Virus record (IMG/VR): IMGVR_UViG_3300020577_007133
Location: 1-64,000 of that record
Reading direction: 5' to 3' (one strand)
From: a virus
Taxonomy: Duplodnaviria; Caudoviricetes
DNA: 64,000 nt
Shown here: one piece after another, positions 1 to 64,000 of the stretch
How the letters are laid out: each line of letters opens with the position of its first letter
Position numbering within the stretch: the first letter of the stretch is position 1
Notes under the pieces: model-generated
Seen by the model: the letters and a program-made list of their open reading frames with translations, nothing else
Database searches by the model: none
Told to the model about the DNA's origin: nothing
Made by a program: the position numbers and the translations under genes

Positions 1-157
1 TAAGGCAACTTGTTCAAAAGATTACAGAGTAATTTGGTTAAAAGAGGAATATCCCCCCTATTGGGATGAAGGTTTAAACTTCAAAAAAGGTCATTCATCG
101 ATTAAGTACAGAAGTTATAAAACTTGGAAGTACAACCGAAAAACTCAATGGAAATAG
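1..157 (+). CDS. 3' end of small basic hypothetical protein (partial; ...SYKTWKYNRKTQWK*)
   Basis: Open frame from position 2 to TAG at 155-157. Confidence 0.6.
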   Translation, partial: KATCSKDYRVIWLKEEYPPYWDEGLNFKKGHSSIKYRSYKTWKYNRKTQWK

Positions 158-259
158 TATTCACGGGGATTGGAGTCCGTGTTAGGTAAGTCACTTTTGG
201 GTACATCTGCAGTAGAACTCCCATAAAACTAACACCTTGTGTGAATACTAAAATTAAAA

Positions 260-439
260 TGTGTTGTTCCCGATACGGTACGCAAACCGTTATAAGATGA
301 GGGGTACTAAAAATTAGAGTATAAGTTCTCTACAACACAGAGGTGTTCTTAACCTCAAAGCCGTGTTGTTCCCGTGAGAAAGGAAAGATACAGGTGTTAT
401 GGAAAATTACGTAACCAACACAGAGGAGTTCTCAACCTC
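260..439 (+). ncRNA. Two tandem related structured RNA units
   Basis: Both start GTGTTGTTCCCG, close with CAACAC and are followed by hairpin GAGG-NGTTCTNAA-CCTC (260-356, 363-439). Confidence 0.55.
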
Positions 440-443
440 AAAA

Positions 444-492
444 TGAGGTTCAGGTTGACGTGGTCGTAAAACGGTGAAAGTTTCCAACCTCA
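444..492 (+). ncRNA. Small three-way-junction RNA motif, copy 1
   Basis: Core AGGTTGAC..GTCGTAAAACG..AGTTTCC recurs at 29402-29460 with a different closing stem. Confidence 0.55.
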
Positions 493-632
493 AAATTAAA
501 TGGGGGGTAATACCAAGAATGAGAATGTTATGGGGTAACCTATATCGATGGTGTAATTCTCGGGTCTCCCATTTAATTAAAAAAATAATCTAAAAACTAC
601 GAACTTTTTTATAAATCCGTATATTTATTATT

Positions 633-1055
633 ATGGAAACAAAAGTATGTACATCCTGTAAAATTGAAAAACCAATAGAACAATTTTTATGGAAAAATAA
701 AGAAAAAGGTATTAGACATTATCCGTGTGGTGAATGTTATAAAGAAATACGAAAAAAAAGTTACGAGAAAAATAAAGATTATTATTTGAATAAAAATCGT
801 AAACGTAAAGAAAGTATTAATGATTGGTATAATGAGTTTAAGAAAGGAAAGAAATGTCATTTTTGTGATGAATCTGAACCGGTATGCTTAGACTTTCACC
901 ATTTAGATGGTACAACAAAAGAGTATAATATTGGAAGTATGGCTTATTCAACCTACTCAATTGATACTATAATGAAAGAAGTAGATAAATGTGTTATTTT
1001 GTGTTCTAATTGTCATAGAAAAGTTCACGCTAACATATTGAAATTGTCTCCATAG
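633..1055 (+). CDS. HNH-family endonuclease with N-terminal Cys/Zn motifs
   Basis: CHFC..LDFHH..LCSNCHRKVH; stop codon lies inside downstream tRNA-Arg. Confidence 0.8.
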   Translation: METKVCTSCKIEKPIEQFLWKNKEKGIRHYPCGECYKEIRKKSYEKNKDYYLNKNRKRKESINDWYNEFKKGKKCHFCDESEPVCLDFHHLDGTTKEYNIGSMAYSTYSIDTIMKEVDKCVILCSNCHRKVHANILKLSP

Positions 1056-1118
1056 TTTAATTGGAAAAACACTTGAATACGAATCAAGAGACCGGGAGTT
1101 CGACTCTTCCTGGGGACA
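1046..1118 (+). tRNA. tRNA-Arg(ACG)
   Basis: Cloverleaf; CTTGA-ATACGAA-TCAAG; GTTCGA T-loop. Confidence 0.85.
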
Positions 1119-1197
1119 CAAAAAAATCGTCCCGGTAACACGGGTTAAGTGACAGGGTGCCCGTCACGATAGGTTAAGCGATGTCCTATCAATTTAT

Positions 1198-1269
1198 GCG
1201 GGTGAGGCTGAGGTAGCCGGTAAGACTCCAAATCTTATGTTCGAGTAGATTCGATTTCTACCATCCGCG
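1198..1269 (+). tRNA. tRNA-Trp(CCA)
   Basis: TAAGA-CTCCAAA-TCTTA anticodon arm; GCGGGTG/CATCCGC acceptor. Confidence 0.85.
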
Positions 1270-1276
1270 CTAAAAT

Positions 1277-1366
1277 GGAGAATAGTCTAATATTGGTTTG
1301 TAGTGGCATCCTGCTAAGATGTTCCGGGTAAAACCGGTGAGGGTTCGATTCCCTTGTTCTCCACCA
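1277..1366 (+). tRNA. tRNA-Ser(GCT)
   Basis: GCATC-CTGCTAA-GATGT, long variable arm, encoded CCA. Confidence 0.9.
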
Positions 1367-1379
1367 TAAACATTTTTGT

Positions 1380-1408
1380 ACTTTTACAAAAGATTGTGAT
1401 ATTTATAG
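1380..1408 (+). promoter_or_regulatory. phage late promoter ACTTT-N13-14-ATATTTAT, representative copy
   Basis: TATTTAT precedes most structural and endonuclease genes on both strands. Confidence 0.7.
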
Positions 1409-1420
1409 TAAAAGGGTAAA

Positions 1421-2068
1421 ATGGGAAGAAAAAAACCTCATATACATTACATATACAAAACAACGTGTGATGTTACAAAGAGATATTATATCGGAATGCA
1501 CAGTACTACCAATTTAGAAGATGGTTATTTGGGTAGTGGTAAAAGATTACGACATTCTATTAGAAAATATGGTAAAGAAAACCATACAAAAGAAATTTTG
1601 GAATTTTTATCGACAAGAGAAGAATTAGTTATTCGAGAATCGGAAATTGTTAATAATATTTTGTTAGAAGATGTTTTGTGTATGAATTTGAAACCTGGAG
1701 GTCAAGGTGGGTTTATTAGTGAAGAACAACAAAGACATCGTTCAATTTGTGCAAATAAAAAACTTAATGAAAAATTAAAAAACGATAATATATTCAAAAA
1801 AAATTGGGTGTCTAAATTAAAGAATGGTTTAGTTAATAGTCATAATAATAAAAAATATAATAATTTAGAAAATTATAGTTGGTTAGGTAAAACACATTCA
1901 GAAGAATCTAAAAAGAAAATGTCCGATTCATCCAAAGGACAAGGTTCCGGAGTAACAAACTCTCAATTTGGTACTTGTTGGGTAACTAATGGTGTTGATA
2001 ATAAAAAAATAAACAAAGGAAGTGTAATACCTAATGGTTGGTGGTTAGGTAGAATTATAAAAAAATGA
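1421..2068 (+). CDS. GIY-YIG homing endonuclease (Seg-like, NUMOD3)
   Basis: YIYKTT..YYIGMH..YLGSG; GKTHSEESKKKMS repeat. Confidence 0.85.
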   Translation: MGRKKPHIHYIYKTTCDVTKRYYIGMHSTTNLEDGYLGSGKRLRHSIRKYGKENHTKEILEFLSTREELVIRESEIVNNILLEDVLCMNLKPGGQGGFISEEQQRHRSICANKKLNEKLKNDNIFKKNWVSKLKNGLVNSHNNKKYNNLENYSWLGKTHSEESKKKMSDSSKGQGSGVTNSQFGTCWVTNGVDNKKINKGSVIPNGWWLGRIIKK

Positions 2069-2072
2069 AGTT

Positions 2073-2276
2073 ATGAAGGTATTTGAGACAAAAGAATTTA
2101 TTAAAGAATTGGATAGAATGGGTGTGGTTTATACAATAGATTCAAATCCAAGTCCTGAAAAAATTGAAAAAATAAAAAAGAGTATAGAAAAAAGAGACGA
2201 GAGATTACGTCAAATGAGAGAGGATTATCGTTCAGGTAAATTTGACGATGTGATTAAGTCATTAAAGAATAATTAG
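2073..2276 (+). CDS. hypothetical protein
   Basis: ORF directly after previous gene. Confidence 0.6.
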   Translation: MKVFETKEFIKELDRMGVVYTIDSNPSPEKIEKIKKSIEKRDERLRQMREDYRSGKFDDVIKSLKNN

Positions 2277-2387
2277 TTCCCTCGCTTGTTCCGTCAAAGG
2301 GTATAAATGAGACATCGATTAACGGAACCCCAAATGGAGTCCTTGCCTTAGTAGGATAAAGATGTTATAAACTCAACTAATTAAATA

Positions 2388-2459
2388 CAGGGTGTATTCT
2401 CGGGGTGAGAAGCCTGCATTGGAGGCAGGAGGCGGAGAGTTCGACCCTCTCCACCCTGA
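2388..2459 (+). tRNA. tRNA-Pro(TGG)
   Basis: CCTGC-ATTGGAG-GCAGG; CAGGGTG/CACCCTG acceptor. Confidence 0.85.
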
Positions 2460-2522
2460 CGATAGAAGACCGTTACTAATTCATAGAAGGGCTATTTGAC
2501 CAAAGCGTAGAATTAGAAAAAA

Positions 2523-2598
2523 CTAGATGTTGGGGAGCCCGGTACCCCGCTTGCTTTGGGAGCAAGAGAACTCGTAGGTTCGAATCCTACCATCTAGA
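2523..2598 (+). tRNA. tRNA-Pro(TGG)
   Basis: CTTGC-TTTGGGA-GCAAG; CTAGATG/CATCTAG. Confidence 0.9.
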
Positions 2599-2695
2599 CG
2601 AGGTTCAAAATACGTGAGGGTTTACAAAATTAGCGTATGGTGAGGTTTAGTAAAGTTTATACTCCCGGATGAGAGTCATCCAAATAATTTTGCCA

Positions 2696-2767
2696 CGGTA
2701 CGTAACTCAGCGGTAGAGTGCTGAACTGATACTTCAGTGGTCGATGGTTCGATTCCATCCGTACCGA
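2696..2767 (+). tRNA. tRNA-Ile(GAT)
   Basis: CTGAA-CTGATAC-TTCAG; CGGTACG/CGTACCG. Confidence 0.9.
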
Positions 2768-2773
2768 CAACAA

Positions 2774-2845
2774 TCCCCCGTAGCAGACAAGTGTGGGCAA
2801 TTGGCTTTTAACCAGTGAGGACAGGAGCGTTACCTGTCGGGGGAA
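2774..2845 (+). tRNA. tRNA-Lys(TTT), atypical T-loop
   Basis: ATTGG-CTTTTAA-CCAGT; TCCCCCG/CGGGGGA; T-loop AGCGTTA. Confidence 0.8.
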
Positions 2846-2881
2846 CAAATAAAAAGAATGTTTAATTAAAAATCAAAAGTC

Positions 2882-3388
2882 GTGAGTAAGTACGGAAAAA
2901 CATTGGTTTTGGATTCAAGTTTTATACCAAGGTCTATTATAAATACTGATAGGGCTTTTGTAATAAGTTATAAGGGTAATGCTGATGTCATTGCCGAACA
3001 TCCGGAATCATTCAAATTAATTAACCCTGAATTGGATATTAAAAAACCATCAATTATCAGGGTTTTTAAGTATGTGAATCAACCGATTCAAAAAGTTCCT
3101 TTATCAAGAGAAAATGTTTATCGAAGAGATGGGTACACTTGTGTTTATTGTGGGTGTGACAATCGTAAAACCCTAACTTTGGACCACGTAATACCCCAAT
3201 CTAAGGGAGGTAAAGACACTTGGGATAACTTGGTTACCGCTTGTAGAAGATGTAACAGTGAGAAGTCCAATTTGACTTTGGAAGAATACGGAAAAGAAAT
3301 TCCTCAACCTAGACGACCACATTATTTAATGTTGATGAGACAGGTTCATTACATTCCGGAAGAATGGGAACCATATTTATTATTTTAA
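2882..3388 (+). CDS. HNH endonuclease (McrA-like)
   Basis: RDGYTCVYCG..TLDHVIPQSKGG..NLVTACRRCNSEK. Confidence 0.9.
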   Translation: MSKYGKTLVLDSSFIPRSIINTDRAFVISYKGNADVIAEHPESFKLINPELDIKKPSIIRVFKYVNQPIQKVPLSRENVYRRDGYTCVYCGCDNRKTLTLDHVIPQSKGGKDTWDNLVTACRRCNSEKSNLTLEEYGKEIPQPRRPHYLMLMRQVHYIPEEWEPYLLF

Positions 3389-3395
3389 AAAAAGT

Positions 3396-3426
3396 TTTGG
3401 TAGTTTAAAATTTATCCATATCTTTG
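3396..3426 (+). promoter_or_regulatory. Bacteroidota housekeeping-sigma promoter (TTTG..TAnnTTTG), representative copy
   Basis: TTTGGTAG..TATCTTTG; similar elements near 9316, 9571, 9826, 10820, 14170, 21108, 25557, 27065, 28337, 28488, 29296, 29488 and on minus strand near 32884 and 37819. Confidence 0.8.
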
Positions 3427-3442
3427 TCAAAAATTAAGAGAT

Positions 3443-4285
3443 ATGGATAAATTAAAATTAATGTTTCAGGAGAATTGGAAATCAATATTGTTTTCTTATT
3501 CGTTATTCGCAATCAATTCAGTATTGATGGTTATGTACCCAAAAATTTTAGGTAATTCGATTGACCACTTAATCGCGAAAGACTATTCGTATATTTGGTA
3601 TTTAATTGCGACATTTGTGGCGATTATGTTTTTCGGATATATCAGTAGAATTTATGATACCAAAGTATTCTCCGGGATTTATAGACGATTCGCATCAAAT
3701 GAAACTCACAATCAAATTGAGAATGGTGTTGAAACAACAAAGGTTAATGGTAGATTAACGTTGATGCACTACATCGTTCAGTTTTTTGAACGAGATATGT
3801 TGGTTGTATTACAGACAATTATTGGTATTGTTGGTGCTATTTATTTCTTATCAATGGTGAGTTTGACAATTGTTGGATTTTTAGTTATAACAACCATTTT
3901 AATTTTGGGTGTGACGGCATATTATTCTCCGAAGATTGCAAATATCACTAGTCAATATAATGATTTATCTGAAGAACAAACTGATGTTATTGGAACGAGA
4001 AACATCTCATCAATAAATAATTTGTTAAGACGAGGTCAAAAACTCTCACTTAAAATGTCCGGATTGGACGCAAAATTCTCAATATGGATTCAGGCAATTG
4101 TGTATGGTAGTGTAACTGCGTTATTAACTTATTATGTGATGTTTAATAATGTCACGGTTGGTAGTGTGTTTTCAACGTATCGATATATGTTTGATTTCTG
4201 TAACGCTCTTCTTGGATTACCGGTAATTATTACCTCATATATCAATATTAAAGATGTTATCAATAGATTAGAAACAGAAAATTAA
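3443..4285 (+). CDS. ABC transporter six-TM domain protein (no nucleotide-binding domain)
   Basis: Six hydrophobic segments in ABC-exporter TMD spacing (..YPKILGNSIDHLI..); no Walker motifs. Confidence 0.7.
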   Translation: MDKLKLMFQENWKSILFSYSLFAINSVLMVMYPKILGNSIDHLIAKDYSYIWYLIATFVAIMFFGYISRIYDTKVFSGIYRRFASNETHNQIENGVETTKVNGRLTLMHYIVQFFERDMLVVLQTIIGIVGAIYFLSMVSLTIVGFLVITTILILGVTAYYSPKIANITSQYNDLSEEQTDVIGTRNISSINNLLRRGQKLSLKMSGLDAKFSIWIQAIVYGSVTALLTYYVMFNNVTVGSVFSTYRYMFDFCNALLGLPVIITSYINIKDVINRLETEN

Positions 4286-4289
4286 AGTT

Positions 4290-4532
4290 ATGATACCAAA
4301 GAGTGAAATGGTTGAGGGATGGTATAACGGGTTCAGTAGAAACAATCACGTCGCTTATTGGGATGGTGATAAATTTCAATATCTTCGTTATAGTTTCAAC
4401 TTTTACTTGGACACCATAGAACATTTTGAAGATGTTAAAGAAAGTGGATTTGATGGGTTTGTTCCCGTAGAAAAAATAGAAAGAATCCCAATTGATAAAC
4501 AATGGGAAATTAAAGACAAAATAGGATATTAA
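4290..4532 (+). CDS. hypothetical protein
   Basis: Tightly packed ORF. Confidence 0.7.
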   Translation: MIPKSEMVEGWYNGFSRNNHVAYWDGDKFQYLRYSFNFYLDTIEHFEDVKESGFDGFVPVEKIERIPIDKQWEIKDKIGY

Positions 4533-4533
4533 G

Positions 4534-5133
4534 ATGATAGATAACATAAAAGAAATCAAAGAATTACTGAATTTCTCGGACAAAAACGATTTCTATATGT
4601 TATACGTTTTCAAGAGAAAGAAAGACCAACCTGAAGGTGAGAGAGATAATCACCAATCGGTTAGAACAATCAAAACATATTGTATTGAGAGTATAGAACA
4701 TCTTGATAAGAGATATGATGAAATCAAACAATTATGTGAGATGTTCAAGGCAAGAGCTTACATTCACGTTCAGAAACAAAATCACGATGATGTGTCTTTG
4801 GAAATGATGATGTCGTTAGCTGAAAGAATTAAAAATGGTGTAAAAAACCAAAAGGGTTTATTTGACTCAGTTGTGGGTCAAATAAAAACACAGGAAAAAA
4901 GATGGATTGTCGATGTTGATACTACAGACCAAAAGTTTTTAATTAAAATCTTAAATGATTTAGATGACATACAACCGGTAGGTAATAAAGTTGAAAAAGT
5001 GATTCCAACAAAAAATGGTTTTCATATAATCACCGGAAAGTTTAACGTATTGGAGTTTAAGAAACTTTACCCGGACGTAGATATCCAAAAGAAAAATCCA
5101 ACACTACTTTATTTACCAAGTAGTTTAGAATAA
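4534..5133 (+). CDS. hypothetical protein, possible archaeo-eukaryotic primase (AEP)-like fold
   Basis: WIVDVD (DxD) and TKNGFHI motifs. Confidence 0.5.
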   Translation: MIDNIKEIKELLNFSDKNDFYMLYVFKRKKDQPEGERDNHQSVRTIKTYCIESIEHLDKRYDEIKQLCEMFKARAYIHVQKQNHDDVSLEMMMSLAERIKNGVKNQKGLFDSVVGQIKTQEKRWIVDVDTTDQKFLIKILNDLDDIQPVGNKVEKVIPTKNGFHIITGKFNVLEFKKLYPDVDIQKKNPTLLYLPSSLE

Positions 5134-5335
5134 TAATAAAACACATAGAAAAACAAACAAGTAAGTGCGGTATATACCCGAGACAAAATATGGAAAGTGA
5201 AAGACCCCATACCTTACAACACTCCCAAGAAGTGTTATGTTTGTTGAGTATGATAAAGTAAATAGAATGTTTCAGGGATAAGTCTTCTGCAAGTCTATGG
5301 AAATATCCCAATCTTGGTGGATGTGTTTTTTTAAT

Positions 5336-5405
5336 GGTCAGGTTGGTCGAGGAGGCCGGATGGATTGCAAACCCATCGGAGGGGGTTCGATACCCTCCCT
5401 GACCT
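5336..5405 (+). tRNA. tRNA-Cys(GCA)
   Basis: GATGG-ATTGCAAA-CCCATC region with GCA; GGTCAGG/CCTGACC; U73. Confidence 0.85.
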
Positions 5406-5444
5406 CAACAAATTTTTGAACTATTTATTAATAAATTAAAAATA

Positions 5445-5765
5445 ATGAATAAAAGTGTTTCAAAAATTAGACATATCGAAAAATCTAATGTATTATTAGA
5501 ACAACGATTTAATCCGATAGTTCCGGATGATGAGATGGACAAAACTAGTCTTTTACTATATAGAAAGATATTGGAAATGATGTCTAAATTAAAACCTAAA
5601 AAATTTAGGGATGGTGAAGAATTTATGAATGATGTCGTATTATCAACTTTAATGATGTTAAACGTTCCATTCGAAGAATTGGAAATAAAGGCCGAAAAAT
5701 TAATATCTCGATTTGGGGATATGATATTAGATTTTTATCATTCCCAAATGTCGAAAAATAAATAA
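5445..5765 (+). CDS. hypothetical late protein
   Basis: ORF preceded by TATTTAT late motif. Confidence 0.7.
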   Translation: MNKSVSKIRHIEKSNVLLEQRFNPIVPDDEMDKTSLLLYRKILEMMSKLKPKKFRDGEEFMNDVVLSTLMMLNVPFEELEIKAEKLISRFGDMILDFYHSQMSKNK

Positions 5766-5920
5766 CATAATTCTTATACCCACGAAAATGGGCTTGAACC
5801 ACCGAACGGAAAACGCGTTTCCTAATAGGGGTAATAGAGAAAATTAGATTCGGAGGCATCCGGGTTGTGTGAAAAAGTAGGGGGGTCGCCCGGCAGGGGA
5901 CCAATAAGTTTTATGTTAAA

Positions 5921-5998
5921 TGGTTAGGTGGTGCAATTGGTAGACACGTCGGTATTATAGATTAAGAGGATGTTACGGGTTCGAGTCCCGTCCTAACC
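5921..5998 (+). ncRNA. tRNA-like RNA without a canonical anticodon arm
   Basis: Perfect acceptor GGTTAGG/CCTAACC, D arm and T arm; no 5-bp stem with 7-nt loop between them. Confidence 0.65.
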
Positions 5999-6698
5999 AC
6001 AGAAGACGGAGAGTGAGCCAAGGGTTATTGACCGTTATGGTTCCTTGGGGGTCTCTCCCGAAGAAATAAAAAACAGATATATAACTTGCGTCAGTGGTAA
6101 TATGGATGTGAGGCTTGGAGTAATCAACCAAACCAAGAGACCGCCGAGGGTAGATAAGGACGTGATATCCATTATTCCCCAAGATGAGAATATCGGAAAA
6201 TCATTCTGTCTGTTTTTTTTAATTGGGTAACCTTTCCGGTGTAGCGAATCGGGCCATTCCGGTGAGAATGGTGTCATAGAATAAGGTTAATTGGAGTACA
6301 ACATATTGTAATATTTCGCGAAAAAAAGATATGTCAAGGCTCTCGGTGCGAATCCCCTGTTACCCACAAAAGTTTATCGATACGGTGAATACCGGCGATA
6401 ATCACCGTAAAAATACGGTGAAAGTAAATAAAAAGTTTAACATCTTGATGGTTGCCTATAACCAACGTATGATATAGGATAGCGTGTTGAAAGTGGTAAA
6501 CCTCGCCAATTGTAATCGATTAAGTTCAAAGGAAGATACGGCGTAGAGCATTAGGTGACGAACACGACGAAGTCCTAATCATTCCCACAAGAAGTAATTC
6601 TCAAGTAGCCCCATTACAAACCAGAGTGCGACAAAGATGTTAAATTTTTCATAAATAAATATAAAATTCCATAACAAATTGATATTTATATTATATAA

Positions 6699-6779
6699 GA
6701 GTACTGCGACCACTCAATAAAAATATTACGGAGATTTTAGAAGAACACCTTGTCGCAGAGGGTTTATTCTAACTTCTCC
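6699..6779 (+). promoter_or_regulatory. 5'-leader kissing-loop RNA of GIY-YIG gene
   Basis: Loop CTGCGAC (6704-6710) complementary to loop GTCGCAG (6752-6758). Confidence 0.55.
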
Positions 6780-6792
6780 TTTTTTATTTAAT

Positions 6793-7449
6793 ATGATAGG
6801 AATTTATAAAATAACAAGTCCTGTGGGTAGAGTTTATATCGGGCAAAGTATTGATGTTGAAAAAAGATTTAGACAATATCAAGGACTCTCACATTGTAAG
6901 AGTCAAGTAAGATTATATAACTCGTTAAAAAAACATACACCATATTCTCACATATATGAGGTATTAGAAGAATGTAGTTTTGAAGACCTTAATACCCGTG
7001 AGAGGTATTGGCAAGAACAATTTCAAGTAATGGGAAAAAAAGGATTGAATTGTAAACTAACTGCAACATCCGAACAGAAACAAGTAATGTCACAACAGGT
7101 TCGTAGTAAAATATCAAAAACTCTTACTGAGAATAATTTTTGGAAAGGTAAGTCACAATCTGAAGAACATATTAGAAAAAGAGTTGAATCACTATCAAAA
7201 CACGTTAAGACTAATGAACATAAACAAAATATATCAAAGGCTCTTAAAGGAAAACCTCTTTCTGATGAAACAAAAGTTATGATGTCCAAATCAAAAAAAG
7301 GTCAATTGAGAGACCATAACAAGCCGTTTTTTATTGACGAAATTGAATATAGAACATTGGTTGATGCTGGTCAAAAACTAAATATTCATCCTACTACTAT
7401 TAATCGTAGGTTGAAATCAGATAAATTTATTAACTATAAATATAAATAA
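6793..7449 (+). CDS. GIY-YIG homing endonuclease (NUMOD3 repeats)
   Basis: MIGIYKITSP..VYIGQS..RF; GKSQSEEH/GKPLSDETK repeats. Confidence 0.9.
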   Translation: MIGIYKITSPVGRVYIGQSIDVEKRFRQYQGLSHCKSQVRLYNSLKKHTPYSHIYEVLEECSFEDLNTRERYWQEQFQVMGKKGLNCKLTATSEQKQVMSQQVRSKISKTLTENNFWKGKSQSEEHIRKRVESLSKHVKTNEHKQNISKALKGKPLSDETKVMMSKSKKGQLRDHNKPFFIDEIEYRTLVDAGQKLNIHPTTINRRLKSDKFINYKYK

Positions 7450-7656
7450 TAAACACTCATTGTTGCCCGCTACGACCCGAGGGCGGGGTTGTTAAACTTT
7501 TTTTATTATCAATATTAATATGAATAAAATCACAATACCTCGAAGAACTTATCGTTTTCCTCTTATTATTAGGGAAATCTTTTCAATTCAAGTCCAAAAA
7601 CAACTTTACCTATCAACGAATTCGATTTGTTAGAATATTTATATTAAAAATCACAA

Positions 7657-7941
7657 ATGAAAAAATTTATTATTTCTGAAGAAGAAAAAAGAAATATTCT
7701 AAATCAATACAATATAAATGAAAATAATTTTCTAAAATTCAGATATACCGGTGACCAATATCCAACTTCCGAAATGTGTGATTGGGTTAGAAATGAAACC
7801 GAATATATGGAAGATTGGGATGAGTTAGATAGAGATTTACAAATGGATAAAATTAGAAATGATTTTTTTGATAAATTTCAAGAAGAACTAACAGATTTAA
7901 GTTATATGGAGATGTTAGATATTTTTTATAAATGTATTTAA
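7657..7941 (+). CDS. MKKFIISEEEK-family protein (putative internal head protein)
   Basis: Shared N-terminal leader; late motif upstream. Confidence 0.7.
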   Translation: MKKFIISEEEKRNILNQYNINENNFLKFRYTGDQYPTSEMCDWVRNETEYMEDWDELDRDLQMDKIRNDFFDKFQEELTDLSYMEMLDIFYKCI

Positions 7942-7943
7942 AT

Positions 7944-8339
7944 ATGAAAAAATTTATTATTTCTGAAGAAGAAAAAGACGATATATTGAATCAACATAAA
8001 GAAATTAAGGATAAACCTGAATTTCCTGAGGATAGAAGAACTTTGGATACCAATTTAAAATCATTTGATTTTACTCGTTTAAAATCTCAAGGTTTAACAC
8101 CATATTATGTTGAGACAAAATTGGGTAATAAGGTTAATATGGTTGAATTAACTAAACCAACTAAACAAGATTGGGGTACAAAACCAAAAGAAGTTTATTT
8201 ATTGACTCCGGATGAATATGAAAAAATTAAAAAATTAACGGATAATATAAATGAGATGATTGAACTCAAATTAAAACAAATTGAGTTATATAAACAATAC
8301 ATTCCGGCGGTTGCTTCAGAGATTATAAAGAAAAAATAA
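7944..8339 (+). CDS. MKKFIISEEEK-family protein
   Basis: Near-identical N-terminal DNA to 7657 gene; start at 7944. Confidence 0.7.
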   Translation: MKKFIISEEEKDDILNQHKEIKDKPEFPEDRRTLDTNLKSFDFTRLKSQGLTPYYVETKLGNKVNMVELTKPTKQDWGTKPKEVYLLTPDEYEKIKKLTDNINEMIELKLKQIELYKQYIPAVASEIIKKK

Positions 8340-8340
8340 T

Positions 8341-8757
8341 ATGAAAAAGTTAGTGATAACCGAAGAGGAAAAAAAGAATATTCTTGAACAACACTCAGAC
8401 GAACGTCAATCTAAGGAAGATAATATTATGTCTATGTTAGACCAAAATCCAAAACTTAAAGATTTAAAACAATTTGGGTTAAAATATAATGTAGGTTCAA
8501 TTAAAAATTTCTTAACTAAACAACTATCAAGAGAACATTGGAATCCGGAACATATGCCATTTCCATCAGAATTGAATATTTTGAATGTTCTTATCCAATC
8601 AAGATTAGTTAGATTTTATTTACACGAATTAATTAAAAAAAGAGGTGGTAACTATTGGTATAATTGGGAGAAAAAAATAAAAAAAGAGGATGTTGATAAC
8701 ATCCCAATCCCGGAAGCGTTATTTAACACCATAGTCCTTATTTTACAAAAGAAATAA
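8341..8757 (+). CDS. MKKLVITEEEK-family protein
   Basis: Shared N-terminal leader. Confidence 0.7.
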   Translation: MKKLVITEEEKKNILEQHSDERQSKEDNIMSMLDQNPKLKDLKQFGLKYNVGSIKNFLTKQLSREHWNPEHMPFPSELNILNVLIQSRLVRFYLHELIKKRGGNYWYNWEKKIKKEDVDNIPIPEALFNTIVLILQKK

Positions 8758-8758
8758 T

Positions 8759-9082
8759 ATGAAAAAGTTAGTTATAACTGAGGATTTAGAAAATCGAGTG
8801 ATGAATGACCAACATATTACTGATGAAATTAGTCGTAATCAAAAATTAAAAGGTCGGTCTAAATATGTTTTCAATGATAAAACACATAATTTAGAAACAT
8901 TTGGTTTAAGAAAATATAAAAGTGAATTTTACCCTCAGACAGTGTATTTTTTAACTCCGGAAGAAGTCGAATCATTCCACCAAGAAGAAATTCGAGTATA
9001 TAATTTACTTAAAAAGTTAGATAAGGCAAAAGAAACCATAATAAAATATATGGAATCTGTGGTAAGAAAAAAATTAAATTAA
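8759..9082 (+). CDS. MKKLVITE-family protein
   Basis: Shared leader; VYFLTPEE resembles VYLLTPDE of the 7944 gene. Confidence 0.7.
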   Translation: MKKLVITEDLENRVMNDQHITDEISRNQKLKGRSKYVFNDKTHNLETFGLRKYKSEFYPQTVYFLTPEEVESFHQEEIRVYNLLKKLDKAKETIIKYMESVVRKKLN

Positions 9083-9155
9083 AAAAAATCTTATCAATAC
9101 TTGACACTTTTATAAAAAGGTGTATATTTATTAGAAAATTACAATAACACAGAAA

Positions 9156-9230
9156 ATGCAAACATTAAATACAATACTATTATTAACAGGAGCGGAGGGT
9201 AGAGATACAACTCGGTCGGAGATGGTATGA
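9156..9230 (+). CDS. putative leader peptide MQTLNTILLLTGAEGRDTTRSEMV
   Basis: 24-codon ORF between late motif (about 9124) and terminator; its 3' end is complementary to the terminator 5' arm. Confidence 0.55.
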   Translation: MQTLNTILLLTGAEGRDTTRSEMV

Positions 9231-9261
9231 TGTATTGTTAAGTAAAATAATAATAACTGAT

Positions 9262-9295
9262 AAAGTCCATCTCCAAAAGAGATGGATTTTTTTTT
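9262..9295 (+). terminator. Rho-independent terminator / attenuator
   Basis: AAAGTCCATCTC-CAAAA-GAGATGGATTTT plus T run. Confidence 0.85.
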
Positions 9296-9349
9296 GAATT
9301 TTTTTTATAAAAAGTTTGGTGATTTGAAAATAAGTTATACCTTTGTCCT

Positions 9350-9589
9350 ATGGAATTTAGAACACAACATAACGGAAGAGGTAAGACCCATTTATTAGAT
9401 GACGAGTTGAATACGATATGTGGTTGTCACGGGGGTGATTTTTCACCTAGTGAAAGATTAATAATTGATGATGGTAAATTCTTTTTAAAGGGTTCTCTGA
9501 TTCAAGAAATATCCAAAGATTACTTATCAGTTGAGTATTGTAAAAAATGTGTAAAAATAATTGAAAAAAGTTTGGCAGTTTCAAAATAA
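9350..9589 (+). CDS. hypothetical protein (possible Zn-binding)
   Basis: Own promoter; H..CG..CKKC. Confidence 0.6.
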   Translation: MEFRTQHNGRGKTHLLDDELNTICGCHGGDFSPSERLIIDDGKFFLKGSLIQEISKDYLSVEYCKKCVKIIEKSLAVSK

Positions 9590-9625
9590 GTTGTATCTTT
9601 GTACCAAATTAAAAATGTAATTATT

Positions 9626-9838
9626 ATGTCGGACAAAAAAACGATGAATGAAGAATTAGTGATGGAATATTCTCCCATCTTAGGTGTGACTTACGGATTA
9701 AAAAATGTTACTCCGGAAAATGGGGATAGTGAAGAAGAACGTGATGAATTACACGACTTTGATTTAGTTATGAATCTGATAGTCGGTGATTTAGACGAAG
9801 AAGAAAAAAAAAAGATTAAAAAAAATTTGGTAGATTAA
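9626..9838 (+). CDS. hypothetical acidic protein
   Basis: Own promoter; ATG at 9626. Confidence 0.55.
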   Translation: MSDKKTMNEELVMEYSPILGVTYGLKNVTPENGDSEEERDELHDFDLVMNLIVGDLDEEEKKKIKKNLVD

Positions 9839-9877
9839 AAAAGATTTTATATCTTTGTACCGGAATTAAAAATAAAC

Positions 9878-9893
9878 GTTATTTGACATATTG
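9878..9893 (+). promoter_or_regulatory. rrn-type boxA-like antitermination element
   Basis: GTTATTTGACATATTG just after a promoter and ahead of the tRNA run; related copies at 28609 and 29543. Confidence 0.55.
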
Positions 9894-9905
9894 GTAATAT
9901 AAAAT

Positions 9906-9977
9906 GGCCCGGTCGTCTAATGGTCAGGACATTTGGTTTTCAACCAAAAAATCGGATTTCGATTATCCGTCGGGCTA
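9906..9977 (+). tRNA. tRNA-Glu(TTC)
   Basis: TTTGG-TTTTCAA-CCAAA; GGCCCGG/TCGGGCT. Confidence 0.85.
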
Positions 9978-10148
9978 CAAATGGTTAGGTAACGTAAGCC
10001 TTTACTGAATAGCTATCAGTAAGAATCACGTTATGGTCTTTGCAGAACTGAGGTGGTACTCTGACAGATTATCCGGGTTCGATTCCCGGGACGCAGGCAC
10101 GCAACTAGTTCCCTACCAAGGGGTTTTGAGAACAGAGACCTAAAATAA

Positions 10149-10218
10149 GGGCCAGATGCCAACGGCAGGTCAACTGATTTGCAATCAGATTGTTTGGGTT
10201 CGACTCCCACTGTGTCCA
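10149..10218 (+). tRNA. tRNA-Ala(TGC), imperfect acceptor stem
   Basis: CTGA-TTTGCAA-TCAG; G3:U70; T arm intact. Confidence 0.7.
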
Positions 10219-10285
10219 CGATGTAGGGTTTTACACTTTTATATTTCCTTGACGATGAATATCTGAGAAAGAAAAAGTGAATTTT

Positions 10286-10360
10286 GGTCTCGTGGGCTTC
10301 GCGGAGAGGAACTTGACTGTCACTCAAGTAAAATAGAGGGTTCGACCCCCTCCGGGACCG
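10286..10360 (+). tRNA. tRNA-Asp(GTC)
   Basis: CTTGA-CTGTCAC-TCAAG; G73. Confidence 0.85.
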
Positions 10361-10376
10361 CTAAAAATTAAAGAAG

Positions 10377-10826
10377 ATGAGTTTAGTAAAAAAAGTGAAT
10401 GCTGACTTCGTGACGGCTTTCAAAGAAAAGGACACAATTGGTAAAATGGCTTTGGGTAATTTGAAATCTAAATTATCTGACGCTGAAAAAATCAAGAAAA
10501 GTGAATTGACGGATGATGAGGCGTTAAAAGTAATTGTATCAATTGCAAAAACTCGTAATCAATCAATTCAAGAATTTACCAAGGCCGGAAGAATGGATTT
10601 GGTGGAATCAGAGAAATCTGAGTTGGAAGTTATTGAGAAATATCTTCCAAAACAAATGACGGAGGACGAAATTGAATCTGAAGTTCGTAAATTAATTGTT
10701 GAGATGGAGGTAACAACAAATCCACAAGTTCTAATCGGTAAAACGATGGGAGCGTTCAACAAGAAATTTCAAGGAAGAGCGGATGTACAATTAGTTAAAA
10801 AAATAATTGAAAAAGTTGTTGGTTAA
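10377..10826 (+). CDS. GatB/YqeY domain protein
   Basis: ..AFKEKD..RNQSIQEFTKAGRMDLVESEKSELEVIEKYLPKQMTEDEI.. Confidence 0.9.
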   Translation: MSLVKKVNADFVTAFKEKDTIGKMALGNLKSKLSDAEKIKKSELTDDEALKVIVSIAKTRNQSIQEFTKAGRMDLVESEKSELEVIEKYLPKQMTEDEIESEVRKLIVEMEVTTNPQVLIGKTMGAFNKKFQGRADVQLVKKIIEKVVG

Positions 10827-10986
10827 TTAAAAACTATTTCGTATCTTTGTCGAAGAATTAAGTAGAGGTGCTCGCAAGGTTTAGTTTAGTGTTAGTAGCA
10901 CCACCTCTACAGACTATCTGATTATTCATATCAGTCGGTCCGGAGTAATGTCCGGGGGTAGGTACCAAGTAACTCTACCAAAATTT

Positions 10987-11061
10987 GGTCTATTCGTTCA
11001 TCGGCTAGGATGCTACCCTGTCACGGTAGAGAGGAGGGTTCGACTCCCTCATAGACCGCCA
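10987..11061 (+). tRNA. tRNA-Asp(GTC)
   Basis: CTACC-CTGTCAC-GGTAG; encoded GCCA. Confidence 0.95.
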
Positions 11062-11472
11062 AACATTACAAGAGTCGTAAGCTATAATGACCCGGGCGGT
11101 TGTATCCGGACAATCAAAGTAGACAGATATCTTGTGATGGGGATAATAACCTACAACCGGCTCTGTTATCCTAAACATAAAATAGGAGTAATTAACCTAT
11201 CTTGGACGGGTTCGAAACCGTAAAGTAGTTAGAGTGTAGGCACGGCACGACCCGCTCGAGTAACTTGGAGTATTGAACGACGATAGTGTTAGTAGCACAC
11301 AATAGGGATAAAGGGCAAGTGAAAAAGGGGGTAAGTTTAAGGTTCGAGTCCTTATTAACTATCAAAAAAAAATTAGTGTAGTGTAAACGGAGAATCGACC
11401 GTTCTGTTTATTTAATCCCAATGGACGATTATGGTTTTTACCATCAGCTGGTCACTAATTTTTAACATACAT

Positions 11473-11548
11473 CGCAGGTGGGGGGTATAGAGTTTCCTCG
11501 AGTCTCATAAACTCGACGTAAGACAGGGGCGGTACCTGTACTTTGCTA
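11473..11548 (+). tRNA. tRNA-Met/Ile2(CAT), atypical
   Basis: CGAGT-CTCATAA-ACTCG; T-loop GGCGGTA; weak acceptor. Confidence 0.65.
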
Positions 11549-11564
11549 CAAAAAATAGACATTA

Positions 11565-11604
11565 TGTGTATAGGTTTTTCGGGTTGTGTATAGGATTTTC
11601 GGGT
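11565..11604 (+). repeat. 20-bp tandem duplication TGTGTATAGGWTTTTCGGGT x2
   Basis: Direct reading; between tRNA and HNH late promoter. Confidence 0.85.
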
Positions 11605-11625
11605 TTTTCGTGATATTTATATAAT

Positions 11626-12180
11626 ATGGAAGAATTAAATAGACATCAGAAAGCAGCGTTAGTAAGTAATACTAGACGTAGAGAAAAATCACTACAAGAA
11701 TATTATAGTAATCCTAATATTTGTAAGTGTTGTAATAAACCAATTCCGGTTGGTGAAAAACAAAAAGTTAGGGAAGTTAGGAGAAAGATTTTTTGTGACC
11801 ATAGTTGTTCGGCAACATTTAATAATCAATTACGAGAAATTAAAGAAAAGGTTAAGAAAATAAAAGAACCTAAACCTAAAAAAGAAAAATTTGAATTTAT
11901 ATTAAGTTTAACTAAAAAAGATTTAATAAGTAAACACGAAATTTATTATAAATTTAGAGCAGTAATTCGGAAACACGCACATTATGTGTATAATAAACAT
12001 CACGAACATCAAGAATGTAAAGTTTGTGGTTATGACACACACGTTGAAGTTTGTCATATAAAATCAGTATCATCTTTTAGTGATGATACTCTAATAAGTG
12101 AAATAAATTCTATTGATAATTTAGTTGGATTATGTCCTAATCATCATTGGGAATTTGATAATGGTAAGATAACATTATAA
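11626..12180 (+). CDS. HNH endonuclease
   Basis: CKVCG..EVCHIK..NLVGLCPNHHWEFD; FCDHSCS Zn motif. Confidence 0.9.
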   Translation: MEELNRHQKAALVSNTRRREKSLQEYYSNPNICKCCNKPIPVGEKQKVREVRRKIFCDHSCSATFNNQLREIKEKVKKIKEPKPKKEKFEFILSLTKKDLISKHEIYYKFRAVIRKHAHYVYNKHHEHQECKVCGYDTHVEVCHIKSVSSFSDDTLISEINSIDNLVGLCPNHHWEFDNGKITL

Positions 12181-12185
12181 TATAT

Positions 12186-12256
12186 TGCGGTTTGGTGTAA
12201 TTAGTAGCATAAGGGGCTCATAACCCCAAGGCGAGGTGCAAGTCCTTAATCCGCTA
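12186..12256 (+). tRNA. tRNA-fMet(CAT)
   Basis: GGGG-CTCATAA-CCCC anticodon stem and 1:72 mismatch. Confidence 0.8.
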
Positions 12257-12325
12257 GATAATCGAAGTTAATCCACCTCCACGTGGTGATTGTTGGAAAC
12301 AGGTTATGCTGGCTGAGAGATTAAC
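12257..12325 (+). ncRNA. HDV-like (theta) self-cleaving ribozyme at tRNA 3' end
   Basis: P1 GATAATC/GATTGTT with G1:U, P2 GTTAATC/GATTAAC, P3 ACC/GGT, L3 TCCACGT, P1.1 GG, P4 CAG/CTG, J4/2 CTGA (CNRA). Confidence 0.85.
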
Positions 12326-12355
12326 AAAAAATTTATTAACATTAAATACCTACGT

Positions 12356-12529
12356 ATGGCGACAGTTCAACAAAAGTCGAGACAAGCGAGAGCTTTAGAG
12401 ATGTTACAACATCAATTAAAAAGTGGTGTAAAAACCCAAAAAGGAACAAGGGACGTTAAAGTTCCACTAACCGATTTAGACAGAAAGAGGTTAGAAAAAG
12501 AGATTGGAATTTTACAATCCAAATTATAA
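12356..12529 (+). CDS. small basic hypothetical protein (57 aa)
   Basis: MATVQQKSRQARALEMLQHQL..RLEKEIGILQSKL; not in ORF track. Confidence 0.6.
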   Translation: MATVQQKSRQARALEMLQHQLKSGVKTQKGTRDVKVPLTDLDRKRLEKEIGILQSKL

Positions 12530-12618
12530 TAAAAAAATAGATGAATAGACCACATCCGGGATTAGTGATTTAATTAAAGGGTCTCATTCGGTACACAAGT
12601 CCGAAGTTCATCTTAACT

Positions 12619-12689
12619 GCGAGTATGGTATAAAGGTATTACATCATCCTGCCACGATGGAGATTCCGGTTCAATTCCGGGTACTCGCT
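12619..12689 (+). tRNA. tRNA-Gly(GCC)
   Basis: TCATC-CTGCCAC-GATGG; GCGAGTA/TACTCGC, U73. Confidence 0.9.
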
Positions 12690-12783
12690 CAAAATAGATT
12701 TGGGTGTAGGGTTATGATACGACATAACTCTTTCAATTTAATCGTAAAGATTGATAATCGCCGCAGCGAAATCTGTTTTATTT

Positions 12784-12857
12784 GCGACTTTGGTGTTCAA
12801 TGGCTAGCATATGACCCTTCCAAGGTTGAGGTACGGGTTCGAGTCCCGTAAGTCGCT
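12784..12857 (+). tRNA. tRNA-Gly(TCC)
   Basis: TGACC-CTTCCAA-GGTTG; U73. Confidence 0.9.
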
Positions 12858-13060
12858 CAAAATAGTGAAAAAGTAATTATATGAAGTAACCTTCGGGGAG
12901 ACTGCCGGAACCCTTTAACACATAGGTTGGTGAAAGTATAATGAAAGACAACGGCGCACCGGTCGTCCTCTCGGGAGTAGCTACCCGTAACGGATATGGA
13001 GATGATGTCATAGCTCCTTTAGACCGCAATGGTGAAAAATTTGGTCAAACTATTTTATTT

Positions 13061-13134
13061 GCGGGTATGGTGTTTAACGGCTAGCACGTGGGCCTTCCAA
13101 GTCTGAAGTTTCGGTTCGAATCCGAATATCCGCT
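13061..13134 (+). tRNA. tRNA-Gly(TCC)
   Basis: TGGGC-CTTCCAA-GTCTG; U73. Confidence 0.9.
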
Positions 13135-13308
13135 CAAAAAAATACGACGGAAATAGGTTAATCAGCACCTGTTATCACACATCTCAGGATACTACGTAAC
13201 TGCAGCGAATCGTAGGGAGAGATAGAAGGGAATAACCCGGGTCGGCCAACCCAAGTGGGGAAAAACTTAAAGTGGATTGTGGTGATGCTCCACAGCAGTA
13301 TTTTAATT

Positions 13309-13382
13309 GGTTCCGTAGTTCAACCGGATAGAATATCAGATTTCTAATCTGAGGGTTGGGGGTTCGAATCCCTCCGGAATCA
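13309..13382 (+). tRNA. tRNA-Arg(TCT)
   Basis: TCAGA-TTTCTAA-TCTGA. Confidence 0.95.
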
Positions 13383-13412
13383 CAAAATTTTTAATTTTAT
13401 TTGTTATTTTTT

Positions 13413-13676
13413 ATGAAAAAAATTGTTTTAAGTTTGATATTATTAGTATCTTTGGCATCTTGTACGGAGAATCAAAGAGTGAAAAGTTTTGGTGGAACCG
13501 GAACAATCAATTTACCTCAGGGTGAAAAATTGGTAAATGTAACTTGGAAAGAAGACCATCTTTGGACCATCACAAGACCAATGAGAGAAGGTGACGTTGC
13601 AGAAACTTACAAATTCCACGAGGATTCAAGTTTCGGAATTGTTCAAGGAACTTATAATATTGTTGAGACGAAGTAA
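13413..13676 (+). CDS. lipoprotein
   Basis: MKKIVLSLILLVSLASC lipobox. Confidence 0.75.
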   Translation: MKKIVLSLILLVSLASCTENQRVKSFGGTGTINLPQGEKLVNVTWKEDHLWTITRPMREGDVAETYKFHEDSSFGIVQGTYNIVETK

Positions 13677-13710
13677 TTGAAAAACGGATAGGTGAAAGTC
13701 CTATCAAACG

Positions 13711-13785
13711 CCTCCGTGGGCAAACTGGAAAAGCCGTCTGATTTAGGCTCAGAAGATTTTGTGGGTTCGACTCCCACCGGAGGTA
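13711..13785 (+). tRNA. tRNA-Leu(TAG), short variable arm
   Basis: TCTGA-TTTAGGC-TCAGA; GCCTCCG/CGGAGGT. Confidence 0.85.
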
Positions 13786-13893
13786 CAAAATACATTATCA
13801 TAACTCGGTGTGATACACCGCCAAATATCTCCTTAAACAACGTGGGAACTGCGGTTCTCCCAATGTGGCCGAAGTGATAATGTAAACTTAAAG

Positions 13894-14014
13894 ATAACTA
13901 TGTCGGAAGTGGTATACGAAGTGGTGTGTTAAATGTGGGAATAGACATAATCCCTAACCCGTAAAGGGCTAACTGCTTGTCTCTTGGTTACAGGTTCGAG
14001 TCCTGTTGGTTATC
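13894..14014 (+). ncRNA. tRNA-like RNA with about 45-nt structured insert replacing anticodon loop
   Basis: ATAACTA/TGGTTAT acceptor, D arm, AGTGGT/ACTGCT stem, ACAGG-TTCGAGT-CCTGT T arm. Confidence 0.65.
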
Positions 14015-14067
14015 AGTAGTTTAAGAGACAGAGCTGACTTCTACTTAAAAAAAATGCTCTGCGACAG

Positions 14068-14150
14068 GCCGGTGTCGCATAGAGGTTGATTGCACCTGAT
14101 TTGTAATCAGGAACTGAAAGGTCACGTTGGTTCGAATCCAATCACCGGCT
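14068..14150 (+). tRNA. tRNA-Thr(TGT), enlarged variable region
   Basis: CCTGA-TTTGTAA-TCAGG; GCCGGTG/CACCGGC. Confidence 0.85.
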
Positions 14151-14213
14151 CAAAAAAAGATAAAAAAGTTTTGATTAATTAAAATGATTATTTTATCTTT
14201 GTCGAAGAAAAAT

Positions 14214-14330
14214 GGGTAGATGGTAAATGGTAAAGCGTCCGGGGCGCCGGGAGATGAGGTTCGAGTCCTCGAAGTAGCCGGCAGGTGAAAAAGTATGGTA
14301 CTATTGTAGGTTCGAATCCTACTCTATCCA
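14214..14330 (+). ncRNA. tRNA-like RNA with two T arms and no anticodon loop
   Basis: GGGTAGA/TCTATCC acceptor; GAGG-TTCGAGT-CCTC and GTAGG-TTCGAAT-CCTAC. Confidence 0.6.
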
Positions 14331-14556
14331 CGAGTCGTTTTTTGGGGGTTCAGTTTGTGAGTCTGTTTTTTGTAGTTAAGAAAAATCAGTGGGGACAAAT
14401 AGGTAGTTAGAAGTTTCTTACCCTTAAAAGAAAGGATGGTTCGGTTTAGGACGAGATAGACAATACTTATTGGGGAAATCTCTCAAAAAAAATGGAAGAA
14501 TGGTCAAGGTTAACTCAAACCGAAGATGAATAACGTGTTCATCAGTTTTTCCGGTA

Positions 14557-14632
14557 GGTCAGGTGGAAGAGTTGGTACTTCGTTCGGTGGGAAACTGCCG
14601 AAAGGTCACGGGTTCGAGTCCCGTCCTGACTT
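14557..14632 (+). ncRNA. tRNA-like RNA with anticodon loop replaced by GAAA tetraloop
   Basis: Canonical acceptor, D and T arms; TTCGGTGG-GAAA-CTGCCGAA. Confidence 0.75.
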
Positions 14633-14857
14633 CAGGTCATCTCCTTTCGTTCTCTCCGTATGAGGGTATGGGTTCTTGGATGTAAAATGTTGAACTCGGA
14701 CGGGTGAAATAAACCAAACGATAATACGGCCTTTTTACAAATTTTTGTGCGGACAAAAAATACGGGTTCTTCGGTGGGTACCGGGTTACTTCCCTTAAAA
14801 TAACACAACTACTAAAAGTATGGGCACATATGGGGAAACCGAACCCGTGTCCTATAT

Positions 14858-14944
14858 GGTCAGGTGGCGTAATGGTAACGTAGATAGGTGATAGGGAATT
14901 TATCCTCCATCTGTCGGTCACAGGTTCGAATCCTGTCCTGACTA
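14858..14944 (+). ncRNA. tRNA-like RNA with extended anticodon-arm hairpin
   Basis: GGTCAGG/CCTGACT; GATAGGT/ATCTGTC enclosing an inner hairpin. Confidence 0.7.
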
Positions 14945-14949
14945 CAAAA

Positions 14950-15056
14950 CCTTCTGTAGTTTAACAAGAGCAAAACACAGAGACGAATACATCTCCCTAC
15001 GGTAACCATTCCAAGAATGTATTAAGAGTATGTGGGTTCGACTCCCACTGGAAGGG
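14950..15056 (+). ncRNA. tRNA-like RNA with large insert
   Basis: CCTTCTG/TGGAAGG, GTTT/AAAC D arm, AATACAT/ATGTATT stem with 24-nt loop, T arm. Confidence 0.65.
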
Positions 15057-15069
15057 CAAAAATAAAAAC

Positions 15070-15176
15070 AGTCAGGTGGCGGAATTGGTAGACGCTTTAA
15101 GGATATGTATAGGTGAAATTCCTATCACACAGGATATTGGCTGATGTCCATACAGGTTCGAATCCTGTCCTGACTA
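15070..15176 (+). ncRNA. Leu-type tRNA-like RNA with replaced anticodon arm
   Basis: AGTCAGG/CCTGACT, GCGGAATTGGTAGACGC D arm, ATAGG-TGAAATT-CCTAT insert, long variable arm. Confidence 0.7.
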
Positions 15177-15396
15177 CAATTGAGATTGAGATACTCAACA
15201 GATTTGGCATCGTTTCTTAAACAAAGATGTAGCTGACGCCTCAAACGGTTTTACAGAGGGGGTCTTCGGAAAAACGGCAAGAGAACCATCTTGACCTCCG
15301 AGTATATGGTTGACTTTTACAAGGTGTAAGAACCACAGGGTTTCAATAGGAAAACCGGAAATATCCACACCAAAGTAATCTCATTGGTGGAAAATT

Positions 15397-15477
15397 GCCC
15401 GGATGGTGTAACGGTAGCCACGCGGAGTTTAAGCCTCCGTGTCCATTGACGTGAGGGTTCGACTCCCTCTCCGGGTA
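15397..15477 (+). tRNA. tRNA-Leu(TAA)
   Basis: CGGAG-TTTAAGC-CTCCG, variable arm. Confidence 0.9.
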
Positions 15478-15555
15478 CTAAATGGTAATCGTAAATTTTT
15501 TTATAAAAAACTTAAACTTTGTGTAGGTTCGAGATATTTATAATAAAAGGATATT

Positions 15556-16377
15556 ATGAAATATAGACACACAAAAGAAGAACTTGAGGATGTAGTTAAA
15601 AAATCGTTATCAATATCACAAGTATGTAAAAATTTAGGTATTATTGCTGCGGGTGGTAATTATAAAACGATACAAAACAAAATAATTGAATTTGATATTA
15701 ATATATCACACTTTACCGGTAAAGGGTGGAATACTGGTGAAAGATATAGAAAAGTTATATTACCAATACCTTTGAATGAAATATTAGTAAAGGGGTCTGT
15801 ATATGGTAGTAGTAAATTGAAAAAAAGATTGATTGATGAAGGATTAAAAACTTCTAAGTGTGAGTGTTGTAATTTATCAGAATGGATGGGAAATCCAATT
15901 GGTTTGGAATTACATCACATCAACGGGGATTCAAATGATAATCAATTACATAATTTACAAATTTTATGTCCAAATTGTCATTCTATGACTGATAATTATA
16001 GAGGTAGAAATATTAAAACAAAAAAAACAGAACCAACTGAAGAATGGGTCAACACCACACTTAAATATGTTATAAATAAGAGTGATGATGAAACAAAACA
16101 AATAAAAAAACAAGAAATTAAACAATGTTTAACTTGTAACGGAGAATATACCGGAAAAAGTAAAAAATATTGTTCCATTGAATGTTATTACGAAGCAAAA
16201 AGAATAAATAACACAATCCCGAAAGTTCCTGAATTATTGGAAATTTTTGAAAAATATAAAACATTCACATCCGTTGGTCGTCATTACAATGTTAGTGATA
16301 ATGCGGTTAGAAAGTGGTGTAGAAATTATGGGATTATGGAAATGATACAAAATATTCAAACATTAAAGCGACAGTGA
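15556..16377 (+). CDS. HNH homing endonuclease with C-terminal HTH
   Basis: CECC..LELHHINGDSNDNQLHNLQILCPNCHS; VSDNAVRKWC. Confidence 0.9.
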   Translation: MKYRHTKEELEDVVKKSLSISQVCKNLGIIAAGGNYKTIQNKIIEFDINISHFTGKGWNTGERYRKVILPIPLNEILVKGSVYGSSKLKKRLIDEGLKTSKCECCNLSEWMGNPIGLELHHINGDSNDNQLHNLQILCPNCHSMTDNYRGRNIKTKKTEPTEEWVNTTLKYVINKSDDETKQIKKQEIKQCLTCNGEYTGKSKKYCSIECYYEAKRINNTIPKVPELLEIFEKYKTFTSVGRHYNVSDNAVRKWCRNYGIMEMIQNIQTLKRQ

Positions 16378-16480
16378 CACATAGACCACGTGGGGCACAC
16401 ATAAAATAGTATCAGTCGAAAGTCGAGGTGATAGACCACCATATGTTTGATATTTATTATTTAATGATTATATTACCGGT

Positions 16481-16990
16481 ATGAGAAAAATTAGACAAAA
16501 AAATGGTTCTTTACATAAAGGTCTCAAAAAAGTAAATATTGGAGATGATGTTTGGGTTTACGGGAGACAAAATTATGTACCCGGAAAAGGATTACATATG
16601 GTAATCTACGGACCTAACAGAAAAGAATATCACGTTTGGGGTAAGGATGTTACTGACTTAACTAAATCTGAAGATTCCGACCACTATGATAATTGGGGTT
16701 ATTGTAATCGACAAGGTAATAGAGCGATTCAATCAAAAGTTAAAATTTACATTTTAACAAATATTCTTGATAAAAAAGAAAATTGGTGTTTTGACTTGAA
16801 TAAAATTCCGGAAACGGGATATCTTAAAGTAATGTGTGAAAATGGAACAGTTAAGAATATTGATTTTAACGGTAAGTTTCTCCCACAAGAATTAGTGTCT
16901 AAAAGGTATACGTGGAAGGAAGGACAGATGTGGAATAGACCGGCTCATTCAACACAAACATTTGTAAATATAATTGGATATAGAAATTAA
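16481..16990 (+). CDS. hypothetical protein
   Basis: ORF with upstream late motif. Confidence 0.7.
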   Translation: MRKIRQKNGSLHKGLKKVNIGDDVWVYGRQNYVPGKGLHMVIYGPNRKEYHVWGKDVTDLTKSEDSDHYDNWGYCNRQGNRAIQSKVKIYILTNILDKKENWCFDLNKIPETGYLKVMCENGTVKNIDFNGKFLPQELVSKRYTWKEGQMWNRPAHSTQTFVNIIGYRN

Positions 16991-17051
16991 ATTAGTATGA
17001 AAAACCAAGACCCAAACTCCTCATAGTCCCTTATTGTTAGCAATAAGGATT

Positions 17052-17282
17052 ATGACTCAGAAATTGAGAATTTGGAGAGTAGTTCCCGTGAGATACGGTG
17101 TTCAGGCTCCCACGTTTTTCGTAGAAACTACGGAAGACGGACGTGAGAAGGCAGAAGAATCTGCAATGAGACAAGCAAGATTAAAATCAGGTTTGTCTAG
17201 GTTTAAGGAATGGAAATTCCGATTGGAGAAACTCTCTGTGAGGGTTGATAAATTTGGTAGGTATAAACCTCACCATCAGTAA
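17052..17282 (+). CDS. hypothetical basic protein
   Basis: ORF; ATG at 17052. Confidence 0.55.
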   Translation: MTQKLRIWRVVPVRYGVQAPTFFVETTEDGREKAEESAMRQARLKSGLSRFKEWKFRLEKLSVRVDKFGRYKPHHQ

Positions 17283-17372
17283 TCAATAAAAACCGCTGGG
17301 GGTTTCAAATTACTCAGTGTACTTTTTAGGTTAAAGTCGTGTAGGGTGTTTTTAACATCAAAACCTAAATTT

Positions 17373-17445
17373 CGTCCCGTAGCTTATGTGGTAGAAGCAC
17401 TTGACTCATAATCAGGAGAATTGGGTTCGACTCCCAACGGGACAA
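17373..17445 (+). tRNA. tRNA-Met/Ile2(CAT)
   Basis: CTTGA-CTCATAA-TCAGG; C1:A72. Confidence 0.85.
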
Positions 17446-17566
17446 CAATCGATATTTGAGTGTAAGCAAGGTATAATATCAGTCGTTGGACTCTTACAGG
17501 TCGCGAACGGTGGTCTGATTGTCGTTAATCAGTGTAGGTACCCGGGAACCCTACGTTTATCAGAAT

Positions 17567-17596
17567 AGACCTCCAAGGAAACTTGGGGGTTTTTTT
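17567..17596 (+). terminator. Rho-independent terminator ending tRNA island
   Basis: AGACCTCCAAG-GAAA-CTTGGGGGTTT plus T run. Confidence 0.85.
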
Positions 17597-17795
17597 ATAA
17601 TAAAGTTGTTTTTGCTCAATAAAGTTGATAGCTTTATTAAAAGATTTTTACTTTATTATTGATTAAAAACAAAATATCCTTATAATTATAAATGAAACCT
17701 TGTTGCTGAGGTTCTCGTGTCCACAGAGGCATTTGAGTTGGAATTAATACCAACGAAGAGAAGTTCAATAAACATAAAAATAAAATAAGGAAATT

Positions 17796-18635
17796 ATGTA
17801 TTACTTACAAACAAAAACAGGTACGCCTTATGCGTATATCACAAAAGACAGAAAACGTCTTAAACAATTTGGACAAAATGTCTATCTAAACAATGGGGAT
17901 GAATTCGAACTTGAATTATTTAACCCATCAACTACCACAGTATTAGCGAAAATCAAACTTGACGGAAGTTATATTTCAGGAGGAGGAATTGTTCTTAAAC
18001 CGGGACAACGAGTTTATCTTGAGAGATATCTTGATGACCCACGTAAATTCAAATTTGAAACTTATGAGGTTGACGGAACATCAAATGAGGTATTGGATGC
18101 AATCGCCGGAAATGGGGATGTTGTTATCGACTTCTTTGATGAGTATAAACAACCGGTGTGGAATAATCCAATAACATATTATGGTGGTTCATTCGGTGGG
18201 CCAATTCATACTTATAGTACCAATACTTTTTCAGGTGGTTATGCTAATACAACATTAAGTAATAATGTGTCATTTACATCATCATCTACTTCTACAAGTT
18301 TTGCCGGCCCAAACAAAAGAGATTTTTTAAGAAGTACAACATCAAGATTAAAAAAATCAAAAGGTAATTCTCGTAGTGAAGTTACTATGGATATGTTATC
18401 TATGGACTCAATCGAAACCGGTAGAGTTGAAAAAGGTGGTTCATCTGACCAATCATTCAAAACCGTAGATAAAACTTTTTTACCTTACACTTGCTCAACT
18501 TCTATATGGAAGATTCTTCCTATGTCACAAAAGGTGTATGATAAACAAGAATTAAAAGTATATTGTACTAACTGCGGAAAAAAAAGAAAAAAAGATTCCG
18601 ATAAATTTTGTTCTTCTTGTGGGAACAAATTCTAA
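17796..18635 (+). CDS. hypothetical protein with C-terminal zinc ribbon
   Basis: YCTNCG..FCSSCGNKF. Confidence 0.75.
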   Translation: MYYLQTKTGTPYAYITKDRKRLKQFGQNVYLNNGDEFELELFNPSTTTVLAKIKLDGSYISGGGIVLKPGQRVYLERYLDDPRKFKFETYEVDGTSNEVLDAIAGNGDVVIDFFDEYKQPVWNNPITYYGGSFGGPIHTYSTNTFSGGYANTTLSNNVSFTSSSTSTSFAGPNKRDFLRSTTSRLKKSKGNSRSEVTMDMLSMDSIETGRVEKGGSSDQSFKTVDKTFLPYTCSTSIWKILPMSQKVYDKQELKVYCTNCGKKRKKDSDKFCSSCGNKF

Positions 18636-18738
18636 AAAATAAACAAATAACAAGGTTTCAAAATAAATCCATCATTTTTTTAGTGATGGATTTTTTTATT
18701 TAAAAAATTTGTTTATCTTTGTAGCAAAATTAAATGTT

Positions 18739-19188
18739 ATGTACAGAATTTATTTAGACGATATTAGAACCCCAACCGGAGATAATTGGATTGTTGTAAG
18801 GAATTACGACGAATTCGTTAATAAGGTTAATGAACTTGGGCTACCTAATATTGAAATCATTTCTCTTGACCACGATTTGGGTGATACTGCAATGGATGAG
18901 TATTTCAATAATGTTTCACCAAATTATGAATTGAATTATGATAACATTAAGGAGAAGACCGGGTATGACGCTGCTAAATTCTTGGTGTCATTATTTCACA
19001 ATACAAACGAAGCTCGTTTCAATATGAGTAGAAGTGAGAGAAAAGCTGACAAATTTGTATTTCCTTTGGTGTATGTTCATTCGGCAAACCCAATTGGTAG
19101 TGCGAACATAATGGGATATTTGAACAATTTTTATATGAACGAGGGTCAAGCACAAACTTGTATAAGAGTCCAAATACCACACGTATAA
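18739..19188 (+). CDS. cyclic-phosphate-processing receiver-domain protein
   Basis: IYLDDIRTP, ISLDHDLG, KTGYD, VHSANPIG motifs. Confidence 0.8.
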   Translation: MYRIYLDDIRTPTGDNWIVVRNYDEFVNKVNELGLPNIEIISLDHDLGDTAMDEYFNNVSPNYELNYDNIKEKTGYDAAKFLVSLFHNTNEARFNMSRSERKADKFVFPLVYVHSANPIGSANIMGYLNNFYMNEGQAQTCIRVQIPHV

Positions 19189-19679
19189 TGAATATATTTT
19201 TCTTGGATGAGAATCCAAAACTATCGGCACAATACCACGTAGATAAACACGTAGTAAAAATGATTTTAGAAACGGCTCAGTTATTATGTTCGGTTCATCA
19301 CGTAACCGGTCAAAATACCGACCAAGTTCCGTACAAGTTATCACATAAGAATCATCCTTGTGCGGTATGGGCTCGTGAGAGTTTATCGAATTATTTGTAT
19401 TTGTGTGAGTTAGGATTAGAATTGGGTGTTGAATATACTCATAGGTACGGTAAAAGACACAAATCAATAGATGTGATTAATTGGTGTATAATTAATAAAC
19501 CAAACATCCCGGATATTGGTTTTACTACTCCGGCAATGGCGATGCCGGATGAGTTCAAAACAGATTCTGTTGTGGAATCTTATAGAAATTATTATATGGG
19601 TGCTAAAGATAATTTGGCATCTTGGAAAAACCGAGAGAAACCATTTTGGTTTGGAAAAAAAGAATTACAATATGATTAA
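19188..19679 (+). CDS. pyrimidine-dimer DNA glycosylase / DenV-related family protein
   Basis: MNIFFLD..DKHVVKMILETAQLL..HKNHPCAVWAR. Confidence 0.8.
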   Translation: MNIFFLDENPKLSAQYHVDKHVVKMILETAQLLCSVHHVTGQNTDQVPYKLSHKNHPCAVWARESLSNYLYLCELGLELGVEYTHRYGKRHKSIDVINWCIINKPNIPDIGFTTPAMAMPDEFKTDSVVESYRNYYMGAKDNLASWKNREKPFWFGKKELQYD

Positions 19680-20334
19680 AATAGATAAAGAAAGAAAAGT
19701 TTTTGTAACATCCGATACACATTACGGACACAAAAACATTTGCCGTGGAGTAACGGCTTGGAGATTACCGGATGGTAGTATTCCAATATCTCAAACTAGA
19801 GATTTTCAAACAATCGAACAAATGAACGAAGCCATTATTAGTGGAATCAATAATGTTGTAGGGGAAGACGATGTGTTAATTCACTTGGGAGATTGGTCTT
19901 TTGGTGGATTTGAAAATATCCAAAAGTTCAGAGATAGAATTGTGTGTAAAGAGATTCACCTTATATTAGGTAATCACGACCATCACATAAAAAATAACCG
20001 GGAAGGTTGTCAGGAACTATTTGCTAGTGTTTCTCGTTCAGATATTATGACCTACAAATTCAAAACATTTGAATTGTTTCACTTTCCAATTGCTTCTTGG
20101 GAAAATCTAAATAGAGGTGTTATTCACCTTCACGGACACGTTCACTTACCTACAAACCTAAGATTTGGTAAAGGTAAAAAGATGGATGTTGGTATAGATG
20201 GTCACCCAACGTTTGGTGTATATGATATGGATGATATCATACGAATGATGGATAAACGTGAGATTATGTCAGATATGTTATTTGACCACCACACGGATGA
20301 GGTTGAAACTGAAGATGGAAAAAGACGTAAATAA
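19672..20334 (+). CDS. calcineurin-like metallophosphoesterase
   Basis: SDTH, LGD, GNHD, HGHVH. Confidence 0.9.
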   Translation: MIKIDKERKVFVTSDTHYGHKNICRGVTAWRLPDGSIPISQTRDFQTIEQMNEAIISGINNVVGEDDVLIHLGDWSFGGFENIQKFRDRIVCKEIHLILGNHDHHIKNNREGCQELFASVSRSDIMTYKFKTFELFHFPIASWENLNRGVIHLHGHVHLPTNLRFGKGKKMDVGIDGHPTFGVYDMDDIIRMMDKREIMSDMLFDHHTDEVETEDGKRRK

Positions 20335-20335
20335 T

Positions 20336-20614
20336 ATGAACGAATTAATTTGGAAATTTGAAATACCTGCTCAGACAAACTCTCAGGTAGAATTACCTCA
20401 CGGATGTGAGATATTAAGTGTTGGTTCTCAAGGGGATTTTGTTTTTATGTGGGGTAAGTTCCCGGAAGAATATAAAGACAGATTAGAGCCCCGAGAGTTT
20501 GAAGTTTACGGAACCGGTCATCCGATTCCGGGTGATGTTAAAAGAAAGTTTATTGGAACCGTACATATGTATGGAGGTTCATTAGTGTTTCACATATTTG
20601 AAAAATTAAGTTAA
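20336..20614 (+). CDS. hypothetical protein
   Basis: IWKF..GTGHP..IGTV..VFHIFE conserved phage pattern. Confidence 0.7.
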   Translation: MNELIWKFEIPAQTNSQVELPHGCEILSVGSQGDFVFMWGKFPEEYKDRLEPREFEVYGTGHPIPGDVKRKFIGTVHMYGGSLVFHIFEKLS

Positions 20615-20615
20615 T

Positions 20616-20891
20616 ATGGAAAAAGAAAGAGATTTAGTTATTTGTGCTTGTCATAGCACGGAACATCAGATGGTAATTTTGTATAGTGAAGATATTCTTG
20701 ATGGTGAGAGATATCCGGAAGTATATCTTCACATATTACTAAATAAACGACCTTTTTGGCAAAGGGTTAAGTATGGTCTTAAATATATTTTTGGATATCA
20801 ATCTCGTTATGGTGCATTTGAAGAAATAATTATTGATAAAAAAGATGTGGGTAAATTTAAGAAAGTTGTTGAACATTTAGAAAGTTTATAA
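20616..20891 (+). CDS. hypothetical protein
   Basis: Operonic ORF. Confidence 0.7.
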   Translation: MEKERDLVICACHSTEHQMVILYSEDILDGERYPEVYLHILLNKRPFWQRVKYGLKYIFGYQSRYGAFEEIIIDKKDVGKFKKVVEHLESL

Positions 20892-21103
20892 TGAAACAAT
20901 TTTTGATATTAATCACATTCATTATCTTAACTTCTTGCGGTGTTGAACAACGAATTAAAGATTATTCTTATACTGATAAGTGGTATTATGAAAATAATAT
21001 CCGGTATCAAGTTTATAAAACTAAACGTGGAACTCCTTATATTATCGTGTTAAATAAGAAAGAAACAAAGTTTAAAAGAAAATATATTAAAATTTCTTTA
21101 TAA
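20891..21103 (+). CDS. small lipoprotein
   Basis: MKQFLILITFIILTSC lipobox. Confidence 0.65.
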   Translation: MKQFLILITFIILTSCGVEQRIKDYSYTDKWYYENNIRYQVYKTKRGTPYIIVLNKKETKFKRKYIKISL

Positions 21104-21160
21104 AAAATTTGGCAGTTAATTTTATTAGTTATACTTTTGTCTCATCAAATAATAATAATT

Positions 21161-21532
21161 ATGGCAACACGTAGCAAAACTTTAGGATTACACGAATGGA
21201 CAAAAGAAGATAACATCTTAGCATTCTATTACACAAAATACGGAACTTATGGTTTGTATTTGAAAGATGAAAATTCATTGGCAAAATGGATTGGTTCTTC
21301 ATTAGGTTCTTTAAAAATGCAATCAGCCAACTTCCGTGGTCTTATGGGTGAATCTGAGAGAGCTTTGAGTGATTACTCAAAATTACAAGCGGAGGTGTAT
21401 AACGAGTATGGTGATATGTCTAAAATGGAATTGATGAAAGTTGCAAAACGTATCATCGACCAAGACACATACGAGAGAAATGAAATTTTGAAAAAAATGG
21501 GTAAAGACCCTAAAAAAATGGTAAGAGTATAA
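21161..21532 (+). CDS. hypothetical protein
   Basis: ORF after promoter. Confidence 0.7.
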   Translation: MATRSKTLGLHEWTKEDNILAFYYTKYGTYGLYLKDENSLAKWIGSSLGSLKMQSANFRGLMGESERALSDYSKLQAEVYNEYGDMSKMELMKVAKRIIDQDTYERNEILKKMGKDPKKMVRV

Positions 21533-22620
21533 TGGAAAGAAAATTAGCGTCGATTAGACGAATTAGTGACATCCAAGAAATCCCGGGAGCCGACTTAATT
21601 GAGTTGGCTCTTGTTGATGGATGGAAAGTTGTTGTGGCAAAAGATGTTGGTCACAAAGTTGGTAATTTGGTTGTATATTGTGAGATTGACTCATTTTTAC
21701 CAATCAAAGAAGAATTTGAATTCTTACGTAAGAGTTCGTATAAGAAAATGGGAGACCAAGAGGGTTTCCGATTAAGAACCGTTAAATTAAGAGGTCAGGT
21801 ATCTCAAGGGTTGATTTTACCAATATCAGTTTTTGGTGCATATGGTTATAGAATGTCCGAAGATTTACTTAACGAAAATCCGGCACTGGAACCTAACAAA
21901 AGTGTTATATCACCATCTGAAATGATTGAATTGGTTGTTGGTAATGATGTGACAGAAGTATTGGGTATTGTTAAATACGAACCACCAATCCCGGCAGAAC
22001 TAGCCGGAAAGGTTAAAGGATTATTTCCATCTTTCATCCGTAAAACCGATGAGGAAAGGATTCAGAACTTGGCTTCTGAGTATGAAGAAATGAAAAAACA
22101 CACTTACTACGAAACTGAAAAGTTGGATGGTTCTTCCGCGACATTCTTCTACAATAATGGTGAATTTGGTGTATGTTCTCGTAATTTAGAATTACTTGAA
22201 ACTGAAGGAAACACATTTTGGAAAGTTGCCCGTGAATTAGATTTGGAGAACAAAATGAGAGAGTATGGTATGAACATATCTTTTCAGGGGGAGCTCATAG
22301 GTGAAGGGGTGCAGGGAAATCCATATAAAATCAAAGGTCAAACCGTAAGATTCTTCAACTTGTTTGATATTGATTTACAGGTATACCATTCATTACCTGT
22401 CTTCAAAGAAACTATGAAAGAATTAGGGTTAGAAACAGTACCGGTGTTAAATACGAATTTCAAATTACCGGATACTATTGATGAACTATTGAAGATGGCT
22501 GATGGTAAATCAGAATTAAATCCGAACTTTGATAGAGAGGGTATTGTGATTAGAAGTTTGGATAGAAAAATCTCATTCAAAGTAATATCAAATAAATTTT
22601 TATTAAAACACGAAAAATAA
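21532..22620 (+). CDS. RNA ligase, DRB0094/Rnl2-like with N-terminal OB domain
   Basis: RKLASIRRI..VYCEIDS..SQGLILP; EKLDGSS, QGELIG, REGIV, FKVIS. Confidence 0.9.
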   Translation: MERKLASIRRISDIQEIPGADLIELALVDGWKVVVAKDVGHKVGNLVVYCEIDSFLPIKEEFEFLRKSSYKKMGDQEGFRLRTVKLRGQVSQGLILPISVFGAYGYRMSEDLLNENPALEPNKSVISPSEMIELVVGNDVTEVLGIVKYEPPIPAELAGKVKGLFPSFIRKTDEERIQNLASEYEEMKKHTYYETEKLDGSSATFFYNNGEFGVCSRNLELLETEGNTFWKVARELDLENKMREYGMNISFQGELIGEGVQGNPYKIKGQTVRFFNLFDIDLQVYHSLPVFKETMKELGLETVPVLNTNFKLPDTIDELLKMADGKSELNPNFDREGIVIRSLDRKISFKVISNKFLLKHEK

Positions 22621-22623
22621 GAG

Positions 22624-22950
22624 ATGAGTGGAGGTGCATTTGAATACCAGCAATATAATATTGGTCGTATCGCAGACCAAATAGAACAAACAATTATTAA
22701 GAATGGGGTTAAGAAGACCCCGGAAGAGATAAAAGATGATTGGCATAATGATGAGTGGTATGAAAAATACCCTGAAGATAAATTCCATTACAAATATCCG
22801 GATGAGGTTATTGAGAAGATGAAAGAGGCGGTTAAGGCTCTTAAGATAGCTCAAGAATATGCTCAACGAGTGGATTGGCTATTATCAGGTGACGATGGTG
22901 AGGAATCATTTTTGAGTAGATTGGACGAAAACTTAAAAAAAATAGAATAA
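22624..22950 (+). CDS. hypothetical protein
   Basis: MSGGAFEY..RVDWLLSGDDGEESF. Confidence 0.75.
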   Translation: MSGGAFEYQQYNIGRIADQIEQTIIKNGVKKTPEEIKDDWHNDEWYEKYPEDKFHYKYPDEVIEKMKEAVKALKIAQEYAQRVDWLLSGDDGEESFLSRLDENLKKIE

Positions 22951-22951
22951 G

Positions 22952-23977
22952 ATGTTAGAAAAACTAAATCAATATTACGAAGACGGATTACTTTACAAAC
23001 AAGTACATCCAACACTTCCATTAACCATATGGAACTACACAGAAACCGTGCAGTTTGAAGGAAAGTGGGACGAAATAACTTTGATGTGCCGTGGGTTGGT
23101 AACGGATGATAAAGGAAATATTGTTGCAAGACCTTTTACCAAATTTTTTAATATAGAGGAAGGAAAATACACTCCAACTGAAAACTTTGAGGTATTTGAA
23201 AAAATGGATGGTTCATTAGGTATCGTATTTTGGTACGAAGGACAATGGATACTTGCAACCCGTGGTTCATTCACCTCAGACCAAGCAGTCAAAGGAACCG
23301 AAATCTTAAAGAGATACAACACCGACATATTGTTTAGACATATGACTTTTTGTTTTGAAATTATCTATCCGGAGAACAGAATTGTTTTGGATTATGGTGA
23401 TGATGAAAAACTTGTTATGTTGGGAGCGTTTGACCGGTGGGGTAAAGATTATGATATCTCAGATTGGGATGAATGGGGATTTGACGTGGTTAAAAAATAC
23501 GATGGAATTAAGGACTTCAAAGAACTTAAAGCTATGGTAAAAGATGACCAAGAAGGGTTCGTGGTGAAATTCACCAATGGAGATAGAGTTAAAATCAAAG
23601 GGGTAGAATATCTACGTCTTCACAAAATTATGACCAATATGTCAACCACTGCCGTTTGGGAGTGTCTGAAAAATGGTGATGATATTGAAACTCTATTGAA
23701 AGATGTTCCGGATGAGTTCTATAAAAAAATCAAAGATTATGTTAGAGATTTGAGATACGCTCATTTCCAAATATCTGAGAGAGCGGGAAAACTTCACGAT
23801 GGATTCCGATATGGGAAATATGGTGATGTTGACCCGGAACCATCCAAAAAAGAATTTGCTGAGTTCGTATTCAAACAACAAAAAGTGTTACAACCTGTAA
23901 TGTTTGCGATGTGGGATAAAAAGAACTACGATGAAATTATATGGAGGATTATCCGTCCGGAATTTAAGAAACTTTAA
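22952..23977 (+). CDS. T4 Rnl1-like RNA ligase
   Basis: CRGL, ARPFTKFFN, EKMDGSLG, EGFVV, RVKIKGVEY. Confidence 0.9.
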   Translation: MLEKLNQYYEDGLLYKQVHPTLPLTIWNYTETVQFEGKWDEITLMCRGLVTDDKGNIVARPFTKFFNIEEGKYTPTENFEVFEKMDGSLGIVFWYEGQWILATRGSFTSDQAVKGTEILKRYNTDILFRHMTFCFEIIYPENRIVLDYGDDEKLVMLGAFDRWGKDYDISDWDEWGFDVVKKYDGIKDFKELKAMVKDDQEGFVVKFTNGDRVKIKGVEYLRLHKIMTNMSTTAVWECLKNGDDIETLLKDVPDEFYKKIKDYVRDLRYAHFQISERAGKLHDGFRYGKYGDVDPEPSKKEFAEFVFKQQKVLQPVMFAMWDKKNYDEIIWRIIRPEFKKL

Positions 23978-24052
23978 AAAAGTGGGACTTTTGTTCCACT
24001 TTTTTTTGTTTATTAGGTATTTATTTAGTATATAAAAAATATTATTTAAAAT

Positions 24053-24658
24053 ATGAGTGCATCAATTATTGTGGCGTTTATTACAGGAGTCTTAGGACCT
24101 GTTTTACTTTTATTTATTAAGAATAAATTAGAGAAAAAACCTGAAAAACCTGATATGGTTAAAGACGCTCTTAGAATTAGCGAATTAGTTAATAATAAAA
24201 TTGAGGATATACGTGAGGAATTAAGAGCTGATAGAGTTTGGATTGCACAATTTCACAATGGGGGTCATTTTTATCCAACAGGTAAATCTATGACCAAGTT
24301 TAGTATTATTTATGAAGTTGTGAATGGTAGTGTAACATCCATTCAAAGTAATTTCCAAGGAATTCCCGTAAATTTATTTAGCCGTTCAATAAACCAATTA
24401 TTAGATAATTGTATTATTGAAGTACCTGATTTCAAAGATGAAACTATAGCGACATTTGGTTTGAAATACGTCGCGGAGGAATCAGGATGTAAATCAGCCT
24501 ATCTATTCGCTATAAAAACTATTGACGAGAAATTTATAGGTATTTTAGGTATCGATTTTACAAAAAGAAAAACCAAATTAGATGAAAAATCAATAACTCA
24601 ATTAAAAGTTAGTGCAACATCCTTGGGTGGAGTATTGATGGATAATCTATCTCAGTAA
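24053..24658 (+). CDS. N-terminal TM plus GAF-like domain protein (T4 gpT-like holin candidate)
   Basis: One TM helix, then ADRVWIAQFHNG..IGILGIDF; late motif; next to peptidase. Confidence 0.6.
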   Translation: MSASIIVAFITGVLGPVLLLFIKNKLEKKPEKPDMVKDALRISELVNNKIEDIREELRADRVWIAQFHNGGHFYPTGKSMTKFSIIYEVVNGSVTSIQSNFQGIPVNLFSRSINQLLDNCIIEVPDFKDETIATFGLKYVAEESGCKSAYLFAIKTIDEKFIGILGIDFTKRKTKLDEKSITQLKVSATSLGGVLMDNLSQ

Positions 24659-24659
24659 T

Positions 24660-25226
24660 ATGAAAACATTATTAGAAACCTTTTCCACTATATCATCATT
24701 AGATTTATCTAATGTGACTACCGATAATGATAATACTAAATATGATACGGTATCAGACGCGTTAGTTAAGGATATTAATACCGCAGCCAAAAGAGCGGGT
24801 TTAAATGTTACTATCACAACCGCAAAGTCAGGACATAGTGAAATGACTAAATCAGGAAATAAAAGTAGACACACTACCGGGGAAGCTGTTGATATTTCAA
24901 TAATCAATGGTAAAAAAATCACAAAAGAACTTGGTGATAAATTGGTTGATGAATTAGAAAAATTAGGTTACGATACTAGTGGGTCTGAATATGGAAAAAG
25001 TAAATCTATTCTTTGGCAAGTTCAAGACCATTATAATCACATTCACGTTTCAAACACTTCAGATGTTGAATCATCAGAAATTGAGGATGAAAATAATGAT
25101 GAGTCTAATAGTGAAAACGAGTCAAAAAAATACGTCACAAAAATTCTTTCAAAAATGTTTGGATTAAATGAAAATAAACAAACTAAGGTTATTAATAATA
25201 TTGACCGAATAAAAAAATTACTTTAA
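24660..25226 (+). CDS. M15-like zinc peptidase (endolysin / virion peptidoglycan hydrolase)
   Basis: SRHTTGEAVDI and HYNHIHVS. Confidence 0.75.
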   Translation: MKTLLETFSTISSLDLSNVTTDNDNTKYDTVSDALVKDINTAAKRAGLNVTITTAKSGHSEMTKSGNKSRHTTGEAVDISIINGKKITKELGDKLVDELEKLGYDTSGSEYGKSKSILWQVQDHYNHIHVSNTSDVESSEIEDENNDESNSENESKKYVTKILSKMFGLNENKQTKVINNIDRIKKLL

Positions 25227-25253
25227 AAAAAAACCTCCAATCGGAGGTTTTTT

Positions 25254-25433
25254 TTATTTTACTTGAGTAGTATCTACTTGTGTTGTATCAATACTTGTAG
25301 AATCTACTGATGTAGTATCCACTGTTGTTGAATCACAACATACCTCAGTTGTTTCTTCCGGTTTATTTACTTTGTTACAAGAAGTTAATGATAATGTTGC
25401 AATCAATGTAAGTGCTAATAATACTTTTTTCAT
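25254..25433 (-). CDS. 59-aa lipoprotein with D-(S/T)-T pentapeptide repeats
   Basis: MKKVLLALTLIATLSLTSC..DSTTVDTTSVDSTSIDTTQVDTTQVK; not in ORF track. Confidence 0.75.
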   Translation of the reverse strand: MKKVLLALTLIATLSLTSCNKVNKPEETTEVCCDSTTVDTTSVDSTSIDTTQVDTTQVK

Positions 25434-25781
25434 AATAAGTTTTTTAAGTTAATTTTTAAGTTCGTTAAATAAATAGTTAATTTATTTTGTTAAGTCAAAT
25501 ATAATACCAAAAAAAATTTACGTAATCGTTTTAGTAAAAAATATTGTTAAAAAAATTTTGCCAATTGGAAAAATAGATTTACATTTGTCCCAAAATAATA
25601 AAGTATGGGTTATTACATTCCAATTATCGCTATATTCAAGTATTTAAAATCATTTGGTCCTAGTGGGGTTAAAAATGGTCTTAACGAATCTTTGTTTGGT
25701 TTTTGGATGGCATTTTATCACGCGACGTGGATTGGTGTCCCGGTTGGTTTGTTACTTTCGTTAATTATAAATAAATAATAT

Positions 25782-26735
25782 ATGGAAATTTTTAAGAAAT
25801 TATTTGGTGGTTCTGAAACATTAGTTATGGAACCGGTACAACCTCAAAAAACAGAAGAAGAGTTAATTGAGGAAATTCATAATGAGTTTGATACTGCCCC
25901 GGAGAGAATTCTCCAACAAGCATTATCGATTATTGGTGAACAACAAGCATCTAAAGTTTCATTGGAAAGTGAGATTGAGGATAAAGCACTTCGTTTAAGA
26001 AATCTTGGGTTTGTTAAAAATGGTATTGTTGATAAATTGGAAAAGATTGAGGAGAGAAATCGTCAGAAAGATTTAATCATTAATATGGAGATGAAAATGG
26101 CTAACGAGATTAGGTATTACGCTCGTACTTACCCATTCCTAAAATTCTTACCCGTTAGTGAATTGGATAGAATCTGTGATAAATACGGATTGGTTTATGC
26201 TCCGGTGAAACACTATAAGATGCCGGTTCCGGACAAGAATCTTAAAGAGATTGAAAATGCTCAACCATTAAAATCAACCGATGTTCAACCGGATGTTGTT
26301 ACCCGAACATATTATGATGATTCACATTATCGTAAAGGTGGTTACAATTATATTAAACAACTTCTTGGTGGTAATAGTTTTACTGATGATGAGATTCGTG
26401 AATTGGCTAAGAAACACGGAATTTCATTACGATGGAATAATACAAGTGATTTCTTTTGGCAAGTTGGTCGTGTGAAATTATCCGATGATGATATGTGTGT
26501 TACAAAAGAAGTTGTTGAAACTAGTTCTCGTTCAGGGTTGTTTATAGCGGCACCAAAGGACCATTTTGATTTAACCGGATTGACCTTTGATAAGAAAAAA
26601 GGATATTTCCAAACGACCATCCAAATCAAAAAAGACCCAATCGTATTTAGATATGTTAAGGGAGGTATTCAAGTATTATCAAAGTGGGGTCTTGAAGCTG
26701 ATGACCCAGCGTTACAGATTGAAATTTTGAACTAA
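25782..26735 (+). CDS. hypothetical protein
   Basis: 317-aa ORF, C-terminal KDPIV..SKWG. Confidence 0.75.
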   Translation: MEIFKKLFGGSETLVMEPVQPQKTEEELIEEIHNEFDTAPERILQQALSIIGEQQASKVSLESEIEDKALRLRNLGFVKNGIVDKLEKIEERNRQKDLIINMEMKMANEIRYYARTYPFLKFLPVSELDRICDKYGLVYAPVKHYKMPVPDKNLKEIENAQPLKSTDVQPDVVTRTYYDDSHYRKGGYNYIKQLLGGNSFTDDEIRELAKKHGISLRWNNTSDFFWQVGRVKLSDDDMCVTKEVVETSSRSGLFIAAPKDHFDLTGLTFDKKKGYFQTTIQIKKDPIVFRYVKGGIQVLSKWGLEADDPALQIEILN

Positions 26736-26736
26736 T

Positions 26737-27048
26737 ATGAAGTATAGAGTTGAAATCCGTCGAAATAATTTACGTGAAGAACCATACGTTGTTCAGGAAC
26801 GATGGTACATAACACCAAAACAAAGATTAAAATTAAAATCTTTGAGAGTTATCATCTCTGAAGAGAATGAGTTACCAAAAAACCTTCGTAATTATGAACT
26901 AATTTCAACTCTTGAATCCAAGTGTCTTGAAATTACTAACGGGTACGACGAAAAGTACGAGATATTCAGCGATGGAGGTATATACTTTGAATGTATCGGG
27001 AAATATAAAAAAATCCCGGACGGTTGGATGATAACAAAAAAAATATAA
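26737..27048 (+). CDS. hypothetical protein
   Basis: Operonic ORF. Confidence 0.65.
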   Translation: MKYRVEIRRNNLREEPYVVQERWYITPKQRLKLKSLRVIISEENELPKNLRNYELISTLESKCLEITNGYDEKYEIFSDGGIYFECIGKYKKIPDGWMITKKI

Positions 27049-27118
27049 AAATTTTCAAAATAAATTTGGCAGGTTAAAAAATAGTTGTATCTTTGTACCG
27101 AATTAAAAAAATAAACTT

Positions 27119-27304
27119 ATGGAAAGTAAATTATTATGGTGGGGTTATAAACACACCTCCGGAACTTATCAAGCTAAAAGATATTTTGATAGGTTGGATA
27201 TTCAAGAAGCGATGGAGAGTCCATTCTGTGAAACTGTGGTAGGTCCATTTGAAGCACAAAGTCGTGATGAGGCTTTACAGATTGTTGAACAAAAAACAAA
27301 TTAA
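27119..27304 (+). CDS. hypothetical protein
   Basis: ORF after promoter. Confidence 0.65.
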   Translation: MESKLLWWGYKHTSGTYQAKRYFDRLDIQEAMESPFCETVVGPFEAQSRDEALQIVEQKTN

Positions 27305-27305
27305 A

Positions 27306-27647
27306 ATGGGTTTTGAAGTTAAAAAAAACGATAATAATGAATATCAATTAATCTGTACGATTAGTGATGAATCATATCATCCGGAGAAAGAATGGATTTC
27401 TGAAGATGAATGTAAAAAAATATTAATCGAACAAGCTTGTTGGAAGTTCGTTGAAAAAACTCTTGAGATTGATAGTTGTTTCCCAAAAGATTATTATATT
27501 AACGGAGTAAAAGATTATTCAATTAATCCTAAATCAGATTTTTTAAGATGGTGGTTGGATAATGCTTATGGTGAAAACTCCGATAAAATAATCACAGAAA
27601 GATTTGAAGAAATTAGTAACCGTCTAAAATTAGACATCAAATTATAA
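27306..27647 (+). CDS. hypothetical protein
   Basis: ATG at 27306. Confidence 0.65.
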   Translation: MGFEVKKNDNNEYQLICTISDESYHPEKEWISEDECKKILIEQACWKFVEKTLEIDSCFPKDYYINGVKDYSINPKSDFLRWWLDNAYGENSDKIITERFEEISNRLKLDIKL

Positions 27648-27807
27648 AAACTATGTTATTATTAATATTACAATTCGGATTAATGGGTTTAAACCTTTAT
27701 TTCGCAAAAGAACAAACTAAACAAGGTAGAAACCCTGGATTTCAATATTTCGTTGCCGGAATGTGTTTTTTAGGCGGAATTCACGCACTAATCAATTTAT
27801 TATCGTA

Positions 27808-28314
27808 ATGAAAAGAGTTTTTATCACACTATTATTATTGATATCATTCCACACCACGTATTCTCAAAATAGAAAAGTGGTAATTGATAGGTGTATCAAT
27901 AAATCCGAGATTTTAGGTCCGATTGGTGTGATATGTTCAAACGATACCAAAACAAAATGGTTCACATTAACACCTACCTATAGATTAGATGGAACTCGTC
28001 TAACTTGTGATGGATTTAATGTTATAAGAATGGGTATTGGTAGTTTAAGTAAAGAAGACCAATTATTCTTCTCATTTAAAGATGGTAATAAATTACGATT
28101 AGAATCCGGAGGTGAATTATCATCAGACCATACGGTTTATTTTAAATTAACTGAATTGGAATTTACTATTTTGAAAACTAAAGAAATTGATACCGTTAGA
28201 TATATAAATGGAAACGATTTCAGCTCATTTCAGTATAAAATGGTTGATGATGAGAAAAGATTTTTTATAGATTTATTTACTAATTATTACATCCGAGATG
28301 TATATTGTGAATAA
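27808..28314 (+). CDS. secreted hypothetical protein
   Basis: Signal peptide MKRVFITLLLLISFHTTYS-Q. Confidence 0.7.
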   Translation: MKRVFITLLLLISFHTTYSQNRKVVIDRCINKSEILGPIGVICSNDTKTKWFTLTPTYRLDGTRLTCDGFNVIRMGIGSLSKEDQLFFSFKDGNKLRLESGGELSSDHTVYFKLTELEFTILKTKEIDTVRYINGNDFSSFQYKMVDDEKRFFIDLFTNYYIRDVYCE

Positions 28315-28643
28315 ATAAAAAAAAATAAAAAAAAAGTTTGGCAGTTACAAAAATATGTCTTACTTTTGTCCAAGAATTACACATCATACTAAAAATATAA
28401 TTCGGGGGTACCATAAATATGAGTACAGTAGTCAATCATCCCGGTGAGACAGATGATAAGTAATTCTCAAAAAAAAATGTTAAAATGTTTGACAGATTAA
28501 AATAAATGTCTTACCTTTGTACAACAAATCACGGGTGGCTCCCTTAATAGTTAAGGCTGACCTTAAACATCCGACGAATGTCTATACAGGGGGCGAAAGT
28601 GATTTTAAGTTCTTAAAAATATTGAAAAAATATTGAAAAAATA

Positions 28644-28728
28644 GGTGAGTGTTGTGTCGCCGGTTCGATTCCGTCCTTGTGTATCTTGATGAAAAGCAAG
28701 TAGCTCAGTGTTAGAGCATACACTCACT
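28644..28728 (+). ncRNA. circularly permuted tRNA mimic (YrlA/Y-RNA-like)
   Basis: Terminal stem GGTGAGTGT/ACACTCACT, then T arm, loop-closed acceptor CTTG/CAAG, then D arm GCTC-AGTGTTA-GAGC. Confidence 0.75.
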
Positions 28729-28889
28729 AAAACATATTCTAACTAAAAGTCTAGGTCCGTAGGGCTGTGATGGTATGTGAGGAAAGTGACTACGGGACAA
28801 ACATACAACTGTACGAAATAAAGCAGAGGTCCTTCGCATTTAATGTGTTACTGAAAAATGTAACCGCCATAACAAGTTAGAATTAAATA

Positions 28890-28980
28890 GGTATTGTAGC
28901 TCAGTGGAAGATTTATCTCCCTTGGTAGAGCAGGAGTTTTGAAAGGCTCTGTGCCGCAGGTTCGAATCCCGCCGATACCA
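28890..28980 (+). tRNA. atypical tRNA-Phe-like (8-nt anticodon loop, expanded D loop)
   Basis: GGTATTG/CGATACC; GGAGT-TTTGAAAG-GCTCT; extra hairpin within D loop. Confidence 0.6.
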
Positions 28981-29401
28981 CAAAATGTGTTGACCCGTAA
29001 GGGTTAGTGATGAAATCCCGATTGGTTCTTAACCGAACCTTTAAGTCGTTAAAGTAGTCGAATTCTATTAGGAATAGTGGGAAATCCACGGCAATACCGG
29101 TAATGCCATTGGTCTTTTAGAACAACACAAAATGTGAATACCTCCCAAAACATTCTAAGTTATATTTGAAGGAGAGAGATGAACTTAGAGTATTCACATA
29201 ATTTATTAGTTAATAGGGTTAATCAGGCAAAAATGGTTAACAAAAAAAAGGAGTGATGCTCGACACCTAAAGACTAATAAAAAAAAATAAAAAAAGTTTG
29301 GCAGATTAAAATATTTGTTTTACCTTTGTCGAACAATTCAGGAGTAGCAGACACTACATAAAAATTGGCCGAATGTCATCGATACCAAAACCTGAATTAA
29401 A

Positions 29402-29460
29402 TTTTGAGAAATAGGTTGACCGGAGTCGTAAAACGTTGTATAGTTTTCCTCTTCTCAAAA
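29402..29460 (+). ncRNA. Small three-way-junction RNA motif, copy 2
   Basis: Same core as 444-492. Confidence 0.55.
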
Positions 29461-29554
29461 AAAATAAAAAAAGTTACACAAAGTGCTTGACAAATGAAAA
29501 AAATGTCGTATCTTTGTACAACAATTGAGGATTACCTCAGACGTTCTTAAAAAT

Positions 29555-30450
29555 TTTGGATTATCCATCAGGAAGTTGATGATGAGACCCTCGGGTTGAT
29601 TCTGAGATAACTGAAAAACGATAATTGGCGGTATATCGTCATTAAATAAACCGGGAAACCGGGATTAAAGTGGAACCATCAGTGTTATTGGTTCTGCGGC
29701 TTCTGAAAAGGAGCTCGAGTATACAAGTCGGATATCACCTGACCTTCAGTATTGAGGGCAACGCTTTAGAGAAAGTGGTTGGGTGACCGGGCGATGTGGG
29801 TCGTCAGGTTGAGATGGGAACATCAATAAGAATAACCGATAGGAATCAAGTAAGAAATAGGGTCATCCAACCTTATAATTGCGGGTTCCAATATCAGAGG
29901 GGACTTAAAACCGAAAGGTATGATAGAGAACGAGTGGTGTCGCTACTATCCTTACGAAACATCTACCAAGGTGTCAGTTTGAAGTAATCTTAAAATATGA
30001 GAGTGGGGACACTCTACCGAGTAGATTAGTATTTTGTTGTTCAAAAGATAACGAAGCTTATGACAGACCTCTACTTGGACACATCCACAACACAGACATT
30101 TTATAACTTTACACAGGAAAATGTAAAAATTATACTAAATATAGATATAAAAGCAAAAGTGTCTGTCAGGTATCATCGACAAGGTGACTACATAGTAACG
30201 AGCTGTTCGTTGCACAGGATGACCGCAAGTCTGAATGTATTCTTACGAAAAACCTCTAAGGAGTCGAATCCCGAGTCAGTCCGCAAGATTGAAGAGAGTT
30301 GAATAATAAGAGAGTAGATGATATCTCAAGGAGTAATTGGTCTAACCAATTGTCACTGAGGATTACCACTCAAAAGGTGGTGGAAACGAAGGGAACAAAT
30401 AATCCTTCTAAAGATTCTCAATAAGACGAGTATTCTCATCGTATTAAGCC
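29555..30450 (+). ncRNA. large structured ncRNA of about 900 nt (GOLLD-like)
   Basis: No credible ORF, GC-richer, many GNRA-type hairpins, own promoter plus boxA and terminator; family name not verified. Confidence 0.6.
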
Positions 30451-30483
30451 AAAAGGTGTTACAGAAATGTAACACCTTTTTTT
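30451..30483. terminator. bidirectional terminator
   Basis: AAAAGGTGTTACA-GAAA-TGTAACACCTTTT. Confidence 0.85.
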
Positions 30484-30485
30484 GT

Positions 30486-31070
30486 TTATAATATTTTATT
30501 TGATTTTTTCAAATTATCTTCAGACCATAATGGTTGTAAGTTTGTATAATGACAAAGTTTAATAATTTCATCTTTATTTTTACCTAATGATAATGGTATT
30601 TTATGGTCAATATGCCATCCAAAAACACCATAATTTTCCCAAGTCATACCATTAGTAAATAATGTTTCGATATGGTTTTTTAATTCTTCCGGAGTACATC
30701 CAATAATTTCAAATGTTGTATTTTCTGATAATAAGTATTGTTTAGTTCGAACTCTCATATTTTGTCTTAATTTATATAAGATGTCATTATTTCTTTTTAC
30801 TTTTTTATAATTGGTGTCTCGATTTCTAATTTTTTCAATATTATCTTGTCTATAGTCTTTATGAGTTTTAAGTATATGTTCTTTATTTTCAATGTAGTAT
30901 ATTTTTTTTTCTTCTAAAATTTTATCACGTTTTAATTGATAATTTTTTTTAGAATAATTTCTATTACATTTTTTACAAATACTTTTCAATCCGGATAAGT
31001 ATCTATCATCTTTTCCAAACTCACAAACTTCTTTTTCTTCTTTACATTTACTACAAACCTTTTTTTCCAT
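30486..31070 (-). CDS. HNH-type endonuclease
   Basis: CSKC..CKKC; MTWENYG..WHIDHKIP..HYTNLQPLW..N. Confidence 0.85.
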   Translation of the reverse strand: MEKKVCSKCKEEKEVCEFGKDDRYLSGLKSICKKCNRNYSKKNYQLKRDKILEEKKIYYIENKEHILKTHKDYRQDNIEKIRNRDTNYKKVKRNNDILYKLRQNMRVRTKQYLLSENTTFEIIGCTPEELKNHIETLFTNGMTWENYGVFGWHIDHKIPLSLGKNKDEIIKLCHYTNLQPLWSEDNLKKSNKIL

Positions 31071-31203
31071 AATGTTCTTTTAATAATGTTTCAATCAGGC
31101 GAGATTTGTTAATCATCTCATCTTCCATTTTTTTGTAAATAACCGGGTCAACACAGATTCCAAATTTTACTTTTTTATCTTCTTCTTTTTTTCTTGGGTT
31201 CAT
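31051..31203 (-). CDS. small ribbon-helix-helix-like protein (50 aa)
   Basis: MNPRKKEEDKKVKFGICVDPVIYKKM..INKSRLIETLLKEH; late motif upstream. Confidence 0.6.
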   Translation of the reverse strand: MNPRKKEEDKKVKFGICVDPVIYKKMEDEMINKSRLIETLLKEHYGKKGL

Positions 31204-31297
31204 AATATCTCTTTATTATAAATATCTCAAAAAATCTAAAAAGTCAGAATATTTGAAAATATTTTGTAAATTAAAATTAATGTTATATCTTTGTCCT

Positions 31298-31573
31298 ATG
31301 AAAGTAAAAATGTCAGATAGTTGGGAAAGAAAATTCACGAATAAGTTTCGTGAAAGAAAAGTGTTGTCCATATTACCATTTATTGTTGTAAGTGGTTTGA
31401 AGGGTGATTTCCATTGGACAGGTAAATGGTTTAAGTATGCAACAATACTTGAAGAAAAAGTCAAAGACCGTTATTTGGAGTTTGACGATGGATGGTCGTA
31501 CTGTCATTATTGGGGTCGATGGAGAACTAGTTGGGTAATGTTAAAATTTGTGGAAGATGAAAAAATCAGTTAG
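31298..31573 (+). CDS. hypothetical protein
   Basis: ORF after promoter. Confidence 0.55.
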   Translation: MKVKMSDSWERKFTNKFRERKVLSILPFIVVSGLKGDFHWTGKWFKYATILEEKVKDRYLEFDDGWSYCHYWGRWRTSWVMLKFVEDEKIS

Positions 31574-31991
31574 TATAGTAAATAAGAAAGCCAAGTTTGA
31601 GTACGAGTTTCTCCAAACAGAAACTTGTGGAATCCAACTAGTAGGTTCTGAAGTTAAGTCAATCAGGGGTGGTAAGGCATCCATCTCCGAGGGTTATTGT
31701 TATTTCAATAATGGTGAGTTATTTGTTAAAGGAATGAACATCTCAGATTATGGGTTTGGTTCTTCTCACGATACAACTCGGGACCGAAAACTGTTACTTA
31801 AACGAAAAGAGTTAAACAACTTGGAGAATCAACTCACAAACGGTTTAACCATCATCCCATACCGATTATTCCTGAACGATAAAGGATTGATTAAAATGGA
31901 GATTGCTTTAGCACGTGGTAAAAAACTCTACGATAAAAGAGAGACGATTAAGAACCGGGACATTGACCGGGATATGAAAAGAGGTATTTAA
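31557..31991 (+). CDS. smpB: SsrA-binding protein SmpB
   Basis: NKKAKFEYEF..GSEVKSIR..RKLLL..ARGKKLYDKRE. Confidence 0.95.
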   Translation: MKKSVSIVNKKAKFEYEFLQTETCGIQLVGSEVKSIRGGKASISEGYCYFNNGELFVKGMNISDYGFGSSHDTTRDRKLLLKRKELNNLENQLTNGLTIIPYRLFLNDKGLIKMEIALARGKKLYDKRETIKNRDIDRDMKRGI

Positions 31992-32057
31992 TTACCTCTT
32001 TTTTTGTTTATATTTATACCATCAGTTCAAATAAACAAATTAAAAAACACAGAAATT

Positions 32058-32417
32058 ATGGTAGATTTAACATCGTTCATTATGGGTATAGTTTTGGTTC
32101 TCGGGGTACTGGGAGTTGGGGTTGTGGTTATGATGTACATTCAAATTAACAGATTAAAAAGAAAATGTGCTCAATTGGAACAAGTTCAGGGACATATTTT
32201 TACAGAAATAAATAGAACAGGTGATGACCTACATCGTCGTATTGATGGTGAGATTGGTAGAACTGATAAAATGTATGAAGAAACTAATCGATACGTCAAT
32301 GGAAGAATTGATAGTGTATACAAAGATATTGAAGAGGTATATAGAAATATGGATTCTAGATTAGATAGATTAACAAATAAATTAAATCCGGCAAAAAAGG
32401 ATTTATTACAAGATTAA
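32058..32417 (+). CDS. membrane-anchored coiled-coil protein
   Basis: N-terminal TM then heptad-rich tail. Confidence 0.65.
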   Translation: MVDLTSFIMGIVLVLGVLGVGVVVMMYIQINRLKRKCAQLEQVQGHIFTEINRTGDDLHRRIDGEIGRTDKMYEETNRYVNGRIDSVYKDIEEVYRNMDSRLDRLTNKLNPAKKDLLQD

Positions 32418-32473
32418 AAAATAAACATTGAACTGATAACAAAAAAACCCATCGTAATGATGGGTTTTTCTTT

Positions 32474-32868
32474 TGGTGGAGATGAGGGGAATCGAACCCC
32501 TTTCTTGCATACCTTAAAAATTAAGGACTACACGCTTAGGACATTGTTTAGCTAACAATCCGAAATTTCACAATTCCCTTATTTTTTAAGTGGTTCGGTT
32601 TACTGAGAACTAATCTTCCACTCGTACCTTTTCGGGTAGGTACCACACCTTTGTAGAGACTTCTGTTGCAAGGTTATATGTCCATCGACCCCGTGTTGTG
32701 TTTCCGCTTAGGCTACTACAACTTCCTCAGCACGGATTAAACCGATAGCTGACATTTTGTCTAAAATGTTGCCATTTATAGTTTTGTTACTCATAGATTT
32801 AAGTGATAGAGAACATCTCACTGCGTGCCCCGAATGATTAACAATACCAATCAATACCGGTCATCCCC
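32474..32868 (-). ncRNA. ssrA: tmRNA; tag (A)GNILDKMSAIGLIRAEEVVVA at 32773-32708
   Basis: 5' GGGGATGACCGG..; 3' GGGGTTCGATTCCCCTCATCTCCACCA with G3:U70; ATAAAT-GGC resume codon; next to smpB. Confidence 0.92.
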
Positions 32869-32945
32869 TTATTATTATGGTACAAAGATAATACAAAAAA
32901 TTGAAAAACCAAATTTTTTTTATATTTATTTAAAAATAAATATCT

Positions 32946-34328
32946 ATGCCTAACGAAAACGACAACCACGGAGAATCAAGAATCATTTTCGAAGATTATG
33001 ATTGGTTAATTGTGAACCCTTTAGATTACGAATCTTACGTATATCACGCTCCGGAAAATATGAAATCAAGGTTTGGTGAATTTAGAGATGGGTATATTTA
33101 TTTTATCGTGGATAAAAATAATAATGCAACATATGCGGGTGGATTCAAAACCTATATGATGTATTTGGATGATGACGTTACGCAATATTATAATTGGAAT
33201 GGTAAAGATATAAAAAACAAAAAAACATTCGTTGAAGATTTTCCCGATGAGATAATTAAACAAATAAATAATATTCTTGGTAATAGTGAATTATATGAGT
33301 TATTGGTAAAAATAGTTTCAGGTCGTACAGTCGGTCCGTATGAAATGAAAAACTCCGATGACCTAATTACTAAGTTCACATATAACGAATCAAATCCGGG
33401 TAAAAGTTTAATTCGATTAACCTTTTATGATACTGATGACTTCTTTAAGATTTTCAACATAGATGAAAATGATAAATGGTTTGTTGATAGAATGTTTAGT
33501 AGTTATGATAGTTATGATTTTTATGATAGTCACCACGCATATGAAGAATGGAAACAAGGATATATTATTGATGGTTTTAATGATGAAAATCTTCAAAAGT
33601 TTAAAGAAATTGTTAGTTTAGTTGCACCCCAATATAGTAATTTAAATGACGAGGATACCAAAGTAAAAGCGGCAGAATTAATGGATGAGATGTTTAGTGA
33701 AATTAGTGATATATATGATGATTGGGTAACTGAGTACAACTATTGTTTAAATCGTGGTGGTGTTGAATGGATTCAATCTGATTTATGTGGTATTTTTAGT
33801 AATTATGGTTTAGTGGAAAAAGAATGTATGAAAGAATATCTAACCACCGCACGTATTTTATTATCATTATATAATCAGGTTAAAGATAGTACTTTAACGT
33901 TAACCGAATTGTTAAGTGAGTTAGTTAAAGATAAAGACATTGGAGGGTGGGATGAACATATGTTTGAAGTTGATTGTGTTGATTTTGATGATGATTCGTT
34001 TCAAACATACGTAACAAACAGATTGGAAAAAATTTATGATAGATTGGAAGATGATGAGAACTTTGTTAACGTTTCAGAATATTCTAGATTATATCAAGGA
34101 ATAACTTCAAAATATAAGATAGATACTAACTATAAAACTAAATACGGAAAATCTTTTAAAATTATAAAAATAAACCCGGTGGATAATAAAATTCACGTTG
34201 CGGTTGATATGGGAGGTGGTAAAGGACAAGAAAGAAGTTATACCGAAGATGAATTTAATAACTTTTTAGTTTCTCCGGAATTATTTGAAAATAAAAAAAT
34301 TCGTAAAAAAACATTAACATTCAAATAA
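32946..34328 (+). CDS. acidic hypothetical late protein
   Basis: 460-aa ORF; late motif upstream. Confidence 0.75.
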   Translation: MPNENDNHGESRIIFEDYDWLIVNPLDYESYVYHAPENMKSRFGEFRDGYIYFIVDKNNNATYAGGFKTYMMYLDDDVTQYYNWNGKDIKNKKTFVEDFPDEIIKQINNILGNSELYELLVKIVSGRTVGPYEMKNSDDLITKFTYNESNPGKSLIRLTFYDTDDFFKIFNIDENDKWFVDRMFSSYDSYDFYDSHHAYEEWKQGYIIDGFNDENLQKFKEIVSLVAPQYSNLNDEDTKVKAAELMDEMFSEISDIYDDWVTEYNYCLNRGGVEWIQSDLCGIFSNYGLVEKECMKEYLTTARILLSLYNQVKDSTLTLTELLSELVKDKDIGGWDEHMFEVDCVDFDDDSFQTYVTNRLEKIYDRLEDDENFVNVSEYSRLYQGITSKYKIDTNYKTKYGKSFKIIKINPVDNKIHVAVDMGGGKGQERSYTEDEFNNFLVSPELFENKKIRKKTLTFK

Positions 34329-34347
34329 TTTGTTGTATCTTTGCCTA

Positions 34348-35166
34348 ATGGAAAGAGCTTATCAATTATTAAAAGATGTTTTGTCGGTTCCGACTAAAAC
34401 ATATCAAGAAACCTTTATGGTTGAATTTCTAATCAATTGGTTAGAGGAAAATGGGATTCCTTTTAATGTGGATGAACATCAAAATATTTACGCAATAAAA
34501 CAAACCGATGAGTTTGTGGATTACTTCCCTTGTGTAATTGCTCATACGGACACGGTACATTCAATAGATAATATTATCGTAAAAGAAGAGACATTACCAA
34601 ATGAACAGGGTGTGATTAAACCATCCTTAAAAGCGTATAATCATTTAGGTAACCCAACCGGAATTGGTGGTGATGATAAATGTGGTATTTATGCTTGTTT
34701 AGAATTACTGAAAGAATTACCTAATCTAAAAGCCGCTTTTTTTGTGTCTGAAGAAACCGGATGTCACGGTTCTAAAAAGGCTGACCCAAATTTCTTCATC
34801 AATGTTGGATATGGAATTCAATTTGACGCTCCCGGGAATACTATGGTAACCGAATACTGTATGGGTACTAAATTGTTCGATAGAGATAGTGATTTCTTCA
34901 AAACTTGTGATGAGATATTAAATGAATGTTTCATTAGTACTCCGGTATATCATTCCAATCCATATACCGATGTATATGCGTTAAAAAATAGTTTTGATTT
35001 TGCTTGTATAAATTTTGCAATCGGATATTATAACTATCACACTCCACGAGAATATGTTGTAGTTGAAGACGTTTATAATGGAATCAAAACCGGTAAAAAA
35101 ATGATTGAGAAATTAGGTAATAAAAAATATCATTATATCGCGGAAACAAAATATAGATTGTTTTAA
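34348..35166 (+). CDS. M20/M28-family zinc peptidase
   Basis: HTDTVH, GGDDKCG, EETG, D, YH ligands. Confidence 0.85.
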   Translation: MERAYQLLKDVLSVPTKTYQETFMVEFLINWLEENGIPFNVDEHQNIYAIKQTDEFVDYFPCVIAHTDTVHSIDNIIVKEETLPNEQGVIKPSLKAYNHLGNPTGIGGDDKCGIYACLELLKELPNLKAAFFVSEETGCHGSKKADPNFFINVGYGIQFDAPGNTMVTEYCMGTKLFDRDSDFFKTCDEILNECFISTPVYHSNPYTDVYALKNSFDFACINFAIGYYNYHTPREYVVVEDVYNGIKTGKKMIEKLGNKKYHYIAETKYRLF

Positions 35167-35218
35167 AGAGACTTCGGTCTCTTTTTTTATTATAAGATAT
35201 TTATAAATAAAATATTTT

Positions 35219-35737
35219 ATGAAAAACTTATTTATTATATCCGAAGAAGAAAAGGAAAGAATTTTAAATATTCACGAAAGTGCAACAAAACGCCAATATC
35301 TAAAGGAAGAGGTAGTGACGATAACTGATAACGATAAAAATTATGATTATCAAAAAAATGGTCAGACATATTTTTTTAGAGTTAAACCTACAGCAACAGA
35401 TAAAAGAGCATTAAAATATAAAGATGGTAATTGGCACCAAGCAACCTTTGGTGCGATTAATGCAATTAAAGCCCTTTTTGATAAAAAACCAATGGGGACT
35501 CAAAAACAAGCTCAACCACAACAAAAACAAGTTCAACCACAACAGAAACAAGTTCAACCACAACAGAAACCAGTAACACCGACAACACCATCAGACGCAG
35601 CGGTTAAAACGGCCACAACAAGTCAACAAACAATACCACAAACTATTAAATCACCGGATAATACTCAAACTCAAAATAAAGAACAATCAGGAGGTAGTAG
35701 TTTTTCAGAAACAGATTTAAATAATATAATAGCATAA
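35219..35737 (+). CDS. MKNLFIISEEEK-family protein with Q/P/T-rich tail
   Basis: Same leader as the 7657-9082 paralogs. Confidence 0.7.
   Translation: MKNLFIISEEEKERILNIHESATKRQYLKEEVVTITDNDKNYDYQKNGQTYFFRVKPTATDKRALKYKDGNWHQATFGAINAIKALFDKKPMGTQKQAQPQQKQVQPQQKQVQPQQKPVTPTTPSDAAVKTATTSQQTIPQTIKSPDNTQTQNKEQSGGSSFSETDLNNIIA
35501..35563 (+). repeat. 21-bp coding tandem repeat (QKQVQPQ x3)
   Basis: Direct reading. Confidence 0.8.
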
Positions 35738-35748
35738 AAAAAGGGGGA

Positions 35749-37788
35749 TTATTTATCCCCCTTTTTTGTTTTACTACTTTTTACTTCTTGAAATTTCACT
35801 TCCTTATCCACAACACACAATGAGTAAGGTGTGTCTTCGGTAACATTCCCTTTAATAATTTCTTCGGATACATAATCCTCAATTTTATCTTGGATTGCTC
35901 GTTTGATTGGTCTAGCACCATAGGTTTCATCAAAACCAACTTCCGAGATTAAATCTAAAATAGTATCATCAAAAGTGATGTTATATTTTAGTCCGATTAA
36001 TCGTTTAGACAATTTATCTAATTCTAATTTAACTATCTTCTTAACTTCATCTTTACCTAATGAATTAAAGATGATAACTTCATCAATTCTATTTAAGAAT
36101 TCCGGGGTGAAAAATTTTTTAAGTTCTTTTTTCAATGTTTCTCGTTTGTATTCTTCCTCCGCGTATGAACTATTACCGGTTTTAAAACCAACACCGGAAC
36201 CGAAGTCTTGTAATTTTTTAACCCCCACGTTTGATGTCATAATGATAACACAATTTTTGAAGTTAATTTTTCTACCCATACCATCGGTAAGGTGACCATC
36301 GTCTAATACCTGAAGTAGTGAACCAAAGATGTCTTTGTTTGCTTTCTCAATCTCATCAAAAAGGATAACTGAGTAAGGTTTGTTTTTTACTTGTTCGGTA
36401 AGTTGTCCTCCTTCATCATATCCTACGTATCCCGGAGGTGCTCCGATTAAACGTGAGATAGAATGTTTCTCTTGGTATTCGGACATATCAACACGAATCA
36501 TATTGTCTTCACTACCGAACATTTGTTTGGCTAGTTGTTTTGCCAAATATGTTTTTCCTACACCGGTTGAACCAAGGAAGATGAAAGAACCAATTGGTTT
36601 ATTTGGGTCTTTAATACCAACTCTGTTTCTTCTAATTGATTTAACAATTTTTGAAACCGCGTCAGATTGTCCAATAACTTTATCAGAAAGAATGTTTTCC
36701 ATTTCAGATAATGTTTTGGTTTCATCTGAATTAATTTTGGTTACCGGAATTTTGGTCATATTGGAAACCACTTCATAAACCAAATCTAAGGTAATTTCTT
36801 TTTTATTGTTTAAGGATTCTTCCTCAAACTTTTTCTTTTCCGCTTCAAGTTTGTTAAGGATTCGTTTTTCCTTATCTCGAAGATTGGCTGCTTCTTCATA
36901 ACGTTGTTGTTTAACAACATCAATCTTTTCTTGTTTGATATCCGCGGCTTGTTGTTTAAGTTTTTCGATGGATTCCGGTAGTTTAACTTCAACCTGACTT
37001 CTCGCTCCTACCTCATCAATAATATCAAAAGCTTTATCCGGGAATTCTCTGTCGGTGATATATCTGTCCGCCAAATCAACACAAGTTGATAGTACCTCAT
37101 CAGAATAAGTTACCTTATGGTAATCTTCATATTTTGATTTAACATTTTGAAGAATAATTAAGGTTTCTTCTTTGGTTGCAGCATCCACAATTACTTTTTG
37201 GAAACGTCTCTCTAACGCTCCGTCTTTCTCAAAGTTTTTACGATATTCGTCTAATGTTGTTGCTCCGACACATTGAATTTCTCCACGGGCAAGTGCAGGT
37301 TTGAAAATATTTGATGCGTCCATTGAACCGGATGAATTTCCCGCTCCAACGATTGTATGAATTTCGTCGATGAATACAATTATGTTTGGGGCGTTTTGAA
37401 GTTCCTCAATAATTACTTTCATCCTTTCTTCAAATTGACCTCGATATTTGGTACCGGCAACAATTGAAGTCATATCTAATGATACAATACGTTTATCCAT
37501 TAAATTCCTTGGACAATCTCCTTCAAAAATCTTAATGGCTAATCCCTCAACAATCGCTGTCTTACCACATCCGGGCTCACCAATAATAATTGGGTTATTT
37601 TTCTTTCTACGAGAAAGAATTTGAGCAATTCGAGTAATTTCACGCTCTCGACCAACAACCGGGTCAAGTTTTCCTTCTTGGGCTAATTTAATAAGGTCTC
37701 TACTAAAATTATCTAATACAGGTGTAGAAGAGTCTGTTTTGACTGCTTTATTACCACCGTTTGCTCCACCATCTAATGAATCTGTCAT
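35749..37788 (-). CDS. clpC: ClpC-like AAA+ chaperone lacking the N-terminal Clp repeats
   Basis: Two AAA modules (GEPGCGKT, GSTGVGKT), UVR middle domain, VGF loop. Confidence 0.85.
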   Translation of the reverse strand: MTDSLDGGANGGNKAVKTDSSTPVLDNFSRDLIKLAQEGKLDPVVGREREITRIAQILSRRKKNNPIIIGEPGCGKTAIVEGLAIKIFEGDCPRNLMDKRIVSLDMTSIVAGTKYRGQFEERMKVIIEELQNAPNIIVFIDEIHTIVGAGNSSGSMDASNIFKPALARGEIQCVGATTLDEYRKNFEKDGALERRFQKVIVDAATKEETLIILQNVKSKYEDYHKVTYSDEVLSTCVDLADRYITDREFPDKAFDIIDEVGARSQVEVKLPESIEKLKQQAADIKQEKIDVVKQQRYEEAANLRDKEKRILNKLEAEKKKFEEESLNNKKEITLDLVYEVVSNMTKIPVTKINSDETKTLSEMENILSDKVIGQSDAVSKIVKSIRRNRVGIKDPNKPIGSFIFLGSTGVGKTYLAKQLAKQMFGSEDNMIRVDMSEYQEKHSISRLIGAPPGYVGYDEGGQLTEQVKNKPYSVILFDEIEKANKDIFGSLLQVLDDGHLTDGMGRKINFKNCVIIMTSNVGVKKLQDFGSGVGFKTGNSSYAEEEYKRETLKKELKKFFTPEFLNRIDEVIIFNSLGKDEVKKIVKLELDKLSKRLIGLKYNITFDDTILDLISEVGFDETYGARPIKRAIQDKIEDYVSEEIIKGNVTEDTPYSLCVVDKEVKFQEVKSSKTKKGDK

Positions 37789-37860
37789 AATTTTTTACTT
37801 AATTAATAATTTATGATGCAAAGATAAACATATTTTTTTTAAATCCAAATATTTATTGAT

Positions 37861-38202
37861 ATGAAATTACAAAGCGGTTGGAAAAAATATTTGGAAGTAA
37901 TCGATGAGTTGAAAGAATTGGAATCAATTTATCGTGAATTACGTCACGCATTTAGACGTGAGGGTTGGACTGAAAAGGATTTAGAGAAACCACCATACTA
38001 CCCGACAGATATAATGAGAAATTTTCAAAGATATTCCGATGAGCAAACCAGAGTTTTTCATTTATTAAAAGATTATTTTGATATAAAAGATTTTAATGAA
38101 TACACTGATTACTTAAAAGAAAGACTTCGTATTATTGATTTAGAAATACCTTTAAAAGATGGCGATACTAAAAGAAACAATTCAAGGGACGAAGATAATT
38201 AA
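37861..38202 (+). CDS. hypothetical protein
   Basis: Late motif upstream. Confidence 0.65.
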   Translation: MKLQSGWKKYLEVIDELKELESIYRELRHAFRREGWTEKDLEKPPYYPTDIMRNFQRYSDEQTRVFHLLKDYFDIKDFNEYTDYLKERLRIIDLEIPLKDGDTKRNNSRDEDN

Positions 38203-38401
38203 TGAAATTAAATCTTCAAACGTAAAAAAAACCGAATACGACACTGAAACAAAAAAATTAGTTGTGGAATTTAACAACGGATTAAAGTACGAGTATGATG
38301 ATGTTCCTCATCAAATATATACTCAATTCAGAATGGCAGAATCTCAAGGAAAATTCTTCTCTTCAAAAATAGTTAAAACTTACAAACACAAAAAATTGTA
38401 A
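38159..38401 (+). CDS. KTSC domain protein
   Basis: SSNV..YD..LVVEF..YEYDDVP..AESQGKFF. Confidence 0.85.
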   Translation: MAILKETIQGTKIINEIKSSNVKKTEYDTETKKLVVEFNNGLKYEYDDVPHQIYTQFRMAESQGKFFSSKIVKTYKHKKL

Positions 38402-38431
38402 CAATTATACTTTTTAAAGTATTTATGGATA

Positions 38432-39205
38432 ATGAGTAATTTAAAAAGTATTTTATCAAGTTTTCATTTAAAGGATAAACTAAATCCTAAGATTTGGGTT
38501 TTACCTAATGAAAGAGCTATGTCCGACCCAAAAGGACAGATGGAGACTATGAGACCTAAAGTCAGAGAAAGATTAATTGATATCGCTGACGAATTTATAG
38601 ATTTCTTAGGTGTAGATGTGATAGTATCAGATGTAATGATGACCGGGTCATTAGCTAATTATAATTGGTCTCAATTTTCAGATATTGATTTACATATAAT
38701 CGTTGATTTTGAACAATTCTCAGATAGAGAATTACCATTATATGAAGAACTTTTCAAATTAAAAAAAACTTTATTTAACGATAAGCACAATATCACCATT
38801 TTTGGTTACGATGTTGAGTTATACGTTCAAAATGAATCAGAATCACATTTTAGTAGCGGTGAATACTCAGTATTATATGATGAATGGATAACGAAACCTA
38901 AAATAGATAATACTGAAGTTGATACTGAACTAATCAAGAAGAAGTCACAACAATGGATGAACCAAATTGATATGGTTATTGAAAACGCGAAAAAAGAACC
39001 ATTGGATGTTGCAATAGATTTAATTGATAAGTATAAAGATAAGATTAAGAAATATAGAACTGCCGGGTTAGAAAAAGGTGGTGAAATGTCTGATGAAAAT
39101 TTAGTTTTTAAAGTTTTAAGACGAAACGGTTATATCCAAAAACTTTTTGATTTTCAAACTGAATATAAAGATGAAAAACTTTCTTTAGCCGAAAAAACAA
39201 TATAA
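38432..39205 (+). CDS. Pol-beta-superfamily nucleotidyltransferase
   Basis: GSLANYNW..SDIDLH..DVELYVQ. Confidence 0.75.
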   Translation: MSNLKSILSSFHLKDKLNPKIWVLPNERAMSDPKGQMETMRPKVRERLIDIADEFIDFLGVDVIVSDVMMTGSLANYNWSQFSDIDLHIIVDFEQFSDRELPLYEELFKLKKTLFNDKHNITIFGYDVELYVQNESESHFSSGEYSVLYDEWITKPKIDNTEVDTELIKKKSQQWMNQIDMVIENAKKEPLDVAIDLIDKYKDKIKKYRTAGLEKGGEMSDENLVFKVLRRNGYIQKLFDFQTEYKDEKLSLAEKTI

Positions 39206-39289
39206 TTAATAATAAACCTAATGGAATTATAACATTTTTAATTCCGAATATATTTATATATAAAATAATTCCGAAAAAAACACTATAAA

Positions 39290-40633
39290 ATGGGAAACAA
39301 TTTAAAACCGATTGGTAGCGAAAAACTTGAAGGTTTGGAAAAAATCCAACGTATTATGGAAATCGCTAGATACAAAGAAAATATTCCTACGCCTATAAAT
39401 GAAGACAAATCAACTGAATATACAAAAGTTTTAGCTGATGGTAAAACTTATAGAATCGATAAGGAAAAAAATGGTTACGTTATCAAAAGAAGTTTAACTG
39501 AATCAACTGATGAATTTGATTATATGGAACCAATGAAAAATAGAAAATATTATTCATCATATTCTCAAGCGTTCAAACGTTTAAATTTAGTTGCAAAAGA
39601 GGTTAACATTAATGAAGGTAACGATAAAAATGTTAATTTATTTTATGAGAGTCCTGAAGAAGCCACTAAATACATTTTAAAAATGGGTGGTGGTGAAACA
39701 TCAGAACAAGCCGCTCCGGCACCTGCACCCGCTCCGGCACCTGCACCCGCTCCGGCACCTGCTCCATCTCCTGAACCATCACCGGCTCCTGAGGAACCGA
39801 TTGATGATGTTGACGTTGATGTAGATGTTGATATGGAAGAGGATAATGAACCGGTAAGTCTTAAACTTATTCAAAAAATCACAGGTAGGTTAGCTCAAAG
39901 AATTAGAGAATATCGTGAAACTGAGGAAGGACAACAAATGAGTTCAAATGATATTAAATATGTTATTAATTCTGTATTATCTTCATTAGATTTAGATTCA
40001 TTAGATGAAGAGGATAAGGAAGAAATTATGAACAAATTTGAAGGTGTTGAAGATGAAGGTGATATGGGAGGATTTAATCCTGATGAAATGGGTGGTGAAG
40101 AACCAACACCTGAGGGAGAACCAACTCCAACACCGGATTTAGAAGGTGAGATGGCGGAAGGTTTTGATGATTTTGAAGTTAAATCCAAATTCAGTGATTA
40201 TGACGATGATGATTTTAAAGAAATTGATTTTGAGAAAGATTTTGATTTTGAACCAAGACACCCGAAACATAGAAATTTAAGACATCCTGATATTAAGGAT
40301 GATGAGGCAGGTCATTTAGAAGATATGATTGAAGGTATCTTTACTGAGTCAAAAGTTGATAAAATTATCGAAGGGTATTTTAAAATTGACGAAAAAGAAA
40401 AACAATTAATCGAATCAAAACAAAGAAATGAAAAATTGTTAAAAGAGGAGAGAAAACAAAAAATATCAAAAATTAAAAAATTATCTGAAAGTATTTCTCA
40501 AGAAGTAGGTTCGACTAAATTTTTAAATTCAAATCCTAAAGCTAAATTAGTTGGTAAAACCAATAAGAAAAATTTAGTATTTGAAATGGATGGAAAACAA
40601 TATAGAGTAAATACTAAAGGTCAGGTGATATAA
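39290..40633 (+). CDS. putative head/virion protein with PA linker
   Basis: Late cluster; acidic; many (I/L)xE sites. Confidence 0.6.
   Translation: MGNNLKPIGSEKLEGLEKIQRIMEIARYKENIPTPINEDKSTEYTKVLADGKTYRIDKEKNGYVIKRSLTESTDEFDYMEPMKNRKYYSSYSQAFKRLNLVAKEVNINEGNDKNVNLFYESPEEATKYILKMGGGETSEQAAPAPAPAPAPAPAPAPAPSPEPSPAPEEPIDDVDVDVDVDMEEDNEPVSLKLIQKITGRLAQRIREYRETEEGQQMSSNDIKYVINSVLSSLDLDSLDEEDKEEIMNKFEGVEDEGDMGGFNPDEMGGEEPTPEGEPTPTPDLEGEMAEGFDDFEVKSKFSDYDDDDFKEIDFEKDFDFEPRHPKHRNLRHPDIKDDEAGHLEDMIEGIFTESKVDKIIEGYFKIDEKEKQLIESKQRNEKLLKEERKQKISKIKKLSESISQEVGSTKFLNSNPKAKLVGKTNKKNLVFEMDGKQYRVNTKGQVI
39711..39762 (+). repeat. 18-bp coding tandem repeat (APAPAP)
   Basis: CCGCTCCGGCACCTGCAC about x3. 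Confidence 0.85.
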
Positions 40634-41043
40634 TGAATTATTTAATATATGTTAATGAATTAGGACCGAACTATAAAGGAGATAACATATACGAATTTAT
40701 TTTTTCGGATGATTTGGAAGATGTATGGGGAGAAAATTGGGAGTCATCTCCAGCAAATGAAAACCCACTTCCACCGGATTTAGAACACATAAAAAAAGTA
40801 GGAGTTTTGAAGAATGACCAAATCACATTGTCAGTAATTCAAAACTCTGACTATTTTACGATGTTAGATTCGATTGACGGTATTATTGCTTTAGCATACG
40901 AAAACGATAGTAGTGATATCGATTTTGCTAAACAAAAACGATTGGTTTTTAAATACGGTGAAACCGAAGAATCAGTCAAAGATAAATTATATGAACGAGA
41001 TTTCGTTTTAGAATTTGAAAAAACATTAAAATATGAACACTAA
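40633..41043 (+). CDS. hypothetical protein
   Basis: Operonic ORF. Confidence 0.75.
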   Translation: MNYLIYVNELGPNYKGDNIYEFIFSDDLEDVWGENWESSPANENPLPPDLEHIKKVGVLKNDQITLSVIQNSDYFTMLDSIDGIIALAYENDSSDIDFAKQKRLVFKYGETEESVKDKLYERDFVLEFEKTLKYEH

Positions 41044-41992
41044 TAAGAAAAAATTAAAATTAGTTAAAGAAGGTATCAAAGCTTCTACTTTAAATAAAAT
41101 GTCTGATAAACAAGTCGACATTTTATTTAATCGATTATTGGAATCTAAGAAAGAAACTGACGAGGCTGTGACTCAAAATGTTCAAAAAACAACGTATAGT
41201 AATAGTGAGGCGAAAGGTAAAAGTTTTGCCGGAACGACTACTATTAATACGGATGGGTCTGTAACAGTTACCAAAGAAGGTGAAGTTAAAGAAGATGATG
41301 ATATTGATTTAGTCCAAGACCCGGACGCAAGTGCTGATGGTATGGGTATGTTTGAGGAAAAAGAAATTGACGAAAAATTTGAATCAAAAAAACAACAAAA
41401 ATATTTCTTCGCTAAATGTGGTGATGGAAAAACAACAGAACAAAAAAAATGGTGTAAAATGGCGGATGAATTCGCAAAAAAAACTAACTTTGCAAAACTT
41501 CCTGAAAAGAAAAAGAAAGAAACCAATGAAGGTTATAAAGATATGGTAGGTGGTGCGTTTAATAAAGTTATGAAAAGTAAACTTAATCAAATGGGTCCGA
41601 AACCAACTTTTGGGGAAAGCGAAATTGAAAAACAAATTTTAAGATTAGTGGAAAAACACATTACACCAAAGATGACGAAAAAAGAACTAGTTAATTTAAT
41701 TGAAGGTGATACTAAAACCGCACCTGCAAAACCAAAAGAAAAAGAAAGAGTAAAACCAAAACATCCTTTTAAACCTGACCCGGATAAGAAAGGGGCTCCA
41801 AAGGCTAAAAAAACTGAAATGGATGAGGACACTAAAACTGCACCGGTCAAACCTAAAGTTAAACCCGGTACAACTCCAAGACCTAAACACCCATTTCAAC
41901 CTAATCCGGATAAAAAAGGTGCTCCAAAAGCCCAAAAGAAAGAATTACCAAGTTTTTTAACATTTAACGCAATAGGTCTTAATAACAAATAA
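41033..41992 (+). CDS. putative virion protein, K/P-rich duplicated motif
   Basis: DTKTAP..PKHPF.P.PDKKGAPKA twice. Confidence 0.65.
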   Translation: MNTNKKKLKLVKEGIKASTLNKMSDKQVDILFNRLLESKKETDEAVTQNVQKTTYSNSEAKGKSFAGTTTINTDGSVTVTKEGEVKEDDDIDLVQDPDASADGMGMFEEKEIDEKFESKKQQKYFFAKCGDGKTTEQKKWCKMADEFAKKTNFAKLPEKKKKETNEGYKDMVGGAFNKVMKSKLNQMGPKPTFGESEIEKQILRLVEKHITPKMTKKELVNLIEGDTKTAPAKPKEKERVKPKHPFKPDPDKKGAPKAKKTEMDEDTKTAPVKPKVKPGTTPRPKHPFQPNPDKKGAPKAQKKELPSFLTFNAIGLNNK

Positions 41993-41993
41993 T

Positions 41994-43367
41994 ATGAGTG
42001 CAAATTTAAAAATGGATAACGTTTTAAAAGTCAAAAGTGACTTAGATAAAAAATTAATCAGTGAAGGATTGACCGAAAACGAAACTAAGATGTTAAATGA
42101 GATTAATCGTAGATTAAGTGAGGCACCTATTGATTATGAAGGACCTGAAAGAATGGAACCCGGGATTGAGAGACAAATAACTCAAAAACGAACACCATAT
42201 CACGAACATCCGGCATTACCAACTGATGGTGATAGAGATTATATTGAATTAATTTCTTCTCAACGATTTAAAGATTCTGTTGAGAAAGTTAGACAATTTT
42301 TAGGTGATACTAGACCAATCCAAGGTAATAACGCCTTTATGGGATTAATTTCTTCCATTATGGGTAGTTTAGGACAAATTGTTATGATTCAATCACAACA
42401 TAAAGAATATCTTGAAAATTTAGCCGTCGATTTAGTTAAAAAAGAATTAGGTATCCCTGAAGGTCAATTACAATTTGACGTTGAATTAGTTGGTGGAGGT
42501 ATGAGTGCCGCAGAAGGAATGCAAACACAACCTCAACAACCGGACGAAGAAGATGTTGAAGAAGCATTTAAGGAAGGTGAAGAACATCAGGAAGAGATGG
42601 AAGACTTTATGGATGCTATGGAAAAATTCAACTTAGAAAAAGCTAAGAGAAGAATGATTAATTCATTAGTTCAAGGTGCGGCTTTTAAAGGTGGGCATAT
42701 GTACGTATTAGTGAGTGATGAAATCAATAGATTAAATCCTCAATTATTAAACTTATATGGTGTTACCCAATCATTAATGGAACATTTATATTGGTTATAT
42801 CCTGATATGGAAGGAATGGCTGGTTCAGGTGGTGGTCAATTAGGACAATCAGAATCAGACCCTGAGACTGACCCACCAACAATTAAAGCAAAGGCGGTTA
42901 CTTTCCCATTATTAGTTCACGAAATTGTTAAAGGTATTTATTCTTTATATGGTGACCAAGGATTACCTAACGACCCGGTTCAAAGAAATATGGTTGTTAG
43001 TGCTGAGGATTCTTTACCATCGGAAATTTGGGATTCAAGGTTAGGTCCTATTTTTTGGGAGAAATTTAGAGACGCTTGGCCTGACAAATTATATGAAGAC
43101 GACCAAAGACATCTTCAACAATATTTATTTATGAGATTGTCTCAATTAGACGCGAGACAATTCCTAAACTTGGCTAACGCTATTTTAGCCGATAAACCAG
43201 AAGCAAAACAGGTAATTGATAGAATGGTTAATGAAATCGTCGATATTCTTAAAAAACACGAATACGAGACAAAAATGTATGACGATGAAAACGATGATGA
43301 TTATGGTGATGACGATGATGATTTTGACGATTTAGATGATATCGATTTGTCTTCATTAGGATTCTAA
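41994..43367 (+). CDS. conserved hypothetical protein upstream of terminase
   Basis: 457-aa ORF. Confidence 0.75.
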   Translation: MSANLKMDNVLKVKSDLDKKLISEGLTENETKMLNEINRRLSEAPIDYEGPERMEPGIERQITQKRTPYHEHPALPTDGDRDYIELISSQRFKDSVEKVRQFLGDTRPIQGNNAFMGLISSIMGSLGQIVMIQSQHKEYLENLAVDLVKKELGIPEGQLQFDVELVGGGMSAAEGMQTQPQQPDEEDVEEAFKEGEEHQEEMEDFMDAMEKFNLEKAKRRMINSLVQGAAFKGGHMYVLVSDEINRLNPQLLNLYGVTQSLMEHLYWLYPDMEGMAGSGGGQLGQSESDPETDPPTIKAKAVTFPLLVHEIVKGIYSLYGDQGLPNDPVQRNMVVSAEDSLPSEIWDSRLGPIFWEKFRDAWPDKLYEDDQRHLQQYLFMRLSQLDARQFLNLANAILADKPEAKQVIDRMVNEIVDILKKHEYETKMYDDENDDDYGDDDDDFDDLDDIDLSSLGF

Positions 43368-43389
43368 AAAAATTACCGACAACGTATGT

Positions 43390-45159
43390 ATGTCGAATTT
43401 AACTAAAGAACAAGTATTAATTGAATACGTAAAATGTAATAGAGATACTGAATACGCATTAAGAACTTACTTAGAAACGTATGATAACACGGTAAAAAAA
43501 TATGTTCCATTAGAACTTTTTCCGGACCAAATTACTCTATTAGATGATTATGAAAACTACAATGAAAACATAGCATTAAAATACAGACAAGCCGGGGTAT
43601 CAACAGTTACCGCGGCTTGGATGTCTAAAAGACTGGTTTTCGCAAGAAAAGAAACTCCTGAAAAAATATTAATTATTGCGAATAAGTTGGATACCTCATT
43701 AGAGATGGCCAATAAAATTCGTTCATTTGTTGGTCAATGGCCATCTTGGACCGGTGTAGGTTTTGATAAAGCCAAAAATTCCCAAAAACATTATAAATTA
43801 ACAAATGGTTGTGAGGTTAAAGCCGTTGCGACATCTAAGGATGCGTTACGTGGTTTTACACCTACAATACTTGTATTTGATGAGGCCGCGTTTATCGAAG
43901 CAGACAGTGACTTTTGGTCTGCGTGTATGGCATCCCTATCTACAGGGGGTAAAGTAATTGTTGTTTCTACACCGAATGGTTATGACGCAATTTACTATGA
44001 GATATATGACCAAGCGTTACGTAATATGAATGATTTCAAAATTACGGAAATGTTTTGGTATAGAGACCCAAGATATACTAAAGATTTATTTTTTGTTAAA
44101 ACAGATAATATTATTCATTATTTATTAAATAAAGAAGAGTATGACCCTAATACGTTTATTGATTGGGGTGTTAAATCTTATGACTCGAGGAATTTTGATG
44201 AGGTCAAAATATTAATGGCTGACGGTTACAAACCTTGTTCTTCTTGGTTTGAGGCGATGGTTAAGAAATTAAAATACGATAAACGTAAAGTATCTCAGGA
44301 GTTAGAATGTAACTTCTTAGGTTCCGGGGATAACGTATTTGATTCATTAATGATGCAAGATATTCGTGAGAATATGATTTTGGAACCAATACAAAAACTT
44401 ATGGGTAATGCTCTTTGGATTTGGAAGGAACCGGTTGTTGGTCATAAATATATAATGGGTGTCGATGTTTCCCGCGGGGATTCTGAAGATTTTAGTTCGT
44501 TCCAAATTATAGATTTTGACGAAAGAGAACAAGTTGCGGAATACGTTGGTAAATTACCTCCTGATACTATGGCGGAAATTTGTTTTAAATGGGCTAAAAT
44601 ATATTCGGCATATGTTGTTATTGATATTACCGGAGGTATGGGTGTTGCAACATCAAGAAAATTACAAGAAATGAATTATAAGGATTTATATGTTGACGGT
44701 GTTGAATTAGGTAATCAATGGAAATATGACCCTAAGGCAGCAGAAAAAATCCCGGGAATTAACTTTAATAATAAACGTGTTCAAATCATCGCCTCGTTTG
44801 AGGAAGCGATGAGACACAAATTTAGAATTTATAGTTCTCGTTTATATAACGAGATGAATACATTTGTTTATATTAATGGTCGTCCTGACCACCAAAAAGG
44901 TCATCACGATGATATGATTATGTCTATTTCGATGGCAACATACGTGGGGGAATCATCCTTTGCTAAACTAACTAAAGTTACAGAACAAACTAAGGCTATG
45001 TTAGAGTCTTGGTCTGTTAGTAATAATGAAACGGTTAAAGAGCATATTCATTTTGACCCAGTAATTCCACATTATCAAGATAGAATTAACCAATTTAACG
45101 GACAACAACTTAGTCGAGAAGATTATCAAAGATATGGTTGGTTATTTGGTATGAGATAA
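43390..45159 (+). CDS. terL: terminase large subunit (T4 gp17-like)
   Basis: LKYRQAGVST, VFDEAAF, STPNG, QELECNFLGS, GVDVSRG, HDD. Confidence 0.95.
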   Translation: MSNLTKEQVLIEYVKCNRDTEYALRTYLETYDNTVKKYVPLELFPDQITLLDDYENYNENIALKYRQAGVSTVTAAWMSKRLVFARKETPEKILIIANKLDTSLEMANKIRSFVGQWPSWTGVGFDKAKNSQKHYKLTNGCEVKAVATSKDALRGFTPTILVFDEAAFIEADSDFWSACMASLSTGGKVIVVSTPNGYDAIYYEIYDQALRNMNDFKITEMFWYRDPRYTKDLFFVKTDNIIHYLLNKEEYDPNTFIDWGVKSYDSRNFDEVKILMADGYKPCSSWFEAMVKKLKYDKRKVSQELECNFLGSGDNVFDSLMMQDIRENMILEPIQKLMGNALWIWKEPVVGHKYIMGVDVSRGDSEDFSSFQIIDFDEREQVAEYVGKLPPDTMAEICFKWAKIYSAYVVIDITGGMGVATSRKLQEMNYKDLYVDGVELGNQWKYDPKAAEKIPGINFNNKRVQIIASFEEAMRHKFRIYSSRLYNEMNTFVYINGRPDHQKGHHDDMIMSISMATYVGESSFAKLTKVTEQTKAMLESWSVSNNETVKEHIHFDPVIPHYQDRINQFNGQQLSREDYQRYGWLFGMR

Positions 45160-45179
45160 TATTTATCTAAAAAGAATAA

Positions 45180-46961
45180 ATGGGATTTAGTGATAGAAAA
45201 CGAAGTATTGATGTTTCCGTTAACATTAACTTAGATTTAAACCAAGAAATAAAACCTAATCAATTTTTAGTTGATAACAACATTAAAAGTGGGGATTTTG
45301 TTACTCGAAAAAAATCAGGTAATATTTTAGCGGGGTCTAAACTTAATGTTGAAGGTCAAGGAATTTATAATGTTAAAGTAATAAAAGGTCTTACTAAGGT
45401 ATTACCTAAACCAATTGAGGTAAATGGGGGGATTCCTCCAACACCAACATTAACTCCAACACCATCTGTAACCCCAACATTAACACCAACACCAACAATA
45501 ACTCCTACTTCAAGTTGTAATTGTACTTATCTTGATGTTACTATTACAGAAAGTGATTTAATATTATCGGTGGGTAATACTGACTTATCACTAAATAATG
45601 CGGTTTTTGTTAAATACCGAAACTGTGGTACAAATACAGTTATAACTAAAAAATACACTTCGGAAGGGACATTCCTTAATGATATTTGTGCGGTTTCAAG
45701 TACTACACCTGGAACTTCTTATTATGCAAATAATTCTCAAGAATTTGGTAGCAGTACCGCGAATAATAATGGTATATGTTGTGTACCTCCAACACCTACA
45801 CCAACCCCAACACCTTCAATAACACCAACAAATACAATAACTCCGACAACAACCCCAACCACAACTCCAACTCCAACACCAACTCCAATATTCCAATTTA
45901 CTAGTCAAAACTTATCGGGTATTGGTGGTCCTAATTATTTTTATTTAACAGACCAAGTAGACAATACTACTTCGTCCTACTTATATGGATTCTTTACCGG
46001 TTACACTTATAATAACACATCTGTGAATTACATAATTAAATTAAATCAAGATTTAACTGTTGATTATAGTTTTACAGGTGGTACTCAATTTAATATTAGT
46101 CCTTGGCCGTTCTTATATAATTCATTGACACAACAACCTGATGGAAAATTAATTGCAACAGGTACTTTTACTCAGTATAGTGGCGTATCCAGAAATAGAA
46201 TTATTAGATTAAATACTGATGGGTCAATTGATAATACATTTAATATTGGTACAGGATTTAATAGTATTACAGAAGGAACGGCAATAGATTCGTTAGGTCG
46301 AATAGTTGTTGTTGGTTTCTTTAGTTCGTATAGTGGAACTTCAAGTTCAAGAATTGCAAGATTAAATAGTAATGGTTCTTATGATTCAACATTTGTAGTT
46401 GGTACAGGATTAGATAATACCGGAGTTGAAGTTTTAATGAATTCAGATGATTCTATGTTTATATCAGGATACTTTAGTTCTTATAATGGAACGTCAACTC
46501 CGAACCATATCACAAAATTATTATCTAATGGTACTATTGACACATCTTTTAGTGGTGGAACAGGTTTTAATACAATTATTTATCAACCAAATGGATTAAT
46601 GAGAATATCCGGGGAAACGTCGTTCTACGCCTTTGGATTCTTTACAACATATAGTGGAGTGTCGGCAAATAGAATTATTAAATTAAATATAAATGGTACT
46701 ATTGACAACACATTTAATAGTGGTACCGGATTTGATAATGTAGTTTCTTTTGGTAGTGTTATATGGGTAAATAAATTATTATTTAATGGTGCGTTCACTT
46801 CATATAACGGGGTATCTTCTAATGGTACTATTATTCTTAATTCTGATGGAACAATATACCAAACATTTACAACTTCATATACGTCAGTATTTACAATTGG
46901 TAGTAAATTATATGGACAACCATTAAATCAACCAATTGAATTACTAACAACATACCCTTAA
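45180..46961 (+). CDS. virion surface protein with TP linkers and delta-60-type beta-propeller repeats
   Basis: PTPTPT tracts; repeats QPDGKLI..RIIRLNTDGSIDNTFNIGTGF. Confidence 0.7.
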   Translation: MGFSDRKRSIDVSVNINLDLNQEIKPNQFLVDNNIKSGDFVTRKKSGNILAGSKLNVEGQGIYNVKVIKGLTKVLPKPIEVNGGIPPTPTLTPTPSVTPTLTPTPTITPTSSCNCTYLDVTITESDLILSVGNTDLSLNNAVFVKYRNCGTNTVITKKYTSEGTFLNDICAVSSTTPGTSYYANNSQEFGSSTANNNGICCVPPTPTPTPTPSITPTNTITPTTTPTTTPTPTPTPIFQFTSQNLSGIGGPNYFYLTDQVDNTTSSYLYGFFTGYTYNNTSVNYIIKLNQDLTVDYSFTGGTQFNISPWPFLYNSLTQQPDGKLIATGTFTQYSGVSRNRIIRLNTDGSIDNTFNIGTGFNSITEGTAIDSLGRIVVVGFFSSYSGTSSSRIARLNSNGSYDSTFVVGTGLDNTGVEVLMNSDDSMFISGYFSSYNGTSTPNHITKLLSNGTIDTSFSGGTGFNTIIYQPNGLMRISGETSFYAFGFFTTYSGVSANRIIKLNINGTIDNTFNSGTGFDNVVSFGSVIWVNKLLFNGAFTSYNGVSSNGTIILNSDGTIYQTFTTSYTSVFTIGSKLYGQPLNQPIELLTTYP

Positions 46962-47010
46962 CATATTATACAACTATTTATATAGGAAAAAAAATATTTA
47001 AATTTAAATT

Positions 47011-48927
47011 ATGGAAAATAATCAAAATACAGATTTAACAGTTTGGCAGAGGTTATCTAGAGCCTTTGGTCCAAATTCGTTATTAAATCAAGATTACCCA
47101 ACATATTCATTAGATAAAAAGGAGTTATTAAAAACAACTTCTAAAGCCGAATATGAAAGGGAAAAATTACAAGCACAACAAACTTATTACTTAGCCAACC
47201 AATGGACTAAAATTGAGAGTAATCTGTATACTCAAGCGGTTTATTATGAGCCAACACGTTTAGCGTCATTTTATGATTATGAATCTATGGAGTATACTCC
47301 GGAAATTTCCGCAGCTTTAGACATTTATGGTGAAGAATCTACCACAGTAGATGAAACCGGTCATATGTTACGTATTTATTCCGAGTCAAAAAGGGTTAAA
47401 TCAATCTTGGATGATTTGTTTAATAATGTTTTAGATATTAATACAAATTTAACTATGTGGACAAGAAATACTTGTAAATATGGTGATAATTTTGTATATC
47501 TTAAATTAGATTCTGATAAAGGTGTTATTGGATGTATGCAATTACCTAACATAGAAATCGAACGTTTGGAACGAGGTATGGCTGCGAAATCAGCAAATAT
47601 TGAGGAACCTATTGAAAACAAAGGTCTCCGTTTCAAATGGAAGGCTAAAGATATGGAATTTAACTCTTGGGAAATCGCCCACTTTAGATTATTAGGTGAT
47701 GATAGAAAACTCCCTTATGGTACTTCTATGTTGGAAAAAGCGAGACGTATTTGGAAGCAATTATTATTATCTGAGGATGCAATGTTAATTTATAGAACAT
47801 CAAGGGCACCGGAGAGACGTGTATTCAAGGTATTCGTTGGTAATATGGATGATAAGGATGTTGAAGCTTACGTACAACGTGTGGCTAACAAATTTAAACG
47901 AGACCAAGTTGTAGATGCTAAGACAGGTAATGTTGATATGAGATTTAATCAGATGGCTGTTGACCAAGATTATTTTATCCCGGTACGTGACCCGGCACAA
48001 ACAATGCCGATTGAAACTTTACAAGGAGCTCAAAACTTATCAGAAATTGCTGATATCGAATATATCCAAAAGAAATTACTTACAGCACTCCGTGTTCCAA
48101 AATCATTCTTAGGGTTTGAAGAAACTGTTGGTGATGGTAAAAATTTATCTTTACAGGATATTCGTTTTGCAAGAACGATTAATAAAATACAAAAATCTAT
48201 GGTTGCCGAATTAAATAAAATCGCAATTATACATTTATTTTTATTAGGTTTTGAAGATGAGTTATCAAACTTTACTTTAACATTAATCAACCCATCAACA
48301 CAAGCGGATTTATTGAAAGTTGAGGTATGGAAAGAAAAAATTAATTTGTATCAACAAGCGGTTGCTGCAATTGATGGTATTGCACCTGTGTCAGTTTCTT
48401 GGGCTAAGAAAAATATTTTAGGTTTCTCCGACGAAGAAATTAAACTAGATTTACAACAACAACGTATTGAAAAAGCGGTTGGTGCTGAATTAACAAACAC
48501 TGCGACAATTATTACTCATACCGGTATTTTTGATAATATCGATAAATTATATGGTAACCCATCAGGGTCAACAAGTGGAGGTGGTGTAGAACCATCATCA
48601 CCGGCACCACCGGGAGGTGGAGGAGGTTTTGGAGGTGGAGACTTCGGAGGAGGTCCTGAACCTGATTTAGGTGGTGAATTAGGTGGTACACCTGAAACAC
48701 CAGGAGGTACACCTGAAACACCGGAAGGTGCTCCTGAAACACCGGGGGCAGAAACACCACCGGAAGGAGAAGAAGAATTAACTCCGGAATCATTTAATAG
48801 AGATAACCTTAAAATCTTATTAGAAAATGATAGTCTGATTGAAGAATCCTCTTATATTGATTTATCCAAGGGTAAAAATTCTTTAGGTGAAATTGAGTCT
48901 CAATTAGGAAAACTTCTAAAAGATTGA
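47011..48927 (+). CDS. portal protein (T4 gp20-like)
   Basis: EDAMLIYRTSRAPERRVFKVFVGN, DYFIPVR, ALRVPK. Confidence 0.95.
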   Translation: MENNQNTDLTVWQRLSRAFGPNSLLNQDYPTYSLDKKELLKTTSKAEYEREKLQAQQTYYLANQWTKIESNLYTQAVYYEPTRLASFYDYESMEYTPEISAALDIYGEESTTVDETGHMLRIYSESKRVKSILDDLFNNVLDINTNLTMWTRNTCKYGDNFVYLKLDSDKGVIGCMQLPNIEIERLERGMAAKSANIEEPIENKGLRFKWKAKDMEFNSWEIAHFRLLGDDRKLPYGTSMLEKARRIWKQLLLSEDAMLIYRTSRAPERRVFKVFVGNMDDKDVEAYVQRVANKFKRDQVVDAKTGNVDMRFNQMAVDQDYFIPVRDPAQTMPIETLQGAQNLSEIADIEYIQKKLLTALRVPKSFLGFEETVGDGKNLSLQDIRFARTINKIQKSMVAELNKIAIIHLFLLGFEDELSNFTLTLINPSTQADLLKVEVWKEKINLYQQAVAAIDGIAPVSVSWAKKNILGFSDEEIKLDLQQQRIEKAVGAELTNTATIITHTGIFDNIDKLYGNPSGSTSGGGVEPSSPAPPGGGGGFGGGDFGGGPEPDLGGELGGTPETPGGTPETPEGAPETPGAETPPEGEEELTPESFNRDNLKILLENDSLIEESSYIDLSKGKNSLGEIESQLGKLLKD

Positions 48928-48948
48928 TATTTATAATAAAAACATATT

Positions 48949-49665
48949 ATGAAATTCGGAATATTAAAATCAAAAATAGAGAACGTATTATTAGAATCAT
49001 ACGCCAACGATACATTTAAAGATGAAATTAAAAATTTCAAAAAATTAGTTTTGGAGAATAAAAATGTAAGTAAATTATTTTACTTGTATGATGAATTAAA
49101 TTCCCCAAAATCATTAAGTGAGTCGTATGCAAGAGAATACATCAATGAATGTATTAAGATGTATGAGAACACAATTAATAAAGTAAAACCTTCAGATTTA
49201 GATAAAATTAAATCTTGGGTTGGTAATAAACAGGTAGAAAATCTTTATGAAAATATTGATACATTATTTTCTACGGATGTATTAACGATTGAATCAAAAA
49301 TTAAAAGTCGTAATATTATTGTTGAGTCATTAAAAAAATTACCGGTTAAAGAAACTACGGGTATTGAATTACCATTAAGTACTATGGTAAGTGTTGCTAA
49401 TAAAACTATTAAATCTTATATCGAAACTCTTAATGAGTCAGAAAGAGAAGAGTTAAAAAAATTATTAAGTGAAGATGATTCAAAATTAAGTTCAGAATTT
49501 GAGGTTATCAAAGAAGACGTGGTTTCAAAATTAACAGAAATGAAAAATGCTAGCACTGATACCACAATGCAAAATAGAATAGATGAAACTTTAACTAAAG
49601 TATTATCTGAAAAATATGACAAATTAACTTATTTCAAACTTAAAGGACTAAAAGAAAATCTTTAA
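48949..49665 (+). CDS. hypothetical head-cluster protein
   Basis: Late motif; after portal. Confidence 0.7.
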   Translation: MKFGILKSKIENVLLESYANDTFKDEIKNFKKLVLENKNVSKLFYLYDELNSPKSLSESYAREYINECIKMYENTINKVKPSDLDKIKSWVGNKQVENLYENIDTLFSTDVLTIESKIKSRNIIVESLKKLPVKETTGIELPLSTMVSVANKTIKSYIETLNESEREELKKLLSEDDSKLSSEFEVIKEDVVSKLTEMKNASTDTTMQNRIDETLTKVLSEKYDKLTYFKLKGLKENL

Positions 49666-49856
49666 TTATTGTTTGATTTAAATTTTTTCTGAACATATTT
49701 AGCTTTATTAAGACCGTCACGTTTAATTACTGACGGTTTTTTAAATTCTTTTCTTTTTGCTAATTCAGAACTCTGTCTTGTTTTGATTACTTTACTTTTG
49801 TAAATTTTCAAAGCTTTCTCAATTGTTATATTATTTTCTAATTTAACTATAATCAT
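49662..49856 (-). CDS. rpsU: ribosomal protein bS21
   Basis: IEKALKIYKSK..RKEFKKPSVIKR..KAKY. Confidence 0.9.
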   Translation of the reverse strand: MIIVKLENNITIEKALKIYKSKVIKTRQSSELAKRKEFKKPSVIKRDGLNKAKYVQKKFKSNNN

Positions 49857-49953
49857 ATACTACATATATCACAAAATTCGGTAAAATTTGACTCCGGGGG
49901 TAAAAATACTTATTTTTTTATTATAATCAATAAACATTATAATATGAAAAAGA

Positions 49954-50412
49954 ATGAAGAAGGGGAAAACCTCTCAACTAAAGGGTTTTAAAACCGCAAA
50001 AGTGTTATACGGAACAGTAGATTCGGTAACATTAAAATCACTTTACTTAAATATTCAAACTTGGGTGGAGCCAATAATTGAGTGTGAAAATTGGAACAGA
50101 ATTGTTCTTAATATGAGTAGAAATGTAAAACACTCAGTCTATAAGACGATAAACAAAAAAATCTTCGACGAAAAATTTATAGTTGATTTAGACCTACGGT
50201 CAAGTGGTTTAAACGTTGATAAAAAATCATTTATGAATCTTGAAATTAATTTTTATCTAATCGATAATACTATAGATTTTAAATCCCTAACAATTAAAGA
50301 AACGTTAAATGATATTACAAATCAAATTTTTATGGATAACTTTTTGAACAATGAAATATTCAAATTTTATCTAACAAAAAAAGATAAATTGTTACAAAGT
50401 GATAATGTTTAA
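49954..50412 (+). CDS. hypothetical protein
   Basis: ORF between bS21 and protease. Confidence 0.75.
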   Translation: MKKGKTSQLKGFKTAKVLYGTVDSVTLKSLYLNIQTWVEPIIECENWNRIVLNMSRNVKHSVYKTINKKIFDEKFIVDLDLRSSGLNVDKKSFMNLEINFYLIDNTIDFKSLTIKETLNDITNQIFMDNFLNNEIFKFYLTKKDKLLQSDNV

Positions 50413-50435
50413 TATTTATTATTAAAACATTGAAT

Positions 50436-51161
50436 ATGAATTTAAAAATATTACAACCAAATGAATCAGGAAGAGGTATTCTTATCGAATATGATGCGGG
50501 TTATATTTCACCAACAGAAACAAGAAATATTGAAATAATCCGTGAATCTAGAGAAATGTTAGACCATTCAAAACCATTTGAGTTTTATGCTGTATTACAA
50601 AAATATAATACACCAAATAGAAATGGTCGTGTTTATCCTGAAAAAATATTAAAAAGAGAAGCAGAAAATTATAAAAAGATGATTAATAAGGGAATTGCTC
50701 TTTCAGAGTTAAATCACCCTGAATCATCTTTAATTGACTTGGATAGAGTTTCTCACGCTATCACAGATGTTTGGTGGGAGGGTAATGTGTTAATGGGTAA
50801 AATTAAATTACTTACCTCTCCGGGATTTCACGAAAGTGGGATTTGTTCTACTAAAGGTGATTTGGCCGCGAACTATCTAAGACAAGGTGTAACTTTAGGT
50901 ATATCATCAAGAGGTGTTGGGTCATTAAAAAAAGTAGGAGAACAAAACGAAGTTCAGGATGATTTTGAACTAATTTGTTTTGACTTAGTATCTTCACCTT
51001 CAACTCCGGGGGCTTATTTATTTTTAAATAAAGAAGACAAACATCTTTATGATGAAAATCTTGAAGAAGAGAAAAAAATGAGTGTTGAAAGACACGTTGG
51101 GGATTCTGGTAATAAATCTCTTGACTTAATGAAAAAATTAAACGATTATTTAGGGTATTAA
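50436..51161 (+). CDS. prohead core protease (T4 gp21-like)
   Basis: NRNGRVYP, ELNHP, VSH, GISSRGVGS, DLVSSPS. Confidence 0.95.
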   Translation: MNLKILQPNESGRGILIEYDAGYISPTETRNIEIIRESREMLDHSKPFEFYAVLQKYNTPNRNGRVYPEKILKREAENYKKMINKGIALSELNHPESSLIDLDRVSHAITDVWWEGNVLMGKIKLLTSPGFHESGICSTKGDLAANYLRQGVTLGISSRGVGSLKKVGEQNEVQDDFELICFDLVSSPSTPGAYLFLNKEDKHLYDENLEEEKKMSVERHVGDSGNKSLDLMKKLNDYLGY

Positions 51162-51178
51162 ACTAAATAGAAAAAAAT

Positions 51179-51388
51179 ATGGACGAAAAGTATTTCATTG
51201 CAAAAATTGCGTTAGAGACCGTGGATAATGAATCCGGTAAAGTAAAAATTAAAAGAGAAGAAAAATTAGTGAGTGGGTACAACCCTACAGATGTGGAGGC
51301 AAAAGTTACTAAAGTTTTTGAAAACTACACAATGGATTGGAGAATCACTGCAATTGTTGAAAGTAAAATTGATGAAGTGATAGAGTAA
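51179..51388 (+). CDS. hypothetical protein (DUF4494-like)
   Basis: GKVKIKREEKLV..TDVEAKV..ITAIVESKIDEV. Confidence 0.6.
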   Translation: MDEKYFIAKIALETVDNESGKVKIKREEKLVSGYNPTDVEAKVTKVFENYTMDWRITAIVESKIDEVIE

Positions 51389-51557
51389 TAATTTTATTCA
51401 ATAATTTAATAAAGAGGACATATCGTCCTCTTTTTTTATGCTTTTTAATTTTTTGATAATATTTATAGAAATATAAAAACCTGTTATGAATTTAGTAAAA
51501 ATTGAACTTTTTTCATAATGGGAGATATTTATATATTAAAATAACATTAAAACAAAA

Positions 51558-53126
51558 ATGGCAAACGAAAAATCTTTAGTTGAAGAGGCTATCATTCAAA
51601 TGAAAAATTTGGAAGAAGCTGTCGCTGAGAATGCAAAAGGAATACTTGCGTCAACAATGTCGCGAGAAATCAAAGAATTAGTAAAAGAATCTCTTACTGA
51701 ACAAGACGAGGATGAGATTGAAACTGACATTGATGTAGAAGAACCTTCAGGTTCTGAGGATATTGCTGACATTGAAATGGATAGTGATGAATTAGATGAT
51801 GAGGATGATGATACAGATATGGATAATATAGATATCGATATGGATATTGATGACGAAGATATGGACGACGAAGATATTGAGGATATGGACGACGAAGATA
51901 TGGACGACGAAGATACCATAGATTTAACTGACGCAGACGATGAAGAAGTTTTAAGAGTGTTTCAATTAATGGGACCGGATGATAATATTGTTGTTACTAA
52001 AGACGACAAAGGAAACACCCACCTAAAAGATGAAGAAACAGGTAAAGAGTATATGATTGTTGGCGAAAGTGAAGAAGAAGAAATGGACGAGTCTTGGGAT
52101 GAGGAAATGGACGAAGAGTGGGGCGGAAACAAAGATGATTTTAAAAGACGTGATGGTCATAAAATTGGTGATGTTGACGGACACTATAAAGATTATGAAT
52201 CAGACGAAGAAGAAATGGACGAGTCAATTGAATCTATCGTAGAAAGAATGTTTAATTCTGATGACGAAGATGATGAGGAAATGGATGAAGAAATGTATGA
52301 ATCTGACGACGAGGAAATGGACGAAGAAATCGTCTATGAAATTGAAATGGATGAAGAAATTGAAGAATCTATTTATGAGTCAAAATCAACAATCAAACCT
52401 AAAGGTGTTGGTATGGGAAAACCTAAGTTCTCATATGATTCAAAACCAAATCAAGGTGAAGGTTTTAAAACTAAAATGAAAGAGGGACCAAAAACTATGG
52501 GTACCGGAAAAGCTAAATTTACTTATAAAGATGGTGAAAACGCCGGAAGTAAATTAAGTAAAAATAAAATGGTGAAAAAATCTGAAACTAAAGAAGGTTC
52601 AACTGTTAAAAAAACAGAAACTAAAGAAGCTTCAAGAACATTAGGTAATGGGTCAGCATTTAGAAAAGGAGGTTTACCAAAACCAAGAGCACATTCTAAA
52701 GTAAATTCATCAATTAAAGAAAATACTTCAAATACCGAATTACAAGTTTTAAGAGAAAAGAATGAAGAATACAGAAAAGCTTTAGATATTTTTAGAAATA
52801 AATTAAATGAAGTTGCGGTATTTAATTCAAACTTAGCTTACGCTACTCGTTTATTTACAGAACATTCTACTTCAAAACAAGAAAAAATAAACATTTTAAG
52901 AAGATTTGATAGTGTTGAAACAATCAAAGAATCTAAAAATTTATATCAGACAATTAAAAATGAATTATCAGAAGTTGGAATTAAAACTCAGTCTGTTAAT
53001 GAATCACTTGAAAGAAAAATTGCTAAAGCACCTTCAACAGGTTCAGCGGTTAACTTAATTGAATCAAAAACATACGAGAATCCACAATTCTTGAGAATGA
53101 AAGATTTAATGTCAAAAATTAAATAA
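51558..53126 (+). CDS. prohead scaffold/core protein
   Basis: Very acidic, coiled-coil C-terminus, directly before capsid. Confidence 0.75.
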   Translation: MANEKSLVEEAIIQMKNLEEAVAENAKGILASTMSREIKELVKESLTEQDEDEIETDIDVEEPSGSEDIADIEMDSDELDDEDDDTDMDNIDIDMDIDDEDMDDEDIEDMDDEDMDDEDTIDLTDADDEEVLRVFQLMGPDDNIVVTKDDKGNTHLKDEETGKEYMIVGESEEEEMDESWDEEMDEEWGGNKDDFKRRDGHKIGDVDGHYKDYESDEEEMDESIESIVERMFNSDDEDDEEMDEEMYESDDEEMDEEIVYEIEMDEEIEESIYESKSTIKPKGVGMGKPKFSYDSKPNQGEGFKTKMKEGPKTMGTGKAKFTYKDGENAGSKLSKNKMVKKSETKEGSTVKKTETKEASRTLGNGSAFRKGGLPKPRAHSKVNSSIKENTSNTELQVLREKNEEYRKALDIFRNKLNEVAVFNSNLAYATRLFTEHSTSKQEKINILRRFDSVETIKESKNLYQTIKNELSEVGIKTQSVNESLERKIAKAPSTGSAVNLIESKTYENPQFLRMKDLMSKIK

Positions 53127-53161
53127 TAAATAAACTAAAAAAACAAATAAAAACCAAAAAA

Positions 53162-54979
53162 ATGGGAGCATTATTAGAATCAGGTCTAGTTGGTAATATT
53201 GGGTTAAAACACCTTAAAGTTATCAAAGAAGATACTATCAACAAATGGGATAAATTAGGATTCCTAGAAGGTCTTAAAGGACACTTAAAAGAAAACGTAG
53301 CTCAGTTATATGAGAACCAAGCGTCTTTCTTAATTAACGAGGCAACAGGTGAAGGTTCAAACGGTTCATTCGAAACGGTTGTATTCCCTATTGTAAGAAG
53401 AGTTTTCTCTAAATTATTAGCGAACGAAATCGTATCAGTACAAGCAATGAACTTACCAATCGGTAAATTATTCTACTTTGTACCTAAAATTCAAGGTTTC
53501 TCAGGTGGAACTATTAGTCAATCAGGTGACCACTACTCACCGGTAGGTTCTCCGGGTAATTACCCTGGTAATCCAACTAATGGTTATACAGGTGCAGGAG
53601 CATACCAAAAAAACCTTTATGATTTATTCTACGAAGGTACTGAACCAGGTTTAGACCCTGAAGGATTATTCGACTATTCAAAAGGTAGATGGTCGGCTAT
53701 TACGGCTAACTGTCAAACTGTTGCGTGGTCTAATGGTGATTTAGTAACATCAGCATATACTGCGGGAGAATTTAGAAAAATTTTAGTTGCTATGTCAGGT
53801 TTCTCATCTACGGGTGATGGAAAATTAATCGGACCTAACGGTCAAGAAATGGATACTGAAGAGTTTTTATCAGGTCTTAGATTATTCACTTCTGACTCAA
53901 CTGTGGCAACACAATTAGGTACATCAACTTATAGTAATTTATTATTTAGAGTTGTAACTCAAAAATACGGTAAAGGTATTGCACAATATGGAACTACAAC
54001 AACTACTACTTGGCCTACTGATGGTAATGGTGGTTCATTTAAAAACATTTGTGACGCTACAGGTGTTATCTATTTAGAAATTGATACTCAAGTACCGGTT
54101 TGTGTTTCTTGTGGTCAATCAACACCTGATGGTTATTCAGGAGCTACTATTACAACAGCAGCTTGGTCAGGTACAGGTGCTAGCTCACCAATTAAAGCGG
54201 CTTTCAGACGTTACGAAGAGTTAGAGTTTGAAGATAAAATCGGTGAAGTTTCTTTCGATTTAGAATCTGTTACAGTTTCTGTTACTGAAAGAAAATTAAG
54301 AGCACAATGGTCTCCTGAGTTAGCTCAAGACGTTGCGGCTTTCCACAACATCGATGCTGAAGCTGAATTAACAGCTTTATTATCTGAACAAGTTGCAGCA
54401 GAAATTGACCGTGAAATCTTACGTGATTTACGTAAAGGTGCAGCTTGGACATTACGTTGGGATTACAACGGATGGAGAAGATTATCAGCAACAACTTCTT
54501 ATACTCAAAAAGATTGGAACCAAACGTTAATCACTGCGATTAACCAATTATCAGCACAAATCCACAAATCTACATTAAGAGGTGGTGCTAACTGGATTGT
54601 AGTTTCATCTGAGGTTTCAGCTATCTTTGACGATTTAGAATACTTCCACGTATCTAACGCGTCTCCTGAGCAAGACCAATACAATATGGGTATTGAAAGA
54701 GTTGGTACATTAGCAGGTCGTTACCAAGTATACCGTGACCCTTACTTCCCAGCAAACACTGTGTTAATCGGTCACAAAGGTACATCGTTACTTGATACAG
54801 GTTACATCTACGCTCCGTACGTACCGTTACAATTAACACCAACAATGTACAACCCATTCAACTTTACACCTATTAAAGGTATAATGACACGTTACGCTAA
54901 GAAAATGGTTAACGACCGTTTCTATGGTAAAATCACAGTTGATGGTGTTAGAACATTCGATTTAAGAGAATTGAGATAA
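53162..54979 (+). CDS. major capsid protein (T4 gp23-like)
   Basis: VSVQAMNLP, RKLRAQWSPELAQD, EIDREI, YAPYVPL, GIMTRYA. Confidence 0.95.
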   Translation: MGALLESGLVGNIGLKHLKVIKEDTINKWDKLGFLEGLKGHLKENVAQLYENQASFLINEATGEGSNGSFETVVFPIVRRVFSKLLANEIVSVQAMNLPIGKLFYFVPKIQGFSGGTISQSGDHYSPVGSPGNYPGNPTNGYTGAGAYQKNLYDLFYEGTEPGLDPEGLFDYSKGRWSAITANCQTVAWSNGDLVTSAYTAGEFRKILVAMSGFSSTGDGKLIGPNGQEMDTEEFLSGLRLFTSDSTVATQLGTSTYSNLLFRVVTQKYGKGIAQYGTTTTTTWPTDGNGGSFKNICDATGVIYLEIDTQVPVCVSCGQSTPDGYSGATITTAAWSGTGASSPIKAAFRRYEELEFEDKIGEVSFDLESVTVSVTERKLRAQWSPELAQDVAAFHNIDAEAELTALLSEQVAAEIDREILRDLRKGAAWTLRWDYNGWRRLSATTSYTQKDWNQTLITAINQLSAQIHKSTLRGGANWIVVSSEVSAIFDDLEYFHVSNASPEQDQYNMGIERVGTLAGRYQVYRDPYFPANTVLIGHKGTSLLDTGYIYAPYVPLQLTPTMYNPFNFTPIKGIMTRYAKKMVNDRFYGKITVDGVRTFDLRELR

Positions 54980-55008
54980 TCAAAATCTTAAAATATAAAA
55001 AAAGAGGA

Positions 55009-55227
55009 CTATATGTCCTCTTTTTTATTTGTTACCCTAATCGCTTTGGATAAGACCTCACATTCACCCAATGAATATATTCCGGATTGATATGCGTATT
55101 TAACGGCTTGTGTTAAATAATAAATTCCGTGTTCTTTTGTCATAGTTGATATGATAGCATCCAAATGTTGTTCTGTTTGTATTGGGATAGATTCAAATAA
55201 TTTTCCGAATAAAGATTGTTCTTCCAT
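55009..55227 (-). CDS. hypothetical protein
   Basis: ORF. Confidence 0.65.
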   Translation of the reverse strand: MEEQSLFGKLFESIPIQTEQHLDAIISTMTKEHGIYYLTQAVKYAYQSGIYSLGECEVLSKAIRVTNKKEDI

Positions 55228-55255
55228 TTTAGTATTTTTAGATATTTATAATTAT

Positions 55256-55639
55256 ATGAAAAAAAATAACAAAATACAGATTACAGAAGCAACCGGTGAT
55301 AGTTCCGGGGGAAGAGGTTCTTATGTCGCACCAATGCAATTGGGTATTAGACAATTTAAAAAATCTCAGATGGGGCCGTTTACCATTCCGGTATCCAAAT
55401 ACGATAGTCCGGAATTAGAGTACGATAGTTATGATGGTTCGATGGATGAAACAAATAAACAGATTAAGAAAATAGAATCCAAAGCAAAAAAAGTAACTAA
55501 TTATATTAAAAAACACCCAAATTCAACATTTAGTGATGATGAAGGTAATAATATAAATCAAACTCCCGGTAAAAATAAAACCATTGTCCCAATTATTGGA
55601 GAATGGATTGAGATAACCCAAGATACTATTATAGAATAA
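55256..55639 (+). CDS. hypothetical late protein
   Basis: Late motif at about 55242; ITEA site. Confidence 0.65.
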   Translation: MKKNNKIQITEATGDSSGGRGSYVAPMQLGIRQFKKSQMGPFTIPVSKYDSPELEYDSYDGSMDETNKQIKKIESKAKKVTNYIKKHPNSTFSDDEGNNINQTPGKNKTIVPIIGEWIEITQDTIIE

Positions 55640-55646
55640 AAAACCC

Positions 55647-56090
55647 CTACTCTAAAGAGGGGTTTTTTGTTTTAATCAAAATTTTATTTTTTAGTTTTGA
55701 TAATGAATATTCAACCTGTGATTTCATTTGGTCAATTCTCTTCATTCTATTTTCTTGTACTTTATTGTCGTACATATTAATCATTTTTTTCCATTCTCTA
55801 TCACTTAATGGTATATTACTATAATAACATACGTGATTAATTATTGTTATTTTTTTATCATCAAGTATTATAAAAATGCCCAATTTTTTATTCTCAACTA
55901 TTCTGTGTGATGATAAAGGTGCAATCTCGTAAATTGAGTTAATATGTCTAAGTACGTTCCGGAAAATGAATTTACAATCATTAATATCGGCTAATCTTCC
56001 CGGGTCAACAATATCATAAAAGTTTTTTAACTCTAAAAGTTTTTTCTTAACTCTTCTTCGTTTTATTTTACGTTTTAAAAATTTTATCAT
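55647..56090 (-). CDS. hypothetical basic protein
   Basis: ATG at 56090 after a host-type promoter. Confidence 0.6.
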   Translation of the reverse strand: MIKFLKRKIKRRRVKKKLLELKNFYDIVDPGRLADINDCKFIFRNVLRHINSIYEIAPLSSHRIVENKKLGIFIILDDKKITIINHVCYYSNIPLSDREWKKMINMYDNKVQENRMKRIDQMKSQVEYSLSKLKNKILIKTKNPSLE

Positions 56091-56195
56091 AACTTTAAAA
56101 TTATTGGACAAATATACGAATAAAAAAATAAACACCAAAAAAAAATGGAAAAAAATTAATTTTTCCATTTTAAATAATTTTTTTCCTATAACTTT

Positions 56196-56582
56196 TTAAT
56201 TATTTAAACCATTAAAACCTCCAATACTCACCGTATTATTTTGGGAAATTGCACGATTTTGAGAATTAACATATATTGCGTGAGGAACAGTTGTTGCAGT
56301 AACTGATTCAACTGAATCGCAACTTGTACAATTTATTGACGTAATACCTGCACTATTGGCCGGTGTTATACATTGTGTACAAGAAGTGTATGGTCCATAT
56401 GCTAATGTTAGTGTAGAATCATTTGTTGTTGTTACACCTGATGATGATATTGTGATACATCTACCATCATTAACTTGATAAATTCTGTTAATCGGGTTTG
56501 CAGTTATAATTAAATCATCCGTAATGAAAGTTATTGAGGTACTATCATTACAAGTTGTTGCTGTAAAATATCTATTTGCCAT
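56196..56582 (-). CDS. Cys/Thr-rich virion-associated protein
   Basis: Late motif; CxxC pairs. Confidence 0.6.
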   Translation of the reverse strand: MANRYFTATTCNDSTSITFITDDLIITANPINRIYQVNDGRCITISSSGVTTTNDSTLTLAYGPYTSCTQCITPANSAGITSINCTSCDSVESVTATTVPHAIYVNSQNRAISQNNTVSIGGFNGLNN

Positions 56583-56608
56583 AATGTTTTTTATTTATAA
56601 ATATCTAA

Positions 56609-58069
56609 TTATTCCAAATACTTTAAATTTACTATTTGGAATTTAATTTGTTTTTTATATGTATTTATTTCACCACTACTTATCACTTTTAAATCAATAT
56701 AATATTCATTAGGTATTTTGTCTCTAGTGTCAAATATAAAGTAATATTCGTTTGGTGTTCTATTTATTTTAGTCCAATCCTGAACTTCAACCTCGGTTTG
56801 ACCTTCACGTACATATACCCGATAATAAGCCTCTACGTTTGGTAATAATTTTTGAGTGGTATATGCTTGTTTAATAACAACTCCGACTTTTCTAATATCA
56901 GTATTATATATTTTTTCATCCTGTTTAATTCCGTAAAAATCAAAACCATACACTTTGGGTTCTTGTGTTGTGGTACCAATTTGAATCGATTTTTTCAATG
57001 GATGAATTGTAAATGAATTTGTAACATTTGGTAATGAAAAACCATTTAAAGTTAATCCCGACCAAATATCATAAAAAGAACAAGGGGTTTGATATCCAAT
57101 CAGAGGGGGAATTGTTACTTCATAGACACCTTTGGTTCTTTGGCACACATCTAAATAAGGGGTTGATAATCCTAATATTGGTGTTCCATTTGCATCGGAT
57201 ATAGAAACTGAAGGTAATGAGTCTAAGTTAATAGGGTTACCATCTTCATAAAGATATAGATACAACTTATTAACTTTACCTAATGAGAATGAATTTCTAT
57301 CATCTTCAATTAAGTCATCATAGTTAGTTTCTAAGAATGGTTCGTAGAATGTTTGAGTATGTCTAGTAAAGAATTGTACTTCGTAGTTCTCAGTTAATCC
57401 TGTTAGGTTTTCCACTTGTGGTAGATAAGCAATTCCCCACCCGGTAACATTAGTTAATTGACCGGTTAAAATACTGTTAATTTCATTCGTCATATCAAAT
57501 GAAATATTTTCATTACCAAATTGGAAATGTTGAGTATCCACGATTGTTAATGCACTATAAGGGAACATTCCGGTATTCTTATTGTTATAGATACCCGGTT
57601 CAGTCCAACCACCGATTGTTGTTGTTTGAATCCAATTGGAAGGTCTTGTAGAGAAGTTTTTATCTGAATTACTATAATCGTAAATTAAGTCGGCAAAATC
57701 ATAACCAACACCTTCATCCCATATTTGGTTATCCGGTATTCTAAATAGAATTAAGTCAAATGATGTTGCACGTAATCTACCTTGGGAAGTACTCGTATTT
57801 AATGTTTCAAGATTAAATGTTGAAGTATTAACCATTCTTAATGTGTGGGTCATACCATCAGTACAAGTTGTAGATATTGTTCCATCGGCAACCTTTTCTT
57901 GAAGAAGTGTAAGGTCTAAATCAAATATGAAACGACTATAACCATTTGGGTACTGTGATGTCGCCAACGAACCATAAAATAGTTCAGTCACCGGGTTTCT
58001 TCCGGTGTTGGTTAAACTATTTGATATGATTGTATTGTTTTTACTAAAATAGGAATTGTTAATTGACAT
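56609..58069 (-). CDS. putative tail/baseplate structural protein
   Basis: Beta-rich; late motif; structural context. Confidence 0.6.
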   Translation of the reverse strand: MSINNSYFSKNNTIISNSLTNTGRNPVTELFYGSLATSQYPNGYSRFIFDLDLTLLQEKVADGTISTTCTDGMTHTLRMVNTSTFNLETLNTSTSQGRLRATSFDLILFRIPDNQIWDEGVGYDFADLIYDYSNSDKNFSTRPSNWIQTTTIGGWTEPGIYNNKNTGMFPYSALTIVDTQHFQFGNENISFDMTNEINSILTGQLTNVTGWGIAYLPQVENLTGLTENYEVQFFTRHTQTFYEPFLETNYDDLIEDDRNSFSLGKVNKLYLYLYEDGNPINLDSLPSVSISDANGTPILGLSTPYLDVCQRTKGVYEVTIPPLIGYQTPCSFYDIWSGLTLNGFSLPNVTNSFTIHPLKKSIQIGTTTQEPKVYGFDFYGIKQDEKIYNTDIRKVGVVIKQAYTTQKLLPNVEAYYRVYVREGQTEVEVQDWTKINRTPNEYYFIFDTRDKIPNEYYIDLKVISSGEINTYKKQIKFQIVNLKYLE

Positions 58070-58149
58070 AAAATGTTTTAACAATAAATATCTTCTAACT
58101 TAAAAACTTTTTTTATATTTTTTTTTTAGATAAAATTAATAAAAAATCT

Positions 58150-59388
58150 AAACTTTTACTAAATTTGTGATATTTATATATAAGATGATTTATAAATCGT
58201 ATAAATATAGAATTTATCCTAACAAACAACAAGAAGAACTTATATTAAAACATATGGGTTGTTCTCGTTGGATTTATAATTATGGGTTGTCTCGAAAAAT
58301 ACATCATTACCAACAAGTCGGGAAAGGGTTATCCAAATTTGATTTAAAAAAAGACCTACCCGAACTTAAAAAAAATGAAGAAACATCTTGGTTAAAAGAG
58401 GTTAATTCTCAAACCCTACAAGCGTCATTAGAAAATTTAGATAAAGCCTTTACCAAGTTTTTTAAAGATAAAAAAGGATTTCCAAAATTTAAGTCAAAAA
58501 AAGATAACAGACAAAGTTTTAATATACCACAAAACACAATAATTGATTTTGAATCCGGAAAAATAAATTTACCAAAATTTAAAACGGATATTAAAGTTAA
58601 GATTGATAGAGTTTTTGATGGAACAATTAAAACCAGTACAATAAGTAAAACACCAACCGGAAAATATTTTATTTCTGTTTTGGTTGAGTCGCAACAAGAA
58701 TTACCAAAGAAAAAACCATTGAGTGAAAAACAAGCCATAGGAATTGATTTAGGTGTTAAAACTTTTGCAACATTATCAAACGGAATGGAAATAGAAAATC
58801 CAAAACATTTAAAAAAATCATTAAAAAAATTAAAGAAATTACAACGTAAAGTCTCTAAAAAACAAAAAGGAAGTAATAACAGACTAAAATCCGTTAAAAA
58901 ACTAGCAATACTTCACGAGAAAATAACCAATAAAAGAATGGATTTCTTACATAAAACATCACATTATTTGGTTACAAATTTTGATACTTTATGTTTGGAA
59001 ACATTAAAATCCGGTAATATGATGAAAAATCATACATTGGCTCAAGCTCTTAGTGATATATCTATTAGTAAATTTAATGAGATGATTGATTATAAATCCG
59101 AATGGTATGGATGTAATATTTTGAGGATAGGACAATTTGAACCTAGTTCTAAAATGTGTTCTTGTGGTGTTATAAATAAAGAATTAAAATTAAATCAAAG
59201 AGTTTGGACTTGTAATAGTTGTGGAACAACACATAATAGAGATATTCTAGCGGCAAACAATATTAAACACTTTGCTTTTACAAAAAATAATACTGCTGGA
59301 ACGGCAGAAATTTACGCTTGTGGAGATATGAAAGACAATAGTCGGTCAGCCCAAGAAACCCTACAATAATTAATTGTAAGGTGGTTCA
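58150..59388 (+). mobile_element. solo tnpB (IS1341-like) element; right end ..GGTGGTTCA
   Basis: No tnpA; hairpin TACAAT-AATTA-ATTGTA before TTCA end; left boundary uncertain. Confidence 0.65.
58185..59369 (+). CDS. tnpB: IS200/IS605-family TnpB RNA-guided nuclease
   Basis: YKYRIYP HTH, GIDLG (D), CLE (E), Zn finger, NRDILAANNI (D). Confidence 0.92.
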   Translation: MIYKSYKYRIYPNKQQEELILKHMGCSRWIYNYGLSRKIHHYQQVGKGLSKFDLKKDLPELKKNEETSWLKEVNSQTLQASLENLDKAFTKFFKDKKGFPKFKSKKDNRQSFNIPQNTIIDFESGKINLPKFKTDIKVKIDRVFDGTIKTSTISKTPTGKYFISVLVESQQELPKKKPLSEKQAIGIDLGVKTFATLSNGMEIENPKHLKKSLKKLKKLQRKVSKKQKGSNNRLKSVKKLAILHEKITNKRMDFLHKTSHYLVTNFDTLCLETLKSGNMMKNHTLAQALSDISISKFNEMIDYKSEWYGCNILRIGQFEPSSKMCSCGVINKELKLNQRVWTCNSCGTTHNRDILAANNIKHFAFTKNNTAGTAEIYACGDMKDNSRSAQETLQ

Positions 59389-60954
59389 ATTTATACGAAT
59401 ATTTTGATTTAGAACAGTATTATTTACATCGGCTAATAATTGGTTAATACTGGTTTTGGTTGTTTTGGAACCTTGGGTCGCTTCATCCGGTACCATATTA
59501 GAGTGAGGGTGAACGTGATTGTTCATAAAATCAACAATTTTTTCAATTAACTTGATTAATTCTTCACCCCTAACAGAAGAGTACGTTTTTTCAAATAAAG
59601 TATCTCCAACACCAACAAATCTATCTTGAGGAATACCATAAAGGGTATCAGATAAATTAATAATACCTTTTGGACTACCTGAGTTTTGAGATAATAAATA
59701 AACTTTTTGAGCCCCTAATACCCCATAACTAATATCTTCACTTTGTATTTTTGAAGGGGTTATACTTTCTTCTTTTAAATCAGACTGAGGTCCAAATAAT
59801 GGTTTTCCTCCTTTATTTCCGGAAACTAAAAACCAACCTTCCTCTTTTGAGTTATTAAGTTTTATATTGTTGTAGAAACGACGATAATTGATATATTCCA
59901 ACACATCAGGTAATGCGGTTGATGGTGAGAATTTTTTACCGGTTTCGTAGGTTTGTTTTGATGGGGTTACAATAAATGGAAATGCGTTTCTTAAATTCTG
60001 AATGTTATTAACGGTTATACCGGTAAATAAAATGTTTGGTGAATATATTAGTGATATGAAATCATTAATAATTTTCACACATTCAGTAAAAGGTTTACCC
60101 ATAAAAGAAACTGATTCCAATTCGGCACCATAATCCTCACCACTAGTTAAATCTAATATTGTATCAAACTTAAAATTTTGAGTATTAACTTTTGAACTTG
60201 GTTTTAGATTATATAGTTTAACAGAACCGGTAAATGAATCGGCACTCGAGTTTAGTGTAGTAATATCCCAAACAATCATTTTTTGAACCATTTGGATATT
60301 CTCAACTAATCTATATTTTGTTTCTTTTGGTAAATTTGTTTTTGTTTGAGTGAATCTTGTTAATTGTAAAAACGCTCTATTTTGATTTCCAACCGGGAAT
60401 TTATCTTTTGATAATTCTTTTGTTTTTCCGGCACGAATTAAAACTTCATTTTCTTTAACAATAACATCGGCAGTTCCACGACCCAATAAAGCATTATCTC
60501 CCGGTTCCGGAAATACCCCTTTACTTTTATCATTACGATATTCCCCGTCTTGGTTTTTCAAACTCATACCTTGTTTGATTCTATCACCGGTTGCCAAGAA
60601 TTTTTTAGCCCCTTGGTAATATTCAAATGGTGAAGTCATTGGGGATGAAAACGGACCTTGAAGATAAAATTGATTTTTATATGGGTATTTTTTATTCATA
60701 TAAATAATATGAACGTACTCATCTATTTTAGGTGTTTGACTAATATAGAAAGGTAATAAAGGTAAAAAGATTAACGGGTCTTTAGATGTCCATTTATCCG
60801 TCTCTTCATTCCAATCAGGAACTGACGCAATAATATCTTGATAGTTCTTCGTTTCAGGTATAATACGAAGTCTACCTAACATCATCGGGTCTTGGTTGTC
60901 ATAAACATACCCCGGAAATAATATTTGATATTTATTTTCGTTATCTATTGTCAT
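59386..60954 (-). CDS. baseplate hub/spike protein (gp5/VgrG-like)
   Basis: VYDNQDPMMLGRLR OB-fold start; RGEEL..HVHPH apex motif. Confidence 0.7.
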   Translation of the reverse strand: MTIDNENKYQILFPGYVYDNQDPMMLGRLRIIPETKNYQDIIASVPDWNEETDKWTSKDPLIFLPLLPFYISQTPKIDEYVHIIYMNKKYPYKNQFYLQGPFSSPMTSPFEYYQGAKKFLATGDRIKQGMSLKNQDGEYRNDKSKGVFPEPGDNALLGRGTADVIVKENEVLIRAGKTKELSKDKFPVGNQNRAFLQLTRFTQTKTNLPKETKYRLVENIQMVQKMIVWDITTLNSSADSFTGSVKLYNLKPSSKVNTQNFKFDTILDLTSGEDYGAELESVSFMGKPFTECVKIINDFISLIYSPNILFTGITVNNIQNLRNAFPFIVTPSKQTYETGKKFSPSTALPDVLEYINYRRFYNNIKLNNSKEEGWFLVSGNKGGKPLFGPQSDLKEESITPSKIQSEDISYGVLGAQKVYLLSQNSGSPKGIINLSDTLYGIPQDRFVGVGDTLFEKTYSSVRGEELIKLIEKIVDFMNNHVHPHSNMVPDEATQGSKTTKTSINQLLADVNNTVLNQNIRIN

Positions 60955-61165
60955 TTGGATTCATTCGTTTTTGATATTCTTTTAATATCATATTATATGT
61001 TGTCTCAATTCTATCAATTTGTTCGGTACCTTTTAATACCATATTTTTGGTAAATTCAAAATCTTCTTGAAGATGGTCCATAACCATCACCAAATCTTTA
61101 TTTGATGAATTTTTATAATCATTGATTATACTTAATATTTTTGCTGATTTCTCTTTTCTATCCAT
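60941..61165 (-). CDS. hypothetical protein
   Basis: Operonic ORF. Confidence 0.7.
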   Translation of the reverse strand: MDRKEKSAKILSIINDYKNSSNKDLVMVMDHLQEDFEFTKNMVLKGTEQIDRIETTYNMILKEYQKRMNPNDNR

Positions 61166-61167
61166 AA

Positions 61168-63072
61168 TTAGAATTTTTTACCGTAAGCATTTGCCGGAAC
61201 CGTTAACATAGCCGGTGTAATTGTTAATGGTCCGATGGCGATTTGTACTTTATTATTTTCAGCATCTTCAGTTGCCATTGCTTTCATTTGTCCGAATTTT
61301 CCTAAAATATCTAAATTAGGGGCTCCACTTGGCATTGCACCGGTTGGAATACCCAAACTTTGCATTTCCTCAATAACACCAATAAATGCTCTTGATTCTG
61401 AATAACCATCCAATAATTGGGATGCAAATAACAATGGTAAAGGAATACCTCCACCACCAAGTCCCGGAAGATTAATTAAATTAAGAATCGCGAATATCTC
61501 ATCAACCAAACTTTTACATTTCCTATAATCACTTATTATTGAAACGATAGCTAATAACAACGCGATTAATTTTAATATCATTGCGTATTTTTTAAACACT
61601 TTTTCTTTAACAATATCGTTAATAATTTGTTGTATCAATTTTAAAATATCTTCCTTGATTAATTTAAACAATTCCTCAACAAATATCGCCCCGACTTTAG
61701 AAACAAGATTAATGAAGAATTTTTTAAATATTTTAGCAAAGTCAGTAAATGTTGTAATACTATCCGCCAAAATATTACCTAAGGCTTTATACATCACAAT
61801 TATAGGTAATATCATTTTTGGAGTGATTAATGCACTAATCATCCCGTGGGTGATTAACTTAATAAAATTAGTATCAACCACAACTTGTGGGTTTACGTTA
61901 ATACCAGCACCAATCCAAGCAGGATTATTAGCTAATACATCAGTAATGTTATCGGCAGCATTTTCAAATTCGGTTCCTTCATAAAAATTTAATGTTCCTA
62001 ATGCCGATACTATTTCATCAAAATTAACCGGTAATAATATATTATCACAATCTTCAAATTGGATTACCCCATTTTTAATATTCTGTACTCGAGTTTCAAT
62101 ATTACGTAAATCAATTTCTGTGAACTCAAAAAAAGCATCATCAATAGCTCCATCTAATTCAGGTACCTTAGCTATTCCACTAGTATCAATTTCGTTTCCT
62201 CTATTATCAAAACACAATCCTAATATTCTTGCAAGGATTAATTCAAACTTACTAGCGTTTTCCACCTGTGAAATACCCGCATCAATTTTCATTGAGATTA
62301 CACCTGATAATGATTCCATAATCGATGCAATAATATCAGTATCCTCTGCCATTCTTATGGTATCATAATAATCAACCATAAATTCACCAACTTTTAAAGG
62401 ATTACTTCTATTTTTTAATGTTACCTCAAACCAAGGACCAGTCGTACCTAAAACAGGGTGTAATTCATAATATTTAATATCAAATAAATCTTGACCTGAT
62501 TTACCAACGTGAGAATAGGTTGTCGTAGGATTCATCGTTAATTGATGTAACTCACGATTCATTGAGAATGGAACTTGACCTATTTGAATTGATTTTTTTT
62601 CGTAAATAATAACTCCAACCTCGTCTTGGGGGTCAATAAGTAATCTATTAAATAAATCAATAGAACTTACTTTAACATAAACAGGACCCGGGTTATATGT
62701 TTGTTGTTGGTCACAACCTAACGCAGTTAAACAATCTTTGATAACGATTGTTCGTAATCTTGGTTGAACATTTTTAATGGTTCTTAGTAATAATCTTTTA
62801 ATATATTTTGGAGAACCACTACCATTTCCACCTGTAGTATTGGATAAATCCAAAAGTTGCTCAAATTGATTTTTAACTTGTCTTTGATAACGCTTGGTTT
62901 GTTCTTTAACACTTGTTAATGATTCTGAAACATTTGATTTAGTTTTCTCAAATGATTCACCGGCTTTTTTAGTTGCGTCATTATATTGAGATTTAACATC
63001 ACCAAATGATTTTGTTGCGTTAACTCTTTTTTGAATTTTATTATAATCAAAGTTAATATCTAATGACGGCAT
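61168..63072 (-). CDS. putative baseplate/tail structural protein
   Basis: 634-aa ORF upstream of spike gene. Confidence 0.6.
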   Translation of the reverse strand: MPSLDINFDYNKIQKRVNATKSFGDVKSQYNDATKKAGESFEKTKSNVSESLTSVKEQTKRYQRQVKNQFEQLLDLSNTTGGNGSGSPKYIKRLLLRTIKNVQPRLRTIVIKDCLTALGCDQQQTYNPGPVYVKVSSIDLFNRLLIDPQDEVGVIIYEKKSIQIGQVPFSMNRELHQLTMNPTTTYSHVGKSGQDLFDIKYYELHPVLGTTGPWFEVTLKNRSNPLKVGEFMVDYYDTIRMAEDTDIIASIMESLSGVISMKIDAGISQVENASKFELILARILGLCFDNRGNEIDTSGIAKVPELDGAIDDAFFEFTEIDLRNIETRVQNIKNGVIQFEDCDNILLPVNFDEIVSALGTLNFYEGTEFENAADNITDVLANNPAWIGAGINVNPQVVVDTNFIKLITHGMISALITPKMILPIIVMYKALGNILADSITTFTDFAKIFKKFFINLVSKVGAIFVEELFKLIKEDILKLIQQIINDIVKEKVFKKYAMILKLIALLLAIVSIISDYRKCKSLVDEIFAILNLINLPGLGGGGIPLPLLFASQLLDGYSESRAFIGVIEEMQSLGIPTGAMPSGAPNLDILGKFGQMKAMATEDAENNKVQIAIGPLTITPAMLTVPANAYGKKF

Positions 63073-63078
63073 ACGGTA

Positions 63079-63459
63079 TTATTTTTTCAATTTATATGAA
63101 TCCATATCTTTGGAAATATCTTTTTCCATTAAAGTTCGTAATAATTCATCATCACCTAAATCTGTAATTGAAAAACTACCACCCCCATCATTACTGTTAA
63201 CCGTTTTTTCCCATATTGAGGATTGTAATTTTGAAAGAGTTAATTTTTTCTCAACGCAATCATTGATTATTTTTTGTTGTTTTTCGATAACCGGACCTAT
63301 GACTGTCATATCTTCCGGGTCTTTCATCATAGTAAGCATTTTATTTTGGATTCTAATAGCGGTACTTCTTTGTTCCACAAGTTCATTGTAGATTTCTTGC
63401 ATCAACGCTAACATTGATTCCTTACTAAGATTGATTTCTTTTTTTGTCGGTCTTGCCAT
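63079..63459 (-). CDS. hypothetical coiled-coil protein
   Basis: Late motif upstream. Confidence 0.7.
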   Translation of the reverse strand: MARPTKKEINLSKESMLALMQEIYNELVEQRSTAIRIQNKMLTMMKDPEDMTVIGPVIEKQQKIINDCVEKKLTLSKLQSSIWEKTVNSNDGGGSFSITDLGDDELLRTLMEKDISKDMDSYKLKK

Positions 63460-63484
63460 ATTAATAAATATTAAAAATCATATT

Positions 63485-64000
63485 TTATTTAACCATACTC
63501 TGAACTAAGTCAAAATACATATTCTTATATTTTTTCATAGAACCTCGAATTTCTTTTGTTGAAAGATTAGTCATTTCTCGTAATGAGAGTAAAATGATAT
63601 TTTTATTGAATTTATTATTATCGTTACCAACAAAAATATTTTCATAATTGTCGAATAAATCATACAACGCTTGACCAAGTTTTATTTCGTTTTCATTCAA
63701 GTTTTCTGATTTAATAAATATTTCTAGTTTAATTAAAAAATGATGTATAACTTTTTCAGAATCTAAATTATCATTTTCAATATAATAGGAATACTCTTCA
63801 TTATTCTCCAAATTAGTTGAAATATCTTCGTAAGATATTTTTCTATTGATGTCTTTTTGGTCTTTAATAATTTGACCCATCAAATAGTTTTTACATATGG
63901 TACCAAAATAAGAGTAAGCCTTCTTTTCTTTAGAAGGCTTAAACTTATCAATTTTTGTCATTAAAAATGAGTGAGTGTCTATATGGATTTCCTCGAAGTC
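63485..64000 (-). CDS. phage late sigma factor (gp55-like), 5'-partial
   Basis: Frame open to window edge: DFEEIHIDTHSFLMTKIDKF..KAYSYFGTICKNYL. Confidence 0.65.
   Translation of the reverse strand, partial: DFEEIHIDTHSFLMTKIDKFKPSKEKKAYSYFGTICKNYLMGQIIKDQKDINRKISYEDISTNLENNEEYSYYIENDNLDSEKVIHHFLIKLEIFIKSENLNENEIKLGQALYDLFDNYENIFVGNDNNKFNKNIILLSLREMTNLSTKEIRGSMKKYKNMYFDLVQSMVK

Follow-up and report, generated by a model that had tools for sequence, protein, structure and literature searches.

The window described here is a 64,000-nucleotide stretch of viral DNA, namely positions 1 to 64,000 of an IMG/VR virus record that measures 104,772 bp and for which CheckV estimates a completeness of 35%. 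Within it, four features succeed one another on the plus strand: a gene for an HNH homing-type endonuclease (11626..12180; PF13391, 2.1e-10), which ends 5 nt before a tRNA; that tRNA, a non-canonical tRNA(CAU) at 12186..12256, delineated by ARAGORN, by Rfam RF00005 and by reading of the sequence; an HDV-like ribozyme at 12257..12325; and an ORF of 57 codons (12356..12529), which starts 31 nt past the ribozyme, matches no Pfam or PHROG family and has no assigned function. The ribozyme is intergenic, with the endonuclease gene on one side and the short ORF on the other. A search of the plus strand from 10849 to 12695 found neither a TAnnTTTG promoter-like motif nor a terminator, so that the tRNA and the 57-codon ORF are probably carried on one transcript; scans for sigma-70 and Bacteroidota-type promoters produced matches at chance level.

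The surrounding genome is that of a large, tRNA-rich phage. The window holds 23 tRNA or tmRNA calls (ARAGORN), a tmRNA among its features, and a GOLLD RNA scoring 304.8 bits. Relatives of the cREC protein encoded downstream of the ribozyme include those of two records of 308 and 318 kb, each rated 100% complete, which identifies the present record as a fragment of a jumbo phage from a lineage of approximately 300 kb. A blastn search with positions 11600-12600 against 50,697 deposited phage genomes returned zero matches. Under code 11, frames that run from stop to stop over 100 aa or more span 86% of the record; reading TGA as tryptophan or TAG as glutamine adds no length to the longest frames, and all three stops terminate long ORFs. 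Because the frames are not lengthened by readthrough, and because no suppressor tRNA is found among the tRNA calls of the record, the phage can be said to use the standard code, as the original prediction for this locus had proposed.

The exact boundary between the tRNA and the ribozyme depends on how the acceptor stem is drawn. ARAGORN reports a tRNA-Met(cat) spanning 12185-12257, whose acceptor stem it draws with 8 bp, and Rfam RF00005 reports a tRNA at 12187-12255 (35.8 bits) in an alignment whose acceptor stem lacks one base. Both tools agree that U8 is position 12193 and that the D stem is formed by 12195-98 and 12207-10; with U8 so placed, a 7-bp acceptor stem puts tRNA position 1 at 12186, position 72 at 12255 and the discriminator at A12256. 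The predicted self-cleavage site, assigned from the position of the first G of P1, lies between 12256 and 12257 on the plus strand (5' of G12257), so that under the 7-bp numbering the cleavage G immediately follows the discriminator at an offset of 0. Relative to the same G, the ARAGORN call ends one base inside the ribozyme, at 12257, and the Rfam call ends at 12255. The three readings of the tRNA end therefore deviate by at most one base in either direction, which is the tolerance also adopted for theta ribozymes, a group of HDV-like ribozymes from Caudoviricetes that are minimal, have no P4 and are often found beside tRNAs (Kienbeck et al. 2024, PMC10879173). The earlier claim that the cleavage G directly adjoins the discriminator base holds with the 7-bp numbering, in which A12256 is A73.

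The identity of the tRNA is less settled than its position. Its anticodon, CAT at 12219-21, sits in a loop flanked by runs of G and C (GGGG, CUCAUAA and CCCC at 12213-12227), and no CCA is encoded in the gene. Initiator tRNAs are distinguished by a run of three G:C pairs (29-31:39-41) in the anticodon stem, a mismatch at 1:72, the acceptor pairs G2-C71, C3-G70 and G4-C69, and A73. The 7-bp numbering places U12186 opposite U12255 at 1:72 (Rfam instead draws a G1-C72 pair with a bulge), and in that numbering the three acceptor pairs and A73 are likewise present. On the other side of the ledger, the A11:U24 pair and the canonical T arm of bacterial initiator tRNA(fMet) are absent: the pair is U11:A24, the T stem has 4 bp, and the T loop reads UGCAAGU, with G at T-loop position 55. 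The GGGG/CCCC anticodon stem is not kept in the orthologous tRNAs of the ribozyme-bearing contig L006 or of three ribozyme-less relatives (G003-G005), and the window encodes a rival, a second tRNA(CAU) at 17373-17446 with C1xA72 and A73, though without the G:C run. The proposal that the tRNA at 12186-12256 is an initiator is thus plausible, with the anticodon stem, the 1:72 mismatch and A73 in its favor and U11:A24, the unusual T loop and the rival gene against it. A tRNA-Ile2 identity, in which the CAU anticodon would be modified with lysidine, is unlikely; a tRNA-Ile(UAU) and a tRNA-Ile(GAU) are already encoded, and both CAU tRNAs are for that reason probably methionine tRNAs. The low score and irregular T arm of the tRNA preceding the ribozyme also mark it as non-canonical, and it may for that reason not be a working tRNA at all.

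The ribozyme that follows can be read, on the plus strand, as a complete HDV-like double pseudoknot. P1 is a 7-bp helix (12257-63 GATAATC with 12288-94 GATTGTT) that begins with a G1.U wobble at the cut site, where G12257 lies opposite T12294. It is joined by a 3-nt J1/2 (GAA, 12264-66) to P2, which consists of seven Watson-Crick pairs (12267-73 GTTAATC with 12319-25 GATTAAC). An extra C (C12274) precedes the 3-bp P3 (12275-77 ACC with 12285-87 GGT), which is closed by the loop L3 (TCCACGT, 12278-84); two residues of that loop, CC at 12279-80, can pair with GG at 12295-96 as P1.1. Between this GG and C12313 lie 16 nt containing a 3-bp P4 (12300-02 CAG with 12309-11 CTG), and J4/2 (CTGAGA, 12313-18) opens, after a preceding G, with the candidate catalytic residue C12313. 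A descriptor was set to require G1, a 7-bp P1, a P2 of 5-9 bp, a 3-bp P3, a CC and a GG for P1.1, and a J4/2 that begins with C. Searched over both strands of the 104.8-kb record, it matches only at 12257-12325, and when the record was dinucleotide-shuffled 30 times it gave 0 matches. Model positions 1-74 of Rfam RF02682 (HDV-F-prausnitzii) align to exactly the same 12257-12325, at 30.5 bits and an E value of 3.8e-5 over the whole record. All of the HDV-like elements claimed in the original prediction are therefore present where they had been placed, according to the sequence itself, the descriptor and the RF02682 alignment. Two points count against this reading: the RF02682 score falls below its gathering score of 44 (RF01787, at 15.6 against a gathering score of 37, is likewise below), and P4 has only 3 bp. 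A plain minimum free energy calculation, which is uninformative for a pseudoknot, gives the 69 nt no advantage over shuffles (z = 0.49). It may be remarked separately that the Rfam models of HDV-like ribozymes are narrow.

The same 69-nt ribozyme is found elsewhere. An exact-pattern scan anchored on P3/L3, on the GG of P1.1 and on CTGAGA retrieved 4 viral and 58 metagenome stretches, among which this ribozyme recurs in five contexts (L006/L011, L007, L031/L053, L032 and L046). Across contigs with diverging flanks the 69 nt remain 93-97% identical, the L046 copy being identical to that of the window, and each of the five is preceded by sequence containing the CUCAUAA anticodon loop; ARAGORN calls a tRNA-Met(cat) adjoining the ribozyme in L031, L032 and L046. 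The tRNA(CAU) and the ribozyme are thus conserved as a unit. L031, which also carries a GOLLD RNA and a tmRNA, has a tRNA of 49 bits (with C1xA72 and A73) whose last base immediately precedes its ribozyme. The copies differ at several paired positions: P1 of the relatives reads AACAATC, which substitutes A-U for G.U at +1 and C-G for U.G at position 3 and in both places still pairs with the invariant GATTGTT, and P4 of L032 carries a compensatory change from A-U to G-C. Counting against the ribozyme reading are a G.A mismatch in P4 of L031/L053 and the presence of A rather than G at +1 in L006, L007, L031 and L032. The 3' end of the element is bracketed independently of any fold model, since blastn similarity to ribozyme-bearing contigs stops at window position 12328 (for L032, 71% over 11590-12328) and four relatives lacking the ribozyme become similar only from 12330-12333 onward.

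A covariance model (R1) was built from five close sequences; besides a single site in the window, it detects 47 more sites, spread over 37 other loci. Covariation was evaluated on a model-guided alignment (A3), a MAFFT alignment (A1) being discarded for this purpose with its P1 out of register. Among the 47 distinct sequences of A3, which was fitted to the structure and whose figures lean toward it, standard pairs make up 99.3% of the 567 cells and 11 of 13 pairs show two-sided changes (P1, 7/7; P3, 1/3; modelled P4, 3/3). The covariation score is reached by none of 500 shuffles, and controls with slid partners pair at 32-55%. An independent search for the partner of P1, with the row of the window excluded, succeeded in about 55 of the 62 retrieved stretches, against a chance level of approximately 2.5% for a perfect 7-bp match within 24 offsets. 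P2, which is beyond the capacity of the model, occurs as 16 distinct complementary helices, and long P4 helices are found at the same place elsewhere in the family. The C of J4/2 is invariant in the 20 sequences of A1, and a few weak A3 matches lack CTGAGA. Against this record, the notion that the element is a chance resemblance or a decayed, inactive copy, to which the sub-gathering Rfam score and the weak P4 lend some color, is very improbable: shuffled records yield no descriptor match, these exact 69 nt are retained while their flanks diverge, the core residues are all intact (the G1.U pair and the J4/2 C included), and the helices covary across the family. Within that family, tRNA adjacency is exceptional, as, of the 43 distinct contexts in which HDV-like ribozymes of the CTGAGA type occur, 39 have no tRNA alongside and the remainder comprise only this subfamily and a single tRNA-Ser case (L036).

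Other relatives of the phage do without the ribozyme. Searching 60 viral loci that contain cREC homologues, with flanks of up to 10 kb on each side, R1 found no match, and R1 and RF02682 together found no credible HDV-like match in five whole relative records, two of them 100% complete; these are the 308- and 318-kb genomes, whose cREC proteins are 86-90% identical to the one encoded here. (An 18-bit R1 match in relative G003, designated L126, is spurious, having neither an HDV core nor a tRNA nearby.) In G003-G005 the slot between tRNA-Asp and the homologue of the 57-codon ORF is occupied by two tandem tRNA(CAU) genes, one of them non-canonical and orthologous to that of the window and the other canonical with a 1:72 mismatch. 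Both end in ...CGCTA, followed by plain spacer, and no HNH gene is present. The absence of the ribozyme from this syntenic slot indicates that it is a sporadic addition in the present lineage. Evidently a host can finish these tRNAs without a ribozyme, and the fact that close relatives run the same slot ribozyme-free must be counted against the view that the ribozyme makes the tRNA end.

Downstream of the ribozyme, again on the plus strand, lies a group of genes with apparent roles in RNA repair. The original prediction had pointed to a receiver-domain gene and a phosphoesterase gene, and both annotations proved correct. The first (18739..19188) encodes a cREC domain protein (PF20274, 1.4e-18, 67.7 bits against a gathering score of 27; phrog_1479) with the acidic motifs YLDD and SLDHDLGD, and the second (19672..20334) encodes a calcineurin-like metallophosphoesterase (PF00149, 7.6e-8; phrog_547, 4.7e-46) that retains all of its signature motifs (DTHYGH, GDW, GNHDH and HGHVH). 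They are followed by a DRB0094-family RNA ligase (21532..22620; TIGR02306, 185.1 bits against 151.15), composed of an OB domain (PF21189) and a nucleotidyltransferase domain (PF09414), and by an RNA (tRNA) ligase resembling T4 Rnl1 (22952..23977; PF09511, 2.1e-19; phrog_562, 6.1e-66). Sequence searches of the PDB with the phosphoesterase and the cREC protein returned no meaningful relative. The metallophosphoesterase is a possible 3'-phosphatase and the cREC protein a possible healing partner for a cut RNA end. In the complete relatives, a P-loop kinase lies between the phosphoesterase and the Rnl1-type ligase; it has no homologue in the present record, where the DRB0094 ligase fills the interval. 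Since searches of the 104.8 kb turned up no CCA-adding enzyme, polynucleotide kinase or AAA_33 kinase, a classical ‘heal-and-seal’ pathway looks incomplete here. The cREC domain itself was named from its genomic context (Iyer et al.), and is predicted to process cyclic phosphates in association with RNA ligases (PMC7824862, PMC9503650).

Considered as a whole, this evidence makes it highly probable that the HDV-like ribozyme at 12257-12325 is co-transcribed with tRNA(CAU) and makes the 3' end of that tRNA. HDV-type cleavage leaves a 2',3'-cyclic phosphate on the 5' product and a 5'-OH on the ribozyme. By analogy, once the tRNA and the ribozyme had been transcribed together and the nested double pseudoknot had folded, C12313 of J4/2 and a bound Mg2+ would catalyze the reaction in which the 2'-OH of A12256 attacks the phosphate preceding G12257. 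The tRNA so released would have its discriminator (A73) as last nucleotide and carry a 2',3'-cyclic phosphate there; the ribozyme, bearing a 5'-OH, would stay attached to the RNA downstream, which includes the 57-codon ORF. The 5' side of the tRNA would presumably be trimmed by RNase P; the cyclic phosphate would be removed by a host or phage enzyme, and CCA would then have to be added, because the tRNA gene encodes none.

Whether the neighboring repair genes are dedicated to that cut end is a separate question. According to such a proposal, the ribozyme, the phage cREC protein and the metallophosphoesterase would form one pathway, in which cREC opens the cyclic phosphate, the phosphoesterase removes it and the CCA enzyme of the host finishes the tRNA. 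A need for healing is real: an HDV-cut tRNA is inactive until it is dephosphorylated, and translation in the PURE system required T4 PNK for that purpose (PMC12381190). The two candidate genes lie 6.4-8 kb downstream of the ribozyme on the same strand, with no CCA enzyme or polynucleotide kinase found in the 104.8 kb the classical route looks incomplete, and the genome possesses a DRB0094-type ligase, as do 54.5% of theta phages. The cREC gene is also found in 8 of 50 theta-bearing viral records and in 0 of 29 tRNA-bearing controls longer than 50 kb (one-sided Fisher p = 0.02, rising to 0.08-0.11 in subsets matched for size or completeness), although the test is small and ignores kinship among theta records that stem in many cases from one sample and represent about four lineages. 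Several observations, however, weaken any specific connection. The 60 cREC loci with 10-kb flanks hold no ribozyme, nor do the two complete relatives that carry cREC; and the order of cREC, phosphoesterase and Rnl1 is kept in ribozyme-less relatives, together with the P-loop kinase. Conversely, among 31 theta-bearing records that are at least 90% complete, 7 have cREC and 24 lack it. In the 8 records where ribozyme and cREC do occur together, they are separated by 18-28 kb, except in G008, where the distance is 158 kb and would shrink to approximately 20 kb only for a circular form of that linear record. Furthermore, the activity of cREC is a prediction only (PMC9503650), and the record is only 35% complete. 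A cassette whose order is conserved in the absence of the ribozyme, kinase included, is most simply read as a general tRNA-repair kit, and that it might also heal the ribozyme-cut end is possible but rather doubtful, with a dedicated pathway viewed in the same tentative light. The earlier suggestion that nearby genes could supply end-healing thus survives as a possibility, and the specific link that it implied is unsupported.

Two further explanations shift the emphasis away from the supply of tRNA. The ribozyme might serve mainly as part of a mobile unit of endonuclease, tRNA(CAU) and ribozyme, in which self-cleavage provides a 3' end that is independent of the flanking sequence or insulates the neighboring genes. 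In all five ribozyme contexts an endonuclease gene touches the unit, either upstream, in the window and L032, as an HNH gene (the two HNH proteins are 61% identical) or downstream, in L006, L007 and L031, as a convergent ORF of 242 aa resembling Vsr/DUF559, the last ~19 codons of which (…NNHHVEVD) are antisense to the ribozyme core. At the slot, the four relatives that lack the ribozyme carry a pair of plain tRNA(CAU) genes instead of an endonuclease gene, and homology breaks abruptly at 12328/12330. Homing endonucleases are dense in such tRNA islands, however (a second HNH gene occupies 15556-16377, and GIY-YIG and HNH genes occur in L006 and L031), so that the adjacency could be due to chance; moreover, two different nuclease families are involved at two different positions, and the contexts sampled are few and in part related. 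This explanation is conceivable though on balance improbable, and since the ribozyme would have to cut the tRNA end in any event, it complements the making of a tRNA 3' end rather than replacing it. Alternatively, the main purpose of cleavage might lie downstream, where the mRNA of the 57-codon ORF would gain a structured 5'-OH end, resistant to RNases that depend on the 5' end, and be uncoupled from the tRNA. The proximity of the ORF, its probable co-transcription with the tRNA and the many family members that are not tRNA-adjacent, which imply that the family has other uses, all speak for such a role. Yet in L006, L007 and L031 tRNA(CAU) adjoins the ribozyme although the convergent gene stands in place of the short ORF, and in the relatives the ORF is conserved directly after a tRNA(CAU) that has no ribozyme; the constant partner of the ribozyme is the tRNA, and a primarily downstream role is accordingly quite unlikely. 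Formation of the tRNA 3' end therefore remains the preferred account of the element.

A more ambitious synthesis, which is unlikely, is that of a portable tRNA(CAU)-ribozyme gene that moves with homing endonucleases between the tRNA islands of jumbo phages, and whose cut end is healed by cREC and the metallophosphoesterase. Such an arrangement would give cREC its first substrate, and would complete a route of tRNA maturation by RNA plus protein that does not depend on host RNase Z. As the evidence stands, the ribozyme is an ordinary one and the repair genes resemble a general kit. The significance of the locus lies elsewhere: it adds one well-supported case of a natural, ribozyme-made tRNA 3' end outside the strict ‘minimal theta’ definition, and the presence of a P4-bearing ribozyme in a standard-code jumbo phage with GOLLD and tmRNA suggests an undercount of such elements by descriptor-based surveys. 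The locus also gives concrete form to a gap in the theta model, in that the cyclic phosphate left by HDV-type cleavage blocks the addition of CCA; to our knowledge, no enzyme has been demonstrated by anyone to remove it in vivo. With cREC and an intact phosphoesterase in one genome, and sister genomes that have no ribozyme, this system offers a convenient test bed.

The closest artificial counterparts are engineered tRNA-HDV fusions, in which the ribozyme likewise directly follows the tRNA and the 2',3'-cyclic phosphate that it leaves has to be taken off before the tRNA can function; those constructs carry a tRNA with CCA and rely on T4 PNK, whereas the arrangement described here is natural and CCA-less (PMC12381190). 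The repair genes resemble the ‘heal-and-seal’ kits exemplified by T4 Pnkp/Rnl1 and by the cREC-ligase neighborhoods of jumbo phages (PMC7824862, PMC9503650), with cREC, phosphoesterase and Rnl1-type ligase clustered downstream of the tRNA island. They differ from the kits of the complete relatives in having a DRB0094-type ligase in place of the P-loop kinase. We know of no published link between kits of this kind and a ribozyme-cut tRNA.

In structure, the ribozyme is nearest to drz-Fpra-1 and RF02682, its best Rfam match and one that extends over its full length, with which it shares the core, a P4 hairpin and a J4/2 of the form CU(A/G)AGA; it differs in its shorter P4 and in two non-canonical positions of the alignment. 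The F. prausnitzii element, so far as we are aware, has not been described as linked to a tRNA.

In position and function, it is the theta ribozymes that provide the comparison. In that group, the cleavage site of a tRNA-associated ribozyme lies within 5 nt of the 3' end of a phage tRNA, and in 77% of cases within 1 nt; more than 70% of the associations involve tRNA-Met, suppressor tRNAs or tRNA-Leu; 4.5% of the partner tRNAs encode CCA; the genomes concerned are recoded in 53% + 6% of cases and use the standard code in approximately 41%; a DRB0094 ligase is encoded in 54.5% of theta genomes; and four pairs of theta ribozyme and tRNA have been cleaved in vitro (PMC10879173). The making of tRNA 3' ends by a ribozyme is thus a role already published for this class. 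The element described here resembles theta ribozymes in that its cut site adjoins the 3' end of a CCA-less phage tRNA whose type, tRNA-Met, is among the three most frequent partners, in the 7-bp length of both P1 and P2, in the DRB0094-family ligase of its genome and in the use of the standard code. With theta no. 1 it shares an identical P3/L3 (ACC-TCCACGT-GGT) and the identical GG of P1.1 (Supplementary Data 1). Among published theta ribozymes, no. 1 is the commonest. It departs from theta no. 1 in the distance from P1.1 to the catalytic C, which is 16 nt and includes a 3-bp P4, as against approximately 6 nt in theta no. 1, and in a J4/2 of 6 nt (CTGAGA rather than CTAA); unlike theta ribozymes, it also has a 3-nt J1/2 and an extra C ahead of P3, and its host belongs to a jumbo-phage lineage of approximately 300 kb with GOLLD RNA and tmRNA. 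The 6-nt J4/2 and 3-nt J1/2 probably fall outside the RNArobo descriptor of the theta authors. The name ‘theta’ given in the original prediction is therefore apt for function and position and inexact for structure, since the element is not minimal and keeps a short P4 and a J4/2 of the F. prausnitzii type. By the structural definition of Kienbeck et al. it is a close cousin of the theta ribozymes and not a member: functionally a theta-type maker of tRNA 3' ends, and in structure an HDV-like ribozyme that is related to the F. prausnitzii type and has a P4.

In the tRNA island of the window (1046-28981), an encoded CCA is absent from 21 of the 22 ARAGORN tRNAs with a called anticodon (with two exceptions overall), and most trailers begin with a C followed by a run of A residues. 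These trailers suggest that all of the island tRNAs except the ribozyme-linked one share a common, host-type signal for 3' processing. Initiator hallmarks are divided over two genes, the ribozyme-linked tRNA(CAU) at 12186-12256 and a second tRNA(CAU) at 17373-17446, which displays the classical C1xA72 mismatch and A73 and has an anticodon stem that lacks the three G:C pairs. The island also harbors a gene for a YqeY-like (GatB/YqeY domain) protein at 10377-10826 (PF09424, 2.8e-33). Farther along the window lie a full-length GOLLD RNA (30017-30442, 304.8 bits) and a phage tmRNA on the minus strand (32474-32868), both of which are likewise found in L031, a locus carrying the same ribozyme.

The gene order of the repair cassette in a complete relative is cREC, a 165-aa ORF, the phosphoesterase, a 96-aa ORF, a P-loop kinase and Rnl1. 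When window positions 20334-22950 were compared with 3103-3992 of locus L072, the kinase interval of this record was found to be occupied by a DRB0094-type RNA ligase and small ORFs, and no homologue of the relative's kinase was found anywhere in the 104.8 kb record. The 165-aa ORF (19188-19676) is a conserved cassette member: in relatives it always separates cREC from the phosphoesterase, and the copy in G004, a relative's record lacking the ribozyme, is 91.5% identical. Its sole family match is a weak one to Pyr_excise (E 0.0014). Among viral records, cREC is present in eight of 50 from phages with a theta ribozyme and in none of the 29 control records that carry tRNAs (p = 0.02, without correction for relatedness). 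Where cREC and the ribozyme both occur, the distance between them is never less than about 18 kb.

In three loci with the 69-nt ribozyme, a 242-aa Vsr/DUF559-like endonuclease ORF lies convergent with it on the minus strand (L006 2211-2942, L007 1744-2472 and L031 10049-10777). The codons of its C-terminal end, NNHHVEVD, are the reverse complement of the ribozyme P3/L3/P1' core, so that the same stretch of DNA codes for the end of the endonuclease on one strand and carries the ribozyme on the other.

Several contigs harbor multiple HDV-like ribozyme matches: five on a single strand of one 5.2-kb metagenome contig (L062, 1067-4431), and two or three each in L004, L012, L021, L040 and L060. In many natural HDV-like copies, all predicted ribozymes, the +1 base is an A paired to U, including those of L006, L007, L031 and L032 and the ACCCCAC family (for example L012, L013 and L016), as opposed to the canonical G.U.

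Follow-up and report, generated by a model that had tools for sequence, protein, structure and literature searches.

The stretch of DNA analysed here (64,000 nt, hereafter the window) belongs to a phage of roughly 300 kb, of which the analysed record of 104,772 bp covers about 35%. Between two conserved virion-region genes, p522 and p491, lies an insert (58090-59388) that is, judged by its sequence, a 1.3-kb tnpB-only IS200/IS605 element of the IS1341 type. The features of the locus and of its flanks are collected in Table 1.

Table 1. Features of the tnpB insertion and its surroundings (positions in the window).
Feature	Position	Strand	Basis or remark
p491	56609..58069	-	Conserved 486-aa phage gene; ATG at 58069; next gene after p522 in all relatives
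Left flank of insertion, phage sequence TAACAATAAATAT	58077..58089	-	Same in empty alleles L003-L020 and L031
Remnant of the element's left part	58090..58151	+	Alignment with full-length L041, L156, L157, L158, L159
Promoter-like motif ACTTT-N13-ATATTTAT	58152..58177	+	Exact motif; 7 nt upstream of TnpB ATG
tnpB, 394 aa	58185..59369	+	ATG 58185; predicted RNA-guided nuclease, RuvC triad intact
Omega-RNA scaffold, 3' part	59269..59388	+	Covariance model and RNAalifold
Right-end terminus TTCA	59385..59388	+	DNA homology with L041 and L042 ends here
Predicted guide (16-20 nt) ATTTATACGAATATTTTGAT	59389..59408	+	Position directly 3' of right end
p522	59386..60954	-	Conserved 522-aa phage gene

The TnpB protein contains, in order and all above cut-offs, the Pfam domains PF12323 HTH_OrfB_IS605 (residues 1-47), PF01385 OrfB_IS605 (165-282), and PF07282 Cas12f1-like_TNB (296-360); it matches phrog_506 (E 1e-125) and aligns with ISDra2 TnpB over 366 residues (E 2e-75). 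This alignment places D188 (GIDLG), E272 (LETLK), and D353 (HNRD) on the catalytic residues D191/E278/D361 of ISDra2, which bears out the initial annotation of a solo TnpB with an intact RuvC D-E-D triad, and both domain order and catalytic triad are like those of ISDra2 TnpB (PDB 8BF8, 8EXA, 8H1J; PMC8612924, PMC10097598). The residues that contact the target motif (TAM), taken from PMC10097598, are the same as in the full-length relatives of the element, with S75/Q76 standing where ISDra2 has K76/F77.

The promoter-like motif ahead of tnpB recurs in the phage: at no more than one mismatch it has nine matches in the window against 1.08 expected, and with a spacer of N12-14 the 105 kb contain nine, each of them 4-25 nt ahead of an ATG. 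It precedes three HNH genes (633-1055, 15556-16377, and, with a one-mismatch motif, 11626-12180), one GIY-YIG/NUMOD3 gene (1421-2068), the tRNA-block leader at 9106, and ORFs without assigned function; the copy upstream of tnpB is kept in the element relatives L041 and L157, and the left flank of the insert holds ATATTTAT as the promoter-like box of p491 (reverse complement of 58082-58089). The proposal that tnpB uses the same late promoter as the HNH and GIY-YIG genes thus stands as far as the shared motif goes, whereas "late" was a label without evidence.

Both neighbouring genes are conserved. Across 38 related loci, p491 shows 72-92% identity and follows the stop of p522 at a distance of about 22 nt; it has no Pfam, PHROG, or INPHARED match. 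The gene p522 adjoins the head module and possibly encodes a baseplate hub or spike protein: it has weak gp5/gpV-like leads and no Pfam, PHROG, or PDB match (PDB profile search included), a Pfam search of its family at E values up to 5 returned Phage_base_V in 2 of 12 members and nothing else, and its predicted fold (pLDDT 43.7) is unusable. Its earlier description as an essential spike gene was a label that the evidence does not carry. INPHARED searches with the locus, p522, and p491, at the DNA and protein levels, returned nothing.

The right end of the element is sharply delimited, as nucleotide similarity to an element of 81% identity that sits in different flanks ends exactly at 59388 and more than 40 family members terminate in (G)GTAGTTCA, followed by unrelated flank. 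A hairpin at 59359-59381 precedes TGGTTCA, the terminus common to more than 40 relatives; its loop differs from the CTTTAG of the family. The 9-mer GGTDGTYCA was rejected as not specific (11 matches versus 9 in the control). As first annotated, the terminal TTCA is a source of a stop codon, for TCA at 59386-59388 reads as the TGA stop of the minus-strand ORF 59386-60954. The element did not, however, supply a stop where there had been none, since every relative already has one at that codon; the p522 C terminus (...NQNIRIN-stop) is unaltered by the insertion.

The final 30 or so tnpB codons overlap the omega-RNA scaffold, which scores 102 bits (E 1e-19) with a covariance model from 20 family members and comprises stem 1 (59293-59307), a long-range CUUG/CAAG helix, and the terminal hairpin. 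Compensatory changes were found by RNAalifold in 8 of the 11 predicted scaffold pairs, and the terminal hairpin is re-spelled relative to L041 (CCCTACAAT/ATTGTAAGG here, CCAAACCA/TGGTTTGG in L041). An Rfam scan of 57500-60500 gave no match, and a search of the 105 kb with the covariance model revealed no orphan guide-RNA genes. For ISDra2, the guide has been shown to lie directly 3' of the right end (PMC8612924); by that rule, and in agreement with the initial annotation, which had drawn the omega-RNA guide from the DNA just past the right end, the predicted guide would start at 59389. It is antisense to the last p522 codons and has no further match at two or fewer mismatches in the 105 kb. 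As in ISDra2, the 3' end of tnpB and the right end together encode the scaffold, the flank supplies the guide, and the TAM is found in the left flank.

The element lineage lives in phage genomes: its members come almost exclusively from phage and metagenome contigs, and the best bacterial-genome match is 68%. Full-length relatives (L041, L154, and L156-L159), about 1.34 kb long and at scattered sites, consist of TAM, left-end hairpin, tnpB, and right-end hairpin, with no tnpA. In five full-length relatives at independent sites, TTTTA or ATTTA directly precedes the left end. The TnpB-free relatives presumed at the outset were found: 38 of 38 related phage loci are empty sites with a stop at the same codon, and five genomes are without TnpB. 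These empty alleles, sought as a means of defining the TAM, place ATTTA in the right register at both TnpB sites of this phage and, compared with the right-end junction, show insertion 3' of the target without target duplication. Together with the five full-length relatives, the junctions lead us to infer WTTTA, a motif at only 1.05% of positions, as the TAM, and the insertion would therefore have been canonical. In its right-end subterminal hairpin, conserved terminus, and insertion 3' of WTTTA without duplication, the element is like the IS1341 group, while the inferred TAM differs from the TTGAT of ISDra2. TTGAA or TTGAT, considered from a gut-phage clade and by analogy with ISDra2, was rejected for the clade of the window element by the five full-length relatives, two empty-allele sets, and the divergence in TAM-contact residues; TTTAA as a canonical insertion target would require one extra base, which the TTTA register does not. 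Empty sites for the L041-type insertion were unusable, the relatives being too divergent in that intergenic and fibre-like region.

The left end of the window copy is a different matter. The left-end block of full-length relatives, CAAGAAATCCC-hairpin(CTTTAG loop)-GGGATGAAT, has no counterpart here, and what is missing amounts to the left-end hairpin and the TAM-proximal 50-80 nt or so. Phage flank is joined to element-internal sequence at 58089/58090, homology to the full-length relatives resumes at about 58118, and the original TTA of the target motif after the TAACAATAAATAT flank is gone, where empty alleles L003-L020 and L031 read TTA followed by G. Very probably, the TAM and left-end hairpin were lost secondarily, after insertion. 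A left junction formed by microhomology with an element-internal TAACAATAAATAT of L041 was considered and dropped, because L157 shows that this motif aligns to element-internal window sequence and not to the flank. A second TnpB at 82 kb, 47% identical, is likewise without TAM and left-end hairpin, so that neither copy should be able to transpose; twice in one phage, the left end has been deleted, yet promoter, ORF, and scaffold are retained. With elements sorted by a crude automatic classifier, loss of the left end showed no significant association with loss of the right-end CTTTAG loop (Fisher p = 0.14).

Because the left-end hairpin and TAM are absent, the window copy lacks a defining feature of a transposable IS of the IS1341 group. 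Excision of IS200/IS605 elements requires both ends. It is thus most improbable that the element is still a mobile IS1341-type transposon moved by a TnpA acting in trans (from the 65% of the phage beyond the record, the host, or a co-resident element), with TnpB confined to its usual retention role. The initial annotation had named a canonical left end, tnpA in trans, and many scattered copies as observations that would speak against its own reading, and some of this was found: close relatives keep both ends complete, in the canonical form, and occupy a minimum of five scattered sites. More distant relatives (L043/47/50/64) adjoin a Y1 TnpA, and only about 35% of the genome is covered by the record. 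The window copy, on the other hand, has neither left end nor TAM, and its right-end loop is also unlike the family's. The reported lack of tnpA was upheld as well, since neither a Y1 transposase (PF01797) nor a serine recombinase (PF00239) was detected in the 104,772-bp record or in five related phage records, three of them 91-100% complete.

An immobile element might simply be decaying. Against relatives of 84-86% identity, however, tnpB has a dN/dS of 0.10-0.12, with dS halving in the last 54 codons, and TnpB, promoter, and scaffold appear, from these patterns, to be under selection, although most of the dN/dS signal may predate left-end loss. A 2.3%-diverged strain from another study has a left junction identical to that of the window copy and no frameshift over 58185-59154; 9 of the 13 tnpB differences listed for it (15 of 25 differences listed overall) are synonymous. 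Sludge, wastewater, freshwater, and river data of several studies contain the occupied allele in identical or near-identical form, and the cassette was seen in just one phage lineage, among strains of at least about 97% identity. Contigs of four runs contained no joint skipping 58090-59388, and among near-identical phages no empty allele was seen, although contigs are not suited to proving such alleles absent. The flanks carry no sign of co-conversion or recoding: close to the insert they resemble relatives at least as much as the remainder of the genes does. No spread of the cassette between lineages was seen, the 38 related loci all being empty.

These observations cut both ways. A dead-end remnant, which transposed in, lost its left end, and has not yet decayed, its TnpB being useless to itself and to the phage, would fit the confinement to a single lineage beside 38 of 38 empty relatives, the want of a perfect guide target in any relative and of a co-conversion tract, the terminal hairpin without the CTTTAG loop, and a low dN/dS much of which could predate immobilisation. 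It fits less well with an ORF, triad, promoter, and scaffold that remain intact beside a left end deleted from both copies, with a scaffold stem kept by compensatory changes, with mostly synonymous substitutions within the lineage after the junction had formed, and with the near-uniform occupied allele across the four kinds of environmental data; this explanation is unlikely.

The account that best explains the data as a whole, to which we assign about an even chance, is a canonical insertion at ATTTA, followed by left-end loss and then by service as an RNA-guided homing or exclusion cassette. The element would, very probably, have integrated by its family's normal route, 3' of ATTTA, the TTA of which is the TAA stop of the opposite-strand 522-aa gene. 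The conserved terminus TTCA would have replaced that stop with TGA at the same codon, so that both tightly packed neighbour genes stayed intact. A later deletion would have removed the TAM remnant and left-end hairpin, after which no transposase could move the window copy, while a phage-type promoter, an intact TnpB, and an omega-RNA scaffold were retained; a sister lineage retaining the full left end at the locus is predicted to read AAATATTTA joined to A-LE. TnpB would be transcribed from the ACTTT-N13-ATATTTAT promoter and would itself process that transcript into omega-RNA, with the 16-20 nt beyond 59388 as guide. The complex would cut ATTTA plus guide match, that is, the uninterrupted p522/p491 junction of co-infecting close relatives, and the carrier's own copy would be protected because its match is preceded by GTTCA and not by a TAM. 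If the cut were mended with the carrier genome as template, the cassette would be copied in (homing); failed repair would remove the rival (exclusion).

The closest empty alleles (L003, L004, and L031) keep ATTTA and a 19/20 guide match, which makes homing or exclusion against the empty allele of relatives plausible. Overall, empty alleles differ from the guide by 1-3 mismatches, position 1 always among them, and none matches perfectly; most have 2-3 mismatches within the first 12 nt of the guide, and L021-type alleles are without a TAM (TATCA). The RNA-guided homing or exclusion put forward in the initial annotation is accordingly favoured by TnpB-free relatives, by these near-matches beside ATTTA, and by an immobile copy with an intact nuclease gene; arrival by homing is not favoured, ordinary TAM-directed transposition taking its place, and lineage spread and co-conversion are likewise lacking from its support.

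Unlike ISDra2, the window element has no TnpA in cis and a deleted left end, resides in a lytic-type jumbo phage, and carries a promoter of the phage's own class. Like the free-standing homing endonucleases of T-even phages (SegF, Seg/Mob; "intronless homing", PMC13565253), its nuclease gene sits between two genes adjacent in relatives, its predicted target is the uninterrupted junction of those relatives, its promoter class is shared with HNH and GIY-YIG genes of its own phage, and one conserved locus exists in occupied (window) and empty (38/38) alleles; unlike them, it is predicted to recognise its target by RNA guide and TAM rather than by protein, and no marker exclusion, co-conversion, or multi-lineage spread is seen at the TnpB locus. 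TldRs, nuclease-dead TnpB-derived RNA-guided repressors of prophages (10.1101/2023.11.30.569447), offer another parallel, being phage-borne, transposase-less TnpB relatives with a retained guide scaffold, and such regulators bring to mind domestication for another job, either binding without cleavage at the p522/p491 junction or control of the p522 3' end through an antisense read-through transcript. The TnpB transcript and guide are indeed antisense to the last p522 codons, and no terminator is apparent after the right end; nevertheless, the catalytic residues lost in TldR are intact here (D188/E272/D353), relatives manage without such a regulator, and the own-genome match has no TAM, so that the complex should not bind its own locus. 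Domestication of this kind is accordingly improbable.

In bacteria, TnpB keeps transposons at the donor site. Homing of TnpB at vacant sites (10.1101/2023.03.14.532601; PMC10690162) and self-processing of omega-RNA (PMC10278001) have been described, whereas no paper on TnpB-driven homing between phages was found in the literature searched by title and abstract, nor was TnpB shown there to act alone, without a transposase, as a gene drive or weapon between viruses. What appears to be new at this locus is the WTTTA TAM, the canonical entry with a TAA to TGA stop swap, the later loss of the left end in two copies, and the signs of selection on TnpB. The locus exemplifies entry into a 22-nt spacer between conserved genes with neither harmed, the target holding a stop and the terminus providing its replacement. 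As the DNA alone gives the target motif, the guide, the self-protecting junction, and natural empty alleles whose mismatches are defined, the locus also constitutes a clean test case: if the predicted cutting is true, transposon-borne guide nucleases would be linked to phage-phage competition, and if there is no cutting, the insert would be an ordinary decaying one.

More tentatively, left-end-less, transposase-independent TnpB/omega-RNA cassettes in lytic jumbo phages could make up a class of self-sustaining RNA-guided elements for "intronless homing" or rival exclusion. Members of such a class would be seeded by ordinary transposition at a target overlapping a TAA stop (or a promoter box), the conserved right terminus restoring the gene without a scar. 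Loss of the transposon end would then fix them in place, and selection would maintain them for their cutting of the uninterrupted allele in co-infecting relatives. The two TnpB copies of this one phage are independent and present the same apparent order of events, transposition and then left-end loss.

A search with p522, the 522-aa gene to the right of the TnpB element, recovered 38 related loci (p522 protein identity 51-88%); in every one of them, the gene order p634-p74-p522-p491-p128 is found with TnpB absent and ~22 nt between the p522 stop and the p491 ATG. Viewed on the plus strand, the closest empty relatives read ...AACAATAAATAT TTA GTTTATACG..., and the window reads ...AACAATAAATAT (58090...GGTGGT TCA) ATTTATACG..., such that 1,299 nt occupy the place of the three bases TTA. 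The terminal TCA is the TGA stop of p522 (relatives have TAA, TGA, or TAG at the identical codon), and the protein end ...NQNIRIN is unaltered by the insertion. The initial annotation's proposal that the right end supplies this stop is hence borne out, with the nuance that an existing stop was replaced and none was newly created.

Coordinates of the TnpB elements and neighboring phage genes
Feature	Coordinates	Strand	Remarks
tnpB	ATG 58185 to 59369	+	394 aa, between two minus-strand ORFs, p491 and p522
p491	56609-58069	-	ORF left of tnpB
p522	59386-60954	-	ORF right of tnpB
large terminase	43390-45159	+	head module
portal	47011-48927	+	head module
prohead protease	50430-51161	+	head module
522-aa ORF of no assigned function	51558-53126		promoter motif in front; inside head module 43390-54979
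major capsid protein	53162-54979	+	head module
TnpB-2 ORF	82233-83327	-	396 aa, 47% identical to window TnpB, outside window
TnpB-2 element	G000 (whole record) 82127-83330 = L002:1395-2598	-	own scaffold

The window TnpB contains all three Pfam TnpB domains, matches phrog_506, and aligns with ISDra2 TnpB over 366 residues (E 2e-75), with D188, E272, and D353 conserved, confirming the intact RuvC D-E-D triad noted earlier. The reported lack of tnpA also stands: neither a Y1 transposase nor a serine recombinase was found in the 104,772-bp record (~35% of the genome), and both TnpA and TnpB are absent from five genomes of relatives, of which three have a completeness of 91-100%.

Homology between an 81% identical element in another phage context (L041/L042) and window 58122-59388 ends exactly at the TTCA at 59388, and all of >40 relatives in viral and metagenome contigs (protein identity 32-86%) terminate in (G)GTAGTTCA, beyond which their DNA is unrelated. 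Upstream of this terminus, these relatives share a scaffold comprising a GGAAC-loop hairpin, ACGCUUGUGGAG, CAAGAA, and a terminal hairpin, with compensatory changes in 8/11 consensus pairs (RNAalifold); the window's terminal hairpin (59359-59381) is spelled differently from that of L041 with pairing kept. A covariance model built on 20 family members and searched against the 105-kb record scores the window scaffold at 102 bits, the sole further match being the scaffold of TnpB-2, the record's second TnpB (40.8 bits). In the window clade, the tnpB ORF continues through the scaffold, and synonymous divergence is halved over the last 54 codons, as expected if these bases were under an additional constraint. 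The ISDra2 rule places a guide of 16-20 nt directly beyond the right end (PMC8612924), and the predicted guide of the window TnpB, starting at 59389, agrees with the flanking origin first suggested for it. No terminator-like site was seen beyond the right end (59389-59600, plus strand, antisense to p522); transcripts initiated at the TnpB promoter would thus enter the p522 3' end antisense, converging with p522.

Close full-length relatives (77-86% identical) occupy five independent sites (L041/L154, L156, L157, L158, and L159), each presenting TTTTA or ATTTA, 10-11 nt, a left-end hairpin, promoter, and tnpB in that order; their left-end hairpin has the same CTTTAG loop as the right-end hairpin, and they are ordinary IS1341-type elements of ~1.34 kb. 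Comparison with empty sites, proposed by the initial annotation for defining the target motif (TAM), places ATTTA immediately before the guide-matching sequence at 19 empty loci (L003 type) when TTCA is taken as the right end; a one-base ambiguity at the relatives' left ends is resolved because the window's own junctions and the empty alleles fix the register. WTTTA occurs at 1.05% of positions in the phage genome. Among the TAM contacts of ISDra2 (Y52, S56, K76, F77, Q80, T123, and N124; PMC10097598), the last five correspond to S, Q, Q, Q, and N in the window TnpB and likewise in all five full-length relatives; positions Y52 and S56 differ among these proteins, and a gut-phage clade with K-F as in ISDra2 adjoins TTGAA. 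From the relatives' left ends, the empty-allele registers, and the contact residues, we infer a TAM of WTTTA and canonical insertion, in which TTA, as part of the TAM, would have encoded the TAA stop on the opposite strand, where the terminal TCA now reads as TGA. We regard this account of anatomy and origin as highly probable.

Two side observations concern the full-length relatives. The L041 and L042/L154 phages have the element in common and are 97.7% identical, with a 13-nt indel between them immediately after the right end (TTCA/TTACTAAAACTTAA/CTTAG at L041:4204-4222 vs TTCA/T/CTTAG at L042:2190-2195), so the predicted guides of their elements differ. L155, a 2,523-nt metagenome contig, combines the left-hand flank of site A (L154) with the right-hand flank of site B (L156), a combination probably produced by chimeric assembly over the repeated element.

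Compared with its relatives, the window copy is without left-end hairpin and TAM: phage ...AAATAT meets element-internal sequence at 58089/58090, homology restarts at ~58118, and ~50-80 nt of left end plus TTA are missing. TnpB is absent from the TnpB-2 site in 74/74 related loci fetched, the empty alleles have ATTTA in register with the right end in the 12 junctions inspected, and 18 nt of phage spacer on the left, which held the TAM and a promoter box belonging to the downstream 278-aa gene, have gone with the left end; the element takes the place of 23 nt of spacer. As IS200/IS605 excision requires both element ends, neither copy is a working transposon. The canonical left ends and scattered copies that would have counted against the initial annotation are thus found for the family but not for the immobilized window copy. 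The predicted guide of TnpB-2, AATAGAAAAAGTTGAT, covers the start region of the downstream 278-aa gene. Relatives of TnpB-2 (L245-L297) belong to a lineage frequent in large phage contigs; some are full-length and have a CTTTAG-loop hairpin at either end, and in L258, L259-261/L293, and L262 the left end is not detectable and the terminal hairpins are short and AT-rich.

Several observations bear on maintenance of the cassette. The dN/dS of tnpB is 0.10-0.12 vs 84-86% identical relatives, much of which divergence may predate the left-end deletion. Near-identical sequence occurs in runs from ~9 studies (wastewater, sludge, freshwater, and rivers); among four runs examined, one from sludge yielded an identical contig spanning the left junction; in one from wastewater, a contig diverged by 2.3% shares this junction and is free of frameshifts across 58185-59154. 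Thirteen of the differences listed for the latter fall in tnpB, 9/13 of them synonymous, an excess suggestive of maintenance rather than conclusive because only 15 of 25 differences were listed. Retention of promoter, ORF, and scaffold beside a deleted left end, seen twice (window copy and TnpB-2), points the same way.

The initial annotation proposed RNA-guided homing or exclusion. In its favor, the window copy is immobilized and apparently maintained, and the closest empties (L003, L004, and L031) have the cognate ATTTA and a 19/20 match to the predicted guide; the carrier's own match has GTTCA in front, so the carrier is predicted to be protected, and no other match with <=2 mismatches occurs in the 105 kb. 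TnpB-driven homing at vacant donor sites has been shown in bacteria (10.1101/2023.03.14.532601; PMC10690162), omega-RNA self-processing has been shown (PMC10278001), and our literature search found no paper on TnpB homing between phages. Against the proposal stand the origin by canonical transposition, the limitation of the cassette to one lineage, and flanks with no co-conversion or recoding. Every relative mismatches the guide at position 1, most have 2-3 mismatches within the first 12 nt, and L021-type relatives are without a TAM. In the four runs examined, near-identical phages gave no empty allele, a result from contigs, which are unable to demonstrate absence. Judged from these comparisons, homing or exclusion is a possible, slightly disfavored present function of the window TnpB; joined with the anatomy and origin into one statement, the case is evenly balanced.

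The promoter motif ACTTT-N13-ATATTTAT has 9 matches in the window vs 1.08 expected (<=1 mismatch), always 4-25 nt upstream of an ATG, and stands before three HNH genes, one GIY-YIG/NUMOD3 gene, the tRNA-block leader at 9106, and several ORFs of no assigned function. The promoter class shared with homing-endonuclease genes is thereby upheld, but the label "late" has no support; moreover, the element's relatives in other phages have the same motif, which therefore belongs to the element lineage.

The record, whose first 64 kb form the window, has a CheckV completeness of ~35%, implying a genome of roughly 300 kb; phage GC is 31.5%. The minus-strand block with p491 and p522 follows the plus-strand head genes (43-55 kb), making a tail or baseplate role plausible. 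Database searches gave weak gp5/gpV-type leads for p522 and a structure-database search found no solved relative; "spike" and "essential" are not established. The N-terminal motif FPGYVYDNQDPMMLGRLRVIPE (60880-60954), invariant in 12 relatives, resembles a motif in the OB domain of gp5/gpV/VgrG-type baseplate hub proteins, with faint database support.

Left ends of L251, L252, L253, and L257 (~190 nt upstream of tnpB) adjoin ATATTTAT-like promoter boxes (e.g., TGATATTTATATGA/ and CTATTTATAAAA/). The window and TnpB-2 target sites belong to the same observation; the TnpB-2 target TATTTA/TATAT is a promoter box in itself. Phage promoters have a -10-like box with which the target motif of these elements may coincide; insertions would then be directed to intergenic promoters. 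Upstream of TnpB-2 (L002:2600-2660, minus-strand view), a 10-bp inverted repeat, TTCTATTTTT ... GAAAATAGAA, surrounds this gene's TGATATTTAT promoter box and could be an operator or RNA hairpin. Lastly, two 51-codon ORFs outside the window (G000 96678-96833, plus strand, and 102661-102816, minus strand) each follow a perfect promoter motif at a distance of 5 nt; their starts, MGRK... and MARP..., are similar to the beginning of the GIY-YIG gene at 1421, which makes them candidate endonuclease fragments or small genes.
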